In this document: piece by piece, positions 1-64,000 of the stretch
Position numbering within the stretch: the stretch's first letter is position 1
How the letters are laid out: the number at the start of each line of letters is the position of its first letter
Notes under the pieces: model-generated
The model's input: the letters and a program-made list of their open reading frames with translations, nothing else
Database searches by the model: none
Told to the model about the DNA's origin: nothing
Made by a program: the position numbers and the translations under genes
Origin: a virus
Taxonomy: Duplodnaviria > Heunggongvirae > Uroviricota > Caudoviricetes
Length of the DNA: 64,000 nucleotides
IMG/VR virus record: IMGVR_UViG_3300042870_001966
Strand: one strand, 5' to 3'

Positions 1-254
1 GATACAAAAAATCTCTGTCGAAATGGGCAAAGGATTCAGTGAAAGGTGCAGTTAAATTCATTACTTCATTTGAAGATCAATTAGTTTATCAAGCAAAACG
101 CCGAGGTTGCAAAGGAGTTATATGCGGACACATACATAAACCTGAAAACCGAACGATTGATTCAATCCACTATCTTAACTGTGGAGATTGGATAGAAAAT
201 AACAGTTACATCATTTATGATAAAGGACATTTTAACCATTATAATTCCCTGTAA
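1..254 (+). CDS. calcineurin-like phosphoesterase, LpxH-like C-terminal fragment (5' truncated by window edge)
   Basis: Frame is open to position 1. GHIHKP and NCGDW motifs resemble the LpxH/MPP C-terminus. Confidence 0.5.
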   Translation, partial: YKKSLSKWAKDSVKGAVKFITSFEDQLVYQAKRRGCKGVICGHIHKPENRTIDSIHYLNCGDWIENNSYIIYDKGHFNHYNSL

Positions 255-921
255 GAACGAAGAGACTTACATAATTAAAACACTAGAATCAATTGAAAGA
301 CAGAAATATTCAGAGGGCTTACGAGTTATAATAGCTGATGCAAACTCAACTGACTCTACTCGGAGTTTAATCGAAGACTTTGCAACTGATAGTAAACTAT
401 GTGTTGAAATAATTGATGGAGGTCCAGTTGCAGTAGGCCGAAACACTGGAGCAGATTTAGTAACTACTGATTGGCTACTTTTCATAGATGCGGATACTCA
501 ATTACTAAATCATGAAACCTTATTTAATTGCGTCTACCATACCATCTTTGGAACTTACGATATAATAACGTGCACGGTTAAACCGGCTGAACCTAATGCT
601 AAAGTATGGATTGCACATAAGTTATTTAGAGTGACCCAAGCTATTTTACCGGAATCATTTTGCCCAGGAGTATTCTTCTTAATTAGAAAATCAACATACC
701 TGCAATTTGGTAAATTTGACGAGAGCGTGCAGCATTCAGAAGACTACTTATTATCTAGGAATATCAAAAAAGATAAGTTTTTAATATTACCAGACGGAGT
801 TACTCAAGACGATAGGCGTTTTAAAAAAATGGGTTACTTTGGAATGTTTAAATTTATATTCAATAATTACATTAATCGTAAAAACCTAGACCACTTTAGA
901 AAAAACATAAACTATTGGTGA
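217..921 (+). CDS. family 2 glycosyltransferase
   Basis: N-terminal IIIPCKNEE and DxD-type GT2 signature. Confidence 0.75.
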   Translation: MIKDILTIIIPCKNEETYIIKTLESIERQKYSEGLRVIIADANSTDSTRSLIEDFATDSKLCVEIIDGGPVAVGRNTGADLVTTDWLLFIDADTQLLNHETLFNCVYHTIFGTYDIITCTVKPAEPNAKVWIAHKLFRVTQAILPESFCPGVFFLIRKSTYLQFGKFDESVQHSEDYLLSRNIKKDKFLILPDGVTQDDRRFKKMGYFGMFKFIFNNYINRKNLDHFRKNINYW

Positions 922-943
922 TCAATTAAAGTACAATAACTAA

Positions 944-2086
944 ATGAATGTAAACCAAATAAAAACAGAAATTCTTTCAGGTTTAACTATTGCAATTGCT
1001 CTTGTACCTGAAGCAATTTCATTTGCTTTATTAGTCGGAGCTTCTCCTCAAATTGGATTATGGGCAGCAGTCTTCATGGCTCTGTCTACTGCAATATTCG
1101 GCGGAAGACCTGGTTTAATTAGTGGAGCGACTGGGGCAACTGCCGTAATTATGGCCGGCCTCGTATCAATTGCTGGAATTGAATCGCTTTTCCTTGGAGT
1201 AGTAGTTGCTGGAATTATTCAATTGATAATTTGGGCTTCAGGTGCATGGAAAATATTTAAAAAGATTCCGCCTTCTGCTATTTCAGGTTTCTTAATTGCA
1301 CTAGCGATTATGATTTTAGTAAGCCAGTTTAAATACTTAACTATCGGTAATCCATCTTCTACTGGCCTAATATTAACTATATCAACTATATTATTATGCG
1401 CAGCTGCAATGATATGGTCCTCACGGAAATTTAGTTTTCCTCCAGCGTTAGTGTCGATTACAGTTGGTTGCTTAATGGGAATTCCATTAGGCTTAGCGAC
1501 AGTCGGCGATCTATCGCCAGTAACCGCAAGCTTGCCAACGCTAGCTATCCCAACCTTTAGTTGGAGTCTGCTATTGACAGTCTTACCGTATTCATTCGGG
1601 ATGGCTGTGTCTGGCTTAACTGAATCTCTGTTGACTGTCGATACTGTGTCTCATAAATTAAATGAACACGGCGATAAAGCAAAAGAGACATTTGCTCAAG
1701 GGCTTGGTAATATAGTTAGCGGATTCTTTGGAACAATGGGAGGCTGCGTCCTAGTCGGACAGACTAATTTAAACGTAAATGCTGGAGCAAAGCATCGACT
1801 CTCTGGAATAGTTGCAGGGATTGGGCTCTCTCTAATTATTCTATTGTTTGGGAAATGGATTGAACAACTACCGCTAGTTGGATTAATTGGAGTAATGTTG
1901 GTAGTTGTATATCAAACTGGGGATTGGCAAAGCATAAAATCAGGAAATAAACTTAACTTATTGAGTATTATATTGACAGTTATTATTTCGTTAGCTACTC
2001 ATAACTTAGCAATCGGTGTAATCATCGGGTCAATTGTATTCTATTTTAGTAAATTAATATTAAAGCATGACACACGTAAAGAATAA
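944..2086 (+). CDS. SulP-family anion permease, transmembrane domain only (no STAS domain)
   Basis: ALVPEAISFALL(V/A)GASP SulP signature; polytopic membrane protein. Confidence 0.7.
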   Translation: MNVNQIKTEILSGLTIAIALVPEAISFALLVGASPQIGLWAAVFMALSTAIFGGRPGLISGATGATAVIMAGLVSIAGIESLFLGVVVAGIIQLIIWASGAWKIFKKIPPSAISGFLIALAIMILVSQFKYLTIGNPSSTGLILTISTILLCAAAMIWSSRKFSFPPALVSITVGCLMGIPLGLATVGDLSPVTASLPTLAIPTFSWSLLLTVLPYSFGMAVSGLTESLLTVDTVSHKLNEHGDKAKETFAQGLGNIVSGFFGTMGGCVLVGQTNLNVNAGAKHRLSGIVAGIGLSLIILLFGKWIEQLPLVGLIGVMLVVVYQTGDWQSIKSGNKLNLLSIILTVIISLATHNLAIGVIIGSIVFYFSKLILKHDTRKE

Positions 2087-3428
2087 AACAGTAACTGAAT
2101 ACTTAGATCAGGACTATGCGATGTACGGAATGTACACGTTAGAAAACCGGGCAATTCCTTCTGTAATAGATGGTTTCAAACCTACTCAGCGTAAAATCAT
2201 TTATATCTCAGATAAAGTCTGGAAATCAGGCAATGAAAAGCCATTAAAGATATTCCAGTTAGGTGGTAAGATCGCAGCAGATGCCCACTACCATCACGGT
2301 GACGGGTCTCTAAATGGTGCAATCATTGGGATGGCTCAGTCATTTAAGAATTCATTACCTCTTCTTGACGAGATAGGCCAGTTCGGATCTCTAAGATCTC
2401 CTGAAGCTGGTGCGGCTCGTTATATTTCAACTAAACTTACTGGAAATTTTAGACTTCTTTACAAGGATTTTGAATTGCTTGAGAATCAAGTCGAAGAAGG
2501 AAATACGATTGAACCTAAATTCTTCTTGCCAATTATCCCAACCGTTCTACTAAACGGAAGCTCAGGTATTGCAGTAGGATTTGCCACTAACATATTAAAT
2601 CGTAATCCATTAGACTTAGTAGACTCATGTCTTAAAGTATTAGATGGCAAGAAAATAGGCAAACTGCTTCCATGGTGGAGAGACTACATTGGCCCAGTCG
2701 AGTCAGTCGTTGGAACTAACCAGTACATTATGCGTGGAGTATACGAAGTTCTGAATACTACTACTGTCAAGATTACAGAGCTTCCGCCATCAATGACTTT
2801 TCAGAAATACGAAGTTCATTTGAATACTCTACAAGATAGAGGAATTATTGTTTCGTACGATGACAATTCTTCAAATGGAATCAACTACACTCTTAAATTT
2901 GCAAGAGCTACACTAGCTGACCTAATTGGAAAAGGCCGGCTCGACCAAACCCTTAAGATGATTGAGACTGAAACTGAGAACTTAACCTGCTTAAATGAAA
3001 AGGGCAAGCTTGCAATCTTTGAGGACATTACTCAAGTGGTAGATTACTTTGTAAACTTTAGATTAAGTTTCTATGATAAACGCAAAGCATTCTTAATCAA
3101 GAAGTACGGTGAAGAATTAATTTACTTATCGAACCGAGCTAAATTCATTAAGCTTATTATTGATGGTAAACTTAAAGTAAATAACGTTCCACGTAAAGAG
3201 ATCATTCTCTACCTGCAAACGGCAGACTTCGACGAAGTTAATGGATCGTATAACTACTTACTCAACATGCCAATCCACTCTCTGACTAAAGAAACTTACG
3301 AGCAATTATTGAAAGAAGTTGCTGATATTAAATCGCTATTAGTCGATATTAAAAAGAAGGATCCAACTGAGATGTATCGAGAAGATTTATTTGAGCTAAA
3401 GAAAAACCTAAAGTATTCTTCAAAGTAA
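2067..3428 (+). CDS. DNA topoisomerase II GyrA-like DNA-cleavage subunit (T4 gp52-like)
   Basis: RAIPSVIDGFKPTQRKI type IIA topoisomerase motif. Confidence 0.8.
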   Translation: MTHVKNKTVTEYLDQDYAMYGMYTLENRAIPSVIDGFKPTQRKIIYISDKVWKSGNEKPLKIFQLGGKIAADAHYHHGDGSLNGAIIGMAQSFKNSLPLLDEIGQFGSLRSPEAGAARYISTKLTGNFRLLYKDFELLENQVEEGNTIEPKFFLPIIPTVLLNGSSGIAVGFATNILNRNPLDLVDSCLKVLDGKKIGKLLPWWRDYIGPVESVVGTNQYIMRGVYEVLNTTTVKITELPPSMTFQKYEVHLNTLQDRGIIVSYDDNSSNGINYTLKFARATLADLIGKGRLDQTLKMIETETENLTCLNEKGKLAIFEDITQVVDYFVNFRLSFYDKRKAFLIKKYGEELIYLSNRAKFIKLIIDGKLKVNNVPRKEIILYLQTADFDEVNGSYNYLLNMPIHSLTKETYEQLLKEVADIKSLLVDIKKKDPTEMYREDLFELKKNLKYSSK

Positions 3429-3450
3429 AATAAAAATAAAGTAATCAACC

Positions 3451-4002
3451 ATGTTAAAATCATTTAGCCAATTCGTAACTGGATTATTTGAAAAGAAAGG
3501 AGACGCTCATAGTTATGGATGTGCAATGGTCTATTTCAATTTTCCAACAATGCCTGAACTGCATTCAAAAATAGATGAAGCAGATATCTACACAGAAGAG
3601 GGCGATCGTTCATACGGTCTTGAGGATGAACCTCATACAACTCTTTTATATGGACTTCATTCGGCAGATATTAATGACGCTAAGGTATTAGAGATATGTA
3701 AATCTAAACCAATCGGTCAACTGACTCTACATAATGCATCTCTATTTGAGAATGCTAAATACGATGTACTTAAGTTTGATGTAGAAAATCCAGTGTTGGC
3801 TGAGATTAATGCAGAACTTAGTAAGTTACCTCACACTACTGATTTCCCAGACTACCATCCACATGCAACAATCGGGTACCTAAAGCCTGGAACCGGCAAG
3901 AAATACGTTGACTTATTTAATGGTAATCGGCATGAAGTCGCTGCTCATAAAATAGTTTATTCAAAACCTGACGACAGTCGAATCGAAGAAGAATGGAATT
4001 AA
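3451..4002 (+). CDS. 2H phosphoesterase (LigT-like) with CTS-like N-terminus
   Basis: Two HxTx motifs (HTTL, HATI). N-terminus MLKSFSQFVTGLFE. Confidence 0.65.
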   Translation: MLKSFSQFVTGLFEKKGDAHSYGCAMVYFNFPTMPELHSKIDEADIYTEEGDRSYGLEDEPHTTLLYGLHSADINDAKVLEICKSKPIGQLTLHNASLFENAKYDVLKFDVENPVLAEINAELSKLPHTTDFPDYHPHATIGYLKPGTGKKYVDLFNGNRHEVAAHKIVYSKPDDSRIEEEWN

Positions 4003-4448
4003 TTAGTACATACATTTGCAAGCAAGGAGATATTGGTGTCCACAATAATATGTTTGGTGGAATTATCCTTTCTATTATTGACGATGCTGCTGCAAGTTAT
4101 GCATCTCAAATATGCGACACCCAACGAGTAGTAACCCTAAAAATTGACGAGCTGGTTTTTTCAAAGCCAGTAAAGGTCGGTAATATTATAAAAATATACG
4201 GATCAGTAAAGGCGTTTGGAACAACTTCAGTTACTCTATACATTGAAGTTCGTAAGCATAATGTTTACACTGGAGTTCAAACAGTAGTTACTCACACAAA
4301 TATAAAATTCGTTCGGATTGACGATGAGGGTAATTCCCTAGCAATTAGCGAAGGAGTCAAAGTTAGATACACTGATCGAGTTAAGGAATTCGGCAGAGCT
4401 CTACTTGATCCAGACGAAATGTCAACTCGTAAAAATAAAAACAAATAA
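3993..4448 (+). CDS. acyl-CoA thioesterase (hotdog fold)
   Basis: YciA-like hotdog pattern. Confidence 0.55.
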   Translation: MELISTYICKQGDIGVHNNMFGGIILSIIDDAAASYASQICDTQRVVTLKIDELVFSKPVKVGNIIKIYGSVKAFGTTSVTLYIEVRKHNVYTGVQTVVTHTNIKFVRIDDEGNSLAISEGVKVRYTDRVKEFGRALLDPDEMSTRKNKNK

Positions 4449-4626
4449 CATGATAACTCAAGAAATCTTAGACTCATTCGTTTATGAAACGCTTTCCGGA
4501 GAGTGGAACGTAACTGACCCTACTGAATTTGATCAGGTCCTAGTGGCAGGCCCATTTAAAACCAAAGAAGCAGCTGAAGCTGCTCTTATTGAATACGTTA
4601 AAGTAAATGAAATTACTTTCGAGTAA
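4405..4626 (+). CDS. hypothetical protein
   Basis: ORF only. Confidence 0.3.
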   Translation: MIQTKCQLVKIKTNNMITQEILDSFVYETLSGEWNVTDPTEFDQVLVAGPFKTKEAAEAALIEYVKVNEITFE

Positions 4627-5370
4627 TTAAAAGATATACTTTAAAAGAACTGACGCAGTTTCCTGAGAAGGATTAACTGAGTCTGTTATGTAATGAGGGT
4701 AACCTTGATAGCTATACGTATAAACTAATCCTATTTCTAAATTCTTTTTAATCTTAAGTGCGATTGTGTTTGTACTTCGCATGTTTAAATTATCTAGAAA
4801 AGAAACTTCTCTGCTTGAATAAATTGCTGGCTGAAATAGAGTAACTGACGAGATCTTAATCAATCCGCTTTCGTAATTTGCTCTAAGTCTAGATGATGCT
4901 CTTACTGTAAAGTTATTATTTGAAACCTTAATGCTGGACCAAAAATACTCTGGCAAAATTACTTCAGAGAAAACAATATCGAACTTCTTATTCTTGATAA
5001 TTGATACGCCTAATCCCAAACCAGCTGAGCTTCGAAGATCTATTTTTCTCATGTATGATCTCTCATCTTCAGTAAATCCAATAACTTTAAACTTACCTAT
5101 CTGTTTTGAAATATTTCCAGTCAAGTAGACTTCATTTTCGTACTGAGTCATTTCAGATTTTCCATACGCGGATTGCTTGCTCCAACGGTAAGTAGTATTT
5201 AGATTCCATTGATACGATCCAGTATCTCTTTTTAATTCAGCTTTCGTTGTAATACCAATTGCACTAAAGTTTCCCCTAGTTCCATCTCCTCCAACCGATA
5301 TTGATTTTTTAATTTGACTAAATACAGGTAATGAGACTGTCAGTAATAGTATCGTTAATATAAACTTCAT
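4627..5370 (-). CDS. secreted/outer-membrane beta-barrel-like protein
   Basis: Signal peptide ending VFSQ. Alternating C-terminal strand ending in Phe. Confidence 0.5.
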   Translation of the reverse strand: MKFILTILLLTVSLPVFSQIKKSISVGGDGTRGNFSAIGITTKAELKRDTGSYQWNLNTTYRWSKQSAYGKSEMTQYENEVYLTGNISKQIGKFKVIGFTEDERSYMRKIDLRSSAGLGLGVSIIKNKKFDIVFSEVILPEYFWSSIKVSNNNFTVRASSRLRANYESGLIKISSVTLFQPAIYSSREVSFLDNLNMRSTNTIALKIKKNLEIGLVYTYSYQGYPHYITDSVNPSQETASVLLKYIF

Positions 5371-5837
5371 TATTTGTTACGTGTATTTTTTAACTGTATT
5401 ATTTGGTTAACTGCATTTAGGAATAACCAGTCCTCGACATCAGTTAACTTACATAAAAAATTATATTCATGCATGTAACACATGAGCTCCTCTTCTCTTG
5501 CTGTAAACTTAATCAAGTTATTCCATAAGTACAGGTGATACGACTCATGCACCAATACGGCCGCTAAATTATTAATAGACGGACTAGTTACGTCCTTTGT
5601 ATTAATCACAATAGTATTGGGTGGAAGGTTAGTAGATCTATCGCCCATTATAAACTCAATTCGTTTACAATTCGTAATCAGAGTTTGGTAACTAACTGAG
5701 TCAGTATCTTTTACAAGTAAAATAGCCCTCTCGACTCTAGCCTTCCAGCCGTCTCCGACATCGTCTATTACTATTTGAGAAAATCCAAATACTGGAATCG
5801 TTAATATTAATACAATTAAGGCATTTTTAAAATACAT
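5370..5837 (-). CDS. secreted protein with HExxH motif
   Basis: Signal peptide; HESYH. Confidence 0.45.
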   Translation of the reverse strand: MYFKNALIVLILTIPVFGFSQIVIDDVGDGWKARVERAILLVKDTDSVSYQTLITNCKRIEFIMGDRSTNLPPNTIVINTKDVTSPSINNLAAVLVHESYHLYLWNNLIKFTAREEELMCYMHEYNFLCKLTDVEDWLFLNAVNQIIQLKNTRNK

Positions 5838-6289
5838 TGTTCAAGTGCTTTTTTGATAGAATTAGATACTGTCATTTTAGAAAACGGCATAGCACCCTCT
5901 TCCAATTCAATCATTACGGCTCTCACCTCAGTCTCAGACTCGCCAGTCCCTTCGTACTTTTGCCCGTTATAATAAATTCGAACAGCGACTTGTGTAACCT
6001 GCTCAGTCTTTTCTATTCCAGCAATACGTATGGTACTTTTAGGAATACCGAAATAATAGATCTCAATCTTAATTGGGGATCCTGCATCAGATAGACAGTA
6101 TTTAGAAGAAAGTAGGTCTTCTGCTATTTGCTTTACACCAAACCGAATATCACGGTTTCCTAATTCCCTAACCTTTGCGGTAGAATATACTGTGTCTATT
6201 TTAATACACATGTGAATTGGGCTAGTTTGCGAAAAAGCCAGCAGCTGTACCAATAGTAAAACTGCAAGCAATAAAATAAACTTCTTCAT
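5816..6289 (-). CDS. secreted protein
   Basis: Signal peptide MKKFILLLAVLLL..AFSQ. Confidence 0.45.
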   Translation of the reverse strand: MKKFILLLAVLLLVQLLAFSQTSPIHMCIKIDTVYSTAKVRELGNRDIRFGVKQIAEDLLSSKYCLSDAGSPIKIEIYYFGIPKSTIRIAGIEKTEQVTQVAVRIYYNGQKYEGTGESETEVRAVMIELEEGAMPFSKMTVSNSIKKALEQCILKMP

Positions 6290-6302
6290 CTTATAAAATT
6301 TA

Positions 6303-6584
6303 TTATTTTTTTAGTTCAATTATTGCATCCTCAACGTATTTATCACGTTGGTCTTGTAAGTATTGTATTCGATCGAGCATAATTTGTTTATCATCCTTTA
6401 CTGTTTGCTCAGTATAGGCTTTTTGTGCTTCATATAGTTTTTGCCAATACGCTACACGCTCTTCCATCATCACGCCTTGATACCAAATAACCGCTATCAT
6501 AAGTACGATGGTAAATGATTGTTCTTTTAGTTTAGAAAAGAAGGTATCCGTAAATCCTGAAGTAGGGTTTGTTTCTTCTGCCAT
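6303..6584 (-). CDS. small membrane protein
   Basis: One predicted TM helix. Confidence 0.4.
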   Translation of the reverse strand: MAEETNPTSGFTDTFFSKLKEQSFTIVLMIAVIWYQGVMMEERVAYWQKLYEAQKAYTEQTVKDDKQIMLDRIQYLQDQRDKYVEDAIIELKK

Positions 6585-6604
6585 ATTTAATTTGTTTTTT
6601 TTAT

Positions 6605-7783
6605 TTATTGTGTATAGCCAGTCCGTAACAGATAAAAGCTAGTAGTTCCTCCATTAGTTGGTGTTGAAATAATCATTGATTGAACTCCTGGTATACTGGA
6701 GCGTAGATCACTTGTCCCGGAATTAATAGTTGTCCATTGAGCTGGCGTAAATATCCGATACGACGGATATGCATTTATCCAATTTGGAAATCTACCTGAA
6801 ATTTTACCGAATATGCAATAGGAATCCGTTACATTAAACCGAGTATCTTGATTAACGTCCATTGTATAATACAATTTAGAGCTTGGCATCACCGAGTATA
6901 ATAACATTTGAATAGGGTATTGAGCAGCAGTTGATATTGGATTACTAATAGTCAGATTTTCTAATCTAATTTGGAAATCATGGGACGCGTCATCTAAATT
7001 AGGTACCATTGAATATAGACCCAACGAATTAGTGTAATATGTTCCCTTTATGCTGAATGTAGTTTCCGGTGAAGCTGGTGTAAATCTAACTGAATAATTA
7101 GTTGCGCTCCATTGAGATGCATTCTTTCCACCGACTGGAACAACCGTTGACGAAGAAGTTGATATTAGACCGGCGGTCGCGTTATTACTACCACATAAAG
7201 GTTTTGAGGCATAATTTATATCTATTAAATTCGACGTTTCATATAGAATGAACTGAAATGTGTGTAGATTTGTTCTACACCCATAATGCGGAACTGCATT
7301 AAAAGAGACAGTCAACGATCTATTGGGCGATGTTCCTGATGTTACGTATCTGATGTTAGCTGATCCAGGAAATAAGTCCTCCCAATCCGCTAAAATTGCG
7401 TTTAATGGAGACCCTGCATTTGGAATAAAGGCTGCAGTATATCCAGTTGTTTGGCCCGAGCTAAACCCGATCCATCCATTTGATCCAACGTAAAATTGAG
7501 TATACGTATTTCCAAAGTAGGTAAAACTAAATCCTATATTAAATGGTCCATGTGTAGCATCGTCCGATGATGGAATTACGGTACCGGTTGTATAACTAGG
7601 AGAAGTCGGATAAGTAGGAAAAGTTACTTCATATTGAACAATCCTTTTGCCGTATAGCAAGACTGGTATATTTTGTAAGCCTTGACCATTAGCTCCATAA
7701 ACATATCCTGAATAAGTAAATGGTTGAGCATACACCGACCCTATAATCAATGTAGCAATTAGTGTGATGATAAACTTTCTCAT
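6605..7783 (-). CDS. secreted protein
   Basis: Signal peptide ..VYAQ. S/T/Y-rich. Confidence 0.5.
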   Translation of the reverse strand: MRKFIITLIATLIIGSVYAQPFTYSGYVYGANGQGLQNIPVLLYGKRIVQYEVTFPTYPTSPSYTTGTVIPSSDDATHGPFNIGFSFTYFGNTYTQFYVGSNGWIGFSSGQTTGYTAAFIPNAGSPLNAILADWEDLFPGSANIRYVTSGTSPNRSLTVSFNAVPHYGCRTNLHTFQFILYETSNLIDINYASKPLCGSNNATAGLISTSSSTVVPVGGKNASQWSATNYSVRFTPASPETTFSIKGTYYTNSLGLYSMVPNLDDASHDFQIRLENLTISNPISTAAQYPIQMLLYSVMPSSKLYYTMDVNQDTRFNVTDSYCIFGKISGRFPNWINAYPSYRIFTPAQWTTINSGTSDLRSSIPGVQSMIISTPTNGGTTSFYLLRTGYTQ

Positions 7784-9450
7784 AATAGCATGCGAGTTCC
7801 CAGCATGATGGTATAGTTTAATGTGGATTCATTAATCGCCCAAGCTCCACCGGCGTTTATGTTAAGCTTAAATCGTTTAGTTATCCCGATATTAGTTCCC
7901 ATAATAGGTAAAACCACATGTGGTGATTTTAATAGAACATCATTATAGTAACTAACGTATGGGGCATACACGTACAAACATAACATTTTTACTGAAATTC
8001 TCTTAGAGATTTTCCAGTCATACATTCCTCCAGCAATAGCAGCAGTTCCTATAAAAGCAGTCCCTGATACTTGGCCGACTGAACCGGTTAGCATATAAAG
8101 AGCTTTTAGGTTTTTCGGCTTATTTAGAGTCCACATTTGACCTACTGCTAATGTTCCATAGACAGTCATTTGTCTTTCAAAACCAATAGTAAGCGATGTA
8201 GAGATTAAATCTATTCTTCGCTTATTCATGAATGCATAAAAGCCTGTAATATTTGGACCCTTTATAGCAGTCGTATAGTCTGCACTAATTCCGTGAGATC
8301 TCTTTCCGTCCCATCTCATTGATGAGTAACCTCCAGTGACCTTTCCTCCAACTGTAACATCTGAATTTTTAAAATTGAATCCAACGAAATCGCTGCTTGC
8401 TAAAATACTAGGTCGATTCCCATTTTTATTAGAGGCACCGGCTGCTCCTCCACCTGCGGAAGTTGATTCCTGTACTGAACCAACTGATCCGCCAATTAAG
8501 TTAGTTTTTCCACCTGCTTCTGTTTCAGAAGTTGGCGTTGACTGATTATTTGAGCCGCTTGTTCCAGAGCCAGCGGTCGTTCCAGACCCGCCTCCATTAA
8601 CATTGCCGCTATTTGAAGTTGATCCGCTAGCTTGAGATCCGGTAGTTCCGTTGCCGGTTGTTGATCCGCTTCCGGTAGTTGAGCCGGTCGTTGAACCGCT
8701 TCCGGTAGTTGAGCCGGTCGTTGAACCGCTTCCAGTGGTTGATCCACCTGCTTGAGACCCAGAGGTTCCATTGCCAGCTTGAGACCCAGCTGTTCCGTTA
8801 CCGGCAGTTGATCCTGGTTCTCCAGATCCTCCGCTGCTTGTCGAGCCAGTTTCGTTCGAACCTTGAGTCTGTGAGCCCTGTGTCGTAGAAGATCCACTAC
8901 TGCTAGTAGAGCTCCCATTGTTACTAGTGGTCCCAGAGTTAGAGCTACCACCAGTACTTCCATTAGATTGTGCATTTGTTGAAGTACTATTTTCTGCAGG
9001 TTTATCCGCCCCGCCTTTATTTTTGGAGTTACCCTTTGACTTGGAGGAATTTTGTACACTAGAGACAGTTCCGCCAATCATATTACTTGATCCGCCAGCC
9101 ATATCAGATAGAGCCGATAATGAGTTTACTATTCCTAGAAAACTAATTGCTGTATTTTGTGCTATATTAACTGAAGTAGGCATTCCTACTAAACTTGCAC
9201 ATGGGTTGTTATTACCAAAGGAAGAATAAACGCCTTGAGCCCATGTCTCAAAACCTCCATTGTAAAAATCCGTTGGTTGAAATGTATTTACTTGACCGTA
9301 ATAGGTTACTGTTATTCCGTTTGATGGAACTTGTATTGTTTTGTTTATTCCAGTACATGGATCAGTGTAATTGTAGGAAAAGGTTTGAGCCATTCCCAAT
9401 GACGATACTAAGATCCACGCAATAAGCAGTATAATTTTTTTAACATACAT
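7780..9450 (-). CDS. secreted protein with long Ser/Gly/Thr/Asn-rich tandem-repeat region
   Basis: Signal peptide ..GMAQ. GSTTGSGSTTG repeats encoded by a DNA tandem repeat. Confidence 0.55.
   Translation of the reverse strand: MYVKKIILLIAWILVSSLGMAQTFSYNYTDPCTGINKTIQVPSNGITVTYYGQVNTFQPTDFYNGGFETWAQGVYSSFGNNNPCASLVGMPTSVNIAQNTAISFLGIVNSLSALSDMAGGSSNMIGGTVSSVQNSSKSKGNSKNKGGADKPAENSTSTNAQSNGSTGGSSNSGTTSNNGSSTSSSGSSTTQGSQTQGSNETGSTSSGGSGEPGSTAGNGTAGSQAGNGTSGSQAGGSTTGSGSTTGSTTGSGSTTGSTTGSGSTTGNGTTGSQASGSTSNSGNVNGGGSGTTAGSGTSGSNNQSTPTSETEAGGKTNLIGGSVGSVQESTSAGGGAAGASNKNGNRPSILASSDFVGFNFKNSDVTVGGKVTGGYSSMRWDGKRSHGISADYTTAIKGPNITGFYAFMNKRRIDLISTSLTIGFERQMTVYGTLAVGQMWTLNKPKNLKALYMLTGSVGQVSGTAFIGTAAIAGGMYDWKISKRISVKMLCLYVYAPYVSYYNDVLLKSPHVVLPIMGTNIGITKRFKLNINAGGAWAINESTLNYTIMLGTRMLL
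8676..8741. repeat. direct tandem repeat (about 30-33 bp x2+) inside gene 7780..9450
   Basis: tccggtagttgagccggtcgttgaaccgct is repeated. It encodes GSTTGSGSTTG. Confidence 0.7.
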
Positions 9451-9464
9451 TTGCGTTTCATATT

Positions 9465-10184
9465 TTAATTTTTGAAGATATTCTTCTTAATCATTCTCAC
9501 CACTATCCTAGACGATGCTGTCTCTAACGCCTTTTTAGTTGTAATACCAATGGTAGATTGGTTAAATTTAATTTCACTATCGTCCACTCCATCTAAAATA
9601 GAAACGGTTTTAATAGTGGAAGCTTCGCCTAATCCTGAACCAACTAGAACTTCTCCAGTCTCAGCATCAACGAATTTTACCTGTAAACCCAGTCGAGTTG
9701 TTTGAGTTGTTTTAGACTCGCCGTTTATTCTAACGACTTCATCTTCTGATACAGAGAAATCGTAAACTTCAATATAGACAAAGTATTTTGCTAACTTGAT
9801 TTTACCACGGCCGTCTAGTTTATTCTCAGTGAATCCTTTATCAGACGCTTTAAATTGACTAATCATTCTCTCTTTAATTTCAAGTTTGTCTTCAGTAAAT
9901 ACAAAACGGTTTGTGTATTCCAAATATTCCAATACAATATTTGTTACACCAAGACCAACCCGTTTATCCTTTAACTCAGGATACATTTCGTAAAGCTCCT
10001 CATTAATTCCAATCTTTAATAATTGAATAGGAATTTTAATTGTGTCAGTATATTCCGGAACAGAGTCAATTGACATCTTCTTTTCAAAAGAAGCTCGGTA
10101 CTGCTCAGTCTTGATTGAACCAGGCTGAGCAATACATAAGCTTACTGAGAAAAGCATTATTAAGATAAGTGCTAATCTCTTCAT
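9465..10184 (-). CDS. secreted lipoprotein-like protein
   Basis: Signal peptide ..SLCIAQ. Confidence 0.5.
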   Translation of the reverse strand: MKRLALILIMLFSVSLCIAQPGSIKTEQYRASFEKKMSIDSVPEYTDTIKIPIQLLKIGINEELYEMYPELKDKRVGLGVTNIVLEYLEYTNRFVFTEDKLEIKERMISQFKASDKGFTENKLDGRGKIKLAKYFVYIEVYDFSVSEDEVVRINGESKTTQTTRLGLQVKFVDAETGEVLVGSGLGEASTIKTVSILDGVDDSEIKFNQSTIGITTKKALETASSRIVVRMIKKNIFKN

Positions 10185-10186
10185 GA

Positions 10187-10549
10187 TTATTCGGTTACGT
10201 TATTTGAAGTAGTATTAGAAAGAGATACTCCATCTTCTTCGTCAACCTTTTGAATTAACATTTTATCACGATCTTCTGAATTGAACCAGTAGTCAACTAC
10301 TTTATTTAGGTTACCAACAAAGGCTCCCAATAAAAGAAGTAGTAATTCTTTCCAATCTTCTGCGATTGTTACTCCAAAAAATACAGCTGAATTAATTCCA
10401 GCAATAATAAAGAAGAAAAGAAATAGAACGATTCCTGTAATTTTCCAACGGTTTGACTGCATTTGTTGTAGCATGTAGTAGAAGCGATTCTTGTCTTCAA
10501 CCTTTACGTATGCAGATTCACCGATTAATAATTTTTTCAAATTAGACAT
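10187..10549 (-). CDS. membrane protein
   Basis: Two hydrophobic helices. Confidence 0.45.
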   Translation of the reverse strand: MSNLKKLLIGESAYVKVEDKNRFYYMLQQMQSNRWKITGIVLFLFFFIIAGINSAVFFGVTIAEDWKELLLLLLGAFVGNLNKVVDYWFNSEDRDKMLIQKVDEEDGVSLSNTTSNNVTE

Positions 10550-10574
10550 TGTAGTAGTAGTTTATTTTTAGTTC

Positions 10575-10607
10575 TGAAAATAAAAAGGCGGACGTTAATC
10601 CGCCTTC
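10575..10607 (-). terminator. rho-independent terminator (minus strand)
   Basis: AAGGCGGA..TCCGCCTT hairpin with T-run on the minus strand. Confidence 0.6.
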
Positions 10608-10610
10608 TGA

Positions 10611-10952
10611 TTACCAAGGAGCGTCTTCAGACTCGCTCTTCTTCTTTTCCGCTGGTTTTTCAGCTGGAGCTTTCTCAACAACTCTCTCACGGATTACTGT
10701 GTTAGTTCCGCCTGATTGTTTTTGTTGATTTGTATTATTGTTTTCAAGATTAACGTTGATAACTGGTTGAGCTGCTGGTGCAACCTGTTCAGTTTTCGTT
10801 TCTTCTTTTTCATGGTCACCTCCGTTAAATAGAGTAGTTGTAAGCCATGTACCTCCAGCTAAAACTGCCGTAGAGATCGTACCGATCAGGGTCTTCTTAA
10901 GACCTGACCATGTTCCATCATTTGTTTCTGCTGCGTTTGTTTCCTCAGACAT
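10611..10952 (-). CDS. small membrane-anchored protein
   Basis: One TM segment. Terminator lies downstream. Confidence 0.4.
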   Translation of the reverse strand: MSEETNAAETNDGTWSGLKKTLIGTISTAVLAGGTWLTTTLFNGGDHEKEETKTEQVAPAAQPVINVNLENNNTNQQKQSGGTNTVIRERVVEKAPAEKPAEKKKSESEDAPW

Positions 10953-10959
10953 TGTTTGT

Positions 10960-12882
10960 TTATTTTTTTATGATTTTAGTAGAGTTAATTTGATCAACTG
11001 CCTGTAAAGAAGCAACGTATAATCCGCTAGTTAACTGATTAATATTGGAAGAGTATACGTATTTTCCAGCTGGCATGTCTTGATCAAGTATAACAAATTG
11101 TTCTGATCCGTTTAGGTCAACGATTACTAACTTAACCATTCCGCTATTCTTAACTGAGAAGTCAAAGCTTATCTCTCCAGTAGTTGGATTGGGAAATGCG
11201 GTAATTTCAAAGTTATCCAATTGACCAGAAGGTCCAGCCATTTTAGCAACGATTAAGATGCCGTTTGCTGCGGTGATTGATAAATCCCTAGATTGATTGT
11301 CTCCTGAGAATTTTCTAGAAGTATACAAAGGCGATGCCTCCCAATCAATTTGAGGTTTAAGTGCGATAAATCTCAATTTAAAAACTTCATAATTATCTGG
11401 AATCATGTAGCTTTTGTTAGCTGATGGATCGTAACCGGCCCATTCGATAATTCCGCCAGTTGGATTGAATGAAGACATCCACTGCATTGATTTAGCAGAG
11501 TTAGTAATGTCTTTAAATTCCAATAAGGTCTGATCGTATAACATTGCTAATTGAAGAGACGAAATATCCTTTCCTCCAGTTTTAACAGTAACCGGTATTT
11601 CTACTAGATTTCCTGAATTTACAGAAAGATTAGGAAGATTAACTTCAATTGAGCTCGTTGGAAAATCGTATTCAACTGTCATATCAATTACGTTTTCAGT
11701 TTGAGCTGGGGTTCCAGCCGGTGGATTGATCATTACTTCAATTGGCGTTAAACGAGCCATGTTGTAACCCGTACCGTTTGCATCTCCTGGAACAAGTACG
11801 TAATATTGAACTGAATCAGGTTGTCCTGGTAAAATGTCGTAGTAGAAGTTTGTTACTCCAGCATAAGTTGAAGTATAGTTAGTCGATGGAGATCCTGTGA
11901 TTGTTGTGTATTGGGCAGCAGTAAAGAACTTAACATCCTCAACGGCATTAGGCCATTCAGTGAATCTTCCAGCAATTCTACCAAATACTCCGTATGCATC
12001 AGTTATTGTTACGTTAGTTGAACCGTTAACATCTGCTGTATAGAAGTCGAATCCGGAAGGAGTCGCTGACCCTAACACCCATTGATTAATTAATTGAGCA
12101 TCTGCTGTTGATATAACGTTTCCTACCGTCATCGTATCACCTTTAATTGCAAGGCGTACATCATAATAAGTAGTATCAATAATTTCGCTAAATGCAAAAT
12201 TTCCACTTAGGTCAGTTACGTACGTATCATGAGTTCCCCAAGTACCTCCAGCTTTTACCTTTTTCTCAAGAGCTAAAGTTAAGTTCTTTGCTCCAGTTCC
12301 AGTAACGTTTGTAAATTTACCATGGAAGTCTAAAGTAGGCTGTTCCCATACACCGCCGTAGCTATGCTTGCTTAGAGTAGTATCTAAACCTGTCTGAGAT
12401 GCAGCGAGTGTAGTAAAAGAAGCTGCGCCACTAAACGTAAGAGCACTGATTGAGGGTAACGCATAAAACGATGCAGCTGCAACGTGAGTAAAGGTTATTT
12501 CAAAGGTTTCACCGTCCGCTAGAGTATAAGTACTGCTGTTTCCAGTATACACTAATGAAAGGGTTACGTAACCGGTAGCATTACTATCTACTGACTGTAA
12601 ATATAAGTTAGTAGGCGATCCAACTAGCGCAACTGATGCACTAGCAAATGCATCCTTATCGTAAAATATTCGAGTTTGAATACCTGTGTATTTTGAGATA
12701 GTTGCATTCTTTAGCGTGATTCTGGCTTTGGACTGACCTAGCGTACTTGTACCAACTTGATATGTCGTATCAATGATTGTCCAAATTCCTGCGCCTGGGG
12801 CAGGAGGTCCACTTTGAGCATAAACTCCAGTAGAGAGTGCGCACGTGACTAGTGCGAATAGAATAAAGATTATTTTTTTCAT
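10960..12882 (-). CDS. secreted protein with T9SS C-terminal sorting domain
   Basis: Signal peptide ..VYAQ. C-terminal FPNPTTGEISF...SGLYVASL...KIIKK matches the type-A T9SS C-terminal domain. Confidence 0.65.
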   Translation of the reverse strand: MKKIIFILFALVTCALSTGVYAQSGPPAPGAGIWTIIDTTYQVGTSTLGQSKARITLKNATISKYTGIQTRIFYDKDAFASASVALVGSPTNLYLQSVDSNATGYVTLSLVYTGNSSTYTLADGETFEITFTHVAAASFYALPSISALTFSGAASFTTLAASQTGLDTTLSKHSYGGVWEQPTLDFHGKFTNVTGTGAKNLTLALEKKVKAGGTWGTHDTYVTDLSGNFAFSEIIDTTYYDVRLAIKGDTMTVGNVISTADAQLINQWVLGSATPSGFDFYTADVNGSTNVTITDAYGVFGRIAGRFTEWPNAVEDVKFFTAAQYTTITGSPSTNYTSTYAGVTNFYYDILPGQPDSVQYYVLVPGDANGTGYNMARLTPIEVMINPPAGTPAQTENVIDMTVEYDFPTSSIEVNLPNLSVNSGNLVEIPVTVKTGGKDISSLQLAMLYDQTLLEFKDITNSAKSMQWMSSFNPTGGIIEWAGYDPSANKSYMIPDNYEVFKLRFIALKPQIDWEASPLYTSRKFSGDNQSRDLSITAANGILIVAKMAGPSGQLDNFEITAFPNPTTGEISFDFSVKNSGMVKLVIVDLNGSEQFVILDQDMPAGKYVYSSNINQLTSGLYVASLQAVDQINSTKIIKK

Positions 12883-12900
12883 CGAAGAACATTTGTTTTT

Positions 12901-13725
12901 TTATTTTAATAAAGCGTAATACTCGTTAAAGTGTTTAATACGGTCAGCCAAACCAATCGTTCCACCATTAACTCTCTTAGTTACCGCAGTTACAGCAGCA
13001 GTGTCTGCTCCTTTATCACAAATCGCCCATAAGCCATTAGACTGAAAAAAGAAAGCAGCCGATGCGAGTGGGTATTTTGTAGCGACTAGATCCGGATTAG
13101 CAACAGTATCCTCGCCGATAAATTTTGCAAAGTTTGTGTAATTCGATTTACCAGTCAATTGAATGTAACCGCGACCTCTGAATTTAAAACCTTCTTTCGA
13201 AGCTTCATCTCCATTACCCATTCTAGAAGCATACACTCTAGCAGCGATTTTTTCAGGTTGACGAGCATAAGACTCGTTTAAGTTACCAGGAAAATACTTT
13301 CCGAAGATCTTTTTAAGACCGTCAGCTGAATAGTTTAGATTCTCGTTAACTGCTTTGAATCCTCCACTTTCGTGTCCACATTGCGCAAGGAAGTGAGCTA
13401 ATCTTAAAGGATTAGTGATTCCGAATTTTGCAGCTGTGTCAGGAATTTGAGCGATTACTGCTGCTGGTACATGTCCAGCTAGTTTTTCAAGTTTAAAACT
13501 TGATGGTGGGATTGGCGTAGCTGCTGGAGCTGCAACTGGAGCTGCACCAAACATCTTAGCCCAAGTAGCATCTCCGACGATACCGTCAGGAGTAAGCCCG
13601 TTTGCTTGCTGCCATGCTTTGACAGCGGTTTCTGTTCCAGGTCCGAAGCTTCCATCTGCGCCTACTCCTAGGAGTGCTTGCATTTTGGCAACCTCTGGGC
13701 CATTAGATCCATTCTTTAATAGCAT
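12901..13725 (-). CDS. endolysin: PG_binding_1 domain plus GH19/chitinase-like lysozyme domain
   Basis: Peptidoglycan-binding repeat; LAQCGHESGGF catalytic region. Confidence 0.7.
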   Translation of the reverse strand: MLLKNGSNGPEVAKMQALLGVGADGSFGPGTETAVKAWQQANGLTPDGIVGDATWAKMFGAAPVAAPAATPIPPSSFKLEKLAGHVPAAVIAQIPDTAAKFGITNPLRLAHFLAQCGHESGGFKAVNENLNYSADGLKKIFGKYFPGNLNESYARQPEKIAARVYASRMGNGDEASKEGFKFRGRGYIQLTGKSNYTNFAKFIGEDTVANPDLVATKYPLASAAFFFQSNGLWAICDKGADTAAVTAVTKRVNGGTIGLADRIKHFNEYYALLK

Positions 13726-13774
13726 TTGAAAAGGGTTTTTTGTTATTTATCAATTACTGACCTAAAAAAGAGTC

Positions 13775-13803
13775 ATTAAAAAACCCCCAGTTTAAGCTGG
13801 GGG
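13775..13803 (-). terminator. rho-independent terminator (minus strand)
   Basis: CCCCCAG..CTGGGGG hairpin followed by A-run on plus (U-run on minus). Confidence 0.6.
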
Positions 13804-13825
13804 TTACTAGTAAACTCGTAAATTC

Positions 13826-14428
13826 TTAAACAATATCAGTTGATTCCAATAGAGTGTAAGTGAATGAATTTCCGTGGATTGCTTTAGCTAGATTTGCAAG
13901 TTTCATTAAGGCATTAAAGTCTGCAACCTTTTTAAATACTTGACAACCTTCGGACCAGTTTTCAACGTATTCAGATTGAGTTTTTGGGTTAGAGCGGTGA
14001 CCGTTAATTCCAAAGATTCCTTCTTGAATTGTTGTTTCGTCATACTTCATGTCTTTGTTTTTATCACGATAAACTTTAACTGGCTTAACCTGTCTTAGTG
14101 CTTCGTATTTGCCCTGGTGTAATCCAATCGCCCACATTCCACGATATTGTCCTGGAACTACTCGAGCAACTCCATTTGGATTGTGATATTCAAGCATAGC
14201 TTTCTTACCCGGATCAGTAGTTATTGGCCAGCAGTTAAATTGCCATACGCCGTTAACTTTATAAGAAGCAGTCATCCAATCGTCAAATAGATTAGTAACT
14301 TTATCTGCGATTGCCGCTGAGTTATTTCTAACCCCAACTAGATTTAGGTCATAGTCTTTGGCCCCTTCGAACCAAGCATAACCCTTTGCCTTAACTGCAG
14401 CCTCGATCATTTCTTTTGTGTAATTCAT
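13826..14428 (-). CDS. cell-wall enzyme, L,D-transpeptidase (YkuD)-like
   Basis: GINGHRS...SEGCQVF resembles His...SxGC catalytic pair. Confidence 0.4.
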   Translation of the reverse strand: MNYTKEMIEAAVKAKGYAWFEGAKDYDLNLVGVRNNSAAIADKVTNLFDDWMTASYKVNGVWQFNCWPITTDPGKKAMLEYHNPNGVARVVPGQYRGMWAIGLHQGKYEALRQVKPVKVYRDKNKDMKYDETTIQEGIFGINGHRSNPKTQSEYVENWSEGCQVFKKVADFNALMKLANLAKAIHGNSFTYTLLESTDIV

Positions 14429-14469
14429 AATATTTTCCTTTGTACTTTTTATTATTTAACTAACAGGCT

Positions 14470-14871
14470 ATGCTTAAAACTATGATAAATAACCTTACCG
14501 TGAGAGAATACATTAATAAGAAGAGTGCGAATCTTCTTTTGGGATGGTGTATTGAAAAGTATGGCCCAAGTAAGTACAACAATCTCAAAACGTTGAAGAT
14601 TCAGATTGATCCGAACCATATACATTTCGGAATGTATGAACCTTGTCAAAACACAATCATTTTAAATCCAAAAAGACACAGGTCGTTACTTTCTTGGTGC
14701 AGCACAGTAATCCATGAATACACCCATTTCAAACAGGACATGGAAAAATACGGAGAATACCGAACAAGTTACGAAAAACATCCATACGAGATAACGTGTA
14801 ATAAGAGAGGATATCGCGATCAACTTGAGGCCAGAAGATGGCTTATTCGGAAACTCTGCACAAATTCTTAG
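14470..14871 (+). CDS. hypothetical HExxH protein
   Basis: HEYTH motif. Confidence 0.4.
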   Translation: MLKTMINNLTVREYINKKSANLLLGWCIEKYGPSKYNNLKTLKIQIDPNHIHFGMYEPCQNTIILNPKRHRSLLSWCSTVIHEYTHFKQDMEKYGEYRTSYEKHPYEITCNKRGYRDQLEARRWLIRKLCTNS

Positions 14872-14912
14872 TATAATAATTCTCTAAATTAAAAACAAAA
14901 ATAACCAGAAAC

Positions 14913-15086
14913 ATGAAGAAATCAATTTTGCTTTTCGCTTTTGCACTAGTTGCAATGATCGCTATCACTAGCTGTTCTAACTCTGCTCCAGCTGACTCTA
15001 CTGTTACTGTTGCTGACTCAACTCTAGTTGACTCAACTTCAGTAACCACTGACTCAACTCTAGTTGACACAGTTACTGTAAAGTAA
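14913..15086 (+). CDS. small lipoprotein (57 aa)
   Basis: MKKSILLFAFALVAMIAITSC signal peptide plus lipobox. Not in ORF track because shorter than 60 aa. Terminator follows. Confidence 0.4.
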   Translation: MKKSILLFAFALVAMIAITSCSNSAPADSTVTVADSTLVDSTSVTTDSTLVDTVTVK

Positions 15087-15108
15087 TCAGAGAAACCTCT
15101 CGACTCTA

Positions 15109-15136
15109 AGTGCCTAGATTTCTAGGCATTTTTTGT
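15109..15136 (+). terminator. rho-independent terminator
   Basis: GCCTAGAtttCTAGGC followed by TTTTTTG. Confidence 0.6.
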
Positions 15137-15188
15137 TTAACTTGTTAAACCCTTTCGACTTTTATAGTAGAATAAATTAAACTGAAAT

Positions 15189-15434
15189 ATGGATCAAAAT
15201 GTCAGAGTCGGTCTTGAAAATTCAAGCCCAATCGTTTGCGAATCTTGCGGGAACGATACGTTTAAAGAAGCGAGCTACTTACGTAGAGTTTCTAAATTAT
15301 TAACAGGATCAGCTGAGGATATGATTGTCCCAGTTCCTACTTTTACCTGCTCAAAGTGCTCTCACGTAAATGAACAGTTTCAAGTAAAGGACGCTAAACC
15401 TCAATCAACTGACAAACCTAAAATTATCTCTTAA
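15189..15434 (+). CDS. zinc-ribbon protein
   Basis: CxxC...CxxC. Confidence 0.45.
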   Translation: MDQNVRVGLENSSPIVCESCGNDTFKEASYLRRVSKLLTGSAEDMIVPVPTFTCSKCSHVNEQFQVKDAKPQSTDKPKIIS

Positions 15435-15437
15435 CTT

Positions 15438-15716
15438 ATGTTAATTATAACAGACTATTGGGCTCCATGGTGCGGTCCTTGTAAAGTAATGATGCCAGCT
15501 ATTTCAGAATTATCGGAACGATTTAATGTACCTGATTCTCAAATTGAGATTAGAAAGGTAAACGTTGACGAAAATCCTGAACTTGCCAGTAAATTTGGAA
15601 TCAGGGGAATCCCTACTCTTATTTTTGTTAAAGACGATCAAGAAGTAAAGAGACTTAGTGGTCTTAGAACAAAGAATCAGATACTTGAAGAAATCGAAAC
15701 AATACAAAATTCATAA
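15438..15716 (+). CDS. trx: thioredoxin
   Basis: WCGPC active site. Confidence 0.85.
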   Translation: MLIITDYWAPWCGPCKVMMPAISELSERFNVPDSQIEIRKVNVDENPELASKFGIRGIPTLIFVKDDQEVKRLSGLRTKNQILEEIETIQNS

Positions 15717-16399
15717 TGGAAATTACATTTATAAGTGATACACATTGGATTGTATCTGATCCAGTTAATACAGAAGACCTAAATGATCTTCTGCCTGGAG
15801 GTCCTATCTTGGTCCACGCAGGTGATGTATCTGGGCGTGGAACTGAGCGTGAAATTAGAGTATTCCTTAAATGGTTTAGTTCACAACCCTATATGCATAA
15901 GATCCTAATTGCTGGAAACCACGACTTCTTTTTTGAGGTAGCAAAACCAGAGGAGGTTCAGGCTCTGCTTGCTGAGTATCCTGGAATTACCTACTTAAAT
16001 GATAGTGGCGTAACGATTGAGGGTATTAAATTCTGGGGAAGTCCAGTAACTCCATTCTTTCATAATTGGGCATTTAATCGATATGAAAATGAAATAGGTC
16101 CACATTGGGATCTTATTCCGGAAGGAATTGATGTTCTGATAACGCACGGGCCTCCTCATGGAATCTTGGATAAAACTATCAGAGAAGGTTGGAGCGTTGG
16201 TTGTAAAAGTCTAAAGGCTAAGGTTGATCAAATTAAACCCCAAGTTCATGTATTCGGCCACATACACGAAGAGATGGGCCAAGTAGAAATAGGCGGTACT
16301 ACATTTATTAATGCGTCAGTGGTCGATGAACGATATCGACTATGGCATAATCGCCCGCCAGTTATTAACGTTGAACCAAGATCAGAAAATTTAGTATAA
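15716..16399 (+). CDS. calcineurin-like metallophosphoesterase
   Basis: DTH...GDVSGRG...GNHD...HGPP...GHIHE motifs. Confidence 0.7.
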   Translation: MEITFISDTHWIVSDPVNTEDLNDLLPGGPILVHAGDVSGRGTEREIRVFLKWFSSQPYMHKILIAGNHDFFFEVAKPEEVQALLAEYPGITYLNDSGVTIEGIKFWGSPVTPFFHNWAFNRYENEIGPHWDLIPEGIDVLITHGPPHGILDKTIREGWSVGCKSLKAKVDQIKPQVHVFGHIHEEMGQVEIGGTTFINASVVDERYRLWHNRPPVINVEPRSENLV

Positions 16400-16403
16400 T
16401 AAC
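16393..16403 (+). promoter_or_regulatory. recurrent promoter-like motif AGTATAATAAC
   Basis: One of at least 9 copies of (A/G)GTATAATAAC, each 4-60 nt upstream of a start codon or tRNA. Confidence 0.45.
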
Positions 16404-16406
16404 TCT

Positions 16407-16625
16407 ATGGAAATAGAAACTAATAAACCACGAGTTGTTTGGAATCCTGGAATTTATTCAATCTTTGCACTGCTAACTGCGATGATCGGTTATCAGATTC
16501 ACAATAGCATTTTTTGGGCGATCATGGACTTCTTTTTCATGCCATTCGCTTGGATTAAATGGTTAATCATGCATGAAGTAAATATCACAATCATTAAGGA
16601 AACGTTTTCCTTTTTTCTAAAATAA
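16407..16625 (+). CDS. small membrane protein
   Basis: Two TM segments. Confidence 0.35.
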   Translation: MEIETNKPRVVWNPGIYSIFALLTAMIGYQIHNSIFWAIMDFFFMPFAWIKWLIMHEVNITIIKETFSFFLK

Positions 16626-16633
16626 AAATCAAT

Positions 16634-16897
16634 ATGAAAAAATTAGTAATTTTAACAGCGATCCTATTCTCATTCGCTTCATGTACTGAAAACTCGCGAG
16701 TTAAAAACTTCGGCGGTGAAGGCACTATCAATTTACCAAAGGGCAGAAAATTGGTAACTGTAACGTGGAAAGAGACTCAAATCTGGTATTTGACTCGGCC
16801 GATGGATTCAAGTGATGTTGCTCAAACCTATCAGTTCCATGAAGAATCGAGTTATGGCGTAATGGAAGGTACGTATAATATAATCGAGTCTAAGTAA
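16634..16897 (+). CDS. lipoprotein
   Basis: Signal peptide plus lipobox FASC. Confidence 0.45.
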   Translation: MKKLVILTAILFSFASCTENSRVKNFGGEGTINLPKGRKLVTVTWKETQIWYLTRPMDSSDVAQTYQFHEESSYGVMEGTYNIIESK

Positions 16898-16903
16898 CTC
16901 AAA

Positions 16904-16991
16904 GGAGGATTGGCAGAGTGGTCGATCGCGGCAGTCTTGAAAACTGTTGTACCGCAAGGTACCGTAGGTTCGAATCCTACATCCTCCGCCA
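16904..16991 (+). tRNA. tRNA-Ser(TGA), type II, CCA encoded
   Basis: Manual fold: acceptor GGAGGAT/ATCCTCC, anticodon loop CTTGAAA, long variable arm, T-loop TTCGAAT. Confidence 0.75.
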
Positions 16992-17007
16992 AAAAAATCA
17001 ATAAACA

Positions 17008-17196
17008 ATGGGACTATTCGGAGCAATCGCTAATATAGCAAGCGCAACAGTAAAAACAGCATTGTCACCAATCGCAGTCGTAAAGGATGCAGTTGACGTG
17101 GCAACCGGTGGCGAAGCTACCGCAACAAAGGATTTAATAAACTCGGTCGGCGAAGACTTATCTGACGCAGTCGATGAGGTAGTTGATCCTTATTAA
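17008..17196 (+). CDS. small hypothetical protein
   Basis: ORF after tRNA-Ser. Confidence 0.3.
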   Translation: MGLFGAIANIASATVKTALSPIAVVKDAVDVATGGEATATKDLINSVGEDLSDAVDEVVDPY

Positions 17197-17210
17197 AAAA
17201 ATAACAGTAT

Positions 17211-17909
17211 ATGTTAATTAAAAATCAAACGCCATACCTTGGCAAAATTCAGTTGAAGTTCGAGAGATTTCCTCACTACACTGGCAAAACTAAATTAAAT
17301 AAGATCCACTTGGATCTGGGATTTACTAAGTTAGTAAGCCGAATCCGACCTGAAAGAGATTTGGAAGGTTGGGCTGTAAATCCTGAATGTATTAAACAAA
17401 TTGAAGCAACTACTGGGCTAAAGGTAGGAGTTCATAAGTTCGGACCAGACGATGAGTACTCATTACCCAATTCATGCATGAATCCAGACGGAGTTTACGT
17501 TGGATCAATTGAAGAAGGTTGGTGGTACTACAACAATGGCCTCAGAGCAACAAAGGGATCTCATCCTCATACTGCATGGAGTAAGAAGGCAAAGCAGTGG
17601 ATTGGTTATTCTCACCGTGCTTCTTGTGCATTCGGAAAAGGCGATAAACTATTTGATGCTAAATGGAAACCTGCTGAACAAGACCTTCCTCAATACGAAA
17701 AGTTCTACGGCAAGCACCTGGACTCGTATTATAAAGAGTGCGAAGAATGGGCAAAGAGTACCTCTGACCATAAAGCGTCAGAAGAAGAAATGACCCTTGC
17801 TGGTTGGGCAGTAGATCATATTCCTTTTAGACTACGTGGTGCTAAGACAATTCATTCGTATGAAGATGCTTACAAGGCAGCAGTTAACTTTGCAAAATAC
17901 GTATCGTAA
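17211..17909 (+). CDS. hypothetical protein
   Basis: ORF only. Confidence 0.5.
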   Translation: MLIKNQTPYLGKIQLKFERFPHYTGKTKLNKIHLDLGFTKLVSRIRPERDLEGWAVNPECIKQIEATTGLKVGVHKFGPDDEYSLPNSCMNPDGVYVGSIEEGWWYYNNGLRATKGSHPHTAWSKKAKQWIGYSHRASCAFGKGDKLFDAKWKPAEQDLPQYEKFYGKHLDSYYKECEEWAKSTSDHKASEEEMTLAGWAVDHIPFRLRGAKTIHSYEDAYKAAVNFAKYVS

Positions 17910-18166
17910 TGGCAAAAGGCTCTATATTAAATGCACTAAAGAACGAGGCGGACATGAAACGTCTCGTTCTTGAGTTTACTGAGAAATTAGAACATGACCC
18001 GTACCAACCGGGGCTAGTTCATCCGGAAGTCTATCCGGACGATGTTCAGGAAGTACTTGAAGATCTACTGTGGATTAGGGGATTCGATGAAGCGACTATC
18101 AGAGTTAGAAAGAATCCAGATGGAGTATCTGTATCAGTAGAAGTTTTGGGCAGAACTAAGGGATAA
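17909..18166 (+). CDS. hypothetical protein
   Basis: ORF only. Confidence 0.45.
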   Translation: MAKGSILNALKNEADMKRLVLEFTEKLEHDPYQPGLVHPEVYPDDVQEVLEDLLWIRGFDEATIRVRKNPDGVSVSVEVLGRTKG

Positions 18167-18187
18167 ATAATAAAAATAAGATCCCTA

Positions 18188-18739
18188 ATGAAACTTAAGA
18201 GATTTTCACAATTTGTAAAAGAGAGCTTGATAACAGAATCTTCGTCAGTTATTGAAGTTGAAGAAAATATATTCTTAATAGACGAAATAATCTACATAAT
18301 TTGGCTTGTTACACTAGACGTATCTTTCGATTATGAGCCTGACGATAGCAGTGTCGGATTCGTTGGCGGCTATTCAGTTGATGATGTTGACTTTGATGGA
18401 GTAGACGGAGTGTATAAAGTAACTGATCCTTCAGTAATTTCGCAGGTTAAAGCCATGCTAGATTCCCCTGAAGCTGAAGAGTTAAAAAGCATGGGATTTG
18501 AAGGAGCTGATGAATATGCAGCAATTGGCGATTTAATATACGATGCAGAGCAAGAAGAAATTACAGGAGAAGAGCTCAAGGACTTCATTAATAAATTCAA
18601 AGCTCTTTACGATTCAAATACTCTAGTCGATTTAACTGGTACTTTCAAAAAAAGAACTGACTCTGCTCTCGATAGAGCGGTTGAGGATTTTGAACCTGAT
18701 GAGCCTGACTACGATGATTACGACGATGATCGTTATTAA
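18188..18739 (+). CDS. acidic protein with CTS-like N-terminus (MKLKRFSQFVKE)
   Basis: Shares N-terminal motif with 18766, 40926, 43623 and 63082. ATAAATAA lies upstream. Confidence 0.55.
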   Translation: MKLKRFSQFVKESLITESSSVIEVEENIFLIDEIIYIIWLVTLDVSFDYEPDDSSVGFVGGYSVDDVDFDGVDGVYKVTDPSVISQVKAMLDSPEAEELKSMGFEGADEYAAIGDLIYDAEQEEITGEELKDFINKFKALYDSNTLVDLTGTFKKRTDSALDRAVEDFEPDEPDYDDYDDDRY

Positions 18740-18765
18740 TAAATAAACAAAAATTACTTTTTAAA

Positions 18766-19329
18766 ATGAAACTTAAAAGATTCACACAATTTGTTAACGA
18801 AGCAAAGATTAACGAAGCTCAAATCAAAGATAAAACTATCGTTGCTAAGCTTGATAGAATTCACGAAATCAAAACTCGATTAAAAGAATTGACAGCTGAA
18901 ACAAAAGCTATCAATACTGAGCTTGGTGCATTTGATGCAACAATGAAGCCGATCTTTGATGCAATGAAAGTCCTAAATGATAAGCTTGCAACAACTGAAA
19001 AATACGTTATCAAGATTTCAAGATACGGCGGATCTTCTGAAAACCCATCTTATGCTAAAGCTGTAGAGCAGGCACTAGGGTTAGTCGATGCTGCTGCTCA
19101 AGCAATTATCAACGAATGTGTTAGACAAAACACAGCAATATCAAACGTAAAACACTCATACGATATTGAAAAACTAGATGAATCTAAATTAACTGATAAA
19201 GCTAAAGCGATCGTTGCTAGGTTGTCTGGTAAAATCACAGCAATCGTTGCCAAGTTAAAGTCTTTCTTTGAGTCTAAATTCTCTAAGATCGATCAAGCAA
19301 ACGAAAAACTTGCAGCAATGATAAAGTAA
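18766..19329 (+). CDS. coiled-coil protein with CTS-like N-terminus (MKLKRFTQFVNE)
   Basis: Paralogous N-terminus. Confidence 0.55.
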   Translation: MKLKRFTQFVNEAKINEAQIKDKTIVAKLDRIHEIKTRLKELTAETKAINTELGAFDATMKPIFDAMKVLNDKLATTEKYVIKISRYGGSSENPSYAKAVEQALGLVDAAAQAIINECVRQNTAISNVKHSYDIEKLDESKLTDKAKAIVARLSGKITAIVAKLKSFFESKFSKIDQANEKLAAMIK

Positions 19330-19362
19330 TTTTTAGTAAAGGGAAACCTTTTTTAAAAAGTT

Positions 19363-19373
19363 GGTATAATAAC
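19363..19373 (+). promoter_or_regulatory. GGTATAATAAC motif upstream of leader and tRNA array
   Basis: Same motif. Confidence 0.45.
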
Positions 19374-19562
19374 TAGATAAATAACTAGACAAAAAAATTA
19401 AACTCGTGCAAATAACTACGAACATATCAAAAAATACTCAAAACTGGAATCAGTATCCGGCAGGCACAGTTAATGTGATTGCAATGGAGACGATTAAAGA
19501 TTTTGGGGTATTGCGAGGTTCTAGTGGTATAAGTTAAGAAATTACATAACTAACAACAACGA

Positions 19563-19597
19563 ACCTCGAACCTAAAAAATTCGAGGTTTTTTGTTTT
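19563..19597 (+). terminator. rho-independent terminator upstream of tRNA array
   Basis: CCTCGAAcct..TTCGAGG followed by TTTTTTG. Confidence 0.6.
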
Positions 19598-19602
19598 AGC
19601 AT

Positions 19603-19678
19603 GGTGAGGTAGCTCAGATGGTAGAGCACAGGACTGAAAATCCTGGTGTCGGCGGTTCGATCCCGCCCCTCACCACCA
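19603..19678 (+). tRNA. tRNA-Phe(GAA)
   Basis: Cloverleaf fold; anticodon loop CTGAAAA; CCA encoded. Confidence 0.8.
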
Positions 19679-19756
19679 ACAAAAAAATGAATAAGAATAT
19701 GAAACGTAAACGCTAAAGGCCCAGTGACTCCCAGAGTTACAGGTCTAAATACACAG

Positions 19757-19830
19757 GTCTTCGTAGCTCAGTTGGTTAGAGCACCTCACTTTTAATGAGG
19801 GAGTCACAGGTTCGAGTCCTGTCGGGGACA
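19757..19830 (+). tRNA. tRNA-Lys(TTT)
   Basis: Anticodon loop CTTTTAA. Confidence 0.75.
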
Positions 19831-19836
19831 CTAAAC

Positions 19837-19913
19837 TGGAATATAGCTCAATTGGTTAGAGCATTCGCCTGATACGCGAAAGGTTATAGGTTCGATTCCT
19901 ATTATTCCAACCA
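19837..19913 (+). tRNA. tRNA-Ile(GAT)
   Basis: Anticodon loop CTGATAC; CCA encoded. Confidence 0.75.
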
Positions 19914-19918
19914 AACAT

Positions 19919-19996
19919 TGCGGGATGCGTAGAAAGCGGTTATCTCGTCAGTCTCATAAGCTGAAGTTCCCGGTTCGAGTCCGGGTCCCGCAACCA
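19919..19996 (+). tRNA. tRNA-Met or Ile2 (CAT), atypical D-arm
   Basis: Perfect acceptor TGCGGGA/TCCCGCA; anticodon loop CTCATAA; CCA encoded. Confidence 0.6.
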
Positions 19997-20005
19997 AAAG
20001 AATAC

Positions 20006-20076
20006 ACGGATGTGGTGCAATGGTAGCATGCGGGTCTCCAAAACCCTAGATGGGAGTTCGAATCTCTCCGACCGTG
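20006..20076 (+). tRNA. tRNA-Trp(CCA)
   Basis: Anticodon loop CTCCAAA. One acceptor mismatch. Confidence 0.6.
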
Positions 20077-20173
20077 CAAATCTTTCGAAAGAAAGTGACT
20101 AAATTAAACCTAATGTGGTATAGTAATCATATAAGTTTAACAAGAGTTCTTTGACTTATTGGAGATTGAAAAT

Positions 20174-20244
20174 TGTCCTGTGGTGTAATGGCAGCACGTC
20201 TGGTTTTGGTCCAGAAGATCGAGGTTCGAATCCTTGCGGGACAA
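20174..20244 (+). tRNA. tRNA-Gln(TTG)
   Basis: Anticodon loop TTTTGGT. Confidence 0.7.
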
Positions 20245-20249
20245 CATAT

Positions 20250-20321
<72 letters not shown>

Positions 20322-20326
20322 CTAAT

Positions 20327-20432
20327 GATTAGATGGGCGTAATGCGGGATGGTACCCAAGTCCCGAACTCGAAAGAGGTAAGGTTGTCTACTCCGTCTTG
20401 CACGGTATCCGGTTCGAGTCCGGCTCTAATCA
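20327..20432 (+). tRNA. tRNA-like element, 106 nt, anticodon undetermined
   Basis: Perfect 7-bp acceptor GATTAGA/TCTAATC. Canonical T-arm TCCGG-TTCGAGT-CCGGC. The internal 72 nt do not fold as a standard D/anticodon arm. Confidence 0.4.
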
Positions 20433-20541
20433 CCCGGATCCATGCACGTCGAGCGCAAACCAATCGCTCTTCAGGTAGATTTGCATGGATAAACAACCCG
20501 TCACGGTATACCCACAGGGTAGGAGTGAACTGGAGAGAAAT

Positions 20542-20613
20542 GGTCCTGTAGTTAATCGGCTATAACGCCGCCCTGTCACGGCGGTATGCCGGGTTCGATT
20601 CCCGGTGGGACCG
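20542..20613 (+). tRNA. tRNA-Asp(GTC)
   Basis: Anticodon stem CCGCC/GGCGG, loop CTGTCAC. Confidence 0.8.
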
Positions 20614-20802
20614 CGAAAGTATATCAACAGAAGTCCGACTTGCACGGATGAAAGGAACCTTGGCTCCATGGGATTAGCTACCCAACCGGAGAGATATAAA
20701 TGACCCAAGGTACTCTGTTCAGGTCCCTGCTCTACTGTGCACAGTATCAGGTTATGGGGAACAAACCATAAGTAAAAACCGGAGCACGGTATACTTTTAT
20801 TT

Positions 20803-20874
20803 GGCCCGTTAGTCTATCGGTTAGGACACGCCCCTTTCACGGGTGAGAGACGAGTTCGATTCTCGTACGGGCTA
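20803..20874 (+). tRNA. tRNA-Glu(TTC)
   Basis: Loop CTTTCAC. Confidence 0.75.
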
Positions 20875-21020
20875 CTAAGAACAACGGTCTCTCCGGCCAA
20901 TGTGATGTCGACAATCACGGTCGGATCAAGAGTTCACCACCCTCAGCCTGGGCCCAGAGAAAACTCTGATGAAGCTGTTAAGATTGGAGCGAGACGGGTA
21001 CTCCAACGTTGTTCTTAAAT

Positions 21021-21097
21021 GGGCTGTTAGCTCAGTTGGCTAGAGCACCGCACTTGCACTGCGGGGGTCGAGAGTTCGAGTCTCTCACGGTCCACCA
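21021..21097 (+). tRNA. tRNA-Ala(TGC)
   Basis: Loop CTTGCAC; CCA encoded. Confidence 0.8.
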
Positions 21098-21102
21098 ACA
21101 TT

Positions 21103-21176
21103 GCCTCCTTAGCTCAGTTGGCCAGAGCGCCTCACTTGTAATGAGGATGTCGGCGGTTCGAATCCGTCAGGAGGCT
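21103..21176 (+). tRNA. tRNA-Thr(TGT)
   Basis: Perfect acceptor GCCTCCT/AGGAGGC; loop CTTGTAA. Confidence 0.8.
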
Positions 21177-21355
21177 CACATCGTATTAGGGTCGTGCCGC
21201 ATTTTGCCACGATACGAAATAGACTTGAGAGGATCAGAGGCGGCCGTGACTACCTCAAGTCGAAGTTAGATAGTGTCTCGGTACGCTCTGGTTAGTCGCA
21301 AGACTTTCTAACGACGAGGTCCCGGTGGGCAGAACGCGTCTGATCCCACCCACTT

Positions 21356-21431
21356 GCGGGAGTAGCTCAGTTGGTAGAGCGCAACCTTGCCAAGGTTGAG
21401 GTCGCCGGTTCGAACCCGGCCTCCCGCTCCA
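21356..21431 (+). tRNA. tRNA-Gly(GCC)
   Basis: Loop TTGCCAA; CCA encoded. Confidence 0.8.
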
Positions 21432-21434
21432 TAA

Positions 21435-21507
21435 GCGGATGTCGTATAATGGCTTATTACTCCAGCCTTCCAAGCTGGAGATGCGAGTTCGATTCTCGCC
21501 ATCCGCT
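21435..21507 (+). tRNA. tRNA-Gly(TCC)
   Basis: Loop CTTCCAA. Confidence 0.75.
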
Positions 21508-21588
21508 CGACCGGTGGCTCCCTTAATGGTTCGAGGCCGACCTCAAACATCGGTGATACGTCATACAGGGGGCGAAAGCGTATCAAAC

Positions 21589-21661
21589 AGTCCTTTAGCT
21601 CAGTTGGTAGAGCATCTGTTTTACATGCAGAGGGTCGTAGGTTCGAATCCTACAGGGACTA
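21589..21661 (+). tRNA. tRNA-Val(TAC)
   Basis: Loop TTTACAT. Confidence 0.75.
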
Positions 21662-21950
21662 CTATGAGCAAGAGATACTCAGTAAGATTGGTCGCATTCT
21701 TTAAAAAAGCGATGGTAGTGAAAAAGTCCTCGACCTTAATGGGGGATCGATTCGGGTAAACGTGAGCAAGACTCTGCCGCGCCGACGTAGAGAGTTGACA
21801 GGTTTTTATGTGGTAAGACACTAATGAAAAAGACTTATTGGGGGAGGACCGTATAGTCTAAGACGTCAATAAGGGATATGGTTCTCGAAACAGTCAGAGA
21901 AACCCGTTAAAATCCAGTCTTCGTACAAGTCTCAGTATGGAGCAAATTAT

Positions 21951-22027
21951 CGAGATGTTGGGGAGTCCGGTTACCCCGCCTGCTTTGGGAGCAGGAGAAC
22001 TCGCAGGTTCGAATCCTGCCATCTCGA
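21951..22027 (+). tRNA. tRNA-Pro(TGG)
   Basis: Loop TTTGGGA; 7-nt variable region. Confidence 0.65.
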
Positions 22028-22135
22028 CAAAAGAACCTTAGTAGAGGCTGACTCCACCAGCTAGGACGTAACGTTCAAGCCTAGCTGAAAGCACGCGCTT
22101 GCGCTGAAATGGTGGTCGAGGTTCTTTTATTTTAT

Positions 22136-22210
22136 TGGGTGTTAGCTCAGCGGTAGAGCTCTCGACTGTTAATCGAGTGGTCCCAGGTTCGAATCCTGGA
22201 CACCCAGCCA
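22136..22210 (+). tRNA. tRNA-Asn(GTT)
   Basis: Loop CTGTTAA; CCA encoded. Confidence 0.8.
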
Positions 22211-22348
22211 AGGTTGATTAGGGAATGATTGTGTCAATAGTTCGAGAGTGAATGCTGACTGACATAATCGGAGTTTGCAGGCATTCACCAGAGTAATGCT
22301 AATCGTAAAATGAGATGTCCACTGAACCATCTTCTCATTTCCTTACCT

Positions 22349-22435
22349 GCCGTAGCGCTGAAGTTGGAGAGTCAGGACAGACTGTAAATCTGTTGTCGTA
22401 AGGCTGAGTAGGTTCGAATCCTACCTGCGGCACCA
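22349..22435 (+). tRNA. tRNA-Tyr(GTA), type II
   Basis: AGACTGTAAATCTG anticodon arm identical to E. coli Tyr; CCA encoded. Confidence 0.75.
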
Positions 22436-22486
22436 AGTAGTTTTGAGGTGGGCGAATTCTACTCTAAAAAAATAATCCCTCCACCA

Positions 22487-22560
22487 GGACCTTTAGCTCA
22501 GTTGGTTAGAGCAGCGCACTCATAATGCGAAGGTCTCAGGTTCGAGCCCTGAATGGTCCA
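22487..22560 (+). tRNA. tRNA-Met or Ile2 (CAT)
   Basis: Loop CTCATAA; one acceptor mismatch. Confidence 0.65.
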
Positions 22561-22644
22561 CAAATTTTTTAGATTTTTTATCATCCGATTAAACCTAAAT
22601 CGATTTTTAATAGTATAGTAATAGTGTATCTTAATTTAAAACAA

Positions 22645-23034
22645 ATGACAAATACAAATTTAACTAACACAGTAGAACGATTAATGGAATTGCCTCAAGC
22701 AATCCAAGAATTGCAAATGGAAATTTTAGACCTAAACACTGAGTCTAACAAGAGTACCGAATTAATCTCCAATATCCAGTCAAAAATCAAGGTTGAAATT
22801 AACTCTGAAGTTGATGCAAACGGAAAGAAAACTTTCTCTAATGCAGAGGCAAGAGATGCTGAATTCATTGAGCGTACAAAGTTCAATTCTGAATTAGCAG
22901 GCCTTCGATCAGAGCATGACGCTTTACAGAGAGAAATTCAAGAGAAGAAAATTCAAGTTGAGTGCTTATCAAATGAGCAACGCAATAGCCGTTCAATCCT
23001 GAACTTTTTTGCAGGAGAAAACGAGACAGTTTAA
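22645..23034 (+). CDS. coiled-coil hypothetical protein
   Basis: ORF track 22624 starts at GTG. Internal ATG at 22645 is more plausible. Confidence 0.45.
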   Translation: MTNTNLTNTVERLMELPQAIQELQMEILDLNTESNKSTELISNIQSKIKVEINSEVDANGKKTFSNAEARDAEFIERTKFNSELAGLRSEHDALQREIQEKKIQVECLSNEQRNSRSILNFFAGENETV

Positions 23035-23526
23035 AGACATTAACTTTTAGCACTTTAGTTAATAAAGTTTCGATGAGTACTTTTCGCGAAACTCCAAAAA
23101 GGCCAACATTTGTAACGTTTATGTTGTAAAGGGTGACACTACCTGCAGAGGCAAATCATCCAATAACGATACAAGCTATTTCATTTAGCGTCTTTATGAA
23201 GTAGTGGTTGCTGACCCCAACCAGCAAGACCAAAGCATGTAACTATGCGGGTAGAGTTTGGGACAAAGGCGTGAGGAACAGTAAAGGCAGCCATGACTAC
23301 TTGATTGGAAATGTTTTACCCAGTACAATAAACCTTGCCGGGATGGTTACTACGCTGCAACGTGTCTTGCGGATATGGCAAAGGGATACTATAGACTCTG
23401 ACTATATAAACATCGAATTGAAAGGTACTTAATTGCCGGAAGAGGAGATAAAAAGAGTGTAGCTGAACAGAGCAGCGATGACACAGCACTCTTTTGATTT
23501 TAAACCACCATTCATTAATAATTAAA

Positions 23527-23552
23527 ACCGGCGTCAGCCGGTTTTTTTATGT
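23527..23552 (+). terminator. rho-independent terminator
   Basis: CCGGCgtcaGCCGG followed by TTTTTTT. Confidence 0.65.
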
Positions 23553-23584
23553 GAGATAAATAATAACACAAAATAATTAATTGG

Positions 23585-24454
23585 ATGGCGACTACTCCAT
23601 TTGCATACAACCCATCGCAAGCTACAATCTCAGGAGCTACTAATTTAGTAAATCTTGCAATAGGCGAGTCTGCTCAAGACTATTCAGCTCAGCCAGGCGG
23701 AGTTACTTGGTGGATGGGACCTGAAGATACAACCGGTTACTTAATTTGTAGACCTGTACCTGCAGGTAATCAGCCAACTCAATTAGGCGCAATCGGAACA
23801 GTTCGATTTGCCAGAAGTGCAGCTAAAACCGATCAATCTTTTCTAGACCTGGCGAATTATTTAAAGAGGGACTTGGGAGGATCTCCTAATTTAGCTAGCG
23901 CATCGGCTGCTCTTACTTGGTTAAATTCAAATGGATTTTGGACTTCATGGGTTCAGCCTTACGTTGCAGGTTTATATAAAACTACATACTCTGGGTATTT
24001 TGCAGATAATGTCAGTTTCTTTGCAACCGCAACGCCTCAAACATTCGGAGCAAATCCAGCTACTTCAGTACAAACTACTGTAATTACTGAACCGGGAACA
24101 GACGATGGATCAGATTTTAGTTGCCAATGGTTAGGTTATTTCAAACCAGCTACTACTGAAACTTATACATTTTACACATCAAGTGATGATGCATCGTATA
24201 TGTGGATAGGTGCAAATGCTCAGACCGGTTTCACTACAACAAATGCAACGGTTAATAATGGTGGATTACATGGGCCGGTAGAAGCATCAGGTACAGCATC
24301 ATTAACGGCCGGCGCGTATTATCCGGTCCGAATTCAATTTGGCGAACGCGGTGGAGGTGATGTACTAACATTTAACTACTCAACTCCGACTATCACTAAA
24401 ACGACTAATGTAACCGGATTAGTTTTCTATAATTCATCTACTAATAACTTCTAA
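23585..24454 (+). CDS. PA14-domain protein (putative carbohydrate-binding/structural)
   Basis: GYFKP..YTFYTSSDDASYMWIG..PVRIQFGERGGG PA14 pattern. Confidence 0.5.
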   Translation: MATTPFAYNPSQATISGATNLVNLAIGESAQDYSAQPGGVTWWMGPEDTTGYLICRPVPAGNQPTQLGAIGTVRFARSAAKTDQSFLDLANYLKRDLGGSPNLASASAALTWLNSNGFWTSWVQPYVAGLYKTTYSGYFADNVSFFATATPQTFGANPATSVQTTVITEPGTDDGSDFSCQWLGYFKPATTETYTFYTSSDDASYMWIGANAQTGFTTTNATVNNGGLHGPVEASGTASLTAGAYYPVRIQFGERGGGDVLTFNYSTPTITKTTNVTGLVFYNSSTNNF

Positions 24455-24483
24455 TTGTCTATTCATATTGGTATATTAATACC

Positions 24484-25149
24484 ATGATGAATGAATTTCA
24501 AAAGTACGCAATGAGCGAGCACGGGGTGTCCTCATTGAAATTAGATTATTACGGTAAACAAGTTGAGTCATCGATGACTCCTTATATTTTAGAGGAACGT
24601 GAAATGCGAGTTACTCAAATGGATATTTTCTCCAGATTAATGAGGGATCGTATTCTATGGGTCGCTGGACCAGTAAACGACTACATGTCAACTATTGTAC
24701 AGGCTCAGTTAATGTTCCTAGATTCTGTTGATAATTCAGATATCACAATGCACGTTGACTCTCCAGGAGGATCGGTTAAGTCTGGTCTATCAATGGTCGA
24801 CGTAATGGACTATATCAAAGCCGATATCCGAACCGTAAATACTGGCATGGCCGCATCGATGGGATCAGTGCTATTGGGCGCAGGAACAAAAGGCAAACGT
24901 AGTTCCCTAAGACACTCAACCACAATGCTGCACCAATCGTCTGGCGGTTTTAGCGGCAATATTCAGGATGCTGAAGTTGACTGGGCTGAATGGCAAAAAG
25001 TCAATCATGAACTTTTCGTTCTACTTGGTAAATACTGTGGTAAGAAAGCTGACCAAGTAAAGAAGGATGCAACCAGAGATTTCTGGTTAAATGCTGAAGA
25101 GGCAGTTAAGTACGGAATTATAGATCAAGTAATCACAAAGAAACCTTAA
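24484..25149 (+). CDS. clpP: ClpP-family serine protease
   Basis: SPGGSV...GMAASMG...HQSSGG catalytic triad context. Confidence 0.8.
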   Translation: MMNEFQKYAMSEHGVSSLKLDYYGKQVESSMTPYILEEREMRVTQMDIFSRLMRDRILWVAGPVNDYMSTIVQAQLMFLDSVDNSDITMHVDSPGGSVKSGLSMVDVMDYIKADIRTVNTGMAASMGSVLLGAGTKGKRSSLRHSTTMLHQSSGGFSGNIQDAEVDWAEWQKVNHELFVLLGKYCGKKADQVKKDATRDFWLNAEEAVKYGIIDQVITKKP

Positions 25150-25150
25150 T

Positions 25151-25567
25151 ATGAATAGAGTCTTAATTCTCCTACGTGGAGTTCCTGGTGCAGGTAAATC
25201 AACTGTTGCCAATTCAATATGGAATGAGTATGCCGTTTGCGAAGCTGACAAGTATTTTCACAACAAGGAAACTGGTGCATACGAATTTGATGTTACTAAA
25301 CTGAAGGATGCACATGAATGGTGTAGATCCCAGGTCGAGACCAGAATGAAAGACAGTCTGGTGAATCCACAATTTTACCCAGAGATTGTTGTCTCAAACA
25401 CATTCACCCAAGAGTGGGAGATGCAGGCATACTTCGATCTTGCAAAACAATACGATTACCGAGTAGTTTCTCTAATCGTTGAGAACCGTCATGGTGGAGA
25501 GAACGTGCATGGAGTACCAGCAGATAAGGTACAAGCAATGAGGGATCGTTTCCAAATTAAATTATGA
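25151..25567 (+). CDS. P-loop kinase, polynucleotide kinase (Pnk) kinase-domain-like
   Basis: Walker A LLRGVPGAGKST. VVSNTF resembles the T4 Pnk IISDTN motif. Confidence 0.5.
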   Translation: MNRVLILLRGVPGAGKSTVANSIWNEYAVCEADKYFHNKETGAYEFDVTKLKDAHEWCRSQVETRMKDSLVNPQFYPEIVVSNTFTQEWEMQAYFDLAKQYDYRVVSLIVENRHGGENVHGVPADKVQAMRDRFQIKL

Positions 25568-25795
25568 TAAAAACCGAGTCCTTTCTGGAGTATAGGATTA
25601 CTTACTCATGTCCGTTGACTGGCATGACTGGTGTGTGCTTCTGTAAGTGGTATGAGAAACTTAATGAGGTAATTAATATTTTTAAAATACCAAGTGAGTT
25701 TAAGCTGGAAGGATTTGACGGACTCAATTGGAAACTTATTAACAATAGCGTGCCAATTTTGGTATAATAATATAAACCTTAAACATATAAAAGTT

Positions 25796-26131
25796 ATGGA
25801 CAAAAAACAAGTAATGCAAACGATCCTAGATAAATTAGGAAAGTTGAGCAAAAAATTGGGCAACTTAATGATTTTAGCATTAGCTCTAGTTGCAGGCTTC
25901 TTTATTGGTTATTACTACTGGATGGTAACAAATAAAACCGCAAAAACTGAATGGGAAAATATTAAACCCCTATCAGAAACATCGGTTGCAATCAATGAGC
26001 GAAATGAATTGCTTGTAATCGACCGAAAATCTGGAATCTATTCAATTTATCAGGATTCAATCGGTATCGTTATTTTTAACCTGTATGCCAATCGCATCTA
26101 CAAACAAGTGGCACCAGCTGCTCAACAATAA
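25796..26131 (+). CDS. membrane protein (holin/spanin-like position)
   Basis: Internal ATG follows the GGTATAATAAT motif. One TM helix. Lies upstream of the transglycosylase. Confidence 0.4.
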   Translation: MDKKQVMQTILDKLGKLSKKLGNLMILALALVAGFFIGYYYWMVTNKTAKTEWENIKPLSETSVAINERNELLVIDRKSGIYSIYQDSIGIVIFNLYANRIYKQVAPAAQQ

Positions 26132-26651
26132 AATCATGTTCTCCGTAAAATCTCTAGTTGTTCTAATATGCTTAGTAGTATTTGGCGCAACATGGGCTTA
26201 CGAAATGCGTGAAAGGAAATCGAATGAATTGCCGGATGGGGTAATGAATATTCAAGATGCCCCTCCGTCAATTCAATTATACGACTACTTAAAGAAATAC
26301 TCTGAACAATATGGAGTTCCTTTCAATATCGCGTATGGAGTGGCTCACAAAGAAACAGGTTATGATGGTCCATTTGATTGGAAATACAATCCACAATTAA
26401 CTTCATCAGCCGCAGCGTATGGTGCAATGCAGATACAGGTTCCAACTGGCCAATCTGCATGGAAAGACGTCAAGGTAACTAAACACATGCTGTTGACTGA
26501 TCTTGAATTCAATGTCGAAACATCAATGCGAGTTCTTTCTAAATTAAAGAAGAGATTTGGCAGATGGGATATTGCTCTTGGCTGTTATAACACTGGAAGA
26601 CCTTTGGTAAACTCATACGCAATCGCAATCATAAACACAAAGATAAATTAA
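26085..26651 (+). CDS. membrane-anchored lytic transglycosylase (SLT domain)
   Basis: N-terminal TM helix. AHKETGY...YGAMQIQ. Alternative start at 26136. Confidence 0.55.
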   Translation: MPIASTNKWHQLLNNKIMFSVKSLVVLICLVVFGATWAYEMRERKSNELPDGVMNIQDAPPSIQLYDYLKKYSEQYGVPFNIAYGVAHKETGYDGPFDWKYNPQLTSSAAAYGAMQIQVPTGQSAWKDVKVTKHMLLTDLEFNVETSMRVLSKLKKRFGRWDIALGCYNTGRPLVNSYAIAIINTKIN

Positions 26652-26653
26652 TA

Positions 26654-26926
26654 ATGGCAGACTTTTGTAATAAATGCGCAGACGAAATGTTCGGCGAAGA
26701 TGCTTCACCGGATATTCAAGTTGAATCAATTGCAACTGGCCTTGAACCGGGATATTACATGCCAGTTCTATGCGAAGGTTGCGTAATGAGAATGATCGTC
26801 AAAGAAGAAGACGGCACAGTTAAAATTGGATACGATCCGCTTGACGACAGTGACGAATTTGTATTTGAAACTCTTGAAGAGTACTTACGTAAAGACTCTT
26901 CCCTTAACCGTGAACCCCTCCGTTGA
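26654..26926 (+). CDS. small Cys-containing protein
   Basis: CNKC...CEGC. Terminator downstream. Confidence 0.4.
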   Translation: MADFCNKCADEMFGEDASPDIQVESIATGLEPGYYMPVLCEGCVMRMIVKEEDGTVKIGYDPLDDSDEFVFETLEEYLRKDSSLNREPLR

Positions 26927-26928
26927 TA

Positions 26929-26962
26929 GTATCGGCGGACCGACGGCCTCCGATTGGAGGCC
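26929..26962 (+). terminator. rho-independent terminator
   Basis: GGCCTCCgattGGAGGCC followed by a T-run. Confidence 0.65.
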
Positions 26963-26977
26963 GTTTATTTTTTCGAT

Positions 26978-26988
26978 AGTATAATAAC
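26978..26988 (+). promoter_or_regulatory. AGTATAATAAC motif
   Basis: Same motif. Sits after a terminator and before the ORF at 27001. Confidence 0.45.
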
Positions 26989-27000
26989 TAAAAATATAAA

Positions 27001-27255
27001 ATGACTGAGTTAGAAAAATTTCAAATAGTAAATTCTTGCGAAACTCCTAAGGAGTTAGCTGATACGCTAATAAAATTAGCAGATCCTGAAACTGGCAGAA
27101 TCCAAGGCAGACTTAAAAGCTTTGATGCAAAGAGAATGTCTATATGCATCGGCCCAGTAATCTACGAAGGAGCTCCTGCTAATTTATTAACAAGAGAGTT
27201 TGGGATTCGACAACAAGCTCTCTATATTAGGTACTGTATACAAAACGGAATATAA
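27001..27255 (+). CDS. hypothetical protein
   Basis: ORF after promoter motif. Confidence 0.4.
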   Translation: MTELEKFQIVNSCETPKELADTLIKLADPETGRIQGRLKSFDAKRMSICIGPVIYEGAPANLLTREFGIRQQALYIRYCIQNGI

Positions 27256-27509
27256 TGAAAGTATTAAGACCTGAAGTACAAGCTTGCCTAAAATCAGTCC
27301 TACCTGGCAAGCATGGAATAACTGACCTAATGGATGACATGATGATCTCCAGCTTTAACATAACTGACGATGAGTTTGATTTCATTTGCGAAAATGCAGA
27401 AGAGTCCGAATTAAACGCAATCGTTTTACCGGACGGCGCCTCGTTTTCTAAAAGACGAAAAGCGATCGAAATCCGAAATAAGTACCTTGAACTTTTTAAC
27501 AATCAATAA
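27255..27509 (+). CDS. hypothetical protein
   Basis: ORF only. Confidence 0.4.
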   Translation: MKVLRPEVQACLKSVLPGKHGITDLMDDMMISSFNITDDEFDFICENAEESELNAIVLPDGASFSKRRKAIEIRNKYLELFNNQ

Positions 27510-27511
27510 AA

Positions 27512-27898
27512 ATGAGAGACGTAAACATGGACGGCATTACACCAAATGAGTACATCTCAAAAGCTCTGGTGCAGTTACGTAATTTTAAACAGGCTGCTCT
27601 GCTTGAAAGATCTTTACTTACGACTAAACATGTTGTTAGTGAAGAACTTAAGTCAGCCAATCCGCAGTTAGATATTGATAAGATGGTAAGTGCTCAGCTG
27701 ATGCAGAAAGTCGCAAAGCACATGATTGACGAGTTTGAAGATCAGATAACAACAGAACCTCATCCAATCATTGGAGGCGAGACCTTATACACGTTTCAGG
27801 TAATGGTACTACCGACCGACGACTTAAAACATATTGTAGAATATTGCATTCGCCAAATCCCTGAGGAAATCTTGAGTAAAATAAAAAAAGGAGAATAA
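27512..27898 (+). CDS. hypothetical protein
   Basis: ORF only. Confidence 0.45.
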   Translation: MRDVNMDGITPNEYISKALVQLRNFKQAALLERSLLTTKHVVSEELKSANPQLDIDKMVSAQLMQKVAKHMIDEFEDQITTEPHPIIGGETLYTFQVMVLPTDDLKHIVEYCIRQIPEEILSKIKKGE

Positions 27899-27900
27899 CT

Positions 27901-28449
27901 ATGACAACTGTAGATAAAATTAAGAGCCTAATTTCAGCAATTTCAAAAAGAGGAATTGGCCATACTGAGCTAATGAGGCAAGGAACTAATCACTACGATC
28001 GACCCTTTGCTATTGTTGCAAATACAATGGACTCCGCAAAGCGATTGGCCGGCGAGTCTGACCTCGCTACACCAGTTACGATAAGTAATATTGATCACTT
28101 AATAGGATCAGATTTGCCAGTTGCAATAGATCATTACCAAGTTCAGCAATTACTACAGTCAGCTCTAATTGAGATTTCCGATAGAGATTTTAAATTACAG
28201 AGAGCAATGACCATCCAGGAAAAGATGATGACACTTGTTGAATTGTATCAGAAGAGAGCTCATGAAATTGAGTCAATTAGTTCAGATCTATTGGCATGTA
28301 ATTGGTGGGACGTTAAGAAGATTATCTCTACTGAACGTAAGCTTCATAAAGCAATCTTAAAATACAATACTGAATACGATGGTATTGCCCAAACGTTTGA
28401 CACCTTAACTAAAATAGCAAAACATACACATGAGACTACTAACTCTTAA
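27901..28449 (+). CDS. hypothetical protein
   Basis: ORF only. Confidence 0.45.
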   Translation: MTTVDKIKSLISAISKRGIGHTELMRQGTNHYDRPFAIVANTMDSAKRLAGESDLATPVTISNIDHLIGSDLPVAIDHYQVQQLLQSALIEISDRDFKLQRAMTIQEKMMTLVELYQKRAHEIESISSDLLACNWWDVKKIISTERKLHKAILKYNTEYDGIAQTFDTLTKIAKHTHETTNS

Positions 28450-29359
28450 TCTAGCAAATCCGGAAAACGAAGGACGAGACCACTTTGAAAGAAGTGCATT
28501 CGTTGATTTCAAAGTTTCAAAGTTTGCTGACGGTCAACAGTCATTAACTCTAACTGGCGATATGCGTGGAAACTTAAGTTACCTACACGAAGCTGATGTC
28601 GTAATAAAATCTAGACTAAATAACTTCAAGGATCTTGAGTTAATTATCTGTGCAAATCAGGCTCTTCGCGAATGTGGAGTCGCGACAGTTTCCCTGTATG
28701 TTCCCTATTTCTTGGGAGCACGTAGTGACCGTAAATTCTCAGAAGGTTCTTCAAATTACCTAAAGACCGTTATTTGCCCAATCATTAATTCTCAGAAATT
28801 TGAATCTGTGCAGGTTCTGGATCCTCACTCTGATGTATTGGAAGCCTGTCTCAATAATTTCCAAAAAGTATCTAATTACTTACTCGTTAAGTACGCGCTT
28901 ACTGATATTGATAACACGAATCAGGCAAGAGAGAATATTGTTCTTGTTTCTCCAGACGCAGGTGCTCTAAGGAAAATTTACAAAGTCGCTGACTGGTTTG
29001 ACTTAAATGAGGTGGTGACTGCGGTAAAGCACAGAGATCCAAAAACCAGTAAAATCACTCACACCGATATTTCCTTAAAACCATTAGTGCATGAGTACGG
29101 CAAGAAATTCGTTATCGTGGACGATATTTGCGATAGTGCTGGAACTTCAATTGAATTAGCAAAAGCAATCAAGGAGAGAACTCAAGATTCGAAAATATAC
29201 TTGATAGCGACCCATGGAATTTTCAGTTCAGGATTATTTGATCTTTCTGCATACTTCGAAAAAGTTTACTGTACAAATTCAGTACAGGATATTAAAGCTG
29301 ACGAGTACTCTGACTACACAGTTAGCGCAGATTTCGTAAAACAATTTAACTTATTTTAG
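28430..29359 (+). CDS. prs: ribose-phosphate pyrophosphokinase (PRPP synthetase)-like
   Basis: VPYFLGARSDRK resembles PYfgYaRQDRK. DDICDSAGT PRPP-binding loop. Confidence 0.6.
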   Translation: MRLLTLNLANPENEGRDHFERSAFVDFKVSKFADGQQSLTLTGDMRGNLSYLHEADVVIKSRLNNFKDLELIICANQALRECGVATVSLYVPYFLGARSDRKFSEGSSNYLKTVICPIINSQKFESVQVLDPHSDVLEACLNNFQKVSNYLLVKYALTDIDNTNQARENIVLVSPDAGALRKIYKVADWFDLNEVVTAVKHRDPKTSKITHTDISLKPLVHEYGKKFVIVDDICDSAGTSIELAKAIKERTQDSKIYLIATHGIFSSGLFDLSAYFEKVYCTNSVQDIKADEYSDYTVSADFVKQFNLF

Positions 29360-29381
29360 TAACATAAAAAACCCATAAATT

Positions 29382-29648
29382 ATGATAGGTATAACTACCC
29401 TCCTTATTACAACAGTGGCAGCCTTTGTTCTATTTGTTGTGCTAGGCTTGGCACTAGGCAACAGACGCGATAGAATTGCAGCAGAGCACTATATGAAATC
29501 GCTTGACGAATTTAAAAGAGCAAACAAAGAGGCGGAAGCCAACGGCGAACCTCTATTTTGTGAGTCTACTAAAAAGCCAAGCGAGAATCTTTATCGCGAA
29601 GTACTAACTACGACTCAGTCCCCATCGAGCACAGATGACAACGATTAG
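29382..29648 (+). CDS. membrane protein
   Basis: N-terminal TM helix. Confidence 0.4.
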   Translation: MIGITTLLITTVAAFVLFVVLGLALGNRRDRIAAEHYMKSLDEFKRANKEAEANGEPLFCESTKKPSENLYREVLTTTQSPSSTDDND

Positions 29649-29688
29649 TACGGTGCCCAGTTTAAAACTAGTCAACTATTAAAAATAA

Positions 29689-29716
29689 AAAGGAACCGAC
29701 TAGGTTCCTTTTTTGG
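29689..29716 (+). terminator. rho-independent terminator
   Basis: GGAACCgactaGGTTCC followed by TTTTTT. Confidence 0.65.
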
Positions 29717-29728
29717 TAAATTAGATTT

Positions 29729-30397
29729 ATGAAAATTACATTACAGCCTCATCAGCGAATATGGTTCACGTCAGATACTCACTACAAACACTCAAATATT
29801 TGTAGAGGAACGTCTAATTGGCCGGCCGAGAGTAAGACCAGAGATTTCGATACCCTGGATAAAATGAATGATACGATTGTTAACAATATCAATCACCTAG
29901 TCAGCGAAGACGATATTCTTTTCCACTTAGGAGACTGGTCGTTCGGAGGATTTGATAACATCCAGGAGTTCAGAGACAGGTTGCTCTGTAAGAACATTCA
30001 TTTGGTTCTAGGTAATCACGACCAGCACATCGAGAATGACAAGGGAGGAGTCAAGGCTCTATTTGCATCAGTGAATCATTACGTTAGACTGGAACTTACT
30101 GTTCCAAACGTGCCGAACGAAATAAATCCAGCGAAGACTATTAAGAAAACGTTTGTGCTATGTCATTACCCAATCGCAAGTTGGCACGATATGAACCGTG
30201 GAGTAATTCAATTACATGGTCACGTTCACTTAGGCCCACACAATAAATTACATGCAGGTAAAGCAATGGACGTTGGCATGGACGGCAACTTCATGGACCC
30301 ATATTCTCTTCAAGAAATCGCAAAGATTATGAGAGACCGTCCAGTTAAGTGTTTGGTTTTACCGAACGATCACCATGAAACAAACGAAGGAAGATGA
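29729..30397 (+). CDS. calcineurin-like metallophosphoesterase
   Basis: SDTHY...GDW...GNHD...HGHVH motifs. Confidence 0.7.
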   Translation: MKITLQPHQRIWFTSDTHYKHSNICRGTSNWPAESKTRDFDTLDKMNDTIVNNINHLVSEDDILFHLGDWSFGGFDNIQEFRDRLLCKNIHLVLGNHDQHIENDKGGVKALFASVNHYVRLELTVPNVPNEINPAKTIKKTFVLCHYPIASWHDMNRGVIQLHGHVHLGPHNKLHAGKAMDVGMDGNFMDPYSLQEIAKIMRDRPVKCLVLPNDHHETNEGR

Positions 30398-30831
30398 TAC
30401 AGAATACACACAATAAAATCGGCGAGGGTAATCGACTCCTTGCGCAATTCATGGGAGGCACAATTGTCTCTAGTGAAACCTACGAAATGCCACACGGCTC
30501 AAACGGCAAAGGCGTCTTTGAAAAATGGGGTGGACTCTCTGGAATTCCCAGTCACGATCAGGAATTGGCTGCACTTGGAATATTTAGATATGAAACCTCA
30601 TGGAGCTGGATTTTTCCAGTAATCGAAAAGATCGAGAGTCTTGGTTTCTGCGTCAGCATTCACCGTAGAGGAATTCAAATTATTAAGTACGACAAGGATC
30701 GAAGATTTGAAGCGACTGACCTAATTATCGATGAAGACTTCTTAGATGATTATTCTGGAGATGTTAAGCGAATTGCTGCATGGGACTGTTGCGTTTCTTT
30801 TGTTGACTGGTACACAAAGAGGAGCCAATAA
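30394..30831 (+). CDS. hypothetical protein
   Basis: ORF only. Confidence 0.45.
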   Translation: MIQNTHNKIGEGNRLLAQFMGGTIVSSETYEMPHGSNGKGVFEKWGGLSGIPSHDQELAALGIFRYETSWSWIFPVIEKIESLGFCVSIHRRGIQIIKYDKDRRFEATDLIIDEDFLDDYSGDVKRIAAWDCCVSFVDWYTKRSQ

Positions 30832-31217
30832 TGGAATTAACGGGACCCTCTAAACTAGTAGTCGCATCCAGTCCAATACACGGACTTGGAGTATTCGCAA
30901 CGCAATCTATTAGCCCAGGCGAGATTATTGAAGAATGTCATTTCATAACATTCGATGCGACATCAGATGATCCTATTTTTAATGATTATCGATTCATAGT
31001 CGGCCGTTCTGAGAAATTAGGCTGCGTAGAGTATGGCGTTCTTCTTGGATTCGGAGGAATCTACAATCACAGTGAAACTCCAAATATAAATTGGAGACAT
31101 GATACTGAAAAGAATTGTTTTACGTTCTTTGCACTAGTCGATATTAATCCAGGAGACGAATTGTGCTCGTATTACGGAGGGCCTGAATATTGGAAATCAA
31201 TTGGTATGGAAATTTAG
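30831..31217 (+). CDS. SET-domain protein (putative lysine methyltransferase)
   Basis: GLGVFA..GE.I, NHSETPN, GDELCSYYG SET motifs. Confidence 0.6.
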   Translation: MELTGPSKLVVASSPIHGLGVFATQSISPGEIIEECHFITFDATSDDPIFNDYRFIVGRSEKLGCVEYGVLLGFGGIYNHSETPNINWRHDTEKNCFTFFALVDINPGDELCSYYGGPEYWKSIGMEI

Positions 31218-31226
31218 TATAATAAC
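31216..31226 (+). promoter_or_regulatory. AGTATAATAAC motif
   Basis: Upstream of the flotillin gene. Confidence 0.45.
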
Positions 31227-31291
31227 AAAGTAGTTAGCTAATCGGGCTAATGTAATCTCTATATTTTAATAATTAATAAAAACAAAAAAAA

Positions 31292-32725
31292 ATGACAGAA
31301 ATCATCACATCATCACTTATGTACGGACTACCGGCCTTAATAGGGGTAATCGTATTTTTTTATGCACTATCTCTACGTCGAATCGTGCCAACTAACGTAG
31401 TCCACATCGTTCAACGAGGAGACAAAACTGTTTCCTATGGCGTAGGTAAAGGCTCTAACGTTTATTATGAGTGGCCGAAGTGGTTACCTAAAATCGGAGT
31501 TATGGTCAGATCATTGCCAGTATCTAACTTTGATATTGACTTAGCTAAATATTCAGCGTATGATAAGGACCGTGTCCCTTTCGTAGTTGACGTTAAGGCA
31601 TTCTTCCACATTGCTGATACAAATAAAGCTGCCGAGAAAGTAGAATCATTTGACGAGTTGAAAAAGCAGCTGGAAAATGTAGTTCAAGGAGCAGTTCGTT
31701 CTATTTTAGCAAAGTCTAAATTGGAGGAAATTATGGAAGAACGATCTATCTTTGGCGAAAAATTTACTGAAAGTGTTAAAGTTGATTTATCTAATTGGGG
31801 AGTTGAGCCTATTAAAAATATCGAGTTAATGGATGTTAGAGATACTGACGGTTCGAGCGTTATTCACCAGATTATGGCTAAGCGAATGTCTGCGATTGAT
31901 ATGGAATCCAGAACTGAAGTTGCTAAAAACACTAAATTGGCAGAGCAGGCGGAACTAACTGCTCAACAAGAAATTGATGTAACTAAAGCAGAAACTCAGA
32001 AAATTGCAGGAGAGGCGCAAGCTCAATCAATACAGGCAATCGGTATTGCCAAAGCAGAGGCTACAAAAAAGGCAGGTATTGCAGAACAAGAGTCAATATC
32101 AGATATCGCTCAAGCTGAACGAGCTACTGCTGAACAGCAAATGGAGGTCGTTAAAGTTAATGAGATTAAGCAGGCTGAAATTGATAAGGAAAAGGCAATT
32201 ATTGCAGCTGAGCAACAAAAACGCAAAACTGAAATTGACGCAGAGGCTAATAAATTTAGAATTGAGACTGAGGCTTCTGCTACACTTGAAGCACAGATCA
32301 AAAATGCAGAAGGTGTTAAAACTCTGGGCCAAGCAGAAGCAGATATTATTAAAGCAAAGGGTATATCGCAGGCTGAATCCAAGAAAGCAATGGAGCTTGC
32401 TGGAGTAACTGCCCAAACAACCCTAGCAAAAGAGATTGGCGAAAACAAATCTTACCAAGAATACTTGATCAAAATTAGAGAAGTTGAAGTAACTCAAGTA
32501 GTCGGAGTTGCACAATACGAATCGATGGCAAAAGCAATGGCTGGAGCTGACTTGAAACTATTGGTAAATAGTGGAGACGTACACTCAGGAATTGGCAAGT
32601 TAAGCGACCTATTCACAGCTAAAGGAGGTTCACAGATTAACGGGCTTCTTGAATCATTGAAACAGACACCTGAAGGTAAAGGCTTACTGGCTATGCTTAA
32701 CAAGCTTACACCAGGCGCAGAATAA
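31292..32725 (+). CDS. SPFH/band-7 (flotillin-like) membrane protein with long coiled coil
   Basis: N-terminal TM helix, SPFH core, QAE/KAE-rich heptads. Confidence 0.65.
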   Translation: MTEIITSSLMYGLPALIGVIVFFYALSLRRIVPTNVVHIVQRGDKTVSYGVGKGSNVYYEWPKWLPKIGVMVRSLPVSNFDIDLAKYSAYDKDRVPFVVDVKAFFHIADTNKAAEKVESFDELKKQLENVVQGAVRSILAKSKLEEIMEERSIFGEKFTESVKVDLSNWGVEPIKNIELMDVRDTDGSSVIHQIMAKRMSAIDMESRTEVAKNTKLAEQAELTAQQEIDVTKAETQKIAGEAQAQSIQAIGIAKAEATKKAGIAEQESISDIAQAERATAEQQMEVVKVNEIKQAEIDKEKAIIAAEQQKRKTEIDAEANKFRIETEASATLEAQIKNAEGVKTLGQAEADIIKAKGISQAESKKAMELAGVTAQTTLAKEIGENKSYQEYLIKIREVEVTQVVGVAQYESMAKAMAGADLKLLVNSGDVHSGIGKLSDLFTAKGGSQINGLLESLKQTPEGKGLLAMLNKLTPGAE

Positions 32726-32741
32726 TTTTTAATAAATTTAA

Positions 32742-32778
32742 GACAAAAAGTCTCTAGATTTGTCTAGAGACTTTTTTA
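32742..32778 (+). terminator. rho-independent terminator
   Basis: GTCTCTAGAtttgTCTAGAGAC followed by TTTTTT. Confidence 0.65.
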
Positions 32779-32806
32779 TTTTGGTATAATAGTAAAAAGA
32801 AATAAC

Positions 32807-33544
32807 ATGACAGCACCATTTGAATTTTACGAAGTAGGCGGAAAGGTAAGAGACGAGATCTTGGGACTTCAGTCCAAAGACGTTGATTACGTAGCCGTGC
32901 CGAAAGCAACTCTGCTTGAGGAATTTCCTGAGGCGGCTGATATGTTTGACTTGCTAGTTGACTACTTAACTCGTGAAAAATTCCAGATATTCCTGATCAC
33001 CAAAGAATGTTACACAATCAGAGCAAAATTTCCAGACGGACATAAGTACCAAGGAGTTGCTGATTTTGTAATGTCTAGAAAAGAGACTGGATACGTGCCG
33101 TTTACCAGAACTCCGATCATTAAGCCTGGAACCCTATTCGACGATTTACAGAGAAGAGACTTTACTCTTAATGCCCTGGCAAGAGAAGCGGACGGCTCGA
33201 TCATTGACTACTTTGATGGGCTGACTCACTTGAAGCTTGGGCTATTAGTAACGCCATTACCTTGCGAGGAAACGTTTCACGATGATCCTTTGAGAATCTT
33301 GAGAGCTATTAGATTTTCAATCACTAAAGGATTTACTATCCCTGAGGAAATGTCTCAAGTAATAAAGCACTACGATTACGAAGTTAAGATGTGTGTAGTA
33401 TCAGCTGAGAGAATCAGGGAAGAGCTCTTTAAGTGTTTCAAACATGACACTCATGCAACGATACTTAAGTTATCAGAGTACCCTTTCCTTATGGAATACA
33501 TTTTTAGAACACAAATCTGGTTAAAACCAACAATGGAAGAATAA
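32807..33544 (+). CDS. cca: CCA-adding tRNA nucleotidyltransferase (head/neck domains)
   Basis: GGKVRDEILG, DVDY, RRDFTLNA motifs. Confidence 0.75.
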   Translation: MTAPFEFYEVGGKVRDEILGLQSKDVDYVAVPKATLLEEFPEAADMFDLLVDYLTREKFQIFLITKECYTIRAKFPDGHKYQGVADFVMSRKETGYVPFTRTPIIKPGTLFDDLQRRDFTLNALAREADGSIIDYFDGLTHLKLGLLVTPLPCEETFHDDPLRILRAIRFSITKGFTIPEEMSQVIKHYDYEVKMCVVSAERIREELFKCFKHDTHATILKLSEYPFLMEYIFRTQIWLKPTMEE

Positions 33545-34098
33545 TGGAAGCAACAATAAATGGAAGAATAATGGAAGCAAAAATAAACTGGGTTCTAGAC
33601 CAACATAGAGACACGAATCACATGTACGATAAGTACTTGCCTTATGAATTTCATTTACGTATGGTCGTTGAAGTTGCAAAGAAATTTCAATCTTTAATTA
33701 CGTATGAGAAAGATTTTGAGCATGTACTACTTGGAGCATGGGGCCATGATCTTATTGAAGACACCAGAGTTTCATACAATGATGTTAAGCAGGCGCTTGG
33801 AGAAATGGCAGCAGATATTGTCTATGCGTGCTCAAACGAGAAAGGCAAGAGTCGTAATGATCGGGCTAACTACCGATACTACGATGGAATCAGAACAACG
33901 CCGTATGCGATATTCGTTAAGTTATGCGACCGAATTGCAAACGTGCAGTACTCAAAAATGTCTGGCAGCAGAATGTTCGAGATGTACAGAAAAGAAAATC
34001 CCGAATTCATGCAGCAATTAGGCTGGACGGCTGAAGAAAAATATCTTCATGAGTATGCCAATATGTTTGTATACTTAAGTAAATTATTCGAAGACTGA
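33544..34098 (+). CDS. HD-domain phosphohydrolase (stand-alone)
   Basis: H..GHDLIEDT...D motifs. Adjacent to the CCA enzyme, as in bacterial fused CCA enzymes. Confidence 0.65.
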   Translation: MEATINGRIMEAKINWVLDQHRDTNHMYDKYLPYEFHLRMVVEVAKKFQSLITYEKDFEHVLLGAWGHDLIEDTRVSYNDVKQALGEMAADIVYACSNEKGKSRNDRANYRYYDGIRTTPYAIFVKLCDRIANVQYSKMSGSRMFEMYRKENPEFMQQLGWTAEEKYLHEYANMFVYLSKLFED

Positions 34099-34117
34099 AA
34101 ATAAAAAAATTAATATA

Positions 34118-35320
34118 ATGGAAAATCAAAACAGCGTATGTTACATTGGAAAAGTAACAGAAATCAAGGCAATCGAAGGAGCTGACAATATTGAGTTAGC
34201 GATCATCGGTGGATGGAATTGTATTACTAAAAAAGGACTACACAAGGCGGACGAATTTGTTATCATTGCAACAACTGATGCAGTTATTCCGGAAGAGTTA
34301 TCCGAAAAATTGGGAGTAACCGGTTACCTGCGTAAGGGCAATCGAGTTAGAACAGTTAAGTTGAGAGGAGTTTACAGTGAGTGTCTAATCATTCCGCTTA
34401 ATGTGCTTGAAGGTTCAGAAGAAATGAAGATCGGAGTTAGTAAACAGCCTTGGGGCGATCAATTACAGTTGGGCCCTTATGACGATGCACTCGTTATTGA
34501 AGAAGGAGTTGACGTTAGTGAGATGCTTGGAATTTTCAAGTACGAACCGCCAGTTAGACAGGTCCAACTTGCTTCAGGTAAAAAGGTTCGTTATCAAGAC
34601 AATCCAAACTTTCATGTCTACTACAAGTTTCCTAACTTGAAAAATGTTAGTGGAATGTTTACTGAAGAGGATATTGTGCAAATCACGCGTAAGATCCACG
34701 GTACGAATGCACGATACGGTATAGTTAAGAAGAATCGCTTGTCCTTCATGGATAGGATTAAAAAATTCTTTGGATTCGCCGGAGAGCTCTTTGAGTACGA
34801 GTACGTTTATGGATCTCATAATGTCGAGAAGGGTTCTGATTCTCAAGGGTTCTATTCAACTGATGTCTGGAGAACAATTGCCGAGAAGTACGATATCAAG
34901 AACAGGTTGCTTACCTTAGCAAAAACTAAAAATAGGATTGGTGAACTTGGAGCTGGTATTGTAATTTACGGAGAAATTTACGGTGCAGGTATTCAAAAGA
35001 ATTACGAGTACGGTCTGACTGATATTGAATTCGTTGGATTCGATGCCACAGTAAACGGCAAATACGAGTCCACTATTTACACTGAATTCCTTTTCAAAGA
35101 AGCGCTAGAGTTACCTCACGTTGGAGTCCTATACACAGGACCGTGGTCACAAGAGACACAAGACCAGTTCGTCTTTGGTAATATGATCAAAGGAACTAAG
35201 GTGCCGCATGAAGGCATTGTTATTAAGCACATAAGCGGTGAGCGTAATCGAGTAGCAAAGGTAATTAATCCAGACTATTTGATTTACGGAGAAAAGCACG
35301 ATATTGGAGACTCACATTAA
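34118..35320 (+). CDS. ATP-dependent RNA ligase (Rnl2-like motifs) fused to N-terminal tRNA-binding OB (Myf/Trbp111-like) domain
   Basis: N-terminal GKV.EI..IEGADNIELA..GG tRNA_bind pattern. Ligase motifs KIHGTN (I), EGIVIK (IV), AKVIN (V). Confidence 0.65.
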   Translation: MENQNSVCYIGKVTEIKAIEGADNIELAIIGGWNCITKKGLHKADEFVIIATTDAVIPEELSEKLGVTGYLRKGNRVRTVKLRGVYSECLIIPLNVLEGSEEMKIGVSKQPWGDQLQLGPYDDALVIEEGVDVSEMLGIFKYEPPVRQVQLASGKKVRYQDNPNFHVYYKFPNLKNVSGMFTEEDIVQITRKIHGTNARYGIVKKNRLSFMDRIKKFFGFAGELFEYEYVYGSHNVEKGSDSQGFYSTDVWRTIAEKYDIKNRLLTLAKTKNRIGELGAGIVIYGEIYGAGIQKNYEYGLTDIEFVGFDATVNGKYESTIYTEFLFKEALELPHVGVLYTGPWSQETQDQFVFGNMIKGTKVPHEGIVIKHISGERNRVAKVINPDYLIYGEKHDIGDSH

Positions 35321-35334
35321 TAAAACAAATACAA

Positions 35335-35808
35335 ATGGAAGAAGAAAAATTACCGATCAGAATCTATTTAGATGACGTTCGAACACCAATTGAACAGGAC
35401 TGGATAGTTGTTAGATCATACCAGGAGTTCAAGGACAAGGTGATGGAAATTGGATTAAAGAACATTCACATGATCTCATTGGATCACGACTTGGGTGACT
35501 CAGCTATGTCAGAGTACTTCACGAATGTAAGTCCTAACTATAAGCTAGACTACACGAACATTACTGAAAAAACTGGAATGGATTGCACTAAGTGGTTGGT
35601 GAATCAGTTCTACGACGAGAATCCAAAGAGAATTGAGATGAGTCGTTTCGATAAGCGTAATGTGCCGATTCGGTTTCCAGCAGTCTACGTACACTCAGCG
35701 AATCCAATTGGATCAGCGAACATGATGGGTTACATTAATAACTTCTTCATGAATGAGGGAGAACCTCAAAACTGCGTGAGAGTTCAGATACCTCACACGG
35801 TAATGTAA
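35335..35808 (+). CDS. hypothetical protein
   Basis: ORF in the RNA-repair block. Confidence 0.45.
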   Translation: MEEEKLPIRIYLDDVRTPIEQDWIVVRSYQEFKDKVMEIGLKNIHMISLDHDLGDSAMSEYFTNVSPNYKLDYTNITEKTGMDCTKWLVNQFYDENPKRIEMSRFDKRNVPIRFPAVYVHSANPIGSANMMGYINNFFMNEGEPQNCVRVQIPHTVM

Positions 35809-35829
35809 TTATTAAAAATAGATTAACTA

Positions 35830-36372
35830 ATGAAAGTTGTACAAGAATTTCCTAACGGGCTTATATCAGTTTATCCATCCGTGTTTGGCGATGAAAGAGG
35901 ATTTTTTCTAGAATCGTTTAATCAGCTGAAATATTCTGAATTTCTTAATGAGCATTCATTTGTTCAGGATAATTTATCTAGATCCAAAAAAGGAGTCCTT
36001 CGTGGATTGCATTTTCAAGCTCCACCGTTTGATCAAGGAAAATTGGTTCAGGTAATTACAGGAAGCGTGTTGGATGTTGCGGTAGATATTCGTCGAGACT
36101 CTCCAAGCTACGGTAAATCCTTTCAAGTTGTATTAAATACGACTGATCGCAATCAACTTTGGATTCCACCAGGCTTTGCGCATGGCTTCGTTAGCCTAGA
36201 AGACGACACTATTTTTTCCTATAAATGCACAAACGGTTATTCAAAAGAACATGAAGGCTGTATATTATGGAATGATGCGGACTTAGCGATTGATTGGGAA
36301 ATTGAAAATCCTATCATTTCGGATAAAGATCAATTGGGAACCCCGTTTAAAGAGTTAATCAGCCCATTCTAA
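35830..36372 (+). CDS. rmlC: dTDP-4-dehydrorhamnose 3,5-epimerase (RmlC, cupin)
   Basis: LRGLHFQ and ERGFF motifs. Confidence 0.8.
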   Translation: MKVVQEFPNGLISVYPSVFGDERGFFLESFNQLKYSEFLNEHSFVQDNLSRSKKGVLRGLHFQAPPFDQGKLVQVITGSVLDVAVDIRRDSPSYGKSFQVVLNTTDRNQLWIPPGFAHGFVSLEDDTIFSYKCTNGYSKEHEGCILWNDADLAIDWEIENPIISDKDQLGTPFKELISPF

Positions 36373-36424
36373 CGAGAATTGCTGAAAATAAAAAATGACC
36401 TCAGGAAATTATTAATAGTTATTG

Positions 36425-36435
36425 GGTATAATAAC
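36425..36435 (+). promoter_or_regulatory. GGTATAATAAC motif upstream of tRNA-Leu
   Basis: Same motif. Confidence 0.45.
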
Positions 36436-36464
36436 TTTATAACAAAACAAACGTTCTTTAAGTT

Positions 36465-36545
36465 GCCCTCTTGGCGGAATTGGTAGACGCGCTAGACTTA
36501 GGATCTAGTCTTAGGGTGAGAGTTCGAGTCTCTCAGAGGGTACCA
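36465..36545 (+). tRNA. tRNA-Leu(TAG)
   Basis: Class-II D-arm TGGCGGAATTGGTAGACGC. Loop CTTAGGA. Short (9 nt) variable region. CCA encoded. Confidence 0.6.
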
Positions 36546-36697
36546 AACACATATCACAAATAAAAATGTGAGTTACTTTGAAATAGCCAATTATAAGCCA
36601 ACATAAAGCCGTTGGGTACAGAAGGAGTAATTAACCGGAGTATAGGCAACAATTGTGACACTGTAACAAATACCCATTTGAGTGGTATGTTTTAAAT

Positions 36698-36818
36698 AGT
36701 CAGGTGGCGGAATTGGTAGACGCTATGTGGTGCGGAACTCGCTTCGTTCACCACTCCCTTAGCGGGGAAAACAAAGGTAAGAGATGTGACCATGCAGGTT
36801 CGAATCCTGTCCTGACTA
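36698..36818 (+). ncRNA. 121-nt tRNA-like RNA (Leu-like acceptor/D/T arms with about 45-nt extra internal sequence)
   Basis: Acceptor AGTCAGG/CCTGACT. D-arm identical to the tRNA-Leu at 36465. T-arm GCAGG-TTCGAAT-CCTGT. Internal hairpins GTGGT..ACCAC and GAAC-TCGCTTC-GTTC. Confidence 0.4.
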
Positions 36819-36984
36819 CGATTGTTAACACGCTTGCTTCGTGTTGAAATTGTCAGATAACGTGCAACGATAGTTTAAAGACTGTAGAAAAAGAAACACT
36901 GACTGGAAGGATTCTTATGGACGCATAAGAAGTAAAAGTCCACAACTAAACCTACTTACAATTGGCAAGGTAAATTGAATTAAG

Positions 36985-37012
36985 GCGATCGATCTAACGG
37001 TCGCCTTTTTTA
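36985..37012 (+). terminator. rho-independent terminator
   Basis: GGCGAtcgatctaacggTCGCC followed by TTTTTT. Confidence 0.55.
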
Positions 37013-37025
37013 GTATATTAGACTT

Positions 37026-37769
37026 ATGAAAGTACTACACAAACAGGAGAATTCAAAGCTTATTAATTATGAGTTGTATGAAATCGCTCCAAAGATTTAT
37101 GCAGTCTTGGCAAAGGACTCTTTTGAGAGAGCGATGCTCTTTCTTAGAGCACAAGAGTATTATGAATCCCCTTTTCCTGAATTTAGAGGACAGGACTTTG
37201 ATATTTTTGTCTACATGAATCGTTACCGAAAAGAGAGATCAGCTAACTATTTTAGTTACACAGCGGACTGGAGCGGATACAATGTTCCTAGCGAATCTCT
37301 TGAAGCCTGTATGCGAGGAGTTTATCAGTATCATACTGACATAACTTCGTACGATCATGAAATGACAGAGGTTGTGTCTATTATTAGACAGTACCAGAAA
37401 AAAGGTAAGTTCTATCTACTTGGAGTCGATTCATTGGAATCAAGAGTAATGGATCATGAATTTGCTCACGGGCTATTCTATACAAATAAGGCGTATAAAA
37501 CCGAGATGATGGAGTTAGTATTATCTTTAAAGCGAGATCTATACGAACAGCTTGAAAGCTACTTGATTCAAATCGGCTACACAAGCCACGTAATCGCGGA
37601 TGAGATTCAGGCTTATATGGCGACAGGATTAACGGCAACGATGGCAAAGACCAGAGGCTCAGTTACGGCAGCTAAGAAATTCGAAAAGATATTTAAGAAA
37701 TACAAGAAACAATATGGCAAACACGATAATATCAATAACCCTAAACGACAAGCAGCAGAAAAAGTTTGA
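37026..37769 (+). CDS. hypothetical protein with HExxH motif
   Basis: HEFAH. Confidence 0.45.
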   Translation: MKVLHKQENSKLINYELYEIAPKIYAVLAKDSFERAMLFLRAQEYYESPFPEFRGQDFDIFVYMNRYRKERSANYFSYTADWSGYNVPSESLEACMRGVYQYHTDITSYDHEMTEVVSIIRQYQKKGKFYLLGVDSLESRVMDHEFAHGLFYTNKAYKTEMMELVLSLKRDLYEQLESYLIQIGYTSHVIADEIQAYMATGLTATMAKTRGSVTAAKKFEKIFKKYKKQYGKHDNINNPKRQAAEKV

Positions 37770-37903
37770 TGCTTGGGGTAAGCACCTAAAAGCCCTGTTT
37801 GGCGAATGGGGAAACTTAACCTGGACAGTATCATCATGTGGAATCGGAGACACAATCACTGTCACTAGCAGCAATGCACCAAAACATCCATTAGACTTAA
37901 CTG

Positions 37904-38212
37904 ATGTCGGTAGCTGGTAAGGAACGTTGCGACTGCGGAAAGATCGCAACTTGGTGTTACGGGCCAGGTTATAGAGATGGAGGTAATCCAAATTCATGTG
38001 ATGATTGTGTCTCTCGTGGATGTGATTGTAATCACAATTACGTTAGTGTAAACTCGTATCATCCACCACTAGACTCACCTAATTTACCGGAAGGCGAAGA
38101 GGGAGTTGACTGGAAGTGGATTAAAGCTGATAAAGTTTGGTGCTGGATTGATGAGCGCGGTAGAGAATATCCATGCTGTGAGTACGACTACATAATAGGA
38201 TCAGAAGATTAA
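37904..38212 (+). CDS. Cys-rich hypothetical protein
   Basis: Multiple CxC/CxxC pairs. Confidence 0.4.
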   Translation: MSVAGKERCDCGKIATWCYGPGYRDGGNPNSCDDCVSRGCDCNHNYVSVNSYHPPLDSPNLPEGEEGVDWKWIKADKVWCWIDERGREYPCCEYDYIIGSED

Positions 38213-38223
38213 TTAAACGAAAT

Positions 38224-38604
38224 ATGAGAATAGCAGTAATTGCACACGATAATAAAAAGGCGGACATGGTGGCATTCATCATGAAGCGTCTTGATTTTTT
38301 TAAGCAGCACGAGGTTGTTGCAACTGGTACGACCGGTACTCACATTGAGCATGCAGGTCTTGAGGTCGACCGAATGAAGTCTGGACCGCAAGGCGGAGAC
38401 GCTCAGATCGCAGCAGAGTTAGTCAACGGTAAAATAGATGGAGTTATCTTCTTTATTGATCCATTAACTGCACATCCGCATGAAGTTGACGTTCAAATGT
38501 TACTTAGATTGTGTAATGTGTATAATATTCCTATTGCAACGAACTATTCGACTGCAAGCTTGTTGATACAGGCAGTTTCTTCTAAAAATAACAACGATAA
38601 ATGA
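38224..38604 (+). CDS. mgsA: methylglyoxal synthase
   Basis: IALVAHD..K, ATGTTG, SGPxGGDxQ, IDxxIFFxDPL..PHxxDV..LLRL...IPxATN align along the whole MgsA length. Confidence 0.8.
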   Translation: MRIAVIAHDNKKADMVAFIMKRLDFFKQHEVVATGTTGTHIEHAGLEVDRMKSGPQGGDAQIAAELVNGKIDGVIFFIDPLTAHPHEVDVQMLLRLCNVYNIPIATNYSTASLLIQAVSSKNNNDK

Positions 38605-40337
38605 GTAAACTCACACGGGACTTTGAAGAGTTCATAAAAGGTAAACATCCGAGCATTGAGTTTAGACCTCAGCAAAAAGAAGCGATAATCGATATTATTT
38701 CAGCATACGAAGAAGACCATAATGGAATTTATCTACTTGATGCGCCGACTGGATCAGGCAAGTCAGTTATCGCAATGTTATTTGCTGATTTTCTTGCATT
38801 TAAGGGAAATCGCGGCTATATCTTAGCATCTGACCTCTCTCTTCATGAACAATACGTCAAAGATTTTAAAAAGTTGCAGGTATGGAATTGGGGTAATATA
38901 AAAGGTGTTGATAACTACCGATGCGTTGTGAACGACGAGAAATTTTCAGTCGGTGAGTGCAAGAGTAAAGGAACCTCTTATGAAAAGGCTGAATCTCTTC
39001 CGTGTTTCAAACAATGTGGCTACTTGACCTCAAGAAAAAAGGCAATCAAGTCGCCAGTCTCTCTGTTAACCTATCCATACGCCCTGATTCAACGAAATTA
39101 CGTTGAGCAAAATCAGCAAGGCAACGGTAAGGGCTCCCCATTTCCACAAAGAGATTTTGTAGTATGCGATGAGGCCCATAAGCTACTTGATATTGTACAG
39201 AGCCATTTCAGTCCAATCGTTTCGCATGAAATTGTTAAAAAGACTGAGAGCTTAATTGAAAGCACCGGCGATATTGGCCAAAAGATACCACAAGTGGACA
39301 CTGAACGATTAGCAAAAGTGATTGATATGATTTACGAACAGGAGGATCATGGCAACTTGCTTAAATTACTTAAGGAGGTTACTAGACTCTTGAGCATTGC
39401 AGTTCAGGCAACCTCTTCGCTTAGAGAAAATGCATCAATTGAATTTTTAGAGGGCAGCATTCCATCCGAATGGTTGGCTGTCTTTGGCATGGCGGACTGG
39501 TGTAAGGACGTTCACTGTAAACTAGAAGACTATTGTAAAATCATTGAACAAGTAGGTCTTGAGAAGCTCGTAAAGAATCCTGGCGAAAAGTCAATCACAT
39601 TCAACTGTATCGATGAGTACTACCTATTACAGAAACACTTCTTTACGAAATTTGGATTCAAGTTACTGATGACTGCTACAATGGGCAGTCCCAGCGATTT
39701 CATGAGAAATCACGGAATCAAGAAGGCTAAGTACTTTAAGATTGAAAGTCATTTCAATTGGGAGAAGTCACCTATCATTTTCTATCCAGGTAAAAAAATG
39801 TCAACCAGATTCCTACAAGAGAATCTACAATGGGCAATTGATTCAGTAACCAGAATAGTCAGGGAGAACTCTGAGCACTCCGGAATCATTCATTCAGGTT
39901 CTTATGAATTGAATACTAAGATCTGGACAGGTCTTCCCAAAGATGTTAAGAAACGCATTGTTCTCTATAAAGGATCTGAAGAGAAAGAGATCGCGCTAAA
40001 GATAATGAAGAAGAAGAAGGCAATGGTACTGATGGGTCCATCTATTCTTGAAGGCTTGAACATGGTTGACGACCAGAGTAGATTCCAAATCTTCTTAAAG
40101 GTTCCGTACCCTCATCTCGGCGACAAGTACGTTGCTGCTAAATTGGAATACAGCCAGCAATGGTACAATTGGAAGACCTCAATCGCTGTCCTGCAAGGAG
40201 TAGGCCGCTCAATACGTACACCTGAGGATTGGGCGGTGACTCATCTACTTGATGGATGTTTCGCAGACCTAATGAAATCCGCAGGTGATCAATTCCCACC
40301 TGACTTCAAAGCGAGATTGCGAATAGAGTATAAATAA
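38601..40337 (+). CDS. Rad3/DinG-like DNA helicase with Fe-S cluster
   Basis: Walker A APTGSGKS, DEAH-like VCDEAH, four-Cys cluster. Confidence 0.7.
   Translation: MSKLTRDFEEFIKGKHPSIEFRPQQKEAIIDIISAYEEDHNGIYLLDAPTGSGKSVIAMLFADFLAFKGNRGYILASDLSLHEQYVKDFKKLQVWNWGNIKGVDNYRCVVNDEKFSVGECKSKGTSYEKAESLPCFKQCGYLTSRKKAIKSPVSLLTYPYALIQRNYVEQNQQGNGKGSPFPQRDFVVCDEAHKLLDIVQSHFSPIVSHEIVKKTESLIESTGDIGQKIPQVDTERLAKVIDMIYEQEDHGNLLKLLKEVTRLLSIAVQATSSLRENASIEFLEGSIPSEWLAVFGMADWCKDVHCKLEDYCKIIEQVGLEKLVKNPGEKSITFNCIDEYYLLQKHFFTKFGFKLLMTATMGSPSDFMRNHGIKKAKYFKIESHFNWEKSPIIFYPGKKMSTRFLQENLQWAIDSVTRIVRENSEHSGIIHSGSYELNTKIWTGLPKDVKKRIVLYKGSEEKEIALKIMKKKKAMVLMGPSILEGLNMVDDQSRFQIFLKVPYPHLGDKYVAAKLEYSQQWYNWKTSIAVLQGVGRSIRTPEDWAVTHLLDGCFADLMKSAGDQFPPDFKARLRIEYK
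40329..40336 (+). promoter_or_regulatory. T4 late-promoter-like TATAAATA
   Basis: Exact TATAAATA 5 nt upstream of the ATG at 40342. Confidence 0.45.
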
Positions 40338-40341
40338 CTCT

Positions 40342-40926
40342 ATGAAACACCTTAAACTATACGAAGAATTTGATCTTGACAGATTCCTAGACAATCCAGA
40401 AAAGGAATTAGCTGATGACAATTCACCAGAGATCAATGTAGGAAATTACGTTGACTCATACCGAGGTAAAGGCCAAGTGCTTGATATCGATAGCGATTTT
40501 GCAAAAGTTGAATTACATAACTCAAAAGGCAATATTGTTAAAGTTCCAGTTTTTGCTCTAACTAAAATATCTCACGAAGACCTAACTTCAGCCAAGGTCG
40601 GAGATTCTCAAGCTGAACTTGCGGAGCTAGTGAGTCAGGCCAGACAGTACAATGATTACCTTGACTCAACTGAAGATTATGATAACGAAGATGAAGAGGA
40701 TGGAGTTTACTCAGCAAGTCAGGTAAATTTCGATACCCTACTAGCATATATTCAAGATACAACGATCGATGTTATCTCTATTAAAAATAACGATAGTGCA
40801 TACGATACCTATTCAGAATATCACGAACTGATTAATTTAGTCGGCTCAATCGCTGGAGCAATTCAGAGAGCAAGACCGGACTTAATGGATGAAGTTGATG
40901 CAGCACTAGACAATTTCCCAGGATAA
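40342..40926 (+). CDS. acidic hypothetical protein
   Basis: TATAAATA lies immediately upstream. Weak CTS-like N-terminus LKLYEEFD. Confidence 0.5.
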   Translation: MKHLKLYEEFDLDRFLDNPEKELADDNSPEINVGNYVDSYRGKGQVLDIDSDFAKVELHNSKGNIVKVPVFALTKISHEDLTSAKVGDSQAELAELVSQARQYNDYLDSTEDYDNEDEEDGVYSASQVNFDTLLAYIQDTTIDVISIKNNDSAYDTYSEYHELINLVGSIAGAIQRARPDLMDEVDAALDNFPG

Positions 40927-42257
40927 TGAGACTTAAACGATTTACACAATTCGTTAATGAAAATACTGATGATGCTGAAGAATTAGCAGCATTAGGTTTT
41001 AATTCAAAGATTGACACGGATGAAATTCAAGGATTAATGGCCGAATACAACCCAGAGGAGAAGACCGACACGACATTAGGTTTCGATTTGGGATTTGATA
41101 TGACAGCTGATGATTTAGGACTTGATCCAGAAAGAGCAGAGGCTGCTGAATTAGATAGCGTGTTCCTTGTTCAGTACTATGTTGATTTCGACTTTGAGAC
41201 AATGAAATCTAAAGTACAAGTGGCAGTCTTAAATTCTGGGATTGATTTTGACGGTGCAGGTAATGCGTATGAAGTTGATTTTAAACTGGATTCAGAAAAT
41301 CACGATTCTCAAGGAATCGCTGATGAGTTAACTCAGATTTTGCAGCGAATTGAATACGAAGGCATGTTTGTAGACATGGCAGTCGATATAGTAAATGACA
41401 TAATCGATAGACGTCTTGGAGAAGTATCAGAAAAGAAGAAACTTAAATGGCATGATTCTGATGAGCCTAACACAAAAGGAAAATTCATAATTGAGAACTT
41501 ATCTGATGAAGAAGCTGCAGAACTAAGAGCAATGGGTTTTGGTGGAGTTGACACTGATGCAATCGCAGAACTAGTCAATGGAGCAACTGCAGAAGATCAA
41601 ATCGTTATTGTTTCAGGCCAGTTCAATCAATCTATAGATGATTACGGAATAGATTCATCCGAATATCCGGATATAGAAAGAGACGTATGGACTGATTTTG
41701 AAGTCAGAATAAACTTTATCGATGAAACTGTTAAGTCGTCAGTTAGTGTCGCACAAAAAGATATCGGACTTTACGAAGATGCTGAACTTGAAGACTATGA
41801 ATGGTCTGACCTATTCCAAAATGGAGATCCAGTTTCAATGAAGTCTAATGAGATAGCTGAAGATATTGAACTCTTTATGAGTGCCGTAACTGGTTTCGAA
41901 GACTCGCTTGGAATGTACGACAAAATTCAAGATCTTTTAAATAAGGCAATTGAGGAACAGTATCACAGATGGGATGACGAAGAAGATGATGAAGCTGATG
42001 AAGATGAAATTTCAGAAAAGAAAAAACTTAAATGGCACGATTCTGATGCACCTGATGCAAATGGAAAATTCAGAGACCTTGGAGTTAATAAATTAGCGGA
42101 TTGGTTAATCAGAACAAGAGGTGGTAACATGCAAAAGATTACTGGATCGCTAAATCAACAAATTAATTTTAACAAGCGAAAAAATCCAAGTTATGCCAAG
42201 AAAATGGAGTCGACTCGGGAAGCAGTTAAAAGAAAATTAGCAAAAAGAAAAGAATAA
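40926..42257 (+). CDS. acidic protein with CTS-like N-terminus (MRLKRFTQFVNE) and internal duplication
   Basis: EKKKLKWHDSD(E/A)P..GKF occurs twice. Confidence 0.55.
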   Translation: MRLKRFTQFVNENTDDAEELAALGFNSKIDTDEIQGLMAEYNPEEKTDTTLGFDLGFDMTADDLGLDPERAEAAELDSVFLVQYYVDFDFETMKSKVQVAVLNSGIDFDGAGNAYEVDFKLDSENHDSQGIADELTQILQRIEYEGMFVDMAVDIVNDIIDRRLGEVSEKKKLKWHDSDEPNTKGKFIIENLSDEEAAELRAMGFGGVDTDAIAELVNGATAEDQIVIVSGQFNQSIDDYGIDSSEYPDIERDVWTDFEVRINFIDETVKSSVSVAQKDIGLYEDAELEDYEWSDLFQNGDPVSMKSNEIAEDIELFMSAVTGFEDSLGMYDKIQDLLNKAIEEQYHRWDDEEDDEADEDEISEKKKLKWHDSDAPDANGKFRDLGVNKLADWLIRTRGGNMQKITGSLNQQINFNKRKNPSYAKKMESTREAVKRKLAKRKE

Positions 42258-42393
42258 ATAAAACCAATTAGAAATATTGTAGTATATTATTAACATGAAA
42301 ACATTATCCTTACATTCACTTTGTTTACGTTCGTTGAGATTAAGTCTCGATGTGTCTAGGCCGTGATGTAAGATAAGAAAACTTCTACTGAAA

Positions 42394-42427
42394 AGGCTTA
42401 GACTAACGTTTAAGCCTTTTTTGTTTT
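42394..42427 (+). terminator. rho-independent terminator preceding tRNA cluster
   Basis: GGCTTAgactaacgttTAAGCC followed by a T-run. Confidence 0.6.
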
Positions 42428-42428
42428 T

Positions 42429-42498
42429 GGTCAGTTTGGTCGTGGAGGCCGTCAGGTCTGCAAAATCTGAGGAGTTGGTTCGATTCCAACATTGACCT
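42429..42498 (+). tRNA. tRNA-Cys(GCA)
   Basis: Loop CTGCAAA. Confidence 0.65.
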
Positions 42499-42506
42499 CA
42501 AAAACT

Positions 42507-42590
42507 GGAAGAGTAATTCAGCTGGCGCTGGACCTAGTCTTGAAAACTAGTGGTACCTTCGGGTATGGGGATCGATACCTCACTCTTCCG
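42507..42590 (+). tRNA. tRNA-Ser(TGA)-like, type II, non-canonical T-loop ATCGATA
   Basis: 8-bp acceptor. Anticodon arm CTAGT-CTTGAAA-ACTAG. Variable-arm hairpin with TTCG loop. Confidence 0.5.
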
Positions 42591-42605
42591 CTCGTTCTTT
42601 TACAT

Positions 42606-42683
42606 GGTAGACGTAGCTCAGTTGGTTAGAGCGCCTGATTGTGGTTCAGGAGGTCGTCGGTTCGATCCCGATCGTTTACCCCA
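42606..42683 (+). tRNA. tRNA-His(GTG) with encoded G-1
   Basis: Loop TTGTGGT. G-1 pairs with C73. CCA encoded. Confidence 0.75.
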
Positions 42684-42686
42684 ACT

Positions 42687-42762
42687 GCCTCTGTGGGTAA
42701 ACTGGTAAAGCCGCTTGACTTAGGATCAAGAGATTTTGTGGGTTCGAATCCCACCAGAGGTA
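42687..42762 (+). tRNA. tRNA-Leu(TAG)-like, type-I length (7-nt variable region)
   Basis: Anticodon arm CTTGA-CTTAGGA-TCAAG; T-arm GTGGG-TTCGAAT-CCCAC. Confidence 0.55.
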
Positions 42763-42769
42763 CAAAAAT

Positions 42770-42850
42770 GCTCCCGTGGTGAAACTGGTAAACACGCTCG
42801 GCTTAAGATCGAGTGCGCAATGCTTGTGGGTTCGAGTCCCACCGGGAGTA
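42770..42850 (+). tRNA. tRNA-Leu(TAA), type II
   Basis: Loop CTTAAGA; 12-nt variable region. Confidence 0.7.
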
Positions 42851-42855
42851 CTAAT

Positions 42856-42943
42856 GGAGAGTGAAGCAACAAGGTGTTGTCGCCGCCTGCTAAGCGAGCG
42901 GTTCCCGAAAGGGAATGGGGATCGAGACCTCCACTCTCCGCCA
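42856..42943 (+). tRNA. tRNA-Ser(GCT)-like, type II, non-canonical T-loop ATCGAGA
   Basis: Acceptor GGAGAGT/ACTCTCC plus CCA. Bulged anticodon stem, loop CTGCTAA. Variable-arm hairpin TTCCC-GAAA-GGGAA. Confidence 0.5.
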
Positions 42944-42944
42944 T

Positions 42945-43018
42945 AGTCCAGTAGCTCAGTGGAATAGAGCAACCGCCTTCTAAGCGGTAGGTCGCAGGTT
43001 CGAGTCCTGCCTGGATTA
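42945..43018 (+). tRNA. tRNA-Arg(TCT)
   Basis: Loop CTTCTAA. Confidence 0.75.
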
Positions 43019-43042
43019 CAAATTATTTAGTACAATATAGCT

Positions 43043-43273
43043 ATGGAAGAAATAACAAACGCAGAAAGAGAATTCATGTTCTATAAGATTGGAACAGCTG
43101 GATCGTTTCACACAGCCTTGATTCAGACAATTATGAAGGCTGATATTCGTAATCAGGCTAAGCTTGCACTAGGTTTTCCCGAAGATGTTCAAGTGGTTCA
43201 ACGTTTTCAAAACGAAAGTGGCTACTGGGAAGGTCTGCAAGAGCGCTGGAAAGCTGCACATAACCGAAACTAA
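43043..43273 (+). CDS. hypothetical protein
   Basis: ORF between tRNAs. Confidence 0.4.
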   Translation: MEEITNAEREFMFYKIGTAGSFHTALIQTIMKADIRNQAKLALGFPEDVQVVQRFQNESGYWEGLQERWKAAHNRN

Positions 43274-43282
43274 TTAGTACCT

Positions 43283-43355
43283 GCCCCGGTAGTTCAATGG
43301 ATCAGAACACACGGCTACGGACCGTGAGATGGGGGTTCGAATCCCTCCTGGGGTA
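43283..43355 (+). tRNA. tRNA-Arg(ACG)
   Basis: Loop CTACGGA. Confidence 0.7.
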
Positions 43356-43370
43356 CTTAACTTAATCAAC

Positions 43371-43583
43371 ATGGCAAATTTAAAAAAGGGTAATATCATA
43401 GTCTTTTCTAGAAAGGACAAACCTAATGAAACTATAATTAAGGGCTCAAGCGATCCAATTAATGGAATGGTCACTACCGACAAGCAGGAATACTCAGTAG
43501 ATTTCCTTAATCGATGGGTCCATTTTGGTTTCTGTAGAGTATTTAAACCTGCAGATCTGCCTTCAGAATACGTAGGGAAGTAG
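43371..43583 (+). CDS. small hypothetical protein
   Basis: Internal ATG chosen because the ORF track start overlaps tRNA-Arg. Confidence 0.3.
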   Translation: MANLKKGNIIVFSRKDKPNETIIKGSSDPINGMVTTDKQEYSVDFLNRWVHFGFCRVFKPADLPSEYVGK

Positions 43584-43591
43584 TCGAGTCG

Positions 43592-43599
43592 TATAAATA
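43592..43599 (+). promoter_or_regulatory. T4 late-promoter-like TATAAATA
   Basis: Exact TATAAATA 24 nt upstream of the CTS-family gene at 43623. Confidence 0.45.
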
Positions 43600-43622
43600 A
43601 ACTTCAAATAGAATGATTAATT

Positions 43623-44519
43623 TTGAAGTTACTTAAATTTACACAATTCATAACTGAAGCCCGAATCTCTTCTCACGGAGAGGGTCGTATAGATCAACGA
43701 ATCTATAATCTAGAGTCAATTAACTTACCTAAGCCAGCGAGACAATTTATTCGAGAAGCTGGATTTGAAATAAACGAAGTCTACTCTCAACTCATTGATG
43801 CTATTAAATCTGAATTTAAAAAGAGCCAAGACCATATTGAGAGAACTCAATTTCCATCAGGCCATAAAGCCCTACCAGTAGTTGCACCATTCTTAAAGAT
43901 AGAGGGTACCTCTTATCCAGTAACAATGTCTGTAAAATCATTTAGTGGAGAGATTGAAAAAATTCACATCGGCGAGCGAGTTTTCGCCTATATTTCAGAT
44001 GATGTTCTTACAACAATCAAGGTGCTCCCTCACAGAATGTCTCATAAAGATATTCAAATGGATTTGGAAAATCATCTTTCTAGAAAGGGTAAAACTGGAT
44101 CAGTTACCGTATATGAATTACCAGAAGAGACAGTAAATAGCGTATTTGAACTTACAGAAGACGGTCAAGTAATCCCAGAAAGAAGAGCTGCCTATACTCC
44201 AGCAGTTATTAGCGGAGAACAACAATACTCAGTCGCAGCTGGTAGAAAAATTAAGGTGTTTATTCCATTCCTAAAAGAGTTCACTGAATGCACAATTGAT
44301 GGTGTCCTAAACCGTGATTCTTTTAGAGAAGACCGATTCTTGAAATTGGGAATTATTTTACCGGATGGCAGAAAGATTGCCAAAACTCTAAATCCTGGAG
44401 ATACAGTCGAGCTCCCAATTGGAGAAAATGGGGACTGGGTAAAGACAAAAATCGCAGATTCACTTTACGTATACGATAAGAGAACTGCTGAACCTATTTC
44501 ACTTAAAGCAATCGCTTAA
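43623..44519 (+). CDS. protein with CTS-like N-terminus (TTG start; MKLLKFTQFITE)
   Basis: TATAAATA lies 24 nt upstream. Confidence 0.5.
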   Translation: MKLLKFTQFITEARISSHGEGRIDQRIYNLESINLPKPARQFIREAGFEINEVYSQLIDAIKSEFKKSQDHIERTQFPSGHKALPVVAPFLKIEGTSYPVTMSVKSFSGEIEKIHIGERVFAYISDDVLTTIKVLPHRMSHKDIQMDLENHLSRKGKTGSVTVYELPEETVNSVFELTEDGQVIPERRAAYTPAVISGEQQYSVAAGRKIKVFIPFLKEFTECTIDGVLNRDSFREDRFLKLGIILPDGRKIAKTLNPGDTVELPIGENGDWVKTKIADSLYVYDKRTAEPISLKAIA

Positions 44520-44658
44520 TCTTCTCGAGAAACTTTCTAAATTTTCTGAGTTAAATATTACTGGAACATAGAGCCTCGCTCTGTTCGTCTAGGGTTTACG
44601 AGCCCTTGAGTAATCGCGAAAGGTTACAAATAGATGAGCAAAAAATAACATAACTACT

Positions 44659-45465
44659 ATGTACCAACAAACAATCACAACTGGTGGTTCAACTGCAGTA
44701 TTTAATACTTTCAGCAGCCAACCCCAACCTACTGCCCACATAACAAAGGGCAGGGGAAGACTAAAGACCTACGGTCAGTCAGTCTATCTAAAAGACAGTT
44801 CACATTTTGAAATTGAACTGCACAATCCAAAAACAACACCAGTTCTTGCAAAAATCTGGATAAATGGGAAACTGTTATCGAATGCAGGAATTATCGTGAA
44901 ACCAGGCCAGAGAGTCTATCTTGAAAGATTTATGGATGTTGCTAAAAAATTCAAGTTTGAAACTTACGACGTTGATACGTCAACTGGAACTGTTCGAGCA
45001 ATCGCCGATAACGGCAAGGTCGAAGTACAGTTCTATGATGAATCGTCTTATCAGCTAAACGGCAATTCAGGTACGAATATTTGGCAACAGCCATTTACGT
45101 ACACGACTCACCAGTGGCCAGGTCATACGCTAACTTCTAATATTGGAGGTTCAGCTAATGCATTTTACTGCGCAAGTTCGCTAGGTCCACAAGGTTCAAA
45201 CGGCCCTCAAGGTCCAGCCGGAATACCGGGGTCGATGGAAACGGGTCGAATTGAAAAGGGCGAAAGCTCTAGTCAAAACTTCGAATATGCAGACGGCCAA
45301 TACAATTCATGGAGCTGTACAACCGTCAGGTGGCAGATTCTACCGGAAAGTAAAAAACCTGTTGAAATGGGAGAAATTCGCTCTTATTGCACAGGTTGCG
45401 GTACTCGCCACAAAAAATCAAGTTGGAAATTCTGCCCTAATTGCGGAACCTCCATAACTGAGTAA
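44659..45465 (+). CDS. protein with short collagen-like GPQG repeats and C-terminal zinc ribbon
   Basis: GPQGSNGPQGPAGIPG; CTGCG...CPNCG. Confidence 0.5.
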   Translation: MYQQTITTGGSTAVFNTFSSQPQPTAHITKGRGRLKTYGQSVYLKDSSHFEIELHNPKTTPVLAKIWINGKLLSNAGIIVKPGQRVYLERFMDVAKKFKFETYDVDTSTGTVRAIADNGKVEVQFYDESSYQLNGNSGTNIWQQPFTYTTHQWPGHTLTSNIGGSANAFYCASSLGPQGSNGPQGPAGIPGSMETGRIEKGESSSQNFEYADGQYNSWSCTTVRWQILPESKKPVEMGEIRSYCTGCGTRHKKSSWKFCPNCGTSITE

Positions 45466-45533
45466 CATTAGTCCTGAGCGGGGCTCTAAATGTTCCAGTT
45501 ATACAGATAAATAAACTCAAATTATTCAAACAA

Positions 45534-45830
45534 ATGCATAATAATAAAATTTTAAGTTTCGAAGAATTCGTTCAACAAGGAACAGGCGAAATGGGTCAGG
45601 AAATGGGCCACGAAATGGACCATACTGCTGAAATGCCACAGGGCGGAGAAGATCAAGCACTATTACCAGCACCAGCTGAAGAAGTAGAAGGCGGAGAAAC
45701 TGAACACAACGTTCCAAACCACATGCAAGATGATTCAGAAGAAGGAACTTCTGACAATGAACCTAATATTGAAGTTGAAACATCAGCTAACGATATTGAA
45801 GCACACACCGACGAAAACGGCGGATTCTAA
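45534..45830 (+). CDS. acidic His/Glu/Met-rich protein
   Basis: Weak CTS-like LSFEEFV. Confidence 0.4.
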   Translation: MHNNKILSFEEFVQQGTGEMGQEMGHEMDHTAEMPQGGEDQALLPAPAEEVEGGETEHNVPNHMQDDSEEGTSDNEPNIEVETSANDIEAHTDENGGF

Positions 45831-45851
45831 AAAACTTTTCTTGCTAATCAA

Positions 45852-46244
45852 ATGAGCGGTAGAACTAGAAATAACCAAGATGTCGATACTATGATGAACG
45901 ACATACTTGATGCGCTCGACGTAATCAAGGCCAAATTGCCAAATGGCGAACTTAAGATAATTCAAGAGAGAATGGAAGGTTTAGAATCTTCCCAAGAGGA
46001 CATGCACGAAGATCTGAGACAGATCAAAAAGCAGCTGCTTGATCCTGAAGACGGTATTGTCGTTAGAGTAAATAAGAACACTGAATTTCGTAAAAGGAAG
46101 GAAGAGGAGGCTAGAATTTATCAAGTAATATTGGATGAACATAAGGAGCTTATGTCATGGAAATCTACTGTAACTAAAATACTATGGATTATAGTAACGG
46201 CAGTTGTCGGAATTGCAGTGGGTATGATTTTTAAGTCAAATTAA
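45852..46244 (+). CDS. coiled-coil protein with C-terminal TM helix
   Basis: Terminator follows. Confidence 0.45.
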   Translation: MSGRTRNNQDVDTMMNDILDALDVIKAKLPNGELKIIQERMEGLESSQEDMHEDLRQIKKQLLDPEDGIVVRVNKNTEFRKRKEEEARIYQVILDEHKELMSWKSTVTKILWIIVTAVVGIAVGMIFKSN

Positions 46245-46254
46245 CGATTCATCA

Positions 46255-46300
46255 TTTTTTTTTTTTGAAGTCTCACTTTTGTGGGACTTTTTTTGTTTTT
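46255..46300 (+). terminator. rho-independent terminator
   Basis: T-run, GTCTCAC..GTGGGAC hairpin, T-run. Confidence 0.5.
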
Positions 46301-46337
46301 ATTAGTATATTATAAGTAATAAACAAAAAATATACTT

Positions 46338-46610
46338 ATGGCAACATTCGAAGTAGACGTAGACGTTTCTGATATCTTATCGGAATTATCATCTCGTGAA
46401 AAGCGAGAAATGTACGAAGATTTAAAAGAAGAACTTGAAGAGGACGATGTTTCAAAAAATCCTGAGGATCTATTTAACAGCGGCACCTCCTACATGGAAC
46501 AGGAAATTGGAAAGGCTTTGGCTTGGATGTGGGAATACCGCAATATGCTGACGACCTCTCAAAGAAACCGAATCCTAGCAATCACAAAAGAAAACTTCGT
46601 TGAGCAATGA
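46338..46610 (+). CDS. hypothetical protein
   Basis: ORF only. Confidence 0.4.
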   Translation: MATFEVDVDVSDILSELSSREKREMYEDLKEELEEDDVSKNPEDLFNSGTSYMEQEIGKALAWMWEYRNMLTTSQRNRILAITKENFVEQ

Positions 46611-46852
46611 AATACTACACTAGTCTCTTAATCGTGGCTTTGTTGGTAACAAGCTGCGGTTATAACAAACCGGAACCAATTCGAATTGAAAAGTACAAGG
46701 TGGTACGTACCTTTAAAAAGACCCCAATATCAATTCACGATGAAATGTCTCCACGATATAGAGCAGTATTGACGAATGGAGATACGGTTGCATGCAGAGA
46801 ACACTGCAAGGCTGGAGACACAATAACATTTGAATATTATGGGACTAGATAA
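46607..46852 (+). CDS. lipoprotein
   Basis: LLVTSCG lipobox. Confidence 0.4.
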   Translation: MKYYTSLLIVALLVTSCGYNKPEPIRIEKYKVVRTFKKTPISIHDEMSPRYRAVLTNGDTVACREHCKAGDTITFEYYGTR

Positions 46853-47051
46853 AATAGACTACAAAGAAGACTTGTATGAGGCAGTGCTTATTAAGCAAGC
46901 ATACGACTTCATGAGTTCAGGCAAAGAAAATATAATAGTCTTTTTTGAAGAGAATTGCAACGGCCCAATTTTCCAGGAAATGGTAAGATTAAATGGAGCA
47001 AAGAGCGTTATCAACGACTTAGTAGACACAATTAACAATTTAAACTCGTAA
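46830..47051 (+). CDS. hypothetical protein
   Basis: ORF only. Confidence 0.35.
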   Translation: MNIMGLDKIDYKEDLYEAVLIKQAYDFMSSGKENIIVFFEENCNGPIFQEMVRLNGAKSVINDLVDTINNLNS

Positions 47052-47053
47052 AC

Positions 47054-47395
47054 ATGAAAAATTTATTTTTATCGATGGTATGTGCAATTATCACCATCTC
47101 AGCAAGTGCACAAATGCCGATAATAACGGCAGAAAATTCAAAGACCGTATTTGTTGATAAACCTGGAAAATGGTTAATCTATCAAACTGGAGAAATTGTA
47201 GAATTACCTGAATCAGCGGATGCTCGCAAAATATTGGTAGAGTGCGCAGATCAAGGCTGTTTTGGCTGGGTTGTTGAAAACTTGGAAGGTCAACAGTGCT
47301 ACGTAACGATTACTGACGAAGGTGTTAAATTTCGCCACTCAAGAAAACCTATCGCTTCAAAGAAGGCTGACGGTTTAACGACCTCAGTTAATTAA
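47054..47395 (+). CDS. secreted protein
   Basis: Signal peptide ..SASAQ. Confidence 0.4.
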   Translation: MKNLFLSMVCAIITISASAQMPIITAENSKTVFVDKPGKWLIYQTGEIVELPESADARKILVECADQGCFGWVVENLEGQQCYVTITDEGVKFRHSRKPIASKKADGLTTSVN

Positions 47396-47413
47396 AAAAA
47401 AAATCCATTAATT

Positions 47414-47662
47414 ATGGCCGCAAGAAGTAACCAACCTGGGGATATTATTGTCTGGATAGAAAATATTATTGCATCATGCACGCATCCCATGCAGGAAAGT
47501 GTTGCTAGAAAGTTAATTGATCTATTTGACAAAAAGCTCGAAAGAACAAAGTATCCAACCAGTTTAAGAATACTTATTTACCGTAACCTTAGAGATAAGA
47601 TTGACGATAAAATGTACGACCGAATACAAAAAAATCTAGAAAACAATGCCGACTTTAATTAA
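47414..47662 (+). CDS. hypothetical protein
   Basis: ORF only. Confidence 0.35.
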   Translation: MAARSNQPGDIIVWIENIIASCTHPMQESVARKLIDLFDKKLERTKYPTSLRILIYRNLRDKIDDKMYDRIQKNLENNADFN

Positions 47663-47942
47663 AATACACCCAGACGGACGAGAAGAGTTCAAAGAACGAG
47701 GAGCTCGAGTTGAAGCAATCGCATGGAACGAAGATCGTACCTACAAAGAGGTAGTTGACTCAATTCCAGTAGTTGGATGCTCTCTCCTAGTTGGATCAGT
47801 TACTGCCAGATCCTATTCAGCTCAAGACTATTGGTTGACTACTGTAGTAACTGAAATTCTAGAAGAGCGCAAAGACTCGGACGGCAGGTTTGAGTTTGTA
47901 AAATTTAAAACAGAAAATTCAGTATATGAGCTCAGAGGATAA
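47646..47942 (+). CDS. hypothetical protein
   Basis: ORF only. Confidence 0.35.
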   Translation: MPTLIKIHPDGREEFKERGARVEAIAWNEDRTYKEVVDSIPVVGCSLLVGSVTARSYSAQDYWLTTVVTEILEERKDSDGRFEFVKFKTENSVYELRG

Positions 47943-48183
47943 AACCGTCCAGGACATTACTCACGGAATAGTTGCAGTAAGACGAGACGATAAAAAGAAT
48001 GAAATGTACGTTCTGCATTTTTGTGGGTTCTTTGAAGAGCCTAGCGCTGCAGACTACGACCACCTACGAAAAGAATTAGAAGAGGATCCTGAATTTGGAT
48101 TAACTGATCAGGAATTTGAATTAATCGCAGCGACTCCTCAAATGCTGGAGTACGTCAAAAATGATGCAAATCAAGGTAACTAA
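47926..48183 (+). CDS. hypothetical protein
   Basis: ORF only. Confidence 0.35.
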   Translation: MSSEDKTVQDITHGIVAVRRDDKKNEMYVLHFCGFFEEPSAADYDHLRKELEEDPEFGLTDQEFELIAATPQMLEYVKNDANQGN

Positions 48184-48755
48184 TGAAGGTAATTTTTTTA
48201 GACCATGATGGAGTTATTTGCCTAGCTACTGAATGGGGAAGTCGATTTAAGAAGACTAAAAGGTCTAAGACTGCGATGCAAATTAATACTAAAGACAATC
48301 CAGTTGAGTTTAGATTTGACAACTTTAATCAGAAAGCAGTTTCAATACTTAACGATATTATAAAGCAGACTGATGCTGAAATTGTAGTAAGTTCAGATTG
48401 GACACGTTGGGCGACCGTTGAAGAAATGGGCGAGTATTATGAATCAAAGGGCATCTGTAAAAAGCCGATCGCATTTACCCCAGACCTAAAGGACTGTACT
48501 GTGCATGGAAGTATTTTTATCTGGTCACCGGATTGGGATCTTGAACAAGTAAGATCTATTGAAATTAAGCAGTACTTACACGATCATCCTGAAATAACTC
48601 ATTGGGTTGCAATTGACGACTTAAACATGGGTAAAAGCGGCGAGAGTTGGAAAGATGTGTGGGCCTTAGATAATTTCGTACTTACACCAAAGCGAATGGA
48701 AGGCATTAAGCAGTCTGGAATAAAGGATAAAATCTTAAAATTTTTAAAGGATTAA
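48183..48755 (+). CDS. HAD-family phosphatase, Pnk 3'-phosphatase-domain-like
   Basis: VIFLDHDGVI (DxDG nucleophile motif) and WVAIDD motif resemble T4 Pnk VIFDVDGTL / LAIDD. Confidence 0.5.
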   Translation: MKVIFLDHDGVICLATEWGSRFKKTKRSKTAMQINTKDNPVEFRFDNFNQKAVSILNDIIKQTDAEIVVSSDWTRWATVEEMGEYYESKGICKKPIAFTPDLKDCTVHGSIFIWSPDWDLEQVRSIEIKQYLHDHPEITHWVAIDDLNMGKSGESWKDVWALDNFVLTPKRMEGIKQSGIKDKILKFLKD

Positions 48756-48780
48756 GAGTACAATATAAAAAACAAATACT

Positions 48781-49029
48781 ATGTCAGAAAACACAAATGC
48801 CGAACTTGGATTAATCCAAACAATAGCTAGAACTGGTGCAATCGAAACAGTTCAAGCCCTAGCACTTGCTCAACAAATGGGAATGGTCAATTCACAAGAA
48901 GAATTAACTGAATTAATTGCAGCAGGAATGGAGACGATCCTTGAAGAATACGTTCAACAAATAGAAAACCAATCTAAAATTATCCTAAATGAAGCTGGAA
49001 GTATTCGAGAAGGTAATAAACCAAATTAA
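48781..49029 (+). CDS. hypothetical protein
   Basis: ORF only. Confidence 0.3.
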   Translation: MSENTNAELGLIQTIARTGAIETVQALALAQQMGMVNSQEELTELIAAGMETILEEYVQQIENQSKIILNEAGSIREGNKPN

Positions 49030-49372
49030 AGAACAAGACGAAAAAATCAGTGCCCTGTACAAAATGGGAGTTGATTTAATCGAGTTTAGCGATTCATATT
49101 CGTCATTACGGTCTCTACTGCTTAGAGCCTATTATGGAGAAGAAGGCGAAGACTGGATTTCGTGGTTTCTTTATGAAAGAGACAGTTCAGTAGGAGCCGA
49201 TCCTAATCAAGCATGGGACAAAGATGGAACACCTATTTGTTACGATATTCCAAGTTTATGGAAATGTGTTGAGGAGAGTCGATGTTCAACTGATTTTGTT
49301 GAATATGAGCTTCCTAAATCAAGAGCGACCGCTGATGATTTGTTAAATCATATAGTAAACGGACTAGGTTAA
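48989..49372 (+). CDS. hypothetical protein
   Basis: ORF only. Confidence 0.4.
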   Translation: MKLEVFEKVINQIKEQDEKISALYKMGVDLIEFSDSYSSLRSLLLRAYYGEEGEDWISWFLYERDSSVGADPNQAWDKDGTPICYDIPSLWKCVEESRCSTDFVEYELPKSRATADDLLNHIVNGLG

Positions 49373-49395
49373 TAAATTAGTAGTATAATAATCTT

Positions 49396-49839
49396 ATGAA
49401 AACACACAATTCAGATAGAGTCGGTGCTATTAAACATAGAGCTAAGCGCATTTTTCAAAGAGTCGGTATTAAAATGACCCGATTATTTAATCCACTTGAT
49501 GTAATAAGAGCTGAAGAAAATTCATCGGATCGAGATGCCTCAATTCTTTTTAGAAAGATGATTTTACAAAAGGACAGCGAATTACTAATAAGTCCAATTA
49601 GCAACCGATACTTTGTAAAAAATGATGCAAATAACATCCTATTAATCTTAGAAGAATACGAATTAGTTATTATTAATCATGTATTTGGATACAACATTAA
49701 ACTTTCACAAAAGGCTTACCGTCAATTATACACAGCTTTCGTAAATGAAGTGGAGGACCGTAGAAAGCAGATGGAAAGAACTTTTAGTAAAAATGTAAAG
49801 CACTCATTACAAACGTTAATTCAAAGATTAGATGACTAA
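49396..49839 (+). CDS. hypothetical protein
   Basis: Promoter motif upstream. Confidence 0.4.
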   Translation: MKTHNSDRVGAIKHRAKRIFQRVGIKMTRLFNPLDVIRAEENSSDRDASILFRKMILQKDSELLISPISNRYFVKNDANNILLILEEYELVIINHVFGYNIKLSQKAYRQLYTAFVNEVEDRRKQMERTFSKNVKHSLQTLIQRLDD

Positions 49840-50098
49840 ATACACAAAACTATCACTACTTGGACTATCTCCAGTTATTACGATCATACTAATGGTTGCT
49901 ATTGGAACTGTATTAGCTAGATCAAGAAACTCTAAAGAAGTTCCATTCGCGAGCTCTTCTAAAATTGACACAGTTTACGTTGAAAAGCGAGTTGAGGTTG
50001 AAGTAAAGCCTGACACCGTATATTTTATTAAACCTTGTAAAAAATCACATTGCGATACAGAATCAGTTAAACCCCCAAAAATAGACTCAATACAATAA
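49832..50098 (+). CDS. membrane protein
   Basis: N-terminal TM helix. Confidence 0.35.
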   Translation: MTKYTKLSLLGLSPVITIILMVAIGTVLARSRNSKEVPFASSSKIDTVYVEKRVEVEVKPDTVYFIKPCKKSHCDTESVKPPKIDSIQ

Positions 50099-50721
50099 TG
50101 GAAGTAAAATTCGCAGATACATTCGGAGATAGCTTAAAGCGTCTCAGGTGGCATGAAAGTAAAATTTATAAATTCTACTCGTTTTTTCGGTACGATATCG
50201 GGCGTTTCGTTAAAAACGTTTGGCGTTTTAAAAAGGCACTAAACGGTCATTACTGGTGGGACCATCATGGCTCTCTACAGTTCATGGAGATTGCGTTAAC
50301 TCACATAGCTGACAATCTTGAGAAGCGAGGTCTTGAAGTAGACGGGCCTAGGCTAAAGAAGGTTGCTAAGATGCGTAGAGCAGTTGAACTTATTAAGAAT
50401 TACAATCAAGATAATTATATTGAAATGGCTGAGGCTGAACTGGGCGAAATTATTCATCATGAATGGGAGTTCGAAGCGGTTCCAGACAAACCTGGATATT
50501 CTCAATTAGTCGACAACGATACTCCAGAGGAAAAAGAGCACAATCGTAAAGTTTTCAATAGAGCACGTGAAATCGAAGATACTGAATGGTCTGAACTATG
50601 GGCCATCTTACAAGGGCAAAACCGAACTCAATTTACCATGTTTGCAGACAAGTCAACTGACAAAGATTCAGCTTGGGACAATTGGTTTGATGGATCAGGT
50701 ATGAAAGGTTGGTGGGATTAA
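50098..50721 (+). CDS. hypothetical protein
   Basis: ORF only. Confidence 0.45.
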   Translation: MEVKFADTFGDSLKRLRWHESKIYKFYSFFRYDIGRFVKNVWRFKKALNGHYWWDHHGSLQFMEIALTHIADNLEKRGLEVDGPRLKKVAKMRRAVELIKNYNQDNYIEMAEAELGEIIHHEWEFEAVPDKPGYSQLVDNDTPEEKEHNRKVFNRAREIEDTEWSELWAILQGQNRTQFTMFADKSTDKDSAWDNWFDGSGMKGWWD

Positions 50722-50732
50722 CACTTAAAAAG

Positions 50733-50743
50733 AGTATAATAAC
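50733..50743 (+). promoter_or_regulatory. AGTATAATAAC motif upstream of Clp ATPase
   Basis: Same motif. Confidence 0.45.
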
Positions 50744-50748
50744 TGTAT

Positions 50749-52731
50749 ATGGCAAAACAAAACAACAAAACCGGAAAAACTCCAATGCTCGATTCGTTCG
50801 GGAAAGATCTTACTCAATTAGCTATTGAGGGAAAGTTAGATCCAGTCGTTGGTAGGGAAAAAGAAATAAAGCGTTGCAGTCAAATACTCGCACGTAGAAA
50901 AAAGAACAATCCTCTCTTGATTGGAGAGCCTGGAGTTGGTAAAACTGCCATCGTCGAAGGTCTTGCAAAAATGATCATTGACAAAACTTGTCCACGAGTT
51001 CTATTCGATAAAAAGATCGTTACTCTTGAGCTTGCGAATTTAGTAGCAGGTACAAAGTACAGAGGTCAATTCGAAGAGCGAATGGAACAAATAATTGACG
51101 AAGTTCAACAAAATCCGCATGTTATCCTATTCATAGATGAGATTCATACCCTAATTGGAGCTGGCTCAGCTAGCGGATCATTGGATGCGGCGAATATCCT
51201 GAAACCTGCACTTTCTCGTGGACAGATTCAGTGTATTGGTGCAACAACGCTTGACGAATTTAGAGGATCTATTGAAAAAGATGGTGCCCTGAATCGTAGA
51301 TTTCAGCAAGTGATGGTAGATCCATCTACGCCAGAACAAGCTCGCCAGATCATCCAGAATATACGCCAGAAGTACGAAGACCATCACTCAGTAAGATACA
51401 CTGACGAAGCACTTGATGCTTGCGTTACCTACAGTGATCGATACTTACAGGACAGATTTCTACCGGATAAAGCGATTGACTTAATGGACGAAGCTGGCTC
51501 AGCAGTTCACATAAACGGAGTAGTTGTACCTGAAGAAATTAAGTCACTTGAGGTAAAATTAGTTGAGGTAAGCGAACGCAAACAAAAGGCAGTAGATGGA
51601 CAACAGTACGAAGCGGCTGCTAAATTGAGAGACGAAGCACTTAAGGTAATGTCAGAAATTGACGAAGAAAAATCAAAATGGGAAGAATCATTAAAGGTGA
51701 ATCGCCTAAATGTTTCAGAAGAAGATATCGCATCAGTAGTTGCCGCAATTACTGGAATTCCAATTACTAGACTCAAAGGTTCTGAGCTTGAAAGACTTGC
51801 TAATATGGCAAGCTGGTTAAAGGATCGAGTAATCGGTCAGCCTGAAGCAGTGGTCAAATTAACAAAAGCAATCCAGCGATCAAGAGCAGGGCTTAAGTCT
51901 AAAAATAGACCAATTGGGACTTTCATGTTCCTCGGCCCAACTGGTGTTGGTAAAACCGAATTGGCAAAGCAGCTTGCAAAATTCATGTTCGACTCAGAGG
52001 ACTCGTTAATCAGAATAGACATGACTGAGTTTGGAGAAAAATTTACGTCGACTAAATTAATAGGAGCTCCTCCAGGATACGTTGGATACGATGAAGGTGG
52101 TCAGCTTACTGAGAGAGTTAAGCGTAAACCCTATTCAGTAGTTCTATTGGACGAGGTCGAAAAAGCTCATCCTGATATTTTTCACACTCTACTTCAAGTA
52201 TTGGATGAAGGCCATTTAACTGATGGGCTTGGTCGTAAAATAGATTTTAAAAATACTGTGATTATTATGACTTCTAATTTGGGAGTTAAGGAATTGCAAG
52301 ATTTTGGAGGAGGTATTGGATTCTCGTCAGCTGTTGATCAATTTGAAAAGCAGAAAGAGATCGCAGCAAGCGTTCTAAAGAAGGCTGTTAGTAAGCAGTT
52401 TGCACCAGAGTTTATCAATCGACTAGATGATATTATTATCTTCGAGACTCTTAAGAAAGAAGATATTACTAAGATCGTTGAAATTGAACTTTTAGACCTG
52501 TATGCTAGAGTTAAGGAAAATGGATACACTGTTGAGTTGACTAAACAGGCAAAAGAATTCTTAATTGAAAATGGCTATGACCCTAAATTTGGAGCTCGTC
52601 CACTAAAGAGAGTTATTCAAAATCACGTAGAAGATCTTATAGCAGAGGCCTTTATCGACGGAAAGATTAAAGATGGTGATAAATTGGTGATTACTCATAA
52701 AGCCAAAGAAGAAAACTTATCATTTAAGTAA
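50749..52731 (+). CDS. ClpA/ClpC-like AAA+ ATPase (two nucleotide-binding domains, no N-domain)
   Basis: GEPGVGKTAIVEGLA (D1) and GPTGVGKTELAKQLA (D2) Walker A motifs. Confidence 0.8.
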   Translation: MAKQNNKTGKTPMLDSFGKDLTQLAIEGKLDPVVGREKEIKRCSQILARRKKNNPLLIGEPGVGKTAIVEGLAKMIIDKTCPRVLFDKKIVTLELANLVAGTKYRGQFEERMEQIIDEVQQNPHVILFIDEIHTLIGAGSASGSLDAANILKPALSRGQIQCIGATTLDEFRGSIEKDGALNRRFQQVMVDPSTPEQARQIIQNIRQKYEDHHSVRYTDEALDACVTYSDRYLQDRFLPDKAIDLMDEAGSAVHINGVVVPEEIKSLEVKLVEVSERKQKAVDGQQYEAAAKLRDEALKVMSEIDEEKSKWEESLKVNRLNVSEEDIASVVAAITGIPITRLKGSELERLANMASWLKDRVIGQPEAVVKLTKAIQRSRAGLKSKNRPIGTFMFLGPTGVGKTELAKQLAKFMFDSEDSLIRIDMTEFGEKFTSTKLIGAPPGYVGYDEGGQLTERVKRKPYSVVLLDEVEKAHPDIFHTLLQVLDEGHLTDGLGRKIDFKNTVIIMTSNLGVKELQDFGGGIGFSSAVDQFEKQKEIAASVLKKAVSKQFAPEFINRLDDIIIFETLKKEDITKIVEIELLDLYARVKENGYTVELTKQAKEFLIENGYDPKFGARPLKRVIQNHVEDLIAEAFIDGKIKDGDKLVITHKAKEENLSFK

Positions 52732-52768
52732 ACGTCTGCAGATAAATAATCAAAAATAACCATACATA

Positions 52769-53737
52769 ATGGGAAGATTTGGTAAAAACAGAGTGCCTAA
52801 TTTCATGAAAGGTAAAGAAGATGCAATTGGCGCTAATCCAAGAGTAGCTGATGAAAATTTGGATGAAATGCATCCAGTAGAAATAGTTTCATTGGGAGAT
52901 CATGGAGACGACCATGCAATGATCGTTATTAGAAGTAAATCAGGTGAAGAGCTTGAGCTTAGATTCGACTATGACGGTAACGGCATGCTAACGGCAATGC
53001 ACGGAGATCATGAGTACTCTATTCCAGTAGAACTTGAAGTTGTATCTGATGAAATTGACGAAAAACTTAAAGGTAAACAAAAGAACTTAGATAAGAATCG
53101 AAATGGAAAAATTGATTCAGGCGATTTTAAATTACTTAATAAGTCGAAAGAGGATACTGAAGGTAAAGCTTCTAACACATTTGAAAATTTCGTTAATGAG
53201 TGTTGGTCACCAATGACCGAAGGCTACAGCCCAGCAATGTCAGAAGAAGCACAGAATGCAGTTAAATCAGTATGCGAAGAAATTCTAATTAAAGAGGCTC
53301 AAATGTGCGATGAAGACGCAGATCCTAACCATACATACGAGAATTACTTAAATGAAGTTGGCTCGTACATGAGTAAGTGTATGATGGAAGCAGCGGCTGA
53401 GGTTGATGTGGAAGAGCCGATTAACGAAAGAGCTATTCAATATCCAAAGGCTGGAGGAAAATGGGTAACACCAGATGCGAGTAAATACGTAGTATATGTA
53501 GGAAAAACCCCATATAAAGTAACGGTGAAGTCTCCGATCTACAGCGGCCCTATCATTATTCAACACATAGACGGTCCAAAAGAAGGTTGGATGGGAAATT
53601 ACTATACGGTAACTGATAGTAAAGGACAAACTAAAGACTTTGATGAAAGCGAAATTGCTGCACTTGTTAAAAAAGAAGGAAGTAATGTTATTGAACTAGG
53701 CGGAGCATTAGGCAAAGCTATTTTTACTAAAGCTTAA
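52769..53737 (+). CDS. acidic hypothetical protein
   Basis: ATAAATAA upstream. Confidence 0.5.
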   Translation: MGRFGKNRVPNFMKGKEDAIGANPRVADENLDEMHPVEIVSLGDHGDDHAMIVIRSKSGEELELRFDYDGNGMLTAMHGDHEYSIPVELEVVSDEIDEKLKGKQKNLDKNRNGKIDSGDFKLLNKSKEDTEGKASNTFENFVNECWSPMTEGYSPAMSEEAQNAVKSVCEEILIKEAQMCDEDADPNHTYENYLNEVGSYMSKCMMEAAAEVDVEEPINERAIQYPKAGGKWVTPDASKYVVYVGKTPYKVTVKSPIYSGPIIIQHIDGPKEGWMGNYYTVTDSKGQTKDFDESEIAALVKKEGSNVIELGGALGKAIFTKA

Positions 53738-53759
53738 ATTCATAATTAAATATAAAACT

Positions 53760-53787
53760 AAAGCTCGGAACATTCCGAGCTTTTTTA
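53760..53787 (+). terminator. rho-independent terminator
   Basis: AAGCTCGGAacaTTCCGAGCTT followed by TTTTTT. Confidence 0.65.
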
Positions 53788-53817
53788 TTTAGGTTAGGCC
53801 GTGAATAAATAATCAAT

Positions 53818-54075
53818 ATGGACAATCCACATAATAATAAAATGTCATCTGGTGAAATTACTGTACCAGCCAGTTCATTTCAACAAAGAACTGATATGAA
53901 TATTCAACCTACTCCAGTAAATGTGGCTGTGGGTGGGCTTCCTCAGCACTGGTTGAATACAGCGCCGTATTCTAAGCGAGATATGACAACTAATTCGACT
54001 CCATCCAGAATCGGCTCAAATCCTAGAGTTTATAAAGTCCTACGATTTAACGAGTATATGGAATCTAATAAATAA
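53818..54075 (+). CDS. hypothetical protein
   Basis: ORF after terminator. Confidence 0.35.
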   Translation: MDNPHNNKMSSGEITVPASSFQQRTDMNIQPTPVNVAVGGLPQHWLNTAPYSKRDMTTNSTPSRIGSNPRVYKVLRFNEYMESNK

Positions 54076-54090
54076 TAAAAAGTAACTACT

Positions 54091-54456
54091 ATGAGTAACA
54101 AAATTTTAAACTTCGACGATTTTCATAAAGGGTCTAACTTAAGCGATCCCAAGAAACATGCAACGGCCTCAAAACCTGATCAAGTTAAGAAAGAAAAAAC
54201 AATTGATCAAGTTAAGAGTGCTGATCTATCTCAAGTTAAGGTAACTGAGCCTGATTACACGAAAGTATCTAAAACTCCTATTCAAGAGAGCTCAGCTGAT
54301 ACTCAAGCACAGATCGATATAATTAATCAGACCAAAGCACTTAGGGACCAAGTCGCAGCTGCTGCAACTGATGCAGAAAAGATTCAGCTATTGACTAAAA
54401 TCAAGCAGATTGAACAACAAGCTGAGCAGAAAGCAAAGGCTACTAAGACTGCATAA
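54091..54456 (+). CDS. hypothetical protein (weak CTS-like N-terminus ILNFDDF)
   Basis: ORF only. Confidence 0.4.
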   Translation: MSNKILNFDDFHKGSNLSDPKKHATASKPDQVKKEKTIDQVKSADLSQVKVTEPDYTKVSKTPIQESSADTQAQIDIINQTKALRDQVAAAATDAEKIQLLTKIKQIEQQAEQKAKATKTA

Positions 54457-54470
54457 AATTACTTAACGAA

Positions 54471-55211
54471 ATGACGTTAGACGAGTTAATATTAGACATC
54501 CAGGATGAATTAACGTTTGCAAAAGCGCTACCTTATTCTATTCCAGAACCAGAGATTAAACGTATCATCACTAATTCTGAGAGATATTTTTATGATAACT
54601 GGAAACATGCAGTTGAACCGCGATATTTACTGATTCCTCAAGAAGTTTTTACGTCTACTGGATTTAAGCAGCACAGAACGATTCAGTTACCTGAGTGCGT
54701 AGGTTTCGTTCATGATGTTAAGCAGCCCAATTCTTCAGGCTCAATGTTTGGAACAATGGATGCGGATTTTGCGGATAATAAGTTCATTGGGTCAGAGGTA
54801 TTTTTAACACCATTCATTGGGGAATCTATTATGTACAGAACGATTATCTTCTCGTTTCTTGACCTAGTTAAAGGCTTTACCATTGACACTTTTGCATACG
54901 ACTACAATAAGAATACTCGAAAACTAACAATACTCGGAAGAACCCCTAGACAAAACGGTATTGTTCTAACGATCGCTAAGAAAATCCCAGCTGATGATCT
55001 GTATAATGATGAATTGTTTCAAAGATACGTAAGAGCAAAGGCTAAATTGAGACTTGGTGATCTGTTAACGACATTCGATTATAATCTTCCAGGCGGAATC
55101 AAACCTAACTACACAAATCTAGTCACTAAAGCTGAAAATGAGCTTACTCAAGTACTTGAAATGATGAAAGGCGAAAATACTCCAGACTTCTTGTACTTTG
55201 CAAGATGGTAA
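54471..55211 (+). CDS. hypothetical protein
   Basis: ORF only. Confidence 0.5.
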   Translation: MTLDELILDIQDELTFAKALPYSIPEPEIKRIITNSERYFYDNWKHAVEPRYLLIPQEVFTSTGFKQHRTIQLPECVGFVHDVKQPNSSGSMFGTMDADFADNKFIGSEVFLTPFIGESIMYRTIIFSFLDLVKGFTIDTFAYDYNKNTRKLTILGRTPRQNGIVLTIAKKIPADDLYNDELFQRYVRAKAKLRLGDLLTTFDYNLPGGIKPNYTNLVTKAENELTQVLEMMKGENTPDFLYFARW

Positions 55212-55218
55212 TTAAGAC

Positions 55219-55608
55219 ATGGCAACACAACCAGTAGGAAAAGACCTATACTTACGAGCACCAGGCGATCCAAACTACCAAGAAGGTATTTATGAATCAA
55301 ATGACTCAATTGAAAATGCTCTTCAACAAATTAGAATGACGCTACTTACTAGAGCAGGTGAAGTTCTTGGGGAAGATATTGGATTCAATGCCGAAAAGTA
55401 TCTTTTTGAATTTGAGCAATCAGACATTAGCGCTATGGAAAAGGAGGCAAACGATCAAATTAATGAATATGTTTTATTCAGTCGACCTTACTCAATTGCA
55501 GCTAATGCATTTAAAATGGACGATATATCTGATCCATATAAAGTAGGATTAGGCTTGGACATTAAGATAGACGGACAGTCTGCGTTTGCTACAATGTTTG
55601 ACCTTTAA
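55219..55608 (+). CDS. hypothetical protein
   Basis: ORF only. Confidence 0.45.
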   Translation: MATQPVGKDLYLRAPGDPNYQEGIYESNDSIENALQQIRMTLLTRAGEVLGEDIGFNAEKYLFEFEQSDISAMEKEANDQINEYVLFSRPYSIAANAFKMDDISDPYKVGLGLDIKIDGQSAFATMFDL

Positions 55609-56512
55609 GCCAATCTTCTAATTTAATTAACGGGTTCCAATCAAGATACGATTTAGCGGCAGTGACGTCAGCTAAACTAATCTTCGGCTCTAATCTAAAA
55701 CCTACATTTACCGTTTTTCCGCCAACCATTTCAGCGATTTGATTTACGCTGATATTTTCTCCACTTCCTATATTAATAATTCGGTGATACTTATCTGAAG
55801 CGTTAGCGAGCGCATTGTATGCTGGTGAGTGTAATGCAGCAATATTTGCTCTAACTACATCTGATACGTGAATAAAATCTCTTCGCTGTTCTCCGTCATT
55901 TGTGATTGGTAAAGGTTTGCCAGCCTTAGCTTTTTCTAAAAATATTGGAATGACTGAGCGGTATGAACTGTCAGGATTTGAATTTGGACCGTAAACATTG
56001 AAATATCTAAGGCACGTCGTTTTTATTCTGTAAATTGAAGAATATAATTTGCAATAATTTTCCCCAATCTGTTTAGTTAACGCATAGGTTGAAATTGGAT
56101 CAAGCGGTACAGATTCATTAGTTGGAAATAACTCAGTGTTTCCGTATACTGCACTAGTTGAGCTAAACACTAATTCCGATACACCAGCGATTCGACACGC
56201 TTCAAGCACGTTTGAGGTTCCTATTACATTTACTAAATTATATAGAGTAGGTGATTCTAATGACTCCTGGACAGAAGTTAATGCGGCTAAATGGAATACG
56301 CATTCTGAACCTTTAATGATGGCGGCGATCTTCTTGGGATCCCCTGTAATATCGTAGACTCTTAGGTCAATCGCTAAGTTTTTAATGTTGCTTTTCTTAC
56401 CGGTCGATAGATTATCGATTACGGTTACTCGGAACCCTTGCTCTACGAGTGATTTAACAAGGTGAGATCCGATAAATCCGGCCCCACCTATTACTGTTAC
56501 TTTACGATTCAT
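55589..56512 (-). CDS. NAD-dependent epimerase/dehydratase (GalE-like)
   Basis: GGAGFIGSHL Rossmann motif. YALTK catalytic YxxxK. Confidence 0.8.
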   Translation of the reverse strand: MNRKVTVIGGAGFIGSHLVKSLVEQGFRVTVIDNLSTGKKSNIKNLAIDLRVYDITGDPKKIAAIIKGSECVFHLAALTSVQESLESPTLYNLVNVIGTSNVLEACRIAGVSELVFSSTSAVYGNTELFPTNESVPLDPISTYALTKQIGENYCKLYSSIYRIKTTCLRYFNVYGPNSNPDSSYRSVIPIFLEKAKAGKPLPITNDGEQRRDFIHVSDVVRANIAALHSPAYNALANASDKYHRIINIGSGENISVNQIAEMVGGKTVNVGFRLEPKISLADVTAAKSYLDWNPLIKLEDWLKGQTL

Positions 56513-56524
56513 GTATACCTAAAA

Positions 56525-58207
56525 TTAAAGTTGTCCTGGTGTTCCTACTTCAGATGAGGTTTCTCCACCAGCCGGTTCTTCTCCAGCTGGGGCAGCAGGC
56601 GCTCCACCAGCAGCAGCGGCTCCACCAGCAGCGGCGCCACCGTCAGCTTTAGCATCATTGTCTTGAGTTGCTTGGTAGCTTCGGTTTTTAGCAATATCCT
56701 CGTCACTTAATTTCAAGTATTCTTTAATTAAGTATTCGGTTGAGAAGTAAGGTTTAGCATCATCATTCACTACCGCTTTCATTGCATTAAGGGTAGCAAG
56801 ACGTTTATTAAGTAATTCCTGAGTTTTAATCTCCTCGAATACATTATCATTGTGCCATAGCATACCTACTGCATTTGAGAAACGGTGATCCGTTTTTAAA
56901 TCCTTAATATCTAAGCACATTTGCAAATACAGAGGTTTGGTGATTAACTCTTTGAAGGCTGATCTTAATCTCTTGATGAATTTATTGTAGCGAATCTCCT
57001 CTCTTGAAATACCTTCCGCATTCATAGTGTATGCACCTTGACCTTCTGACCAACGTGAATATGGAAGTTTAGAGTCAAGCTTTAGTTTATCTTGAAAGTA
57101 TTTTAATAATTCAGAGCCTGATAAATTTGGGCCTGGATATTCAAGTGCTTCAATATCGATTTTCTCGCCTCTATCGTTTACTGGAAGAACGTAGTTTTTA
57201 TAGAAAAGAATATTAGGTTTTCCATCAACCATTAATTCTCCAGAGCTACCATCGAATGTTATATCTTCTTTTAAGGTATTGGTAAACTCACGAACATCTT
57301 CTTTGGCTTTTTGCATTGATTTTGTTCCAACTGGTACGCTTGTTTTTAAACGAATTGGCGCATTCATTGTATGCCAAATAATCTTAGAGTGTTCAATTAA
57401 ACGAAGTAGGTTAAATGAACGAAGTAGTCTCTCTACGAAACTAACTCGCTTGGTTCTAAATTCATTTGAATATGAAATGTAGATAATTTGTGAATCAGTT
57501 AAGGTACGATTCATCTTATTAATGGGATCACGTTGAGACCATTGCAGATAAATTTTTCCGCCTGAATCTTTTTTTACTTCAGGATAAAGAGTAGATGGAT
57601 CTAATTCCTTAAATCCAATAATATCTTTTGGATTTGAGATATTGTCGTAAATGATTTCAAATGCCAAGTGACCTTCAATTAACCATTGGTAAAAGTACTG
57701 CCATGCTGAAATTCCTCTGTCGAAACTCCATGCACTATAGATCTTTGCAAAATTTTCTTGGTACTTCTCAATTACTTTTTCTTGATAGTTAAGACGTTGG
57801 TCTTTATTCTTTCCTCGGTAATTAATTTCTCCAACTAGGTCATTTGGATAACAGAATCGATTATCTTCATCGTATACAATTGCATCATCTGCAATAGTTT
57901 CAATAACGAATTCAATTTCGCCATTTGATGCAAGATCCCTAAGTCTCTCTCTTTTCTGAACATAGTCTAATTGAAAGAACGCGATTGACTTGTTCTTTAA
58001 TGAGGATGTCGTATCGGATAGAGCAAGAGTAGCCTTCATCAGATCATCTCCCATTGCGTTGTTGAAACCCGTTAACTGACCTTCAATGTAACCTATCGCT
58101 TGTGAGTTCTTCACAAGAAGGTCATCGTATTTCATACCAAATCGACTTAGTGCGGTTAAGCTTGATCTAAGCCCTTTCATTGGGTTACTGTCTAAAAATC
58201 CTGCCAT
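56525..58207 (-). CDS. portal vertex protein (T4 gp20-like)
   Basis: DDAIVYDED resembles T4 gp20 SDAIVYEDD. Size about 560 aa. Confidence 0.65.
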   Translation of the reverse strand: MAGFLDSNPMKGLRSSLTALSRFGMKYDDLLVKNSQAIGYIEGQLTGFNNAMGDDLMKATLALSDTTSSLKNKSIAFFQLDYVQKRERLRDLASNGEIEFVIETIADDAIVYDEDNRFCYPNDLVGEINYRGKNKDQRLNYQEKVIEKYQENFAKIYSAWSFDRGISAWQYFYQWLIEGHLAFEIIYDNISNPKDIIGFKELDPSTLYPEVKKDSGGKIYLQWSQRDPINKMNRTLTDSQIIYISYSNEFRTKRVSFVERLLRSFNLLRLIEHSKIIWHTMNAPIRLKTSVPVGTKSMQKAKEDVREFTNTLKEDITFDGSSGELMVDGKPNILFYKNYVLPVNDRGEKIDIEALEYPGPNLSGSELLKYFQDKLKLDSKLPYSRWSEGQGAYTMNAEGISREEIRYNKFIKRLRSAFKELITKPLYLQMCLDIKDLKTDHRFSNAVGMLWHNDNVFEEIKTQELLNKRLATLNAMKAVVNDDAKPYFSTEYLIKEYLKLSDEDIAKNRSYQATQDNDAKADGGAAAGGAAAAGGAPAAPAGEEPAGGETSSEVGTPGQL

Positions 58208-58215
58208 TTAATTGT

Positions 58216-58881
58216 TTATTTTATTTCAAATAGAGAGAAACTTGATCTAGCCGATATTGTCCTGTCAGTTGAATAGTTCGCTAAGTGTAAGTTAGGAACA
58301 GTATCCCAGTCGATAAGGGTTAAGTTTCGCATCTTTTCTCTATTGTATTTATTCACCAGAAGATTGAATTTAATGTCCGGCATTCCAAGTAGGGTCTTTA
58401 TAAATGTCGTATCGACCGTAAAAAATGGAGCAACTGCTCGTTCCCTGATTCGTTTATTAAATTCCATTAGGTTGCCGTCTTCAAAACAGTTAGCTAATGG
58501 AGTACTCATTTTATTTAAGTATGTCCGAATAAACCGTTTTCTTAGAGGTTGGGACATTAATTTAACATTTAGGCCCAATCCATCAGGGCTTAATGCTAGA
58601 AATATGGGGCGGTTATCATAATACGGCTTCTTTACTCGATATTTTGCAGCAAGGGCCACATCTTTTACGGAAGGATATTTAAGTAATTCGTATTCGTCCC
58701 AAGTTGGAACCTGATCTGGCCCAATTGGTTCAAGTTCAGTATGAGTATAAAAATGACCAGGAATCAGAATAGTACGGTCTCCACCACGAGTCATATTTAT
58801 GAATACGTGATTTGGGTTTGGACTAAAGTCCGGGTCTGTTCCGTTTTGATAAAAGTCTTGTATAGTTTCTAATTGCGTCAT
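58216..58881 (-). CDS. hypothetical protein
   Basis: ORF only. Confidence 0.5.
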   Translation of the reverse strand: MTQLETIQDFYQNGTDPDFSPNPNHVFINMTRGGDRTILIPGHFYTHTELEPIGPDQVPTWDEYELLKYPSVKDVALAAKYRVKKPYYDNRPIFLALSPDGLGLNVKLMSQPLRKRFIRTYLNKMSTPLANCFEDGNLMEFNKRIRERAVAPFFTVDTTFIKTLLGMPDIKFNLLVNKYNREKMRNLTLIDWDTVPNLHLANYSTDRTISARSSFSLFEIK

Positions 58882-58890
58882 TTATATCTT

Positions 58891-59397
58891 TTATATTGAT
58901 TTGAACAGAAAGTTTTCGGTTATTATCCCAAATTTTAAACCTCTTACTGAAGCGAACTCTTTAGCTGCTTCAAATTTTGCCTGATTTACAATGTATTGCT
59001 TGGCTGCATATACATAACTTGCAGTTTGCTTGTCAGTCATTCTTGCTGGGGCAGTAGGTGGTTTGGTATACTTGTCAGGCTTTACCTCAATTAACCAAGA
59101 CTGCTCCTTTCCTGAGCTATCTTTGGTTACGATATAAAAATCAACATAATATGTGTGTCCGCGTTTATCAAGAGGAGAATAGTAAGGAATTCCTACTGGT
59201 TCGCTTGAGTATTTAATAACAGTCGGGCTGTGATCACACCATTTTAGGAATTTGAATTCCCAGCTTGATCTGAATATTATTTGCGAAGTATCGCCAACGT
59301 ACTTCTCAGGGAACGCTGGTTTAAAGTATCCCTGACGGATTGTTCCAGCTCGCGGTTTTAAGAAAGTCTTGATGCTCTTCTGCTCTTTCGGTTTCAT
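58891..59397 (-). CDS. PD-(D/E)xK nuclease-like protein
   Basis: YVDFYI...LIEVKP pattern. Confidence 0.4.
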   Translation of the reverse strand: MKPKEQKSIKTFLKPRAGTIRQGYFKPAFPEKYVGDTSQIIFRSSWEFKFLKWCDHSPTVIKYSSEPVGIPYYSPLDKRGHTYYVDFYIVTKDSSGKEQSWLIEVKPDKYTKPPTAPARMTDKQTASYVYAAKQYIVNQAKFEAAKEFASVRGLKFGIITENFLFKSI

Positions 59398-59405
59398 ATA
59401 GTTAT

Positions 59406-60530
59406 TTATAGGTACGCCATGTCAAACACGGAATCGCTAAAATAACTATTGATCCATTCATTAAAGCTTTCAATTGAAGTATTTGAATTTCTGTCATGCA
59501 TGTAACAGAAAAGGTCATTAATATCTTTGACTTTTTGTAGAGCCATCATATCTTCAGTAGAACTAAATTTTCTCTTTAGGTCACCGATTGCTTTATTCCA
59601 CAAAAACACAGAGTATCCTTGCTGGATAAAATTCATCATTTGAGTCTTGCCTGCCTTATCTCGGTCAAATATAACTTGAGTAGCACCCTTTGACCCTAGA
59701 TTAGAGAAAATACTTCTGGCTTTAGATGCACCAGAGGTTGCAATCGCGTTAGTTATGAACATTGAATCGAATTGACCCTCAGTCATTCTGATTGGCTTGC
59801 TGAAGTCAACGTTCAAGATATTGAAGTAGTTATTAAGAAAGTTCGCATCTTCCACCAGATCCTTCGAGAGTCCTATCTGAGAGAAGATATGAATAATATC
59901 GGAATATGACTTGATTATGTACTTACGTTCGGAATTTGGATCGAGACTTCTAATTGAGAATCCTAGTATTTTACCGGATCTTCTATCGAAATTAAAAATA
60001 TAGACTTTATTATCGGATGAATCAGTATAGAGACAATCTCCGAAATCTTCAATTAAGTTGATCGCTCGGCCCTTTATGTACTGATACGCTCTAGATTCTT
60101 CTGAAACCATATCAAGTCTCTTTAACGAGAACCTATTGATTACTTCAGTTATTGTAACAAGACTTGATGTATCGGATGTTAAGAATCTAATTAATTGATT
60201 CTCTGTCTTTTTGGGTTTTGCAACTGGTGAGTATTCTGTATCTAGGATAAAGCTTGGAAGCATGATTCCATGTTCCTTACTCATTCTGGCAACAAATTCT
60301 CCCATGGTCATATATGCCATACAACCATCATTAAAACATTTATAAGCCCCAGTATCTAAATAGAGGTTACCACGCTTCTTTGAAACCTTCTTGTCCGAGT
60401 CTCCGCAAATTGGACACGCGAAATTTAGCTTACGGCCAGTCTCTCCATCAATTTTTTGTTTCTCAGGAACATCGTGGAATCTCTTACGTAATAAGGTTTC
60501 AATGAATGCGGTTATTTCCTCAATTCTCAT
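59406..60530 (-). CDS. DNA primase (zinc-ribbon plus TOPRIM; gp61/DnaG-like)
   Basis: CPICGDS...C..C zinc ribbon. FDRDKAG DxD motif. Confidence 0.6.
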   Translation of the reverse strand: MRIEEITAFIETLLRKRFHDVPEKQKIDGETGRKLNFACPICGDSDKKVSKKRGNLYLDTGAYKCFNDGCMAYMTMGEFVARMSKEHGIMLPSFILDTEYSPVAKPKKTENQLIRFLTSDTSSLVTITEVINRFSLKRLDMVSEESRAYQYIKGRAINLIEDFGDCLYTDSSDNKVYIFNFDRRSGKILGFSIRSLDPNSERKYIIKSYSDIIHIFSQIGLSKDLVEDANFLNNYFNILNVDFSKPIRMTEGQFDSMFITNAIATSGASKARSIFSNLGSKGATQVIFDRDKAGKTQMMNFIQQGYSVFLWNKAIGDLKRKFSSTEDMMALQKVKDINDLFCYMHDRNSNTSIESFNEWINSYFSDSVFDMAYL

Positions 60531-62145
60531 CAGTTATAGTTACCTTCTTTACAGGTTTTGGTTTAGTTGCGTTTTTGTAAGCTTTGTCAAGATCGTATCC
60601 CATTTTGTAGTAATCCTTTCCGGTTTTAACAGCTTTTTCGTACTTGTCAGTTTGCAACCATGAACCACCAGACGGAGTATTGATTATTTCGCTCCAGCCA
60701 TTCGATCTTAAGTATTCTTGCATCACTTCAACTGGAATTGCAAATGGATCTTCTACTTCAATTCCTAATTTCTTTGCTACTCGATCGCGATACTTAGTAA
60801 GTTCGTGTTTTGGAACGATTACTGTATTTAGGCCAAATTTAGAAATTGCTGAAATGTAAACTGGGAATAAATTCGCAGGTACCGGCTTGTCTGGATTACC
60901 AATGTATTCTTGGCAGCTTTCCGGAATTTCAGAATAGGCTAGAGTTTTTGAGTCAACTGCATACAGTGGGAAAGTTTCTTCGTTTGTGAATTCTTTGCTA
61001 CGGCTTCTTGATTTAACAAGTTCAACTTTACGAACAAGGGCTGAAGTTAATTCCGGATAACCCATTGCAACTAATAATTTATTAATTGGCTCAATGATTA
61101 ATCGGAAGAACTGTTGATCTCTATCCATAGGCACTGCGAATTCTTCTGGATAAGAGCCTGGAGCGTACGCAAAAATATCAAATTCATACTCATTCGGCGA
61201 AGCATAGTAAAATTTAATCTTTGAACCGCTTCGTATCAATGCATACTTTTGATTTTTGGTTTTCTTTATCACGTGATTGTGATATGCAGCAGCTCTACCG
61301 TAAATCGGCATTCCTTTCTCCATTACTAATGGATTTAGGCTCTTTAGGTAATCTTCGTAAACTCGAACTGAGAAGTTAAAAGCAATCTCATCGACCGTTA
61401 GCGAATTACACTCGTCTTTTAGAGCCTGTAATTTCGGAATCAAGTCTTCTTCAAGATCCAAGTTATACCCGATTCCTAAAAGATATGAATACAGCTTTTG
61501 TAAGTGCTGTCTTGCCCAAATTGGATAGGAAGCTTGAATTGCTTCAAGACCCTTAATGATTAATGATTCTTTATCAAGTAGTCGTTCGTGCTTATTATCT
61601 TTATATGATACGCTTAAGATGTATTTCTTCTTAGCGAGCCAGATTCCTGAACTAGAAAGATTTTCAAGCTCAAAATTTTGGCGATTGTCTGTGTTGAAAT
61701 GAACTGCGTATTTCTCAAAAGCTTGTTCAAAATAATCCTTTAATCGGTTTCGGTTAATTGCCAAACAGAACTCAAGAGACTCTTTATTATCTAAGTCTAA
61801 TCCTTCTACTGACTGAATTGCATAATCAAAACAGACATACACAGAGTCAGTATCTGTGTAAATTGCAGCTTCTTTTTCAATTTGAGAAACTTTTTTGTCT
61901 GAAATTCCTAAAATTTCATGAAGTTCAGTATCTAGGTGCCACTTGTGCTGAAAGTAGTGATTTACTGCCCGGATTGAGAATTTAATTAAATCTTGACCTT
62001 GTAGAGTAATAGATTTAGCTATTTCGTTATTATGAAAATAGAAATATCGGTTACCGAAGGCACCATAGAATGAGTTAATTAAGATTTTAATTGCATTCTG
62101 CTTTAAATCTAGTGATTTAATTTGCTGTTCTAACTGTTTTGACAT
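60520..62145 (-). CDS. family-B DNA polymerase, C-terminal fragment (motifs B, C and thumb only)
   Basis: KILINSFYGAFG (motif B) 20 aa after Met. YTDTDSV (motif C). No exonuclease or motif A. Confidence 0.8.
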   Translation of the reverse strand: MSKQLEQQIKSLDLKQNAIKILINSFYGAFGNRYFYFHNNEIAKSITLQGQDLIKFSIRAVNHYFQHKWHLDTELHEILGISDKKVSQIEKEAAIYTDTDSVYVCFDYAIQSVEGLDLDNKESLEFCLAINRNRLKDYFEQAFEKYAVHFNTDNRQNFELENLSSSGIWLAKKKYILSVSYKDNKHERLLDKESLIIKGLEAIQASYPIWARQHLQKLYSYLLGIGYNLDLEEDLIPKLQALKDECNSLTVDEIAFNFSVRVYEDYLKSLNPLVMEKGMPIYGRAAAYHNHVIKKTKNQKYALIRSGSKIKFYYASPNEYEFDIFAYAPGSYPEEFAVPMDRDQQFFRLIIEPINKLLVAMGYPELTSALVRKVELVKSRSRSKEFTNEETFPLYAVDSKTLAYSEIPESCQEYIGNPDKPVPANLFPVYISAISKFGLNTVIVPKHELTKYRDRVAKKLGIEVEDPFAIPVEVMQEYLRSNGWSEIINTPSGGSWLQTDKYEKAVKTGKDYYKMGYDLDKAYKNATKPKPVKKVTITDEN

Positions 62146-62216
62146 ATACGAGTATTGTACTTGTGAATATTCATTTGGGTTTAATTTACCAAATAAATAA
62201 CTAAAAAGTTGAAAAC

Positions 62217-62819
62217 ATGGTAAACACTGATCGCTCTGTAATTAATAGAGCTTATCCATTTTTAAGCAATTTTCCATTTGATAAAGACTTTGATATTCAA
62301 ATATCAACTTCTCCAGTCGCTGCTGTGATGTTCGATGACGATTTTGAAACAAGCAGATCATCAACTCCGTATGTTATCAATTTTAGACACACCGGATCTC
62401 CAATCAACGCAAGTATCTCAATTGTAAAGGATGAACTTATTTGGATCGGTGAAATTGCTGAATCCATCACAAAACTTGACAGGATAGCTAAGCGAATTGA
62501 CCGAGGTATTAAAACCAAGGATCTTTTAGTAAAACGCGACATGTCTTTAGAAGCGGATGAATGGATGACTCTTGTTTCAGATCGCAAGAGCTCTCTTAGC
62601 CAGGAAACGTTTAACGAAGTGCTGGCAGGTCTAGTAGGAAATAGGTCAGTTAACCAAACTGTGACACTAATAAATAATTTGAATAAGCTTTACACTAAAA
62701 CTGGTCTGGTTAAATTATCAAAGGCAGAATGTGACGTGATTTTCACGTTTCTTCATTTTAGACTGATTTATGCAAAGCTAATACTTGGCATTGTAATTGC
62801 CTCAAAAATATCAATCTAA
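62217..62819 (+). CDS. hypothetical protein
   Basis: Divergent from polymerase fragment. Confidence 0.45.
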   Translation: MVNTDRSVINRAYPFLSNFPFDKDFDIQISTSPVAAVMFDDDFETSRSSTPYVINFRHTGSPINASISIVKDELIWIGEIAESITKLDRIAKRIDRGIKTKDLLVKRDMSLEADEWMTLVSDRKSSLSQETFNEVLAGLVGNRSVNQTVTLINNLNKLYTKTGLVKLSKAECDVIFTFLHFRLIYAKLILGIVIASKISI

Positions 62820-63092
62820 ATGGAACAATTGGATTCATTCATTGAGTATCTGTATACGGTAGAAGAGAACTTAACTCAACTAACGACAGATCAAGTAAAA
62901 AAGCTACAGTCAATTCAAACTAAAGTAAGTGAATTAGTTAATAAAATTCAAACGCCTCAACCGGCCCAGCCTCAAAGCCAACCCCAAGTTCAAGTACGAT
63001 CAATGGAATTACAGTTAGCTGAAAATAAGGTTCAAAGCTTCTCAAACTACATGGAGTTAAAAGAAACAACTAAAGCAAAGAATGCTAGGTAA
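62820..63092 (+). CDS. hypothetical protein
   Basis: ORF only. Confidence 0.4.
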   Translation: MEQLDSFIEYLYTVEENLTQLTTDQVKKLQSIQTKVSELVNKIQTPQPAQPQSQPQVQVRSMELQLAENKVQSFSNYMELKETTKAKNAR

Positions 63093-63882
63093 AAGACTCC
63101 ATACATTTTCACAATTTATTCTAGAAAGAGGTGATTGGAATTACGCAAATCACTATGCTCAATACCTAAATAAGTTCACAGAAGATTCTGTTATATTGGA
63201 TCTACTTAAAGACTTTGATAAACAGGTTAATGAATTGGAGGATACTTACTGGTATAATAGAGAAAGTCGAAATTTTAGAAACGACCATTATGCACTAGAC
63301 ATGAAAATCCACTCATACCCAGATGTACAGAAATGGGCAGCACTAAAAGGATATTCAGCTGAGGAAATTGAAGAAGATGAGTCGTCATTAGAATCAGCAA
63401 TGTGGGATCAGTGGGGTAGATTCATGGAAGAGACTTACGAAGTTAATTCAGAAGACTATATGAATACGTATGACTGGTTAACTAAAGTTGGAGTAGGGGG
63501 CCAAAGCGGAGGCTGGCTATTACTAGCAATGGAGGACAGTCATTCTGACTTGGAAAGAATTCTAGAAGATAAATTCGATATGTACTTAGAAGAAGTAGCA
63601 GACGCAAATGCTGGATCAATTCAGTTACTAAAACAAATCATTGAAAATCCAGAAGAGACTGCTGAGCTCATTGAGTTTGGAATAATTGATGAAGAGACTG
63701 CTGCTAAAGCAGAGGAGATTATTGAAGCTCGAGATGAAGTTGAAAACTGGTTACGTGAAAAACTGAATGAATTGTATCAAATAGAAAGGGATCTTGATGC
63801 AATTAAAGATGATATTAATAGATTTAGACAGACTGCATTAGCTGATTTTTACGTATGGACCTCTGATTCAGAAGACTATTAA
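63082..63882 (+). CDS. acidic protein with CTS-like N-terminus (..RLHTFSQFILE)
   Basis: Paralogous N-terminal motif. Confidence 0.5.
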   Translation: MLGKRLHTFSQFILERGDWNYANHYAQYLNKFTEDSVILDLLKDFDKQVNELEDTYWYNRESRNFRNDHYALDMKIHSYPDVQKWAALKGYSAEEIEEDESSLESAMWDQWGRFMEETYEVNSEDYMNTYDWLTKVGVGGQSGGWLLLAMEDSHSDLERILEDKFDMYLEEVADANAGSIQLLKQIIENPEETAELIEFGIIDEETAAKAEEIIEARDEVENWLREKLNELYQIERDLDAIKDDINRFRQTALADFYVWTSDSEDY

Positions 63883-64000
63883 TTAACGAATCTATTTAAG
63901 TCAAATTTGTGTTTTGACACAATGAATTTCTGACTCTTATAAATTTTCTCTCTAGCATGACCGTGCTTAACGATGTAGCCATTAAGATCGTCTATTAGAT

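Follow-up and report, generated by a model that had tools for sequence, protein, structure and literature searches.

What kind of RNA is encoded by a gene that carries the two ends of a tRNA and has no recognisable anticodon arm between them? The question is posed by a 106-nt element (e106) in a 64,000-nt stretch of DNA from a virus of the Caudoviricetes (IMG/VR record IMGVR_UViG_3300042870_001966; this whole stretch is called the window). An earlier note, made from the sequence alone, had grouped e106 with a 121-nt Leu-like element (e121), two Ser-like tRNA genes with odd T-loops and two short-armed tRNA genes with anticodon TAG, and had suggested that such elements might be decoys for anticodon nucleases, intron-containing tRNAs, or small RNAs of a new kind on which RNase P and Z act. 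The sequence features that it claimed for all of these elements were present where it had placed them. The window carries 26 tRNA genes in three groups on the + strand, which cover all 20 amino acids (ARAGORN, default settings), and all 26 calls were backed by Rfam. Judged by its encoded Gp20-type portal, family B polymerase and topoisomerase II subunit, the phage is T4-like, and a type IX secretion sorting domain predicted on one of its proteins points to a host among the Bacteroidota. Beyond single tRNAs, the tRNA region showed no resemblance to deposited phage genomes. Three kinds of tRNA-like gene were distinguished in this setting, namely e106, e121 and a pair of (8/4) tRNA-Ser genes; their coordinates are given in Table 1.

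Table 1 Features of the window discussed in the text. Numbers preceded by L designate related loci
Feature	Coordinates	Strand	Evidence or remark
e106, one of a conserved family of phage tRNA-like RNAs that do not decode	20327..20432	+	R1 126.7 bits
e106 acceptor stem, 5′ strand	20327..20333	+	pairs with 20425-20431; discriminator A at 20432
e106 D-stem-like helix, 5′ strand	20336..20339	+	pairs with 20385-20388; closes three-way junction
e106 hairpin A, GGGA-UGGU-ACCC	20346..20357	+	GG in loop always
e106 CC...GG helix with variable insertion site	20362..20383	+	window copy holds CUC-GAAA-GAG
e106 short hairpin CCGU-CUUGC-ACGG at anticodon-arm place	20393..20405	+	4-bp invariant stem
e106 T arm, CCGG-UUCGAGU-CCGG	20409..20423	+	canonical T-loop
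AAA_33 kinase, candidate polynucleotide kinase	25151..25567	+	Pfam AAA_33, E = 4.3e-11
Homologue of the Pfam Metallophos-matching protein of L154	29729-30397		
RNA ligase, Naegleria Rnl5 type	34118..35320	+	Pfam RNA_ligase and PHA02142 OB fold
cREC cyclic-phosphate-processing protein	35335..35808	+	Pfam cREC_REC, E = 2.3e-20
tRNA-Leu(UAG), type I variable region	36465..36545	+	ARAGORN; Rfam tRNA 57.8 bits
e121, tRNA-like gene, AGTCAGG/CCTGACT-A chassis, Leu-type D arm, unique interior of ~70 nt	36698..36818	+	
(8/4) tRNA-Ser(UGA)	42507..42590	+	ARAGORN -ps: 8-bp acceptor, 4-bp T stem
tRNA-Leu(UAG), type I, variable region ~7 nt	42687..42763	+	Rfam tRNA 59.4 bits
(8/4) tRNA-Ser(GCU) with encoded CCA	42856..42943	+	ARAGORN -ps

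At the DNA level e106 reads GATTAGA-TG-GGCG...CCGG-TTCGAGT-CCGG-C-TCTAATC-A. Its acceptor is the perfect 7-bp stem that had been described (GATTAGA/TCTAATC), followed by A73, and the canonical T-loop was likewise borne out; in the T stem, four positions form Watson-Crick pairs and the fifth is a U/C mismatch. ARAGORN made no call at default settings, and a 6.5-kb scan against Rfam returned no match for e106 at E ≤ 10. When scored in a 223-nt scan with the Rfam tRNA model RF00005, a check proposed in the earlier note, e106 reached 16.5 bits (E = 0.6), below the gathering threshold of 29 bits, and the alignment comprised the acceptor and T arm only, with the D and anticodon arms carried as unaligned inserts. 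Single-sequence folding z-scores were unremarkable for both e106 (−0.99) and e121 (−1.44), and the case for e106 therefore rests on comparative data and not on thermodynamics.

Relatives of e106 were gathered by exact-pattern scans of viral contigs and metagenome contigs, and a covariance model (R1) was built from ten of the homologues. Using R1, we recovered 31 distinct full-length family members (91–133 nt) at ≥60 bits (range 60–130 bits), plus shorter forms; the next match below these members scored 35.6 bits, and ordinary tRNAs scored at most 27 bits. A search pattern from which the T arm had been left out returned almost the same set of members, so the near-invariant T arm is not a search artefact. 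Two patterns gave zero hits in bacterial and archaeal genomes (one genome for each of 185,579 species), and a BLAST search of 50,697 INPHARED records found no family member in deposited phages. By these searches, the family is so far known only from uncultivated phage contigs.

The 31-sequence alignment placed 98.2% of cells in standard pairs and contained changes on both sides of 11 pairs (78 cells). None of 500 shuffles matched these pairing and covariation values, and sliding the 3′ partners by 1–3 columns lowered pairing to 24–56%. A comparative alignment of this kind had been suggested in order to look for compensatory changes as opposed to decay, and the 11 pairs changed on both sides are the opposite of decay. 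With 31 distinct homologues keeping the fold, on the evidence of the alignment, through compensatory changes, a chance origin of e106 is excluded. Four helices in particular are supported by such changes in the aligned sequences: the acceptor, the T stem, a D-stem-like helix and a hairpin that we call hairpin A.

Within the acceptor stem, six of seven pairs had changed on both sides, 13 intact versions of the 5′ strand were represented and 99.5% of cells were paired, while the discriminator was A in 22 members, C in 4, U in 3 and G in 2. The varying acceptor sequence and discriminator argue against one specific synthetase, or any one acceptor-reading partner, for the family. The T stem showed a compensatory change to UCGG/CCGA in L157 and L159. 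The D-stem-like helix is formed by positions 10–13 pairing with 59–62, at the place of the canonical D-stem and after U8 and G9; it was paired in 98.4% of cells, with a C-G to U-A replacement in two sequences and an alternation of G-U and A-U (18 to 13). RNAalifold, applied to the 10-sequence set, offered a competing register for positions 8–13, and the 10–13:59–62 pairing was preferred since it accounts for the paired change in L118 and L149. Hairpin A occurred in 19 sequence versions (e.g., GGAA/UUCC, GGUA/UACC and GAGA/.CUC) with two pairs changed on both sides, and the GG of its loop is likely the equivalent of G18 G19. Two other foldings of this region, a GGGA...UCCC hairpin closing an 11-nt loop and a long hairpin proposed by RNAalifold at positions 20–38, were rejected on the same grounds, namely that a G-C to A-U change is compensated only in the GGGA-NGGN-NCCC register.

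Two further helices, the CC/GG helix and the stem of the short hairpin, were invariant across members, and the covariation evidence does not bear on them. What varies is the sequence that each encloses. The insertion site within the CC/GG helix holds a GUAA tetraloop in 91-nt members and ~45 nt in five members of 132–133 nt, and the inner helix that it accommodates covaries; the loop of the short hairpin is hypervariable, with 14 sequences of 4–10 nt. A looser search additionally recovered short forms of 75–80 nt (L334, L194, L252 and L365), in which the short hairpin is missing and the D-like helix leads straight to the T arm. Their T stems (GUGGG/CCCAC, GUAGG/CCUAC and ACAGG/CCUGU) differ in sequence and are all paired. 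At the place of the D-loop lies a three-way junction composed of an invariant GUAAUG strand, the GG hairpin, the CC/GG helix and GGUUG, so that the D “loop” of e106 is a 45-nt junction with the GG on a separate hairpin, as against a normal D-loop of 7–11 nt containing G18 G19. As far as the aligned sequences define it, the conserved heart of the family is an acceptor/T minihelix together with this three-way junction at the D position. As a separate observation, alignment columns 19 and 33 co-varied in a non-Watson-Crick manner (C with A seven times, A with G 20 times and A with A four times).

These alignments also bear on the possibility that e106 is a decaying tRNA pseudogene or, as the earlier note had offered, an intron-interrupted tRNA gene. 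With introns allowed, ARAGORN called e106 as a tRNA-Ser(ACT) with a 25-nt intron at a threshold lowered to 80% and e121 as a tRNA-Ala(AGC) with a 30-nt intron at one lowered to 90%, and the phage encodes ligase, kinase and phosphoesterase-type genes whose products could heal and seal the resulting ends. Against this, relatives show ATT, AAT or ACC instead of the ACT triplet of e106, nowhere is there a conserved 7-nt loop with U33, short members lack the region altogether, and the interiors in the window and at seven related loci matched no known ribozyme, intron family or other Rfam family. Nor does a set of at least 31 distinct sequences, in which changes are compensated and the core is invariant, look like the remains of a gene; it is the reverse of decay. 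The varying triplet, the short forms without the region and the covarying conserved fold led us to reject both readings, which we consider extremely unlikely. As a 7-nt loop with U33 is missing from every family member, the e106 RNA is unable to decode. A tmRNA-like tag was rejected as well: a single frame ends in UAA, and its substitutions among relatives are, as judged by eye, non-synonymous.

What the comparison establishes, at the level of sequence conservation, is thus a structured RNA that has kept the top half of a tRNA and lacks the anticodon. Retained in e106 are the 7-bp acceptor, the T arm with its canonical loop, U8 and a D-stem at positions 10–13. The top half of a tRNA is the part that is read by RNase P, by 3′-end processing, by CCA addition and by elbow-binding factors, and an acceptor/T minihelix suffices for recognition by RNase P and the CCA-adding enzyme. 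As the explanation of the whole set of observations, we consider it probable that e106 is a functional non-decoding tRNA mimic, which would be matured as a tRNA and would bind a partner of the tRNA top half or elbow. According to this explanation, e106 would be transcribed within the tRNA operon and then excised and stabilised by the tRNA maturation enzymes; we infer both the excision from the operon transcript and the tRNA-like stabilisation from the acceptance of an acceptor/T minihelix by RNase P and the CCA-adding enzyme. The mature RNA would act by attaching to some partner whose usual ligand is the top half or elbow of tRNA, with a dispensable mini-hairpin standing in for the anticodon arm and the three-way junction for the D-loop. 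The earlier suggestion of novel small RNAs that mature through RNase P and Z fits both e106 and e121, with their conserved covarying tRNA-like ends, their placement in tRNA operons and their want of an anticodon. By contrast, the missing anticodon loop throughout the e106 family argues against simple substrate mimicry of the kind expected of an anticodon-nuclease decoy.

Genomic location was examined for indications of the partner or process that the mimic might serve. In most loci, members of the e106 family lie on the same strand as a tRNA cluster and inside or beside it; in the window, e106 starts 4 nt past a tRNA-Met and abuts another conserved structured RNA (20433-20541). Some members are neighbours of genes for RNA repair. 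In L120, L147 and L154, a member lies 84, 88 and 210 nt, respectively, upstream of an RNA ligase gene on the same strand (the L147 ligase being too diverged for tblastn with the window protein), and in L120 and L154 the DNA compared around the member contained no tRNA. In two other loci, L004 and L118, a ligase-cREC-tRNA-Leu(UAG) series is followed downstream by a conserved spacer and then by the member, at the place where the window has e121. The N-terminal OB domain of the window's ligase was matched to structure 5cot, an RNA ligase from Naegleria gruberi; the DNA upstream of this ligase gene contains no e106-type element. Homologues of the window's AAA_33 kinase were found near family members in L116, L119, L120 and L154.

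One way to account for such an arrangement is that the tRNA-like fold serves as punctuation: cleaved by RNase P, it would set neighbouring transcripts apart or control them, for example the mRNA of a downstream RNA ligase. The elements upstream of same-strand ligase genes in the three loci above and the abutment of e106 on a structured RNA are in keeping with a signal of this kind. It would, however, leave the strongly conserved D-domain junction unexplained, most copies lie among tRNAs that already supply cleavage sites, and the window's ligase gene lacks an upstream element. We therefore consider punctuation quite improbable as the main role.

The association with repair genes was also assessed by counting. 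In the flanks compared, 14 of 40 e106-family loci contained any repair gene, and a member was present in seven of 80 cREC-anchored loci. A tight tie to cREC was rejected on the latter count and on the finding that no chassis element (described below) lay within 1.5 kb. The link between e106 and repair genes in these genomes is thus suggestive only and statistically weak, and the adjacency to ligase genes could be explained by shared ancestry of genome order. Returning to the mimic, its role most likely concerns tRNA damage and repair, a view that we hold loosely and favour since some copies adjoin RNA ligase, kinase and phosphoesterase genes and since the phage itself has repair genes. The RNA might occupy a tRNA-targeting host enzyme, either as a sponge or as a pseudo-substrate that cannot be cleaved, or else it might serve the repair module as cofactor or regulator.

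The second element, e121, allowed us to ask whether e106 is an isolated case. As had been claimed, it has an acceptor, a D arm and a T arm: the acceptor is AGTCAGG/CCTGACT with A73, the D arm is of Leu type (TGGCGGAATTGGTAGACGC, identical to that of the tRNA-Leu at 36465 in the window), and a T arm is present; the two extra hairpins ascribed to it appeared in the predicted minimum-free-energy fold. Against the Rfam tRNA model, e121 scored 34.5 bits (threshold 29) on its acceptor, D and T arms, with 51 nt treated as an unaligned local end at the place of the anticodon arm. No homologue of its interior was found in 4.3 Mb of related loci. The frame around that interior, AGTCAGG...CCTGTCCTGACTA, proved to be a nearly invariant chassis common to at least 140 distinct phage genes whose interiors are unrelated and diverse in length. 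Its 22-nt 3′ half, matched exactly, turned up in no fewer than 120 viral contigs and as many as six times within 5 kb; 144 chassis elements yielded 140 distinct sequences of 54–235 nt. The interiors of these 140 elements fell into 122 similarity clusters, 111 of them singletons, and the differences visible within the small clusters were mostly in loops. The Leu-like 5′ D region was kept in 91 of the 140. At default settings, ARAGORN called 31 chassis elements and assigned them scattered, unrelated anticodons. The two element types are also connected, as the e106 core module occurs on the AGTCAGG chassis in L334 and L364 and on other T arms as well. On this sequence evidence, we take e121 to be a second case of the e106 strategy, built on a different and widely shared chassis. 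Chassis sequences were not found in the literature searched, and the pattern of a chassis plus a hypervariable body appears to be unreported.

The multiplicity of interiors raises a serious alternative, which is compatible with the mimic reading and which we nevertheless judge rather unlikely: the tRNA top half might be a scaffold that provides processing and stability only, the inserted bodies being the working parts as aptamers, sponges or antisense RNAs. The spread and copy number of the chassis, its many unrelated interiors with loop-centred differences, the transfer of the e106 core module between chassis and T arms, and the tolerance of the e106 family for inserts of 4 to ~45 nt at one site would all be expected of a scaffold. 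Yet structure alone would serve that purpose, whereas the chassis sequence is near-invariant across very different contigs. A canonical tRNA-Lys(UUU) is built on the same chassis, which makes the chassis a working tRNA frame as well; a search of the window for antisense targets of the e106 and e121 interiors yielded none of ≥11 nt; and the e106 D-domain sits at what would be the tRNA elbow, and is thus probably part of the mimicry and not cargo.

The Leu-like features of e121 suggest another possibility, that these RNAs are aminoacylated carriers that do not decode, with LeuRS charging e121-type RNAs and the leucine passing to a non-ribosomal transferase, or with LeuRS or EF-Tu being sequestered. 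Bacterial LeuRS identity resides in A73 and the tertiary structure of the elbow and not in the anticodon. A73 is named as the common discriminator in PMC6614811, where U8-A14 pairing is given as an identity element. The A73 of e121, its D arm shared with a tRNA-Leu of the same phage, and the retention of a Leu-like D region in most chassis elements agree with charging of this kind. On the other hand, the Leu D arm has been lost in many chassis members, the e106 family has another structure at the place of the D arm and no fixed discriminator, and no transferase gene was seen nearby. We think it very unlikely that a carrier function explains these genes.

A more far-reaching reading would combine both element types: the nearly invariant chassis would be a cassette holder for a very wide range of unrelated structured RNA bodies, and the e106 module (the GUAAUG/GG three-way junction) an RNA inhibitor or cofactor in a conflict of tRNA-targeting host nucleases with the phage's repair set of ligase, kinase and phosphoesterase. 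From the sequence patterns we regard this as doubtful; if true, it would add to RNA-based counter-defence a class so far undescribed, one that relies on the tRNA machinery of the host for its maturation.

Among known RNAs, the closest analogue of e106 and e121 is T4 RNA C. The stable RNAs C and D of T4 (species 1 and 2; rnaC and rnaD) are, like e106 and e121, small RNAs with tRNA-like ends whose genes lie among the clustered tRNA genes of a T4-type phage. RNA C is 139 nt long; its 5′ end pairs with its 3′ end, and these ends and a T arm (CCGGG-UUCGAAU-CCCGG) enclose an interior that is not that of a tRNA. The analogy with these species drawn in the earlier note was therefore apt, the window phage being itself T4-like and RNA C folding with paired ends and a T arm. 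The likeness is one of kind: R1 gave no match that would indicate homology of e106 to rnaC or rnaD (L156), the acceptor-like stem of RNA C contains U-U mismatches whereas that of e106 is perfect, and RNA C lacks the GUAAUG/GG three-way junction. The role of RNAs C and D is still unknown after about fifty years (PMC3014915). The e106 family constitutes a much larger, covariation-supported set of the same general kind. In this set the D-domain junction stands out as the conserved core, one site accepts insertions, one hairpin can be dispensed with, and the gene of an Rnl5-type RNA ligase recurs as a neighbour; with these features in hand, the question can be approached by experiment.

Comparison with other RNAs places e106 further. 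It resembles canonical tRNA (RF00005) in its acceptor, U8, D-stem position, T arm and loop, and placement in tRNA operons, and differs in having neither a D-loop of normal size nor a 5-bp anticodon stem with a 7-nt loop. Use of tRNA-like ends for processing by RNase P and RNase Z or for factor binding, apart from ordinary decoding, has precedents in tmRNA, the TMERs of MHV68, the CI RNA precursor of phage P4 and the tRNA-Other of Bacillus cereus. tmRNA is marked by a G3:U70 pair and a tag reading frame; by comparison, ARAGORN detected no tmRNA, and positions 3:70 in the e106 family are U-A or C-G, with no G3:U70. To our knowledge, the MHV68 TMERs, the P4 CI RNA precursor and B. cereus tRNA-Other are unrelated to e106 in sequence and host, and we know of no pattern of a chassis plus a hypervariable body in any of these four systems. 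Thus e106 and e121 are new examples of the general kind represented by T4 RNA C; the Ser genes are of a type already known.

The two Ser-like genes had been described accurately with respect to position and anticodon (TGA and GCT). That they lack T54-Psi55-C56 was an overstatement: in the 8/4 register the T-loop reads A54-U55-C56-G57-A58 (AUCGAKA), which keeps U55, C56 and A58 and is unusual at 54 only. ARAGORN missed both genes at default settings; at a lowered threshold, each showed a long variable arm, G73 and a 12-bp acceptor branch. The UGA gene scored 47.9 bits against the Rfam tRNA-Sec model RF01852 (threshold 47), with a 6-bp D stem and 4-nt loop aligned, and the GCU gene had no Rfam match at E ≤ 10. 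A tRNA-Sec assignment for the former was rejected, as its anticodon is UGA (Ser) and not UCA and its branch is 8/4 and not a 13-bp 8/5 branch. Their T arm, TGGGGATCGAKACCTC, was found in more than 116 viral contigs. A perfect 8-bp acceptor accompanied 88 of 110 unique copies, compared with ~1% expected by chance, and 76 of these 88 had G73; the anticodons were CGA, UGA, GGA and GCU. (8/4) tRNA-Ser genes have been found in the tRNA clusters of uncultivated phages, where they were grouped with allo-tRNAs (Mukai et al., Nucleic Acids Res 45:2776, online 2016, PMC5389517), and charging by SerRS and use in translation have been reported for the class (PMC5389517). The window genes share with it the 8-bp acceptor, 4-bp T stem, long variable arm, G73, Ser anticodons and location in phage clusters, and show no substantial difference from it, the A54 T-loop being common to the whole phage class. 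By these features, both are ordinary members of the known (8/4) tRNA-Ser class. They are accompanied by the canonical tRNA-Ser(TGA) noted previously at 16904, which ARAGORN detected.

These results also show that standard tRNA finders both miss phage genes, as with (8/4) tRNA-Ser, and mis-call them, as with the chassis elements given scattered anticodons; errors of either sort would bias any estimate of phage tRNA repertoires or codon reassignment. Finally, bacterial tRNA-Leu is almost always type II, and the Streptomyces type I tRNA-Leu that was tested was not charged by E. coli LeuRS (PMC6614811). The two tRNA-Leu(UAG) genes of the window have, as first described, short variable loops of about 7–9 nt.

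The structured RNA content of the main tRNA cluster extends beyond e106, the conserved, tRNA-like and non-decoding phage RNA, into a second conserved region lying directly 3′ of it, whose predicted fold combines a long hairpin (ATCCATGCA/TGCATGGAT) with an inner stem (GAGCG/CGCTC). Counterparts of this region occur in the related loci L001, L122 and L116, and a comparison of five sequences revealed both-sided changes at 2 pairs. Because the matching region of L003 is preceded by a suppressor tRNA, not by e106, we regard it as an independent unit. Separately, window positions 20716–20777, placed between tRNA-Asp and tRNA-Glu, resemble the Rfam freshwater-1 RNA motif (RF02979; 67.3 bits, slightly below the gathering score of 72), and similar sequences lie near the e106 copies of L145 and L141.

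Within e106 itself, the junction nucleotides at columns 19 and 33 of the family alignment A4 (window 20345 and 20358) occur as C-A in 7 members, A-G in 20 and A-A in 4; the combination of C with G was found in 0 cases in this alignment. The two columns co-vary without Watson–Crick logic, a pattern that may reflect a tertiary or non-canonical contact or may be produced by phylogeny alone.

Several e106 copies in relatives have stop-anticodon tRNAs as neighbors. Among L003 (tRNA at 2229–2306) and the surroundings of the e106 copies in L125 and L128 there are an anticodon-TTA tRNA, reading the UAA stop codon and standing immediately 3′ of e106, and “tRNA-SeC(tca)” calls, reading UGA. These TTA and tca tRNAs could be suppressor tRNAs or, possibly, stop-anticodon versions of the (8/4) type (8-bp acceptor and 4-bp T stem).

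The window additionally carries a dispersed RNA heal-and-seal gene set of five genes, partly candidate assignments (see table); in L154, ligase, phosphoesterase and kinase genes fall inside ~3 kb around the e106 copy. Shortly upstream of the main tRNA cluster, 17211–17909 is a predicted anti-defence gene: its product has a Pfam match (E = 5.5e-22) to Tad6, which inhibits type I Thoeris. A phage protein encoded at 10960–12882 combines a cohesin domain with a C-terminal sorting domain of the type IX secretion system, which suggests a Bacteroidota host.

Features located in the window and in related loci
Feature	Location	Remark
Conserved structured region, ~108 nt	window 20433–20541	directly 3′ of e106
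Rnl5-type RNA ligase	window 34118–35320	
cREC cyclic-phosphate-processing protein	window 35335–35808	
AAA_33 kinase	window 25151–25567	
Candidate metallophosphoesterase	window 29729–30397	homology to L154 protein matching Pfam Metallophos
Candidate metallophosphoesterase	window 15716–16399	from reading of sequence only
tRNA-Leu-like gene with D-loop hairpin	L004 3326–3432 (= L121 6977–7083)	
tRNA-Leu-like genes with D-loop hairpin	L155, L148, L136, L145, L142	

Both tRNA-Leu(UAG) genes of the window (36465–36545 and 42687–42763) have short variable regions and are type I, a form described as rare among bacteria; when tested, a Streptomyces type I tRNA-Leu(CAA) was uncharged by E. coli LeuRS (PMC6614811). 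L330 encodes a tRNA-Leu(tag) of 74 nt, a hint that short-variable-region tRNA-Leu is common in this phage group. Several tRNA-Leu-like genes carry a hairpin of ~20 nt within the D-loop (GCG-GAA-[hairpin]-UGGUAGA-CGC), and such insertion is a second recurrent route to a larger D domain in these phages. Finally, the 152-nt spacer separating tRNA-Leu(UAG) from the tRNA-like gene e121 (window 36546–36697) has conserved counterparts in L004 and L118, matched by nhmmer at E ~1e-25, although the tRNA-like gene downstream differs there from e121.

What the first reader, a model, noticed from the sequence alone, without database searches (positions are those of the whole stretch)
24484..25149. Phage-encoded ClpP plus a separate ClpA/C-like double-AAA+ ATPase (50749..52731)
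The genome carries a canonical ClpP (SPGGSV, GMAASMG, HQSSGG) and a 660-aa Clp ATPase with two complete nucleotide-binding domains. The ATPase lacks the N-terminal substrate/adaptor domain. A phage bringing its own unfoldase-protease pair could remodel the host proteome, process virion proteins including the CTS family, or degrade defence proteins. Stand-alone ClpP is fairly common in phages as a prohead protease. A dedicated ClpA/C partner is much less common.
Basis: partly seen in the sequence, partly recalled or inferred. Interest (0 to 1): 0.55.

Follow-up and report, generated by a model that had tools for sequence, protein, structure and literature searches.

The report
Jumbo-phage ClpC-like unfoldase plus ClpP
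A roughly 271-kb phage of Bacteroidota carries its own ClpP peptidase and a ClpC-type unfolding motor that has lost its regulatory N-terminal domain but kept the loop that docks onto ClpP; this is a real but already-annotated kind of phage gene pair whose substrates remain unknown.

Summary
ClpP (24484..25149, 221 aa) has an intact Ser-His-Asp triad. The ATPase (50749..52731, 660 aa) has two complete AAA+ rings, a short ClpC-type M-domain and no Clp_N domain.

The ATPase carries F-GGG-IGF (residues 519-525) aligned on the VGF ClpP-docking tripeptide of B. subtilis ClpC, so it is ClpC-type, not ClpB-type.

Comparative evidence supports a working pair. In 47 of the 80 closest viral ClpP loci an NTD-less ClpC-type gene lies directly upstream on the same strand, and in some the stop and start codons overlap. 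None of 80 Bacteroidota clpP loci has such a neighbour.

The kind is not new. The exact proteins are in public assemblies annotated as ClpC and ClpP. At least 538 IMG/VR contigs carry relatives of the ATPase. Cultured jumbo phages (RaK2-like phages, Atu_ph07, phage G) have annotated Clp ATPase/ClpP sets.

Two details are worth noting. The phage ClpP clade has a fixed, altered docking pocket (His62, Met48, Trp30, HQS) that is absent from host-type ClpPs. The same genome also encodes SmpB.

Substrates and function are untested. Interest is modest.

The parts
24484..25149 (+). ClpP peptidase, 221 aa, with a ~29-residue N-terminal extension of the Bacteroidota type
   Evidence: PF00574 E 5.6e-58. 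NF011091 aligns residues 2-220 to model positions 1-220 of 221, at 254 bits. Full-length alignment to solved ClpPs, best 3q7h at E 6.5e-49. Nearest cellular relatives are 80/80 Bacteroidota-type at 47-53% identity.
24856..24858 (+). Catalytic Ser125 (E. coli Ser97). The partners are His150 (nt 24931-24933, E. coli His122) and Asp199 (nt 25078-25080, E. coli Asp171).
   Evidence: Alignment to E. coli ClpP. That reference was verified identical to PDB 1tyf_A. The triad is invariant in 81/81 phage-clade ClpPs.
24751..24753 (+). His90, the equivalent of E. coli ClpP Tyr62 in the ATPase-docking pocket. It belongs to a clade-fixed pocket signature: Trp59 (= F30), Met77 (= L48), Thr88 (= Y60), His90 (= Y62) and Ser152 (= P124).
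   Evidence: Phage clade: H62 81/81, W30 81/81, M48 81/81, T60 81/81, S/T124 81/81. Cellular Bacteroidota-type ClpPs: Y62 79/80, F30 80/80, L48 80/80, P124 80/80. Pocket residue list taken from the ClpAP cryo-EM preprint 10.1101/820209.
50749..52731 (+). ClpC-type double-ring AAA+ unfoldase lacking the Clp_N N-terminal domain, 660 aa
   Evidence: Best solved match is B. subtilis ClpC/MecB at E 1.2e-225, as one continuous stretch from query 5-648 to ClpC 154-794. ClpB and ClpA match in two stretches. Nearest 50%-cluster representatives are 820-870 aa and align from their residue ~170-190.
50923..51147 (+). D1 ATPase core: Walker A GEPGVGKT (59-66), pore loop GTKYRG (101-106), Walker B ILFIDEIH (126-133)
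   Evidence: Motif positions. These positions are invariant in the 18-sequence alignment.
51520..51702 (+). Short ClpC-type M-domain (about residues 258-318) with a UVR motif. Its aromatic tip is Tyr287 (nt 51607-51609), the equivalent of ClpC Phe436.
   Evidence: PF02151 UVR at 270-296. Gap-free alignment to ClpC 360-462. Y287 maps to F436. The tip is aromatic in 77/80 viral homologs.
51934..52278 (+). D2 ATPase core: Walker A GPTGVGKT (396-403), pore loop GYVGY (443-447), Walker B VVLLDEVEKA (464-473), sensor-1 TSN (508-510)
52306..52329 (+). ClpP-docking loop GGGIGFSS (520-527); the IGF tripeptide is residues 523-525 (nt 52315-52323)
   Evidence: Aligned on the VGF of B. subtilis ClpC. G-[ILV]-G-[FY] is present in 18/18 aligned relatives, with G524 invariant. 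The regex motif G-x-x-[ILVM]-G-[FY] was found after the D2 sensor-1 TSN in 76/80 viral homologs, and 3 of the other 4 carry it under the looser search.

Best explanation
The two genes encode the two halves of a phage-borne ClpC/ClpP-type ATP-dependent protease that works in the cytoplasm of an infected Bacteroidota cell.

The 660-aa protein would form a two-tier AAA+ hexamer that unfolds proteins through its KYR (D1) and GYVG (D2) pore loops. It would dock through its six IGF loops into pockets on the ClpP tetradecamer, which degrades the threaded chain.

The motor has lost the N-terminal domain, which in cellular ClpC binds adaptors and phospho-arginine tags and helps hold the enzyme in a repressed resting state. 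The phage enzyme is therefore probably uncoupled from host adaptor control. It would select substrates through its pore (degron-type recognition such as ssrA-like tails) or through a phage factor that binds the retained M-domain.

Shown here: gene integrity, catalytic and docking motifs, ClpC-type architecture, loss of the N-domain, conserved linkage of the two genes in related phages, and Bacteroidota ancestry of ClpP.

Inferred: physical assembly, de-regulated activity, substrate class, and benefit to the phage (proteome turnover or amino-acid recycling, quality control during massive phage protein synthesis, or removal of host factors).
For: (1) Motifs are intact. The ClpP triad is present. 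Both Walker A/B pairs, both pore loops and sensor-2 GARPLKR are present.

(2) The docking loop IGF aligns on ClpC VGF. It is conserved in the megaphage homologs and in essentially all viral homologs.

(3) Gene neighbourhood. 47 of the 80 closest IMG/VR ClpP loci (77-86% identity) have an NTD-less ClpC-type gene upstream on the same strand, 0-2.1 kb away, in at least five different arrangements. In L101 and L108 the ATPase stop overlaps the ClpP start. Among 80 cellular Bacteroidota clpP loci, 9 show a ClpX-like neighbour within 2.5 kb and none has a ClpC-type neighbour. The single two-ring neighbour (L223) is ClpB-like without the loop.

(4) In an NJ tree the window ATPase falls in an all-short clade with four operon-type ATPases. 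That clade is all-short in 26/40 bootstraps.

(5) Both genes co-occur in megaphages LR745206, LR756502 and LR756504 and in E. coli phage JNE01.

(6) Biochemical precedent. S. aureus delta-N ClpC has raised ATPase activity that ClpP stimulates further. Delta-N-ClpC-F436A degrades GFP-ssrA as well as MecA-activated wild type and is more toxic (PMC12583610).

(7) The same phage genome encodes a bona fide SmpB (150.7 bits against a cut-off of 130).
Against: No experiment exists. The two genes are 25.6 kb apart in this genome and far apart in the megaphages, so linkage is not universal.

In S. aureus, delta-N ClpC alone did not degrade substrates unless the M-domain tip was also mutated. The phage protein keeps that aromatic tip (Tyr287). 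Constitutive activity is therefore not assured, and an unidentified activator may be needed.

The ClpP docking pocket departs from the canonical one (His62 and others), so its docking behaviour cannot be assumed.

ClpP is about 80% identical and the ATPase only about 55% identical between this lineage and the operon-type phages, so the two genes have not simply co-diverged.

In most operon-type loci a thymidylate-synthase-like gene lies between the two genes. The cluster is therefore not a dedicated operon everywhere.
Confidence: 0.7

Rival explanations
1. Mix-and-match with the host. The phage ATPase mainly drives the host ClpP, and/or the phage ClpP mainly serves host ClpX or ClpC. The phage genes would then boost or re-direct the host Clp system rather than form a self-contained machine.
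For: The phage ClpP descends from Bacteroidota ClpP, including the N-terminal extension. The ATPase loop (FGxG[IV]GF) resembles that of the nearest full-length cellular relatives. Lak megaphages carry ClpP but show no ATPase match at E <= 1e-40, so a phage ClpP can exist without a phage two-ring partner.
Against: There is conserved physical linkage of phage clpC-type and clpP genes in 47/80 loci against 0/80 in cells. The phage ClpP pocket carries fixed, clade-specific changes (H62, M48, W30) that are absent from host-type ClpPs. That pattern fits a dedicated partner better than free exchange.
Confidence: 0.15
2. A morphogenesis role. ClpP is the prohead maturation protease, and the ATPase is a virion-assembly chaperone or translocase rather than a partner in general proteolysis.
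For: ClpP-like proteases are common prohead proteases: PHROG head-maturation families hit at 1e-34 to 1e-8. Locus L012 shows a Bacteroidales-type ClpP directly upstream of a capsid-like gene. The ATPase lies four genes upstream of a gp13-like neck gene and 3.8 kb from the portal gene. [quoted passage not shown] Iyer et al. proposed assembly roles for phage ClpA and ClpX (PMC7824862). No other prohead protease was found in the 64-kb window.
Against: The protein scores 254 bits on a cellular ClpP equivalog model but only 70 bits on the ClpP-related head-maturation model, whose cut-off is 120. It keeps the full N-terminal gating region and the docking pocket. Its neighbours are a tRNA array, a PA14 protein, a kinase-like ATPase and a transglycosylase, not capsid or scaffold genes. 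In operon-type relatives it sits next to thymidylate-synthase-like genes. T4-like large aquatic phages of Bacteroidota with a ClpA-like core gene carry a separate gp21-type prohead protease (PMC12619734). That point rests on analogy and was not verified for this genome.
Confidence: 0.1
3. The ATPase is a ClpB-, ClpG- or ClpL-type stand-alone disaggregase unrelated to ClpP.
For: The top NCBIfam score is to the ClpB model TIGR03346 (839 bits), and ClpG and ClpK models also hit. All of these are below their cut-offs.
Against: The IGF docking loop is present and conserved. The M-domain has ClpC length, and ClpB aligns only in two pieces. The single ClpB-like neighbour seen in a cellular locus (L223) lacks the loop, which shows the motif discriminates.
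Confidence: 0.03

Closest known systems
ClpC-ClpP protease of Firmicutes and Actinobacteria (B. subtilis ClpC/MecB, S. aureus ClpC, M. tuberculosis ClpC1)
   Same: Two AAA+ rings, a short coiled-coil M-domain with a UVR motif and an aromatic tip, and a [VIL]GF docking loop after the D2 sensor-1. About 53% identity over ClpC residues 154-794.
   Different: It lacks the whole ~150-residue Clp_N domain that binds MecA, McsB and phospho-arginine and anchors the resting state (PMC12583610). The partner ClpP has His rather than Tyr at pocket position 62. It is encoded by a phage of Bacteroidota.
Engineered delta-N ClpC variants (S. aureus delta-N-ClpC and delta-N-ClpC-F436A; delta-N ClpC1 constructs in PDB 9if4 and 8ycx)
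   Same: The same domain content as the phage protein. Delta-N raises basal and ClpP-stimulated ATPase activity and, with an M-domain tip mutation, gives adaptor-independent degradation of pore-recognised ssrA substrates.
   Different: Those are laboratory truncations. Delta-N alone was not proteolytically active. The phage protein is a natural, widely conserved truncation that keeps the M-domain tip (Tyr287).
Clp ATPase plus ClpP sets of cultured jumbo phages (Agrobacterium phage Atu_ph07; RaK2/PBECO4/GAP32-like phages; E. coli phage vB_EcoM_JNE01; Bacillus phage G ClpX-ClpP)
   Same: Phage-encoded unfoldase together with ClpP, noted in genome papers (PMC6102473, PMC7824862, PMC12484599). The two-ring homologs are 37-41% identical and also short.
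   Different: Those are ClpA- or ClpX-like, from phages of Proteobacteria and Firmicutes. None has been characterised biochemically in the searchable literature. The present pair is ClpC-type with an M-domain and derives from Bacteroidota.
Natural N-domain-less Hsp100 isoforms (E. coli ClpA65, ClpB79/ClpB-delta-N made from internal starts); recalled from my own knowledge, not tested here
   Same: Two-ring Hsp100 proteins without the N-domain exist naturally and alter substrate choice.
   Different: Those are co-expressed with the full-length form from the same gene. Here the truncated form is the only product of the gene.
ClpP-related prohead maturation proteases (NCBIfam NF045542; PHROGs 94, 2976, 133)
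   Same: Same fold and the same Ser-His-Asp chemistry. The phage ClpP hits these families weakly.
   Different: It scores far better on cellular ClpP models, keeps the N-terminal gating region and docking pocket, and is not next to capsid or scaffold genes.

Membership tests
ClpP (peptidase family S14, Pfam PF00574) | Sequence match to the family model above its curated threshold | tested here: met
   196.3 bits against a cut-off of 20.2, E 5.6e-58, covering model positions 5-181 of 182.
ClpP (peptidase family S14, Pfam PF00574) | Ser-His-Asp catalytic triad (E. coli S97, H122, D171) | tested here: met
   Ser125, His150 and Asp199 align to the triad. The triad is invariant in 81/81 clade members. 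The reference was verified against PDB 1tyf.
ClpP (peptidase family S14, Pfam PF00574) | Canonical hydrophobic docking pocket (L23, L48, F49, A52, Y60, Y62, F82, I90, M92, F112, L114, L189) | tested here: inconclusive
   L23, F49 and L114 are kept. Y62H, L48M, Y60T, I90V and L189I are phage-clade specific. A52S, M92T and F112S are shared with host Bacteroidota ClpPs. The pocket exists, but its chemistry is altered and function cannot be judged from sequence.
ClpP (peptidase family S14, Pfam PF00574) | NCBIfam equivalog-level identification as cellular ClpP | tested here: not met
   The best model, NF011091, gives 254.4 bits against a cut-off of 361; TIGR00493 gives 192 against 308.6. The protein is a diverged ClpP, not a typical cellular ortholog.
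ClpP (peptidase family S14, Pfam PF00574) | Assembly into a double-heptamer chamber | not testable with these tools
   Only monomer prediction is available. The handle region and the R-D pair (TRD, 197-199) are present in the alignment.
ClpC subfamily of class-I Hsp100/Clp ATPases | Two AAA+ modules with intact Walker A/B motifs and pore loops | tested here: met
ClpC subfamily of class-I Hsp100/Clp ATPases | Short (about 60-residue) coiled-coil M-domain with a UVR motif inserted in D1 | tested here: met
   PF02151 at 270-296. Gap-free alignment to B. subtilis ClpC across residues 360-462. Tip residue Tyr287 equals Phe436.
ClpC subfamily of class-I Hsp100/Clp ATPases | ClpP-docking [IVL]-G-[FL] loop in D2 | tested here: met
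   IGF at 523-525 aligns on ClpC VGF and is conserved in relatives.
ClpC subfamily of class-I Hsp100/Clp ATPases | N-terminal Clp_N repeat domain (adaptor and phospho-arginine binding) | tested here: not met
   There is no Clp_N hit. The protein starts 12 residues before the conserved TPMLD entry to D1, whereas full-length relatives have 170-190 further residues. It is therefore ClpC-like in its core but not a complete ClpC.
ClpC subfamily of class-I Hsp100/Clp ATPases | Adaptor-dependent activation (MecA, McsB) | not testable with these tools
   No MecA-, ClpS- or McsB-like gene was recognised in the parts of the window that were scanned. Many small ORFs remain unannotated.
ClpB/Hsp104 disaggregases | Long (about 120-residue) M-domain and no ClpP-docking loop | tested here: not met
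   ClpB structures align only in two stretches around a shorter M-domain. The docking loop is present. TIGR03346 gives 839 bits, below its cut-off of 1232.
ClpA | No M-domain, an IGL loop, and equivalog-level score | tested here: not met
   An M-domain is present. TIGR02639 gives 737.6 bits, below its cut-off of 993. ClpA structures score lower than ClpC (534 against 754 bits).
ClpP-related prohead maturation protease (NF045542) | Model score above cut-off and location next to capsid or scaffold genes | tested here: not met
   70.3 bits against a cut-off of 120. Neighbours are a tRNA array, PA14, AAA_33 and SLT genes.

The most novel reading that the evidence does not exclude
The phage clade has evolved a host-insulated protease. 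The fixed pocket changes in its ClpP (His62, Met48, Trp30, which are absent from 80/80 host-type ClpPs) together with the uniform FGxG[IV]GF loop of the NTD-less ClpC would make the pair orthogonal to the host ClpX/ClpC/ClpP system. With the N-domain gone, the motor would take pore-recognised degrons. With the phage's own SmpB boosting trans-translation, the module would channel ssrA-tagged or otherwise unprotected host proteins into degradation during infection, for amino-acid supply or removal of host factors. Recurrent, independent loss of the N-domain in several phage ClpC lineages would be the evolutionary signature of that strategy.
Probability: 0.15. Interest if true: 0.7.

Novelty: new member of a known kind. 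Interest (0 to 1): 0.35.

Why it matters
If the pair works as inferred, large phages of Bacteroidota bring a complete ATP-dependent protease that lacks the domain through which cells keep ClpC in check. That would be a natural counterpart of the de-regulated ClpC mutants and of the antibiotic-activated ClpC1 that are toxic to bacteria.

It would add regulated (or deliberately unregulated) proteolysis to the list of host processes that jumbo phages replace rather than borrow.

The clade-fixed His62 pocket variant offers a simple, testable handle on how ClpP pockets and IGF-type loops determine partner specificity.

The practical value today is modest, for three reasons. The genes are already annotated as ClpC and ClpP in public data. 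Similar pairs are known in cultured jumbo phages. Nothing here identifies substrates.

Tried and rejected
(1) Read-through fusion of the upstream 207-aa ORF (50098..50721, same frame) to the ATPase as a replacement N-domain. Rejected: three in-frame TAA stops lie in the 27-nt spacer, the ORF has no Pfam or PHROG hit, and it is not conserved next to the ATPase in LR745206, LR756502 or LR756508.

(2) A second ClpP paralog in the window (the 221-aa ORF 58216..58881 has the same length). No similarity was found and it has no family hit.

(3) Near-identical DNA in the phage collection. None was found for window 44000-64000.

(4) Local synteny with megaphages. Only the two genes themselves are shared.

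(5) A conserved third component. Two families recur between the ATPase and ClpP in operon-type phages. One is thymidylate-synthase-like and the other is a ~100-aa family with no Pfam hit. Neither has a homolog in the window, with best E above 0.5. They cannot be claimed as part of this system.

(6) A tmRNA gene to accompany SmpB. None was found in the window or in L174 by ARAGORN or by Rfam at gathering thresholds.

(7) Covariation between the ATPase loop and the ClpP pocket. Only a weak signature was seen: Gly before the hydrophobic residue in 68/71 short forms against 21/47 full-length forms. This is not decisive.

(8) F112S and M92T as phage-specific pocket changes. Rejected: both are typical of host Bacteroidota ClpPs.

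(9) Walking the genome beyond the window. Two of four extra look-ups found no exact protein on record, so the capsid and prohead-protease region of the 271-kb genome was not seen.

(10) Literature phrases such as 'phage-encoded ClpP', 'phage-encoded ClpC' and 'phage-encoded ClpX' returned no papers.
Full report
**What is in the sequence**

The window has 38.7% G+C, about 98 mostly co-directional ORFs and 26 tRNA genes. It has no near-identical DNA in the phage collection.

The ORF at 24484..25149 (+) encodes a 221-aa protein. It matches Pfam CLP_protease at E 5.6e-58 and carries the quoted motifs SPGGSV (93), GMAASMG (121) and HQSSGG (150).

The ORF at 50749..52731 (+) encodes a 660-aa protein. 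Its domains are AAA (D1), AAA_lid_9, a UVR motif (270-296), AAA_2 (D2) and ClpB_D2-small, with no Clp_N domain. Walker A/B, both pore loops and sensor-2 are intact.

**The genome it comes from**

Both exact proteins are already in public assemblies, on independent contigs of 271.0-271.4 kb. The element is therefore a jumbo phage of about 271 kb.

The window and its flanks encode a portal protein (56525..58207, -), a gp13-like neck protein (54471..55211), family-B DNA polymerase, primase, helicase, topoisomerase II subunits and a tRNA array.

A 640-aa protein at 10960..12882 (-) carries a Por_Secre_tail domain, the T9SS sorting domain. The 80 nearest cellular ClpPs are all Bacteroidota-type. 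Both facts point to a Bacteroidota host.

The closest relatives in the curated phage collection are 480-640-kb 'uncultured phage' megaphages and the Lak phages, at 43-66% identity for ClpP and 45-59% for the ATPase.

**Is the ATPase ClpC-like, and can it dock on ClpP?**

The best solved-structure match is B. subtilis ClpC/MecB (E 1.2e-225). The alignment is a single stretch from ClpC residue 154 to 794 and runs without gaps through the M-domain. ClpB and ClpA align only in two pieces and score lower.

In that alignment the phage IGF (residues 523-525, in FGGGIGFSS) lies on the VGF tripeptide of ClpC. That position, after the D2 sensor-1 TSN, is where ClpP-binding Hsp100 proteins carry their docking loop. 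G-[ILV]-G-[FY] is present in all 18 aligned relatives, in the three megaphage homologs and in nearly all of 80 viral-contig homologs.

**The missing N-domain**

The protein begins 12 residues before the conserved 'TPMLD...' entry into D1. The nearest 50%-identity cluster representatives are 820-870 aa and align from their residue ~170-190.

The truncation is not an ORF-calling artefact. The upstream 207-aa ORF is in the same frame but is separated by three TAA stops. The top 120 database relatives (78-100% identity) are all 630-667 aa.

N-domain-less forms dominate among viral contigs. About 60 of the best 80 are 657-730 aa, and at least 538 contigs carry relatives.

In a neighbour-joining tree the short forms fall into several groups interleaved with full-length forms. 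That pattern hints at repeated N-domain loss, but support is weak: the window-containing clade of 18 is all-short in 26/40 bootstraps.

**Is ClpP a true ClpP?**

It aligns over its full length with solved ClpPs, best at E 6.5e-49. Against E. coli ClpP it has Ser125, His150 and Asp199 at the triad positions.

Its N-terminal ~29-residue extension matches the Bacteroidota-type model NF011091 end to end. It also matches the ClpP of a bacterial tig-clpP-clpX contig (L011).

It scores 254 bits on that cellular model but only 70 bits on the ClpP-related head-maturation model, whose cut-off is 120. All cellular equivalog cut-offs are missed, so it is a diverged ClpP.

**Evidence that the two genes work together**

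The IMG/VR scan with ClpP returned 80 loci at 75-95% identity. In 47 of them a ClpC-type gene (52-57% identical to the window ATPase) lies directly upstream on the same strand. The four complete ones are 657-674 aa from the first ATG and carry a GxGIGF loop.

The spacing takes at least five forms. In L101 and L108 the stop and start codons overlap. In other loci one to three genes intervene. The ATPase is by far the most frequent window gene found near this ClpP; the next most frequent appears in 9 loci.

The 80 cellular Bacteroidota clpP loci differ. Nine show a ClpX-like neighbour within 2.5 kb and none has a ClpC-type neighbour. The one two-ring neighbour is ClpB-like and lacks the loop.

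Both genes also co-occur, though far apart, in megaphages LR745206, LR756502 and LR756504 and in E. coli phage vB_EcoM_JNE01.

In this window the genes are 25.6 kb apart. Linkage here has been lost or was never present.

**A clade-specific docking pocket**

I used the pocket residue list from the ClpAP cryo-EM work (10.1101/820209). At these positions the 81 phage-clade ClpPs and the 80 Bacteroidota ClpPs differ as follows.

| E. coli position | Phage clade (n=81) | Bacteroidota cellular (n=80) |
|---|---|---|
| 62 | His 81/81 | Tyr 79, Phe 1 |
| 48 | Met 81/81 | Leu 80 |
| 30 | Trp 81/81 | Phe 80 |
| 60 | Thr 81/81 | mostly Gln or Ser |
| 124 (HQx) | Ser 79, Thr 2 | Pro 80 |

Ser112 and Thr92 are shared with the hosts and are not phage-specific. 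The other megaphage and Lak ClpPs keep Tyr62.

The meaning is unknown. A re-tuned partner specificity is an attractive but untested reading. I found no decisive covariation in the ATPase loop.

**How it most likely works**

I infer a self-contained ClpC/ClpP-type protease.

The 2025 EMBO J study of S. aureus ClpC shows that the N-domain stabilises the repressed resting state and couples activation to adaptors and phospho-arginine. Delta-N ClpC has a higher ATPase activity that ClpP stimulates further. Delta-N combined with the M-domain tip mutation F436A degrades GFP-ssrA (a pore-recognised substrate) as efficiently as the adaptor-activated wild type, and it is more toxic (PMC12583610).

Delta-N alone was not proteolytically active, however. 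The phage protein retains the aromatic tip (Tyr287 = Phe436; aromatic in 77/80 viral homologs). The phage enzyme is therefore probably freed from host N-domain-based control, but it may still need an M-domain-binding activator or may self-regulate through M-domain contacts. That step is inference.

In passing I found that the same genome encodes a bona fide SmpB about 10 kb upstream of the window. No tmRNA was seen in the 78 kb examined. This makes ssrA-type substrates a natural candidate, but it is only circumstantial.

**Rivals**

(a) Mixing with host partners cannot be excluded. It is not mutually exclusive with the main explanation, but the conserved linkage and the altered pocket argue for a dedicated pair.

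(b) A prohead-protease and assembly-chaperone role. Points in favour: L012, where a Bacteroidales-type ClpP sits next to a capsid-like gene; the ATPase's position near the neck and portal genes; and phage G ClpXP being found in virions. Points against: the model scores, the retained gating and docking regions, and the genomic context. I could not see the capsid module of this genome, so this rival is not closed.

(c) A ClpB-type disaggregase is disfavoured by the loop and by the M-domain length.

**Comparison with what is known, and novelty**

Clp ATPases with ClpP have been noted in the following:
- Atu_ph07, which encodes ClpX, ClpA, ClpB, ClpP and ClpS, and RaK2-like phages (PMC6102473);
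- a survey of 224 jumbo phages (PMC7824862);
- phage G (PMC12484599);
- bS21-encoding phages (PMC9723584);
- the 'moraphages' of Bacteroidota, where a ClpA-like VOG is near-core alongside a separate prohead protease (PMC12619734).

Relatives of this very protein are deposited as 'ClpC' (JGI) and as 'clpA ... [uncultured Caudovirales phage]' (CAB4218964.1).

The Al-Shayeb 2020 main text does not mention Clp at all. I found no functional study of any phage-encoded two-ring Clp ATPase/ClpP pair in the searchable library.

The finding is thus a new member of a known, annotated but uncharacterised kind. Two fresh details come out of this work: systematic N-domain loss with a retained docking loop and M-domain tip, and the fixed His62 pocket variant.

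**Verdict**

The interpretation (own unfoldase-protease pair) is supported. The claimed rarity is overstated. Function and substrates remain unknown. Interest is 0.35.

Noticed in passing
L174 110-532 (JGI 3300043438 contig Ga0453121_0000161), about 9.9 kb upstream of window position 217: The same phage genome encodes a bona fide SmpB (NF003843, 150.7 bits against a cut-off of 130). No tmRNA gene was found in the window or this flank by ARAGORN or by Rfam at gathering thresholds.
   Followed up: partly
window 10960..12882 (-) and 6605..7783 (-): A 640-aa protein has Cohesin and Por_Secre_tail (T9SS C-terminal sorting) domains. A 392-aa paralog shares 40% identity with it over 115 residues. They imply a Bacteroidota host.
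   Followed up: partly
window 42507..42589 (+): Rfam tRNA-Sec model hit at 47.9 bits, just above its gathering score of 47. It lies between the tRNA-Cys and tRNA-His genes and was not called by ARAGORN. It may be a long-variable-arm or unusual tRNA.
   Followed up: no
window 19603..22561 and 42429..43356: There are two tRNA arrays, 26 tRNA genes in 64 kb, including three tRNA-Met(CAT). ClpP lies 1.9 kb downstream of the first array, and in close relatives it also sits beside tRNA genes.
   Followed up: no
L101-L170 (IMG/VR loci), for example L118 2675..2980 and L118 1822..2685: In operon-type relatives a ~100-aa family with no Pfam hit sits immediately upstream of ClpP in 21 loci. It has a conserved C-terminal E-E-[YF]-E-x-C-x-x-I-K motif reminiscent of a UVR motif. 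A thymidylate-synthase-like gene lies between it and the ATPase in 24 loci. Neither family has a homolog in the window.
   Followed up: partly
L012 149..952 and 966..2207 (MT835925.1): A Bacteroidales-type ClpP with a C-terminal extension (267 aa, full N-terminal region, intact triad) lies directly upstream of a 413-aa gene that by eye resembles an HK97-type major capsid protein (no family search was run). It looks like a cellular-type ClpP recruited as a prohead protease or scaffold fusion.
   Followed up: no
window 24484..25149 versus 50749..52731, compared with L101-L170: Divergence is discordant. ClpP is 77-86% identical between this lineage and the operon-type phages, but the ATPase is only 52-57% identical. 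The ATPase may evolve much faster, or it may have been exchanged.
   Followed up: partly
window 3451..4002 (+) and 17211..17909 (+): Candidate anti-defence genes. One is a weak 2H-phosphoesterase/Acb1 (anti-CBASS) match at 25 bits, below the cut-off of 27. The other is a Tad6-family hit (PF25188) in the precomputed annotation.
   Followed up: no
window 944..2086 (+), 30831..31217 (+), 31292..32725 (+): Unusual cargo for a phage: a sulfate-permease-family membrane protein (PF00916, E 9e-40), a SET-domain protein and a Band_7/stomatin-family protein.
   Followed up: no
window 23585..24454 (+): A PA14/GLEYA carbohydrate-binding domain protein lies immediately upstream of ClpP. It is conserved next to ClpP only in the closest relatives (7 of 80 loci).
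   Followed up: no
phage collection hits H5-H30 (for example OR846854 'Listeria phage LM 4-11-1' and the MT83xxxx 'Bacteriophage sp.' contigs) and L011: Many short 'phage' records that match the two proteins appear to be bacterial DNA, which inflates counts of phage Clp genes in that collection. L011 is a tig-clpP-clpX operon. The Listeria, Staphylococcus and Enterococcus records match at about 50-53% identity, like host ClpC.
   Followed up: partly

Follow-up and report, generated by a model that had tools for sequence, protein, structure and literature searches.

The gene at 30831..31217 on the plus strand of the window (by which we mean the whole 64,000-nucleotide stretch of viral DNA that was analysed) probably encodes a catalytically competent minimal lysine N-methyltransferase resembling vSET, carried as an accessory gene by a huge phage and belonging to a clade that circulates among phages. 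According to the list of open reading frames, the gene is complete and stand-alone, starts with ATG and specifies a protein of 128 aa, the stop codon being included in the coordinates. Enzymatic activity is what we infer for this protein. It would bind S-adenosylmethionine (SAM) via its GxG and NHS motifs, its lysine channel would be closed by a short C-terminal Tyr-Trp helix, and methyl groups would be passed during infection to lysine epsilon-amino groups, at one or a few sites in a target protein, which may be of host or phage origin.

Domain, fold and active site of the SET protein

The initial annotation had read this gene as that of a SET-domain protein in a phage, on the basis of short blocks which we located at residues 18-23 (GLGVFA), 30-33 (GEII), 79-85 (NHSETPN) and 108-116 (GDELCSYYG). 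Such motif agreement is far beyond chance, and the reading was borne out by the domain match, the fold and the phage context. The search with the Pfam SET profile PF00856, which the annotation had proposed, gave a clear match (48.6 bits versus a gathering score of 22.4, E = 1.2e-12), with an alignment spanning profile positions 1-105 of 105 and protein residues 18-116. When phmmer was run against PDB sequences, the best match was vSET (1n3j, E = 5.1e-12), and S. pombe Set7 was also retrieved (5h6z, E = 7.5e-10). Among the PHROGs, only a weak match to an unnamed family was obtained (phrog_28741, E = 6e-5), and nothing was matched in NCBIfam. Cysteine-rich pre-SET and post-SET modules are absent from the 128-aa protein, whose four cysteines (C36, C65, C96 and C112) are scattered. 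The gene is under purifying selection, with a dN/dS of 0.107 when compared to a 90%-identical copy (L001).

An AF2 model of the protein, built from 121 sequences, reached a pLDDT of 86.6. It superseded an earlier model built from 9 sequences, which was mediocre (pLDDT 73). The comparison with vSET, also proposed by the annotation, was favourable: the model superposes on vSET with a TM score of 0.86 and 2.8 A rmsd, and this structure (3kma) was the top Foldseek match (TM 0.72/0.86, 0.86 being normalised to vSET, 30% identity). The further best matches were S. pombe Set7 and PFL0690c, and the best 50 of the 356 PDB matches at E ≤ 0.001 were all SET or PR domains, with a probability of 1.00. The model thus predicts the all-beta fold of SET domains, together with a helix at residues 118-123.

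Residues G18, G20, Y53, F55, Y78, N79, H80, S81, N85, E110, Y115 and Y120/W121, listed as forming the active site, are all present. Each of them is 73-100% conserved in an alignment of 229 stand-alone SET homologues, from which all conservation figures given here are taken. The codons of the GxG motif (G18-L-G20-V-F-A23) lie at 30882..30899 (+). This N-terminal motif, which we take to be SAM-binding in SET domains, aligns with G15/G17/F19 of vSET and is conserved at 98% for G18, 99% for G20 and 97% for F22. Further on, Y53-R-F55 (30987..30995, +) provides two aromatics, conserved at 97% and 94% respectively, which align with Y50 and F52 of vSET ('DYLF') and which, judging from vSET and other SET structures, form the putative wall of the lysine channel. 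The NHSxxPN signature is encoded at 31062..31085 (+) as Y78-N79-H80-S81-E-T-P-N85 and aligns with FNHSKDPN of vSET; N79 is found in 100% of the homologues, H80 and Y78 in 97%, N85 in 94% and S81 in 92%. Presumably, this signature is involved in SAM binding and forms one strand of the SET pseudoknot. The ELxxxY signature, G108-D-E110-L-C-S-Y-Y115-G116 (31152..31178, +), carries the predicted catalytic tyrosine; E110 and Y115 are conserved at 99% each, and Y115 aligns with vSET Y105. Finally, the codons of a C-terminal aromatic pair, Y120-W121, are found at 31188..31193 (+). The pair aligns with Y109-W110 of vSET ('DYW'), is conserved at 81% (Y) and 73% (W), and is predicted to stand in for the post-SET domain.

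A SET fold might nevertheless be non-catalytic, acting as a sink that binds SAM, or as a binder of lysine peptides that would obstruct a host protein and leave it unmethylated. Pseudoenzymes are known among PR and SET-like proteins, and PRDM PR domains were present among the Foldseek matches of the AF2 model. Moreover, active-site motifs have been lost in relatives found in Stenotrophomonas Menderavirus (Moby CPT_Moby_259, Ps15 ORF62), the only phages in culture for which a relative was detected. These copies, 36-38% identical to family member P0008, have 103 aa; NHS is replaced by NSS and DYxF by DHLF (the tyrosine being lost), and the C-terminal YW is absent. They are annotated 'SET domain-containing protein', within an extended series of small genes without assigned function, and Ps15 ORF62 is listed as having an unknown function (PMC9025141). 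Their sequences suggest that they are probably impaired in catalysis, which makes them poor proxies for the phage SET clade. In the window protein and its clade, in contrast, all catalytic and SAM-binding residues, including N79, H80 and Y115, are kept at 92-100%. Such conservation is not expected without catalysis, so that a non-catalytic role for the window protein is very improbable.

Size and distribution of the family

The initial annotation had also described SET methyltransferases as mainly eukaryotic and rare in phages. Rarity was confirmed for cultured phages: a tblastn search of 50,697 GenBank phage records matched 2 of them when the query was used and 10 when a family member was used, 8 of these 10 records being Stenotrophomonas Menderavirus. 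It does not hold for uncultured phages, among which family members are common. A confirmed member is present on at least 130 IMG/VR contigs, a lower bound since this is the yield of two narrow peptide patterns alone, and a word-index search in metagenomes returned 2,275 clusters. With a profile search at E ≤ 1e-3, 7,137 cluster representatives were retrieved, most of them stand-alone and 115-165 aa long, and homologues were found in chromosomal contexts in Alphaproteobacteria and Chitinophagaceae. Given these thousands of stand-alone representatives and the bacterial chromosomal homologues, the description as mainly eukaryotic is outdated for the minimal SET subfamily. In a neighbour-joining tree, drawn without bootstrap and with a sampling skewed by the peptide patterns with which sequences had been retrieved, the phage copies formed one clade. 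We conclude that the family is sizeable and carried by uncultured phages, and that a clade of SET proteins of about 130 aa circulates among several unrelated lineages of these phages. The window gene is not a one-off: the clade in which it falls is conserved and under selection, and in the phage copies of this clade the predicted catalytic site is intact.

Entries named 'SET domain containing protein [uncultured Caudovirales phage]' are already present in UniProt, and the exact protein of the window is already named 'SET domain-containing protein' in JGI and NCBI. No functional study of any phage SET protein was found in the literature searched, and a survey of jumbo phages (PMC7824862) does not mention the SET domain.

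The existence of chromosomal homologues in alphaproteobacterial MAGs, with 38-41% identity, could mean that the gene is not viral, but cellular DNA that entered the window by mis-assembly or mis-binning. However, the SET gene is coupled by an overlap to phage neighbours on the same strand, and the arrangement recurs on independent contigs from several samples. A protein identical to the SET product is present on 46 contigs, up to 271,408 bp in length; GC content is uniform; and the cellular copies do not have neighbours in common with the phage loci. A cellular origin by such an artefact is thus extremely improbable. The converse possibility, that the alphaproteobacterial MAG copies are themselves mis-binned phage DNA, was rejected as well, their neighbours being cellular (ABC transporter, DMSP lyase, EamA and pyruvate kinase genes), with nothing in common with the viral loci.

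Genomic setting and accessory status

As judged by its T4-type portal (56525-58207, minus strand, phrog_213), the window belongs to a tailed phage with kinship to Mahaphage and Lak phages, the closest portal relatives being those of uncultured huge phages and Lak phages. Other genes of the window encode a DNA polymerase, a topoisomerase II and a Lon-like protease, 26 tRNA genes were counted, and a tail sheath is encoded in related lineages. At 271 kb or more, the carrier is a huge tailed phage. A nucleotide search with the 28-34 kb region against GenBank phages gave no match, and the phage hence has no close relative with an annotation. A Bacteroidota-like bacterium is the probable host, the whole basis for this assignment being leaders devoid of Shine-Dalgarno motifs and the portal kinship.

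Upstream of the SET gene lie a gene for a calcineurin-like phosphoesterase (29729..30397, +; Pfam Metallophos, E = 1.2e-8; phrog_547, E = 1.4e-42) and an ORF of 145 aa (30394..30831, +), whose stop codon shares 1 nt with the SET start (TAATG) and which had no match in Pfam, PHROG, NCBIfam or PADLOC. A hairpin is found at 29687-29713, just upstream of the phosphoesterase gene, which is likely the first gene of the transcription unit holding SET. We infer that SET is expressed together with non-structural genes. A sequence AGGAG, 6 nt upstream of the SET start, is probably mere coding sequence of the upstream gene, as leaders in the window are A-rich and lack Shine-Dalgarno motifs. For the same reason, the sigma-70 consensus probably does not apply here; a scan for sigma-70 promoters found 19 of them, which is not above the expectation from shuffled sequences (14.8 +/- 4.2). 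A search of PADLOC-DB for defence or counter-defence families gave no match for the SET protein at E ≤ 0.01, and only sub-threshold matches for the products of its neighbour genes.

The possibility that SET acts with, or on, the product of the 145-aa ORF was rejected: in loci L153-L159, homologues of this ORF (54-81% identity) still accompany the Metallophos gene, but a six-frame search there revealed no SET within about 6 kb. In the syntenic contigs of group B, SET is present at a different position. Since relatives keep the Metallophos-145 aa pair without SET, or carry SET elsewhere, SET is an accessory gene. Phage SET genes occur in at least six gene contexts among the 130 IMG/VR contigs, with neighbours that include tail sheath and SNF2 helicase genes, a sulfotransferase gene, T4-type neck and terminase genes, or GreA-like genes. 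These contexts vary by lineage and no gene neighbour is common to all phage SET loci, so that genomic context does not give a clue to the substrate. The adjacency of SET and SNF2 is limited to one phage lineage, and may reflect simple inheritance.

Two readings of the substrate could nevertheless be drawn from neighbouring genes. Directly downstream of SET in the window, genes for a CCA-adding enzyme, an HD protein and an RNA ligase are found, and the whole is placed amid the 26 tRNA genes. This would suit an active enzyme modifying the translation apparatus, that is ribosomal proteins or elongation factors, and thereby tuning host ribosomes for phage mRNAs; in yeast, the SET enzymes Rkm1-4 methylate ribosomal proteins. 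Yet this neighbourhood is not conserved, as close relatives of the window carry other genes downstream of SET and other lineages differ too, and the nearest characterised relatives by sequence and by fold are histone or chromatin enzymes. We therefore consider a target in the translation apparatus unlikely. The second reading invokes targets encoded by the phage itself (virion, replication or DNA-binding proteins), methylation serving for instance to mask lysines from host proteases or conjugation-type defences, or to regulate assembly. SET does adjoin structural genes in some lineages (the tail sheath in group A, the T4-type neck protein and terminase in L161), and a weakly Hc1-like ORF of 56 aa lies 7 kb from SET in L160. 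But no phage protein family co-occurs with SET across contexts, the Hc1-like ORF is restricted to L160, having no counterpart in other loci or in the window, and SET is dispensable in close relatives sharing the core genes. Phage-encoded targets are, on balance, quite unlikely.

Relation to known SET enzymes and candidate substrates

By both sequence and fold, the best PDB match is vSET (A612L of Paramecium bursaria chlorella virus 1). The two proteins are virus-encoded and stand-alone, are of the same size class (119 aa for vSET, 128 aa for the phage protein), lack pre-SET and post-SET zinc domains, and have in common the GxG, NHSxxPN, ExxxxY and C-terminal D/E-Y-W motifs. The phage protein therefore has the minimal organisation of vSET, with a stand-alone core of about 120 aa and a C-terminal aromatic segment. 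It differs from vSET by a lengthened segment from the second beta element to the third (residues 40-47, opposite which the vSET segment is shorter and unaligned), by an insertion at residues 58-64, and at residue 88, two positions past the PN motif, which is Trp in 85% of the family and His in vSET. The carriers differ as well, a giant virus of a eukaryotic alga for vSET and a tailed phage here. Furthermore, vSET, which is named H3K27 methyltransferase in its PDB molecule name, methylates nucleosomal histone H3, whereas the bacterial host of the phage has no H3, and the substrate of the phage protein must therefore be different. The phage SET thus departs from vSET in two defining traits, residence in a virus of eukaryotes and methylation of H3 Lys27. 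No closer sequence relatives of vSET than the phage proteins were found in our analysis, and for this reason these proteins bear on the origin of the minimal SETs of giant viruses.

The second and third best matches by sequence and fold, S. pombe Set7 (5h6z) and P. falciparum PFL0690c (4rz0), are also compact SET cores devoid of flanking zinc modules. However, both are nuclear proteins of eukaryotes with 26-28% identity to the phage protein, and their histone substrates (Set7 is an H3K37 methyltransferase) are absent from the bacterial host. Small SET proteins are known in cells without nucleosomal H3, where they act on abundant basic DNA-binding proteins: Go1-SET of Methanosarcina mazei methylates MC1-alpha, and cpnSET of Chlamydia pneumoniae methylates Hc1/Hc2 (PMC3980110). 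Although these are cellular genes and the phage gene is viral, they offer the best functional analogy for a phage enzyme inside a bacterium. A homologue from Methanosarcinales (L099) is 33% identical to the phage protein. Secreted SET effectors, or 'nucleomodulins', also modify host proteins (Chlamydia NUE, Legionella RomA/LegAS4, Bacillus anthracis BaSET and Burkholderia BtSET; PMC3980110). They have the SET catalytic core in common with the phage protein, and are a tool used by a parasite on the proteins of its host. The phage SET, unlike these secreted proteins, is a bare 128-aa domain made within the infected bacterium. Nucleomodulins are larger proteins that target the histones of eukaryotes and carry extra domains or signals for secretion.

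The initial annotation had suggested a ribosomal, nucleoid or defence protein of the host as the target, and our results do not discriminate between these three. By analogy, a possible substrate, which we propose tentatively, would be an abundant protein of the host nucleoid or transcription machinery that is rich in lysine and binds nucleic acids, because the substrates reported for prokaryotic or minimal SETs are chromatin or nucleoid proteins. Among the ORFs of the 64-kb window, phmmer found no homologue of HU, TF1, H-NS, MC1 or L11. A bolder proposal is that the clade is a tool for host takeover, methylating bacterial nucleoid or transcription proteins and thereby silencing or remodelling the host chromosome. 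We hold this to be doubtful. If true, it would be the bacterial counterpart of the H3K27 silencing of algal chromatin by vSET, and protein-lysine methylation would for the first time be seen to serve as a phage weapon. The SNF2-type ATPase paired with SET in the largest phage group, and the GreA-like genes paired with it in another, would then become meaningful. Phages rewire their hosts by modifying host proteins through ADP-ribosylation, phosphorylation and acetylation; for lysine methylation by SET enzymes in phages, the searchable literature contains no study. A family of small, easily expressed enzymes offers a route to ask whether bacterial viruses methylate host proteins. Should the substrate prove mundane, or the enzyme redundant, the gene would be an ordinary accessory gene, correctly annotated by automatic means.

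A last observation concerns the oligomeric state. Tandem pairs of SET genes were found at six loci, and 23 proteins among the 150 nearest representatives contain at least two SET domains in one chain. vSET is dimeric, and these tandem and multi-SET arrangements hint that the phage SET probably works as a dimer as well.

Identity and catalytic core of the SET protein

The 128-aa ORF at 30831-31217 (+), in which the initial annotation had seen three SET motif blocks, starts with ATG and has exactly the translation described, with motif residues GLGVFA at 18-23, GEII at 30-33, NHSETPN at 79-85 and GDELCSYYG at 108-116. The PF00856 profile confirmed the assignment, residues 18-116 aligning with all 105 profile positions (E = 1.2e-12; 48.6 bits, compared to a gathering score of 22.4). 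When PDB sequences were searched, the best match was vSET (A612L) of chlorella virus PBCV-1 (E = 5.1e-12), followed by S. pombe Set7 (7.5e-10), P. falciparum PFL0690c, then MLL1 and KMT5B. A first AlphaFold model, made with 9 sequences (pLDDT 73), matched SET structures only. The second, made with 121 homologues (pLDDT 86.6, pTM 0.79), agreed best with vSET 3kma (2.8 A, 30% identity; TM normalised to the query 0.72, to vSET 0.86), Set7 and PFL0690c ranking next. We conclude that the ORF encodes a SET-domain protein.

Active site residues were compared in an alignment of 229 stand-alone homologues (105-175 aa) with vSET. All key positions are present in the query and are 73-100% conserved: G18 and G20 (GxG; vSET G15 and G17), the aromatic pair Y53 and F55 (vSET Y50 and F52), G73 (vSET G63), Y78-N79-H80-S81 and N85 of the NHSxxPN signature (FNHS...PN in vSET), E110 and Y115 of the ELxxxY signature, with the catalytic Tyr (vSET E100 and Y105), and the C-terminal aromatic pair Y120-W121 (vSET Y109-W110). 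Conservation of N79, E110 and Y115 is at least 99%. The protein has no cysteine clusters, and therefore no pre-SET or post-SET zinc modules. In vSET, a short C-terminal YW segment plays the post-SET role; in the model, the YW pair lies on a short C-terminal helix (residues 118-123), which presumably does the same. The catalytic core is complete. Comparison with a 90%-identical copy in the close relative L001 gave a dN/dS of 0.107 (dS = 0.48), which places the gene under purifying selection. The protein would methylate protein lysine in a SAM-dependent manner; a non-catalytic role was ranked last among the readings considered.

vSET acts as a homodimer. The 150 nearest cluster representatives include 23 with two to four near-full SET domains per chain, and these fusions suggest, by analogy, that a dimer is also the unit here, so that the phage protein may act as one. 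Tandem SET genes, in which the stop of one often overlaps the start of the next, occur both in phage loci (L011-L013, L060) and in bacterial ones (L097, L102, L103 and L105, from Chitinophagaceae and other Bacteroidota MAGs); in Ferruginibacter and Chitinophaga the pairs lie beside an M48 peptidase gene. The phage protein is the closest relative of vSET found here and would have a like mode of action, but it shares neither the eukaryotic host nor the H3K27 substrate, the defining biological feature of vSET, and is therefore classed in the SET superfamily and its minimal stand-alone subtype rather than among the H3K27 enzymes.

Distribution and relatives

Among 50,697 GenBank phage records, the query matched only two copies of a 735-kb Mahaphage record (42% identity). 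Using P0008, a more consensus-like family member, added eight records, all from one genus, Menderavirus of Stenotrophomonas (Moby, Mendera, Marzo, Yut2, Ps15), the only cultured phages in this set with a relative. Their gene (in Moby, MN095772.1 138185-138496, or L163:4010-4321) is annotated as ‘SET domain-containing protein’ and has more than 25 small hypothetical genes in a row around it; in the paper on Ps15 it appears under domains of unknown function (PMC9025141). This copy is 103 aa long and degenerate: NSS replaces NHS, DHLF replaces DYxF, and the C-terminal YW is missing.

A word-index search of metagenomes returned 2,275 clusters at E <= 1e-5, the best 120 of which were all 121-140 aa long and 37-49% identical, except four close relatives. 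With an exhaustive profile search, 7,137 representatives passed E <= 1e-3, and 2,735 passed 1e-10; two narrow peptide patterns alone recovered at least 130 confirmed IMG/VR contigs carrying the family. The initial view that SET proteins are rare in phages thus holds for cultured phages, with 10 GenBank records in all, but not for uncultured ones. BFVD contains entries named ‘SET domain containing protein [uncultured Caudovirales phage]’ (best 40% identity, 128 aa), and automatic SET annotation, correct in its label, already covers this exact protein. It is an uncharacterised member of the SET family. No functional work on a phage SET protein came up in a literature search, and the domain goes unmentioned in a broad survey of jumbo phages (PMC7824862).

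In a neighbour-joining tree, drawn without bootstrap and from a sampling biased by the retrieval peptide patterns, all phage copies formed one clade, with alphaproteobacterial copies as sister and those of Chitinophagaceae and Patescibacteria outside. The best GTDB matches were in alphaproteobacterial MAGs (Puniceispirillaceae, Rhodobiaceae; 38-41% identity). There the gene has a conserved chromosomal setting, with genes for an ABC peptide transporter, DMSP lyase, EamA and pyruvate kinase, and these loci have no genes in common with the viral ones.

Genomic context and candidate substrates

Every gene between 27.5 and 36.4 kb is on the + strand. PRPP synthetase (28430-29359), an 88-aa ORF (29382-29648), a calcineurin-like phosphoesterase (29729-30397) and a 145-aa ORF with no named function (30394-30831) precede the SET gene, whose start overlaps the preceding stop by one base (TAATG, 30829-30833). 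Next comes a 477-aa SPFH/Band 7, flotillin-like protein (31292-32725; Pfam E = 5e-18, weak NCBIfam FloT match), the gene of which has another position in relatives, adjoining NAPRTase. Just 3' lies a tRNA/RNA repair block (32807-35320) made of a CCA-adding enzyme (tRNA nucleotidyltransferase, 32807-33544), an HD phosphohydrolase (33544-34098) and an RNA ligase that includes an OB-fold domain (34118-35320); L001 has, in addition, genes for Thg1, NAPRTase, NADAR and YqeY-like proteins. Two strong hairpins of the form A5-stem-T5 (29687-29713 and 32745-32776) could be bidirectional terminators, and the genes that they bracket, from phosphoesterase to SPFH, possibly form one unit. SET would be expressed with non-structural genes. 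A sigma-70 promoter scan gave nothing above background.

The phosphoesterase, 145-aa ORF and SET triad is also found in the four close relatives L001-L004, with SET 90% identical. In more distant relatives (L153-L159), the 145-aa protein (54-81% identical) is still paired with the phosphoesterase, other genes follow, and SET was not found when about 6 kb were searched in every frame. The 145-aa ORF was therefore rejected as a SET partner. Another group of contigs (L005-L007, L037, L039), the longest of 214 kb, shows synteny to the window genes at 44.6-52.7 kb; in it, SET sits between homologues of the window ORFs 45852-46244 and 47414-47662, unlike its position in the window. Given its absence from the former and its displacement in the latter, SET is an accessory gene that this lineage of phages gains, loses and repositions.

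Clustered neighbours of IMG/VR loci, together with look-ups of two further family members, revealed at least six contexts, the window arrangement included, which have no neighbour gene in common. In the largest phage group (61 loci, among them L009, L012 and L053), SET is the first gene of a unit divergent from a tail sheath gene (1,070 aa), a 346-aa and a 171-aa gene, all three on the - strand; next to it is an SNF2-family helicase, and after that come a 512-aa fusion protein bearing Fe/Mn superoxide dismutase domains and others. Elsewhere the order is 1,569 aa, 298 aa, SET and sulfotransferase (contigs up to 223 kb), or SET has a sugar epimerase on one side and a T4-type neck protein and terminase on the other (L161, one 103-kb contig). 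On a 50-kb phage-like contig (L160) encoding RecA, DNA ligase and PhoH, it directly follows a GreA/GreB-like gene (7528-8396 (+)). A 56-aa ORF located 7 kb upstream, at L160:910-1080 (-), has a weak Pfam match to Hc1, a chlamydial histone-like protein, and no counterpart in the other loci or the window.

Context differs by lineage, and no homologue of HU, TF1, H-NS, MC1 or L11 is encoded in the window; these data do not reveal the substrate. PADLOC gave no match for SET. A host nucleoid or transcription protein was ranked first, as a tentative proposal, because the nearest characterised enzymes act on chromatin or nucleoid proteins: vSET on H3K27 and Set7 on H3K37, and, in prokaryotes' own systems, Go1-SET on MC1-alpha and cpnSET on Hc1 (PMC3980110). 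The SNF2 and GreA-like neighbours weakly favour such a target. The translation apparatus was ranked second, and the phage's own proteins third. The family is well suited to asking whether protein lysine methylation serves phages against bacteria.

Carrier phage and host

The SET gene is of phage origin: the window belongs to a tailed phage, with a T4-type portal (56525-58207 (-)), DNA polymerase, topoisomerase II, helicase and a Lon-like protease. No match was found in a nucleotide-level search of GenBank phages with the 28-34 kb region. Among portals, the nearest is that of LR756500 (462 kb, 42% identity); LR756504 (636 kb), LR756502 (642 kb) and Mahaphage LR756501 (735 kb), also uncultured huge phages, come after it, and Prevotella Lak phages after these. 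An identical SET protein is present on 46 recorded contigs, the longest of 271,408 bp; it occurs in 97 index blocks, and in 18 of these the contigs measure 0.2-1 Mb. We conclude that the carrier is a recurrent huge phage.

All 26 tRNA genes are on the + strand (16904-22561, 36465-36545 and 42429-43356), with 19 crowded within 19.6-22.6 kb; this packed cluster accounts for a local GC spike of 0.506, GC being 35-41% throughout the rest. GGAG or GAGG was found within 20 nt upstream of only 2 of the 90 genes of at least 80 aa, fewer than the 6% at random positions, and gene leaders are A-rich, which suggests a host without Shine-Dalgarno-led initiation, for example Bacteroidota-like. Finally, a 541-aa ORF in 59406-62145 (-) matches DNA polymerase profiles in their C-terminal half alone (positions 500-838 of phrog_262) and is adjoined by a 374-aa ORF; the polymerase may be split or carry an insertion.
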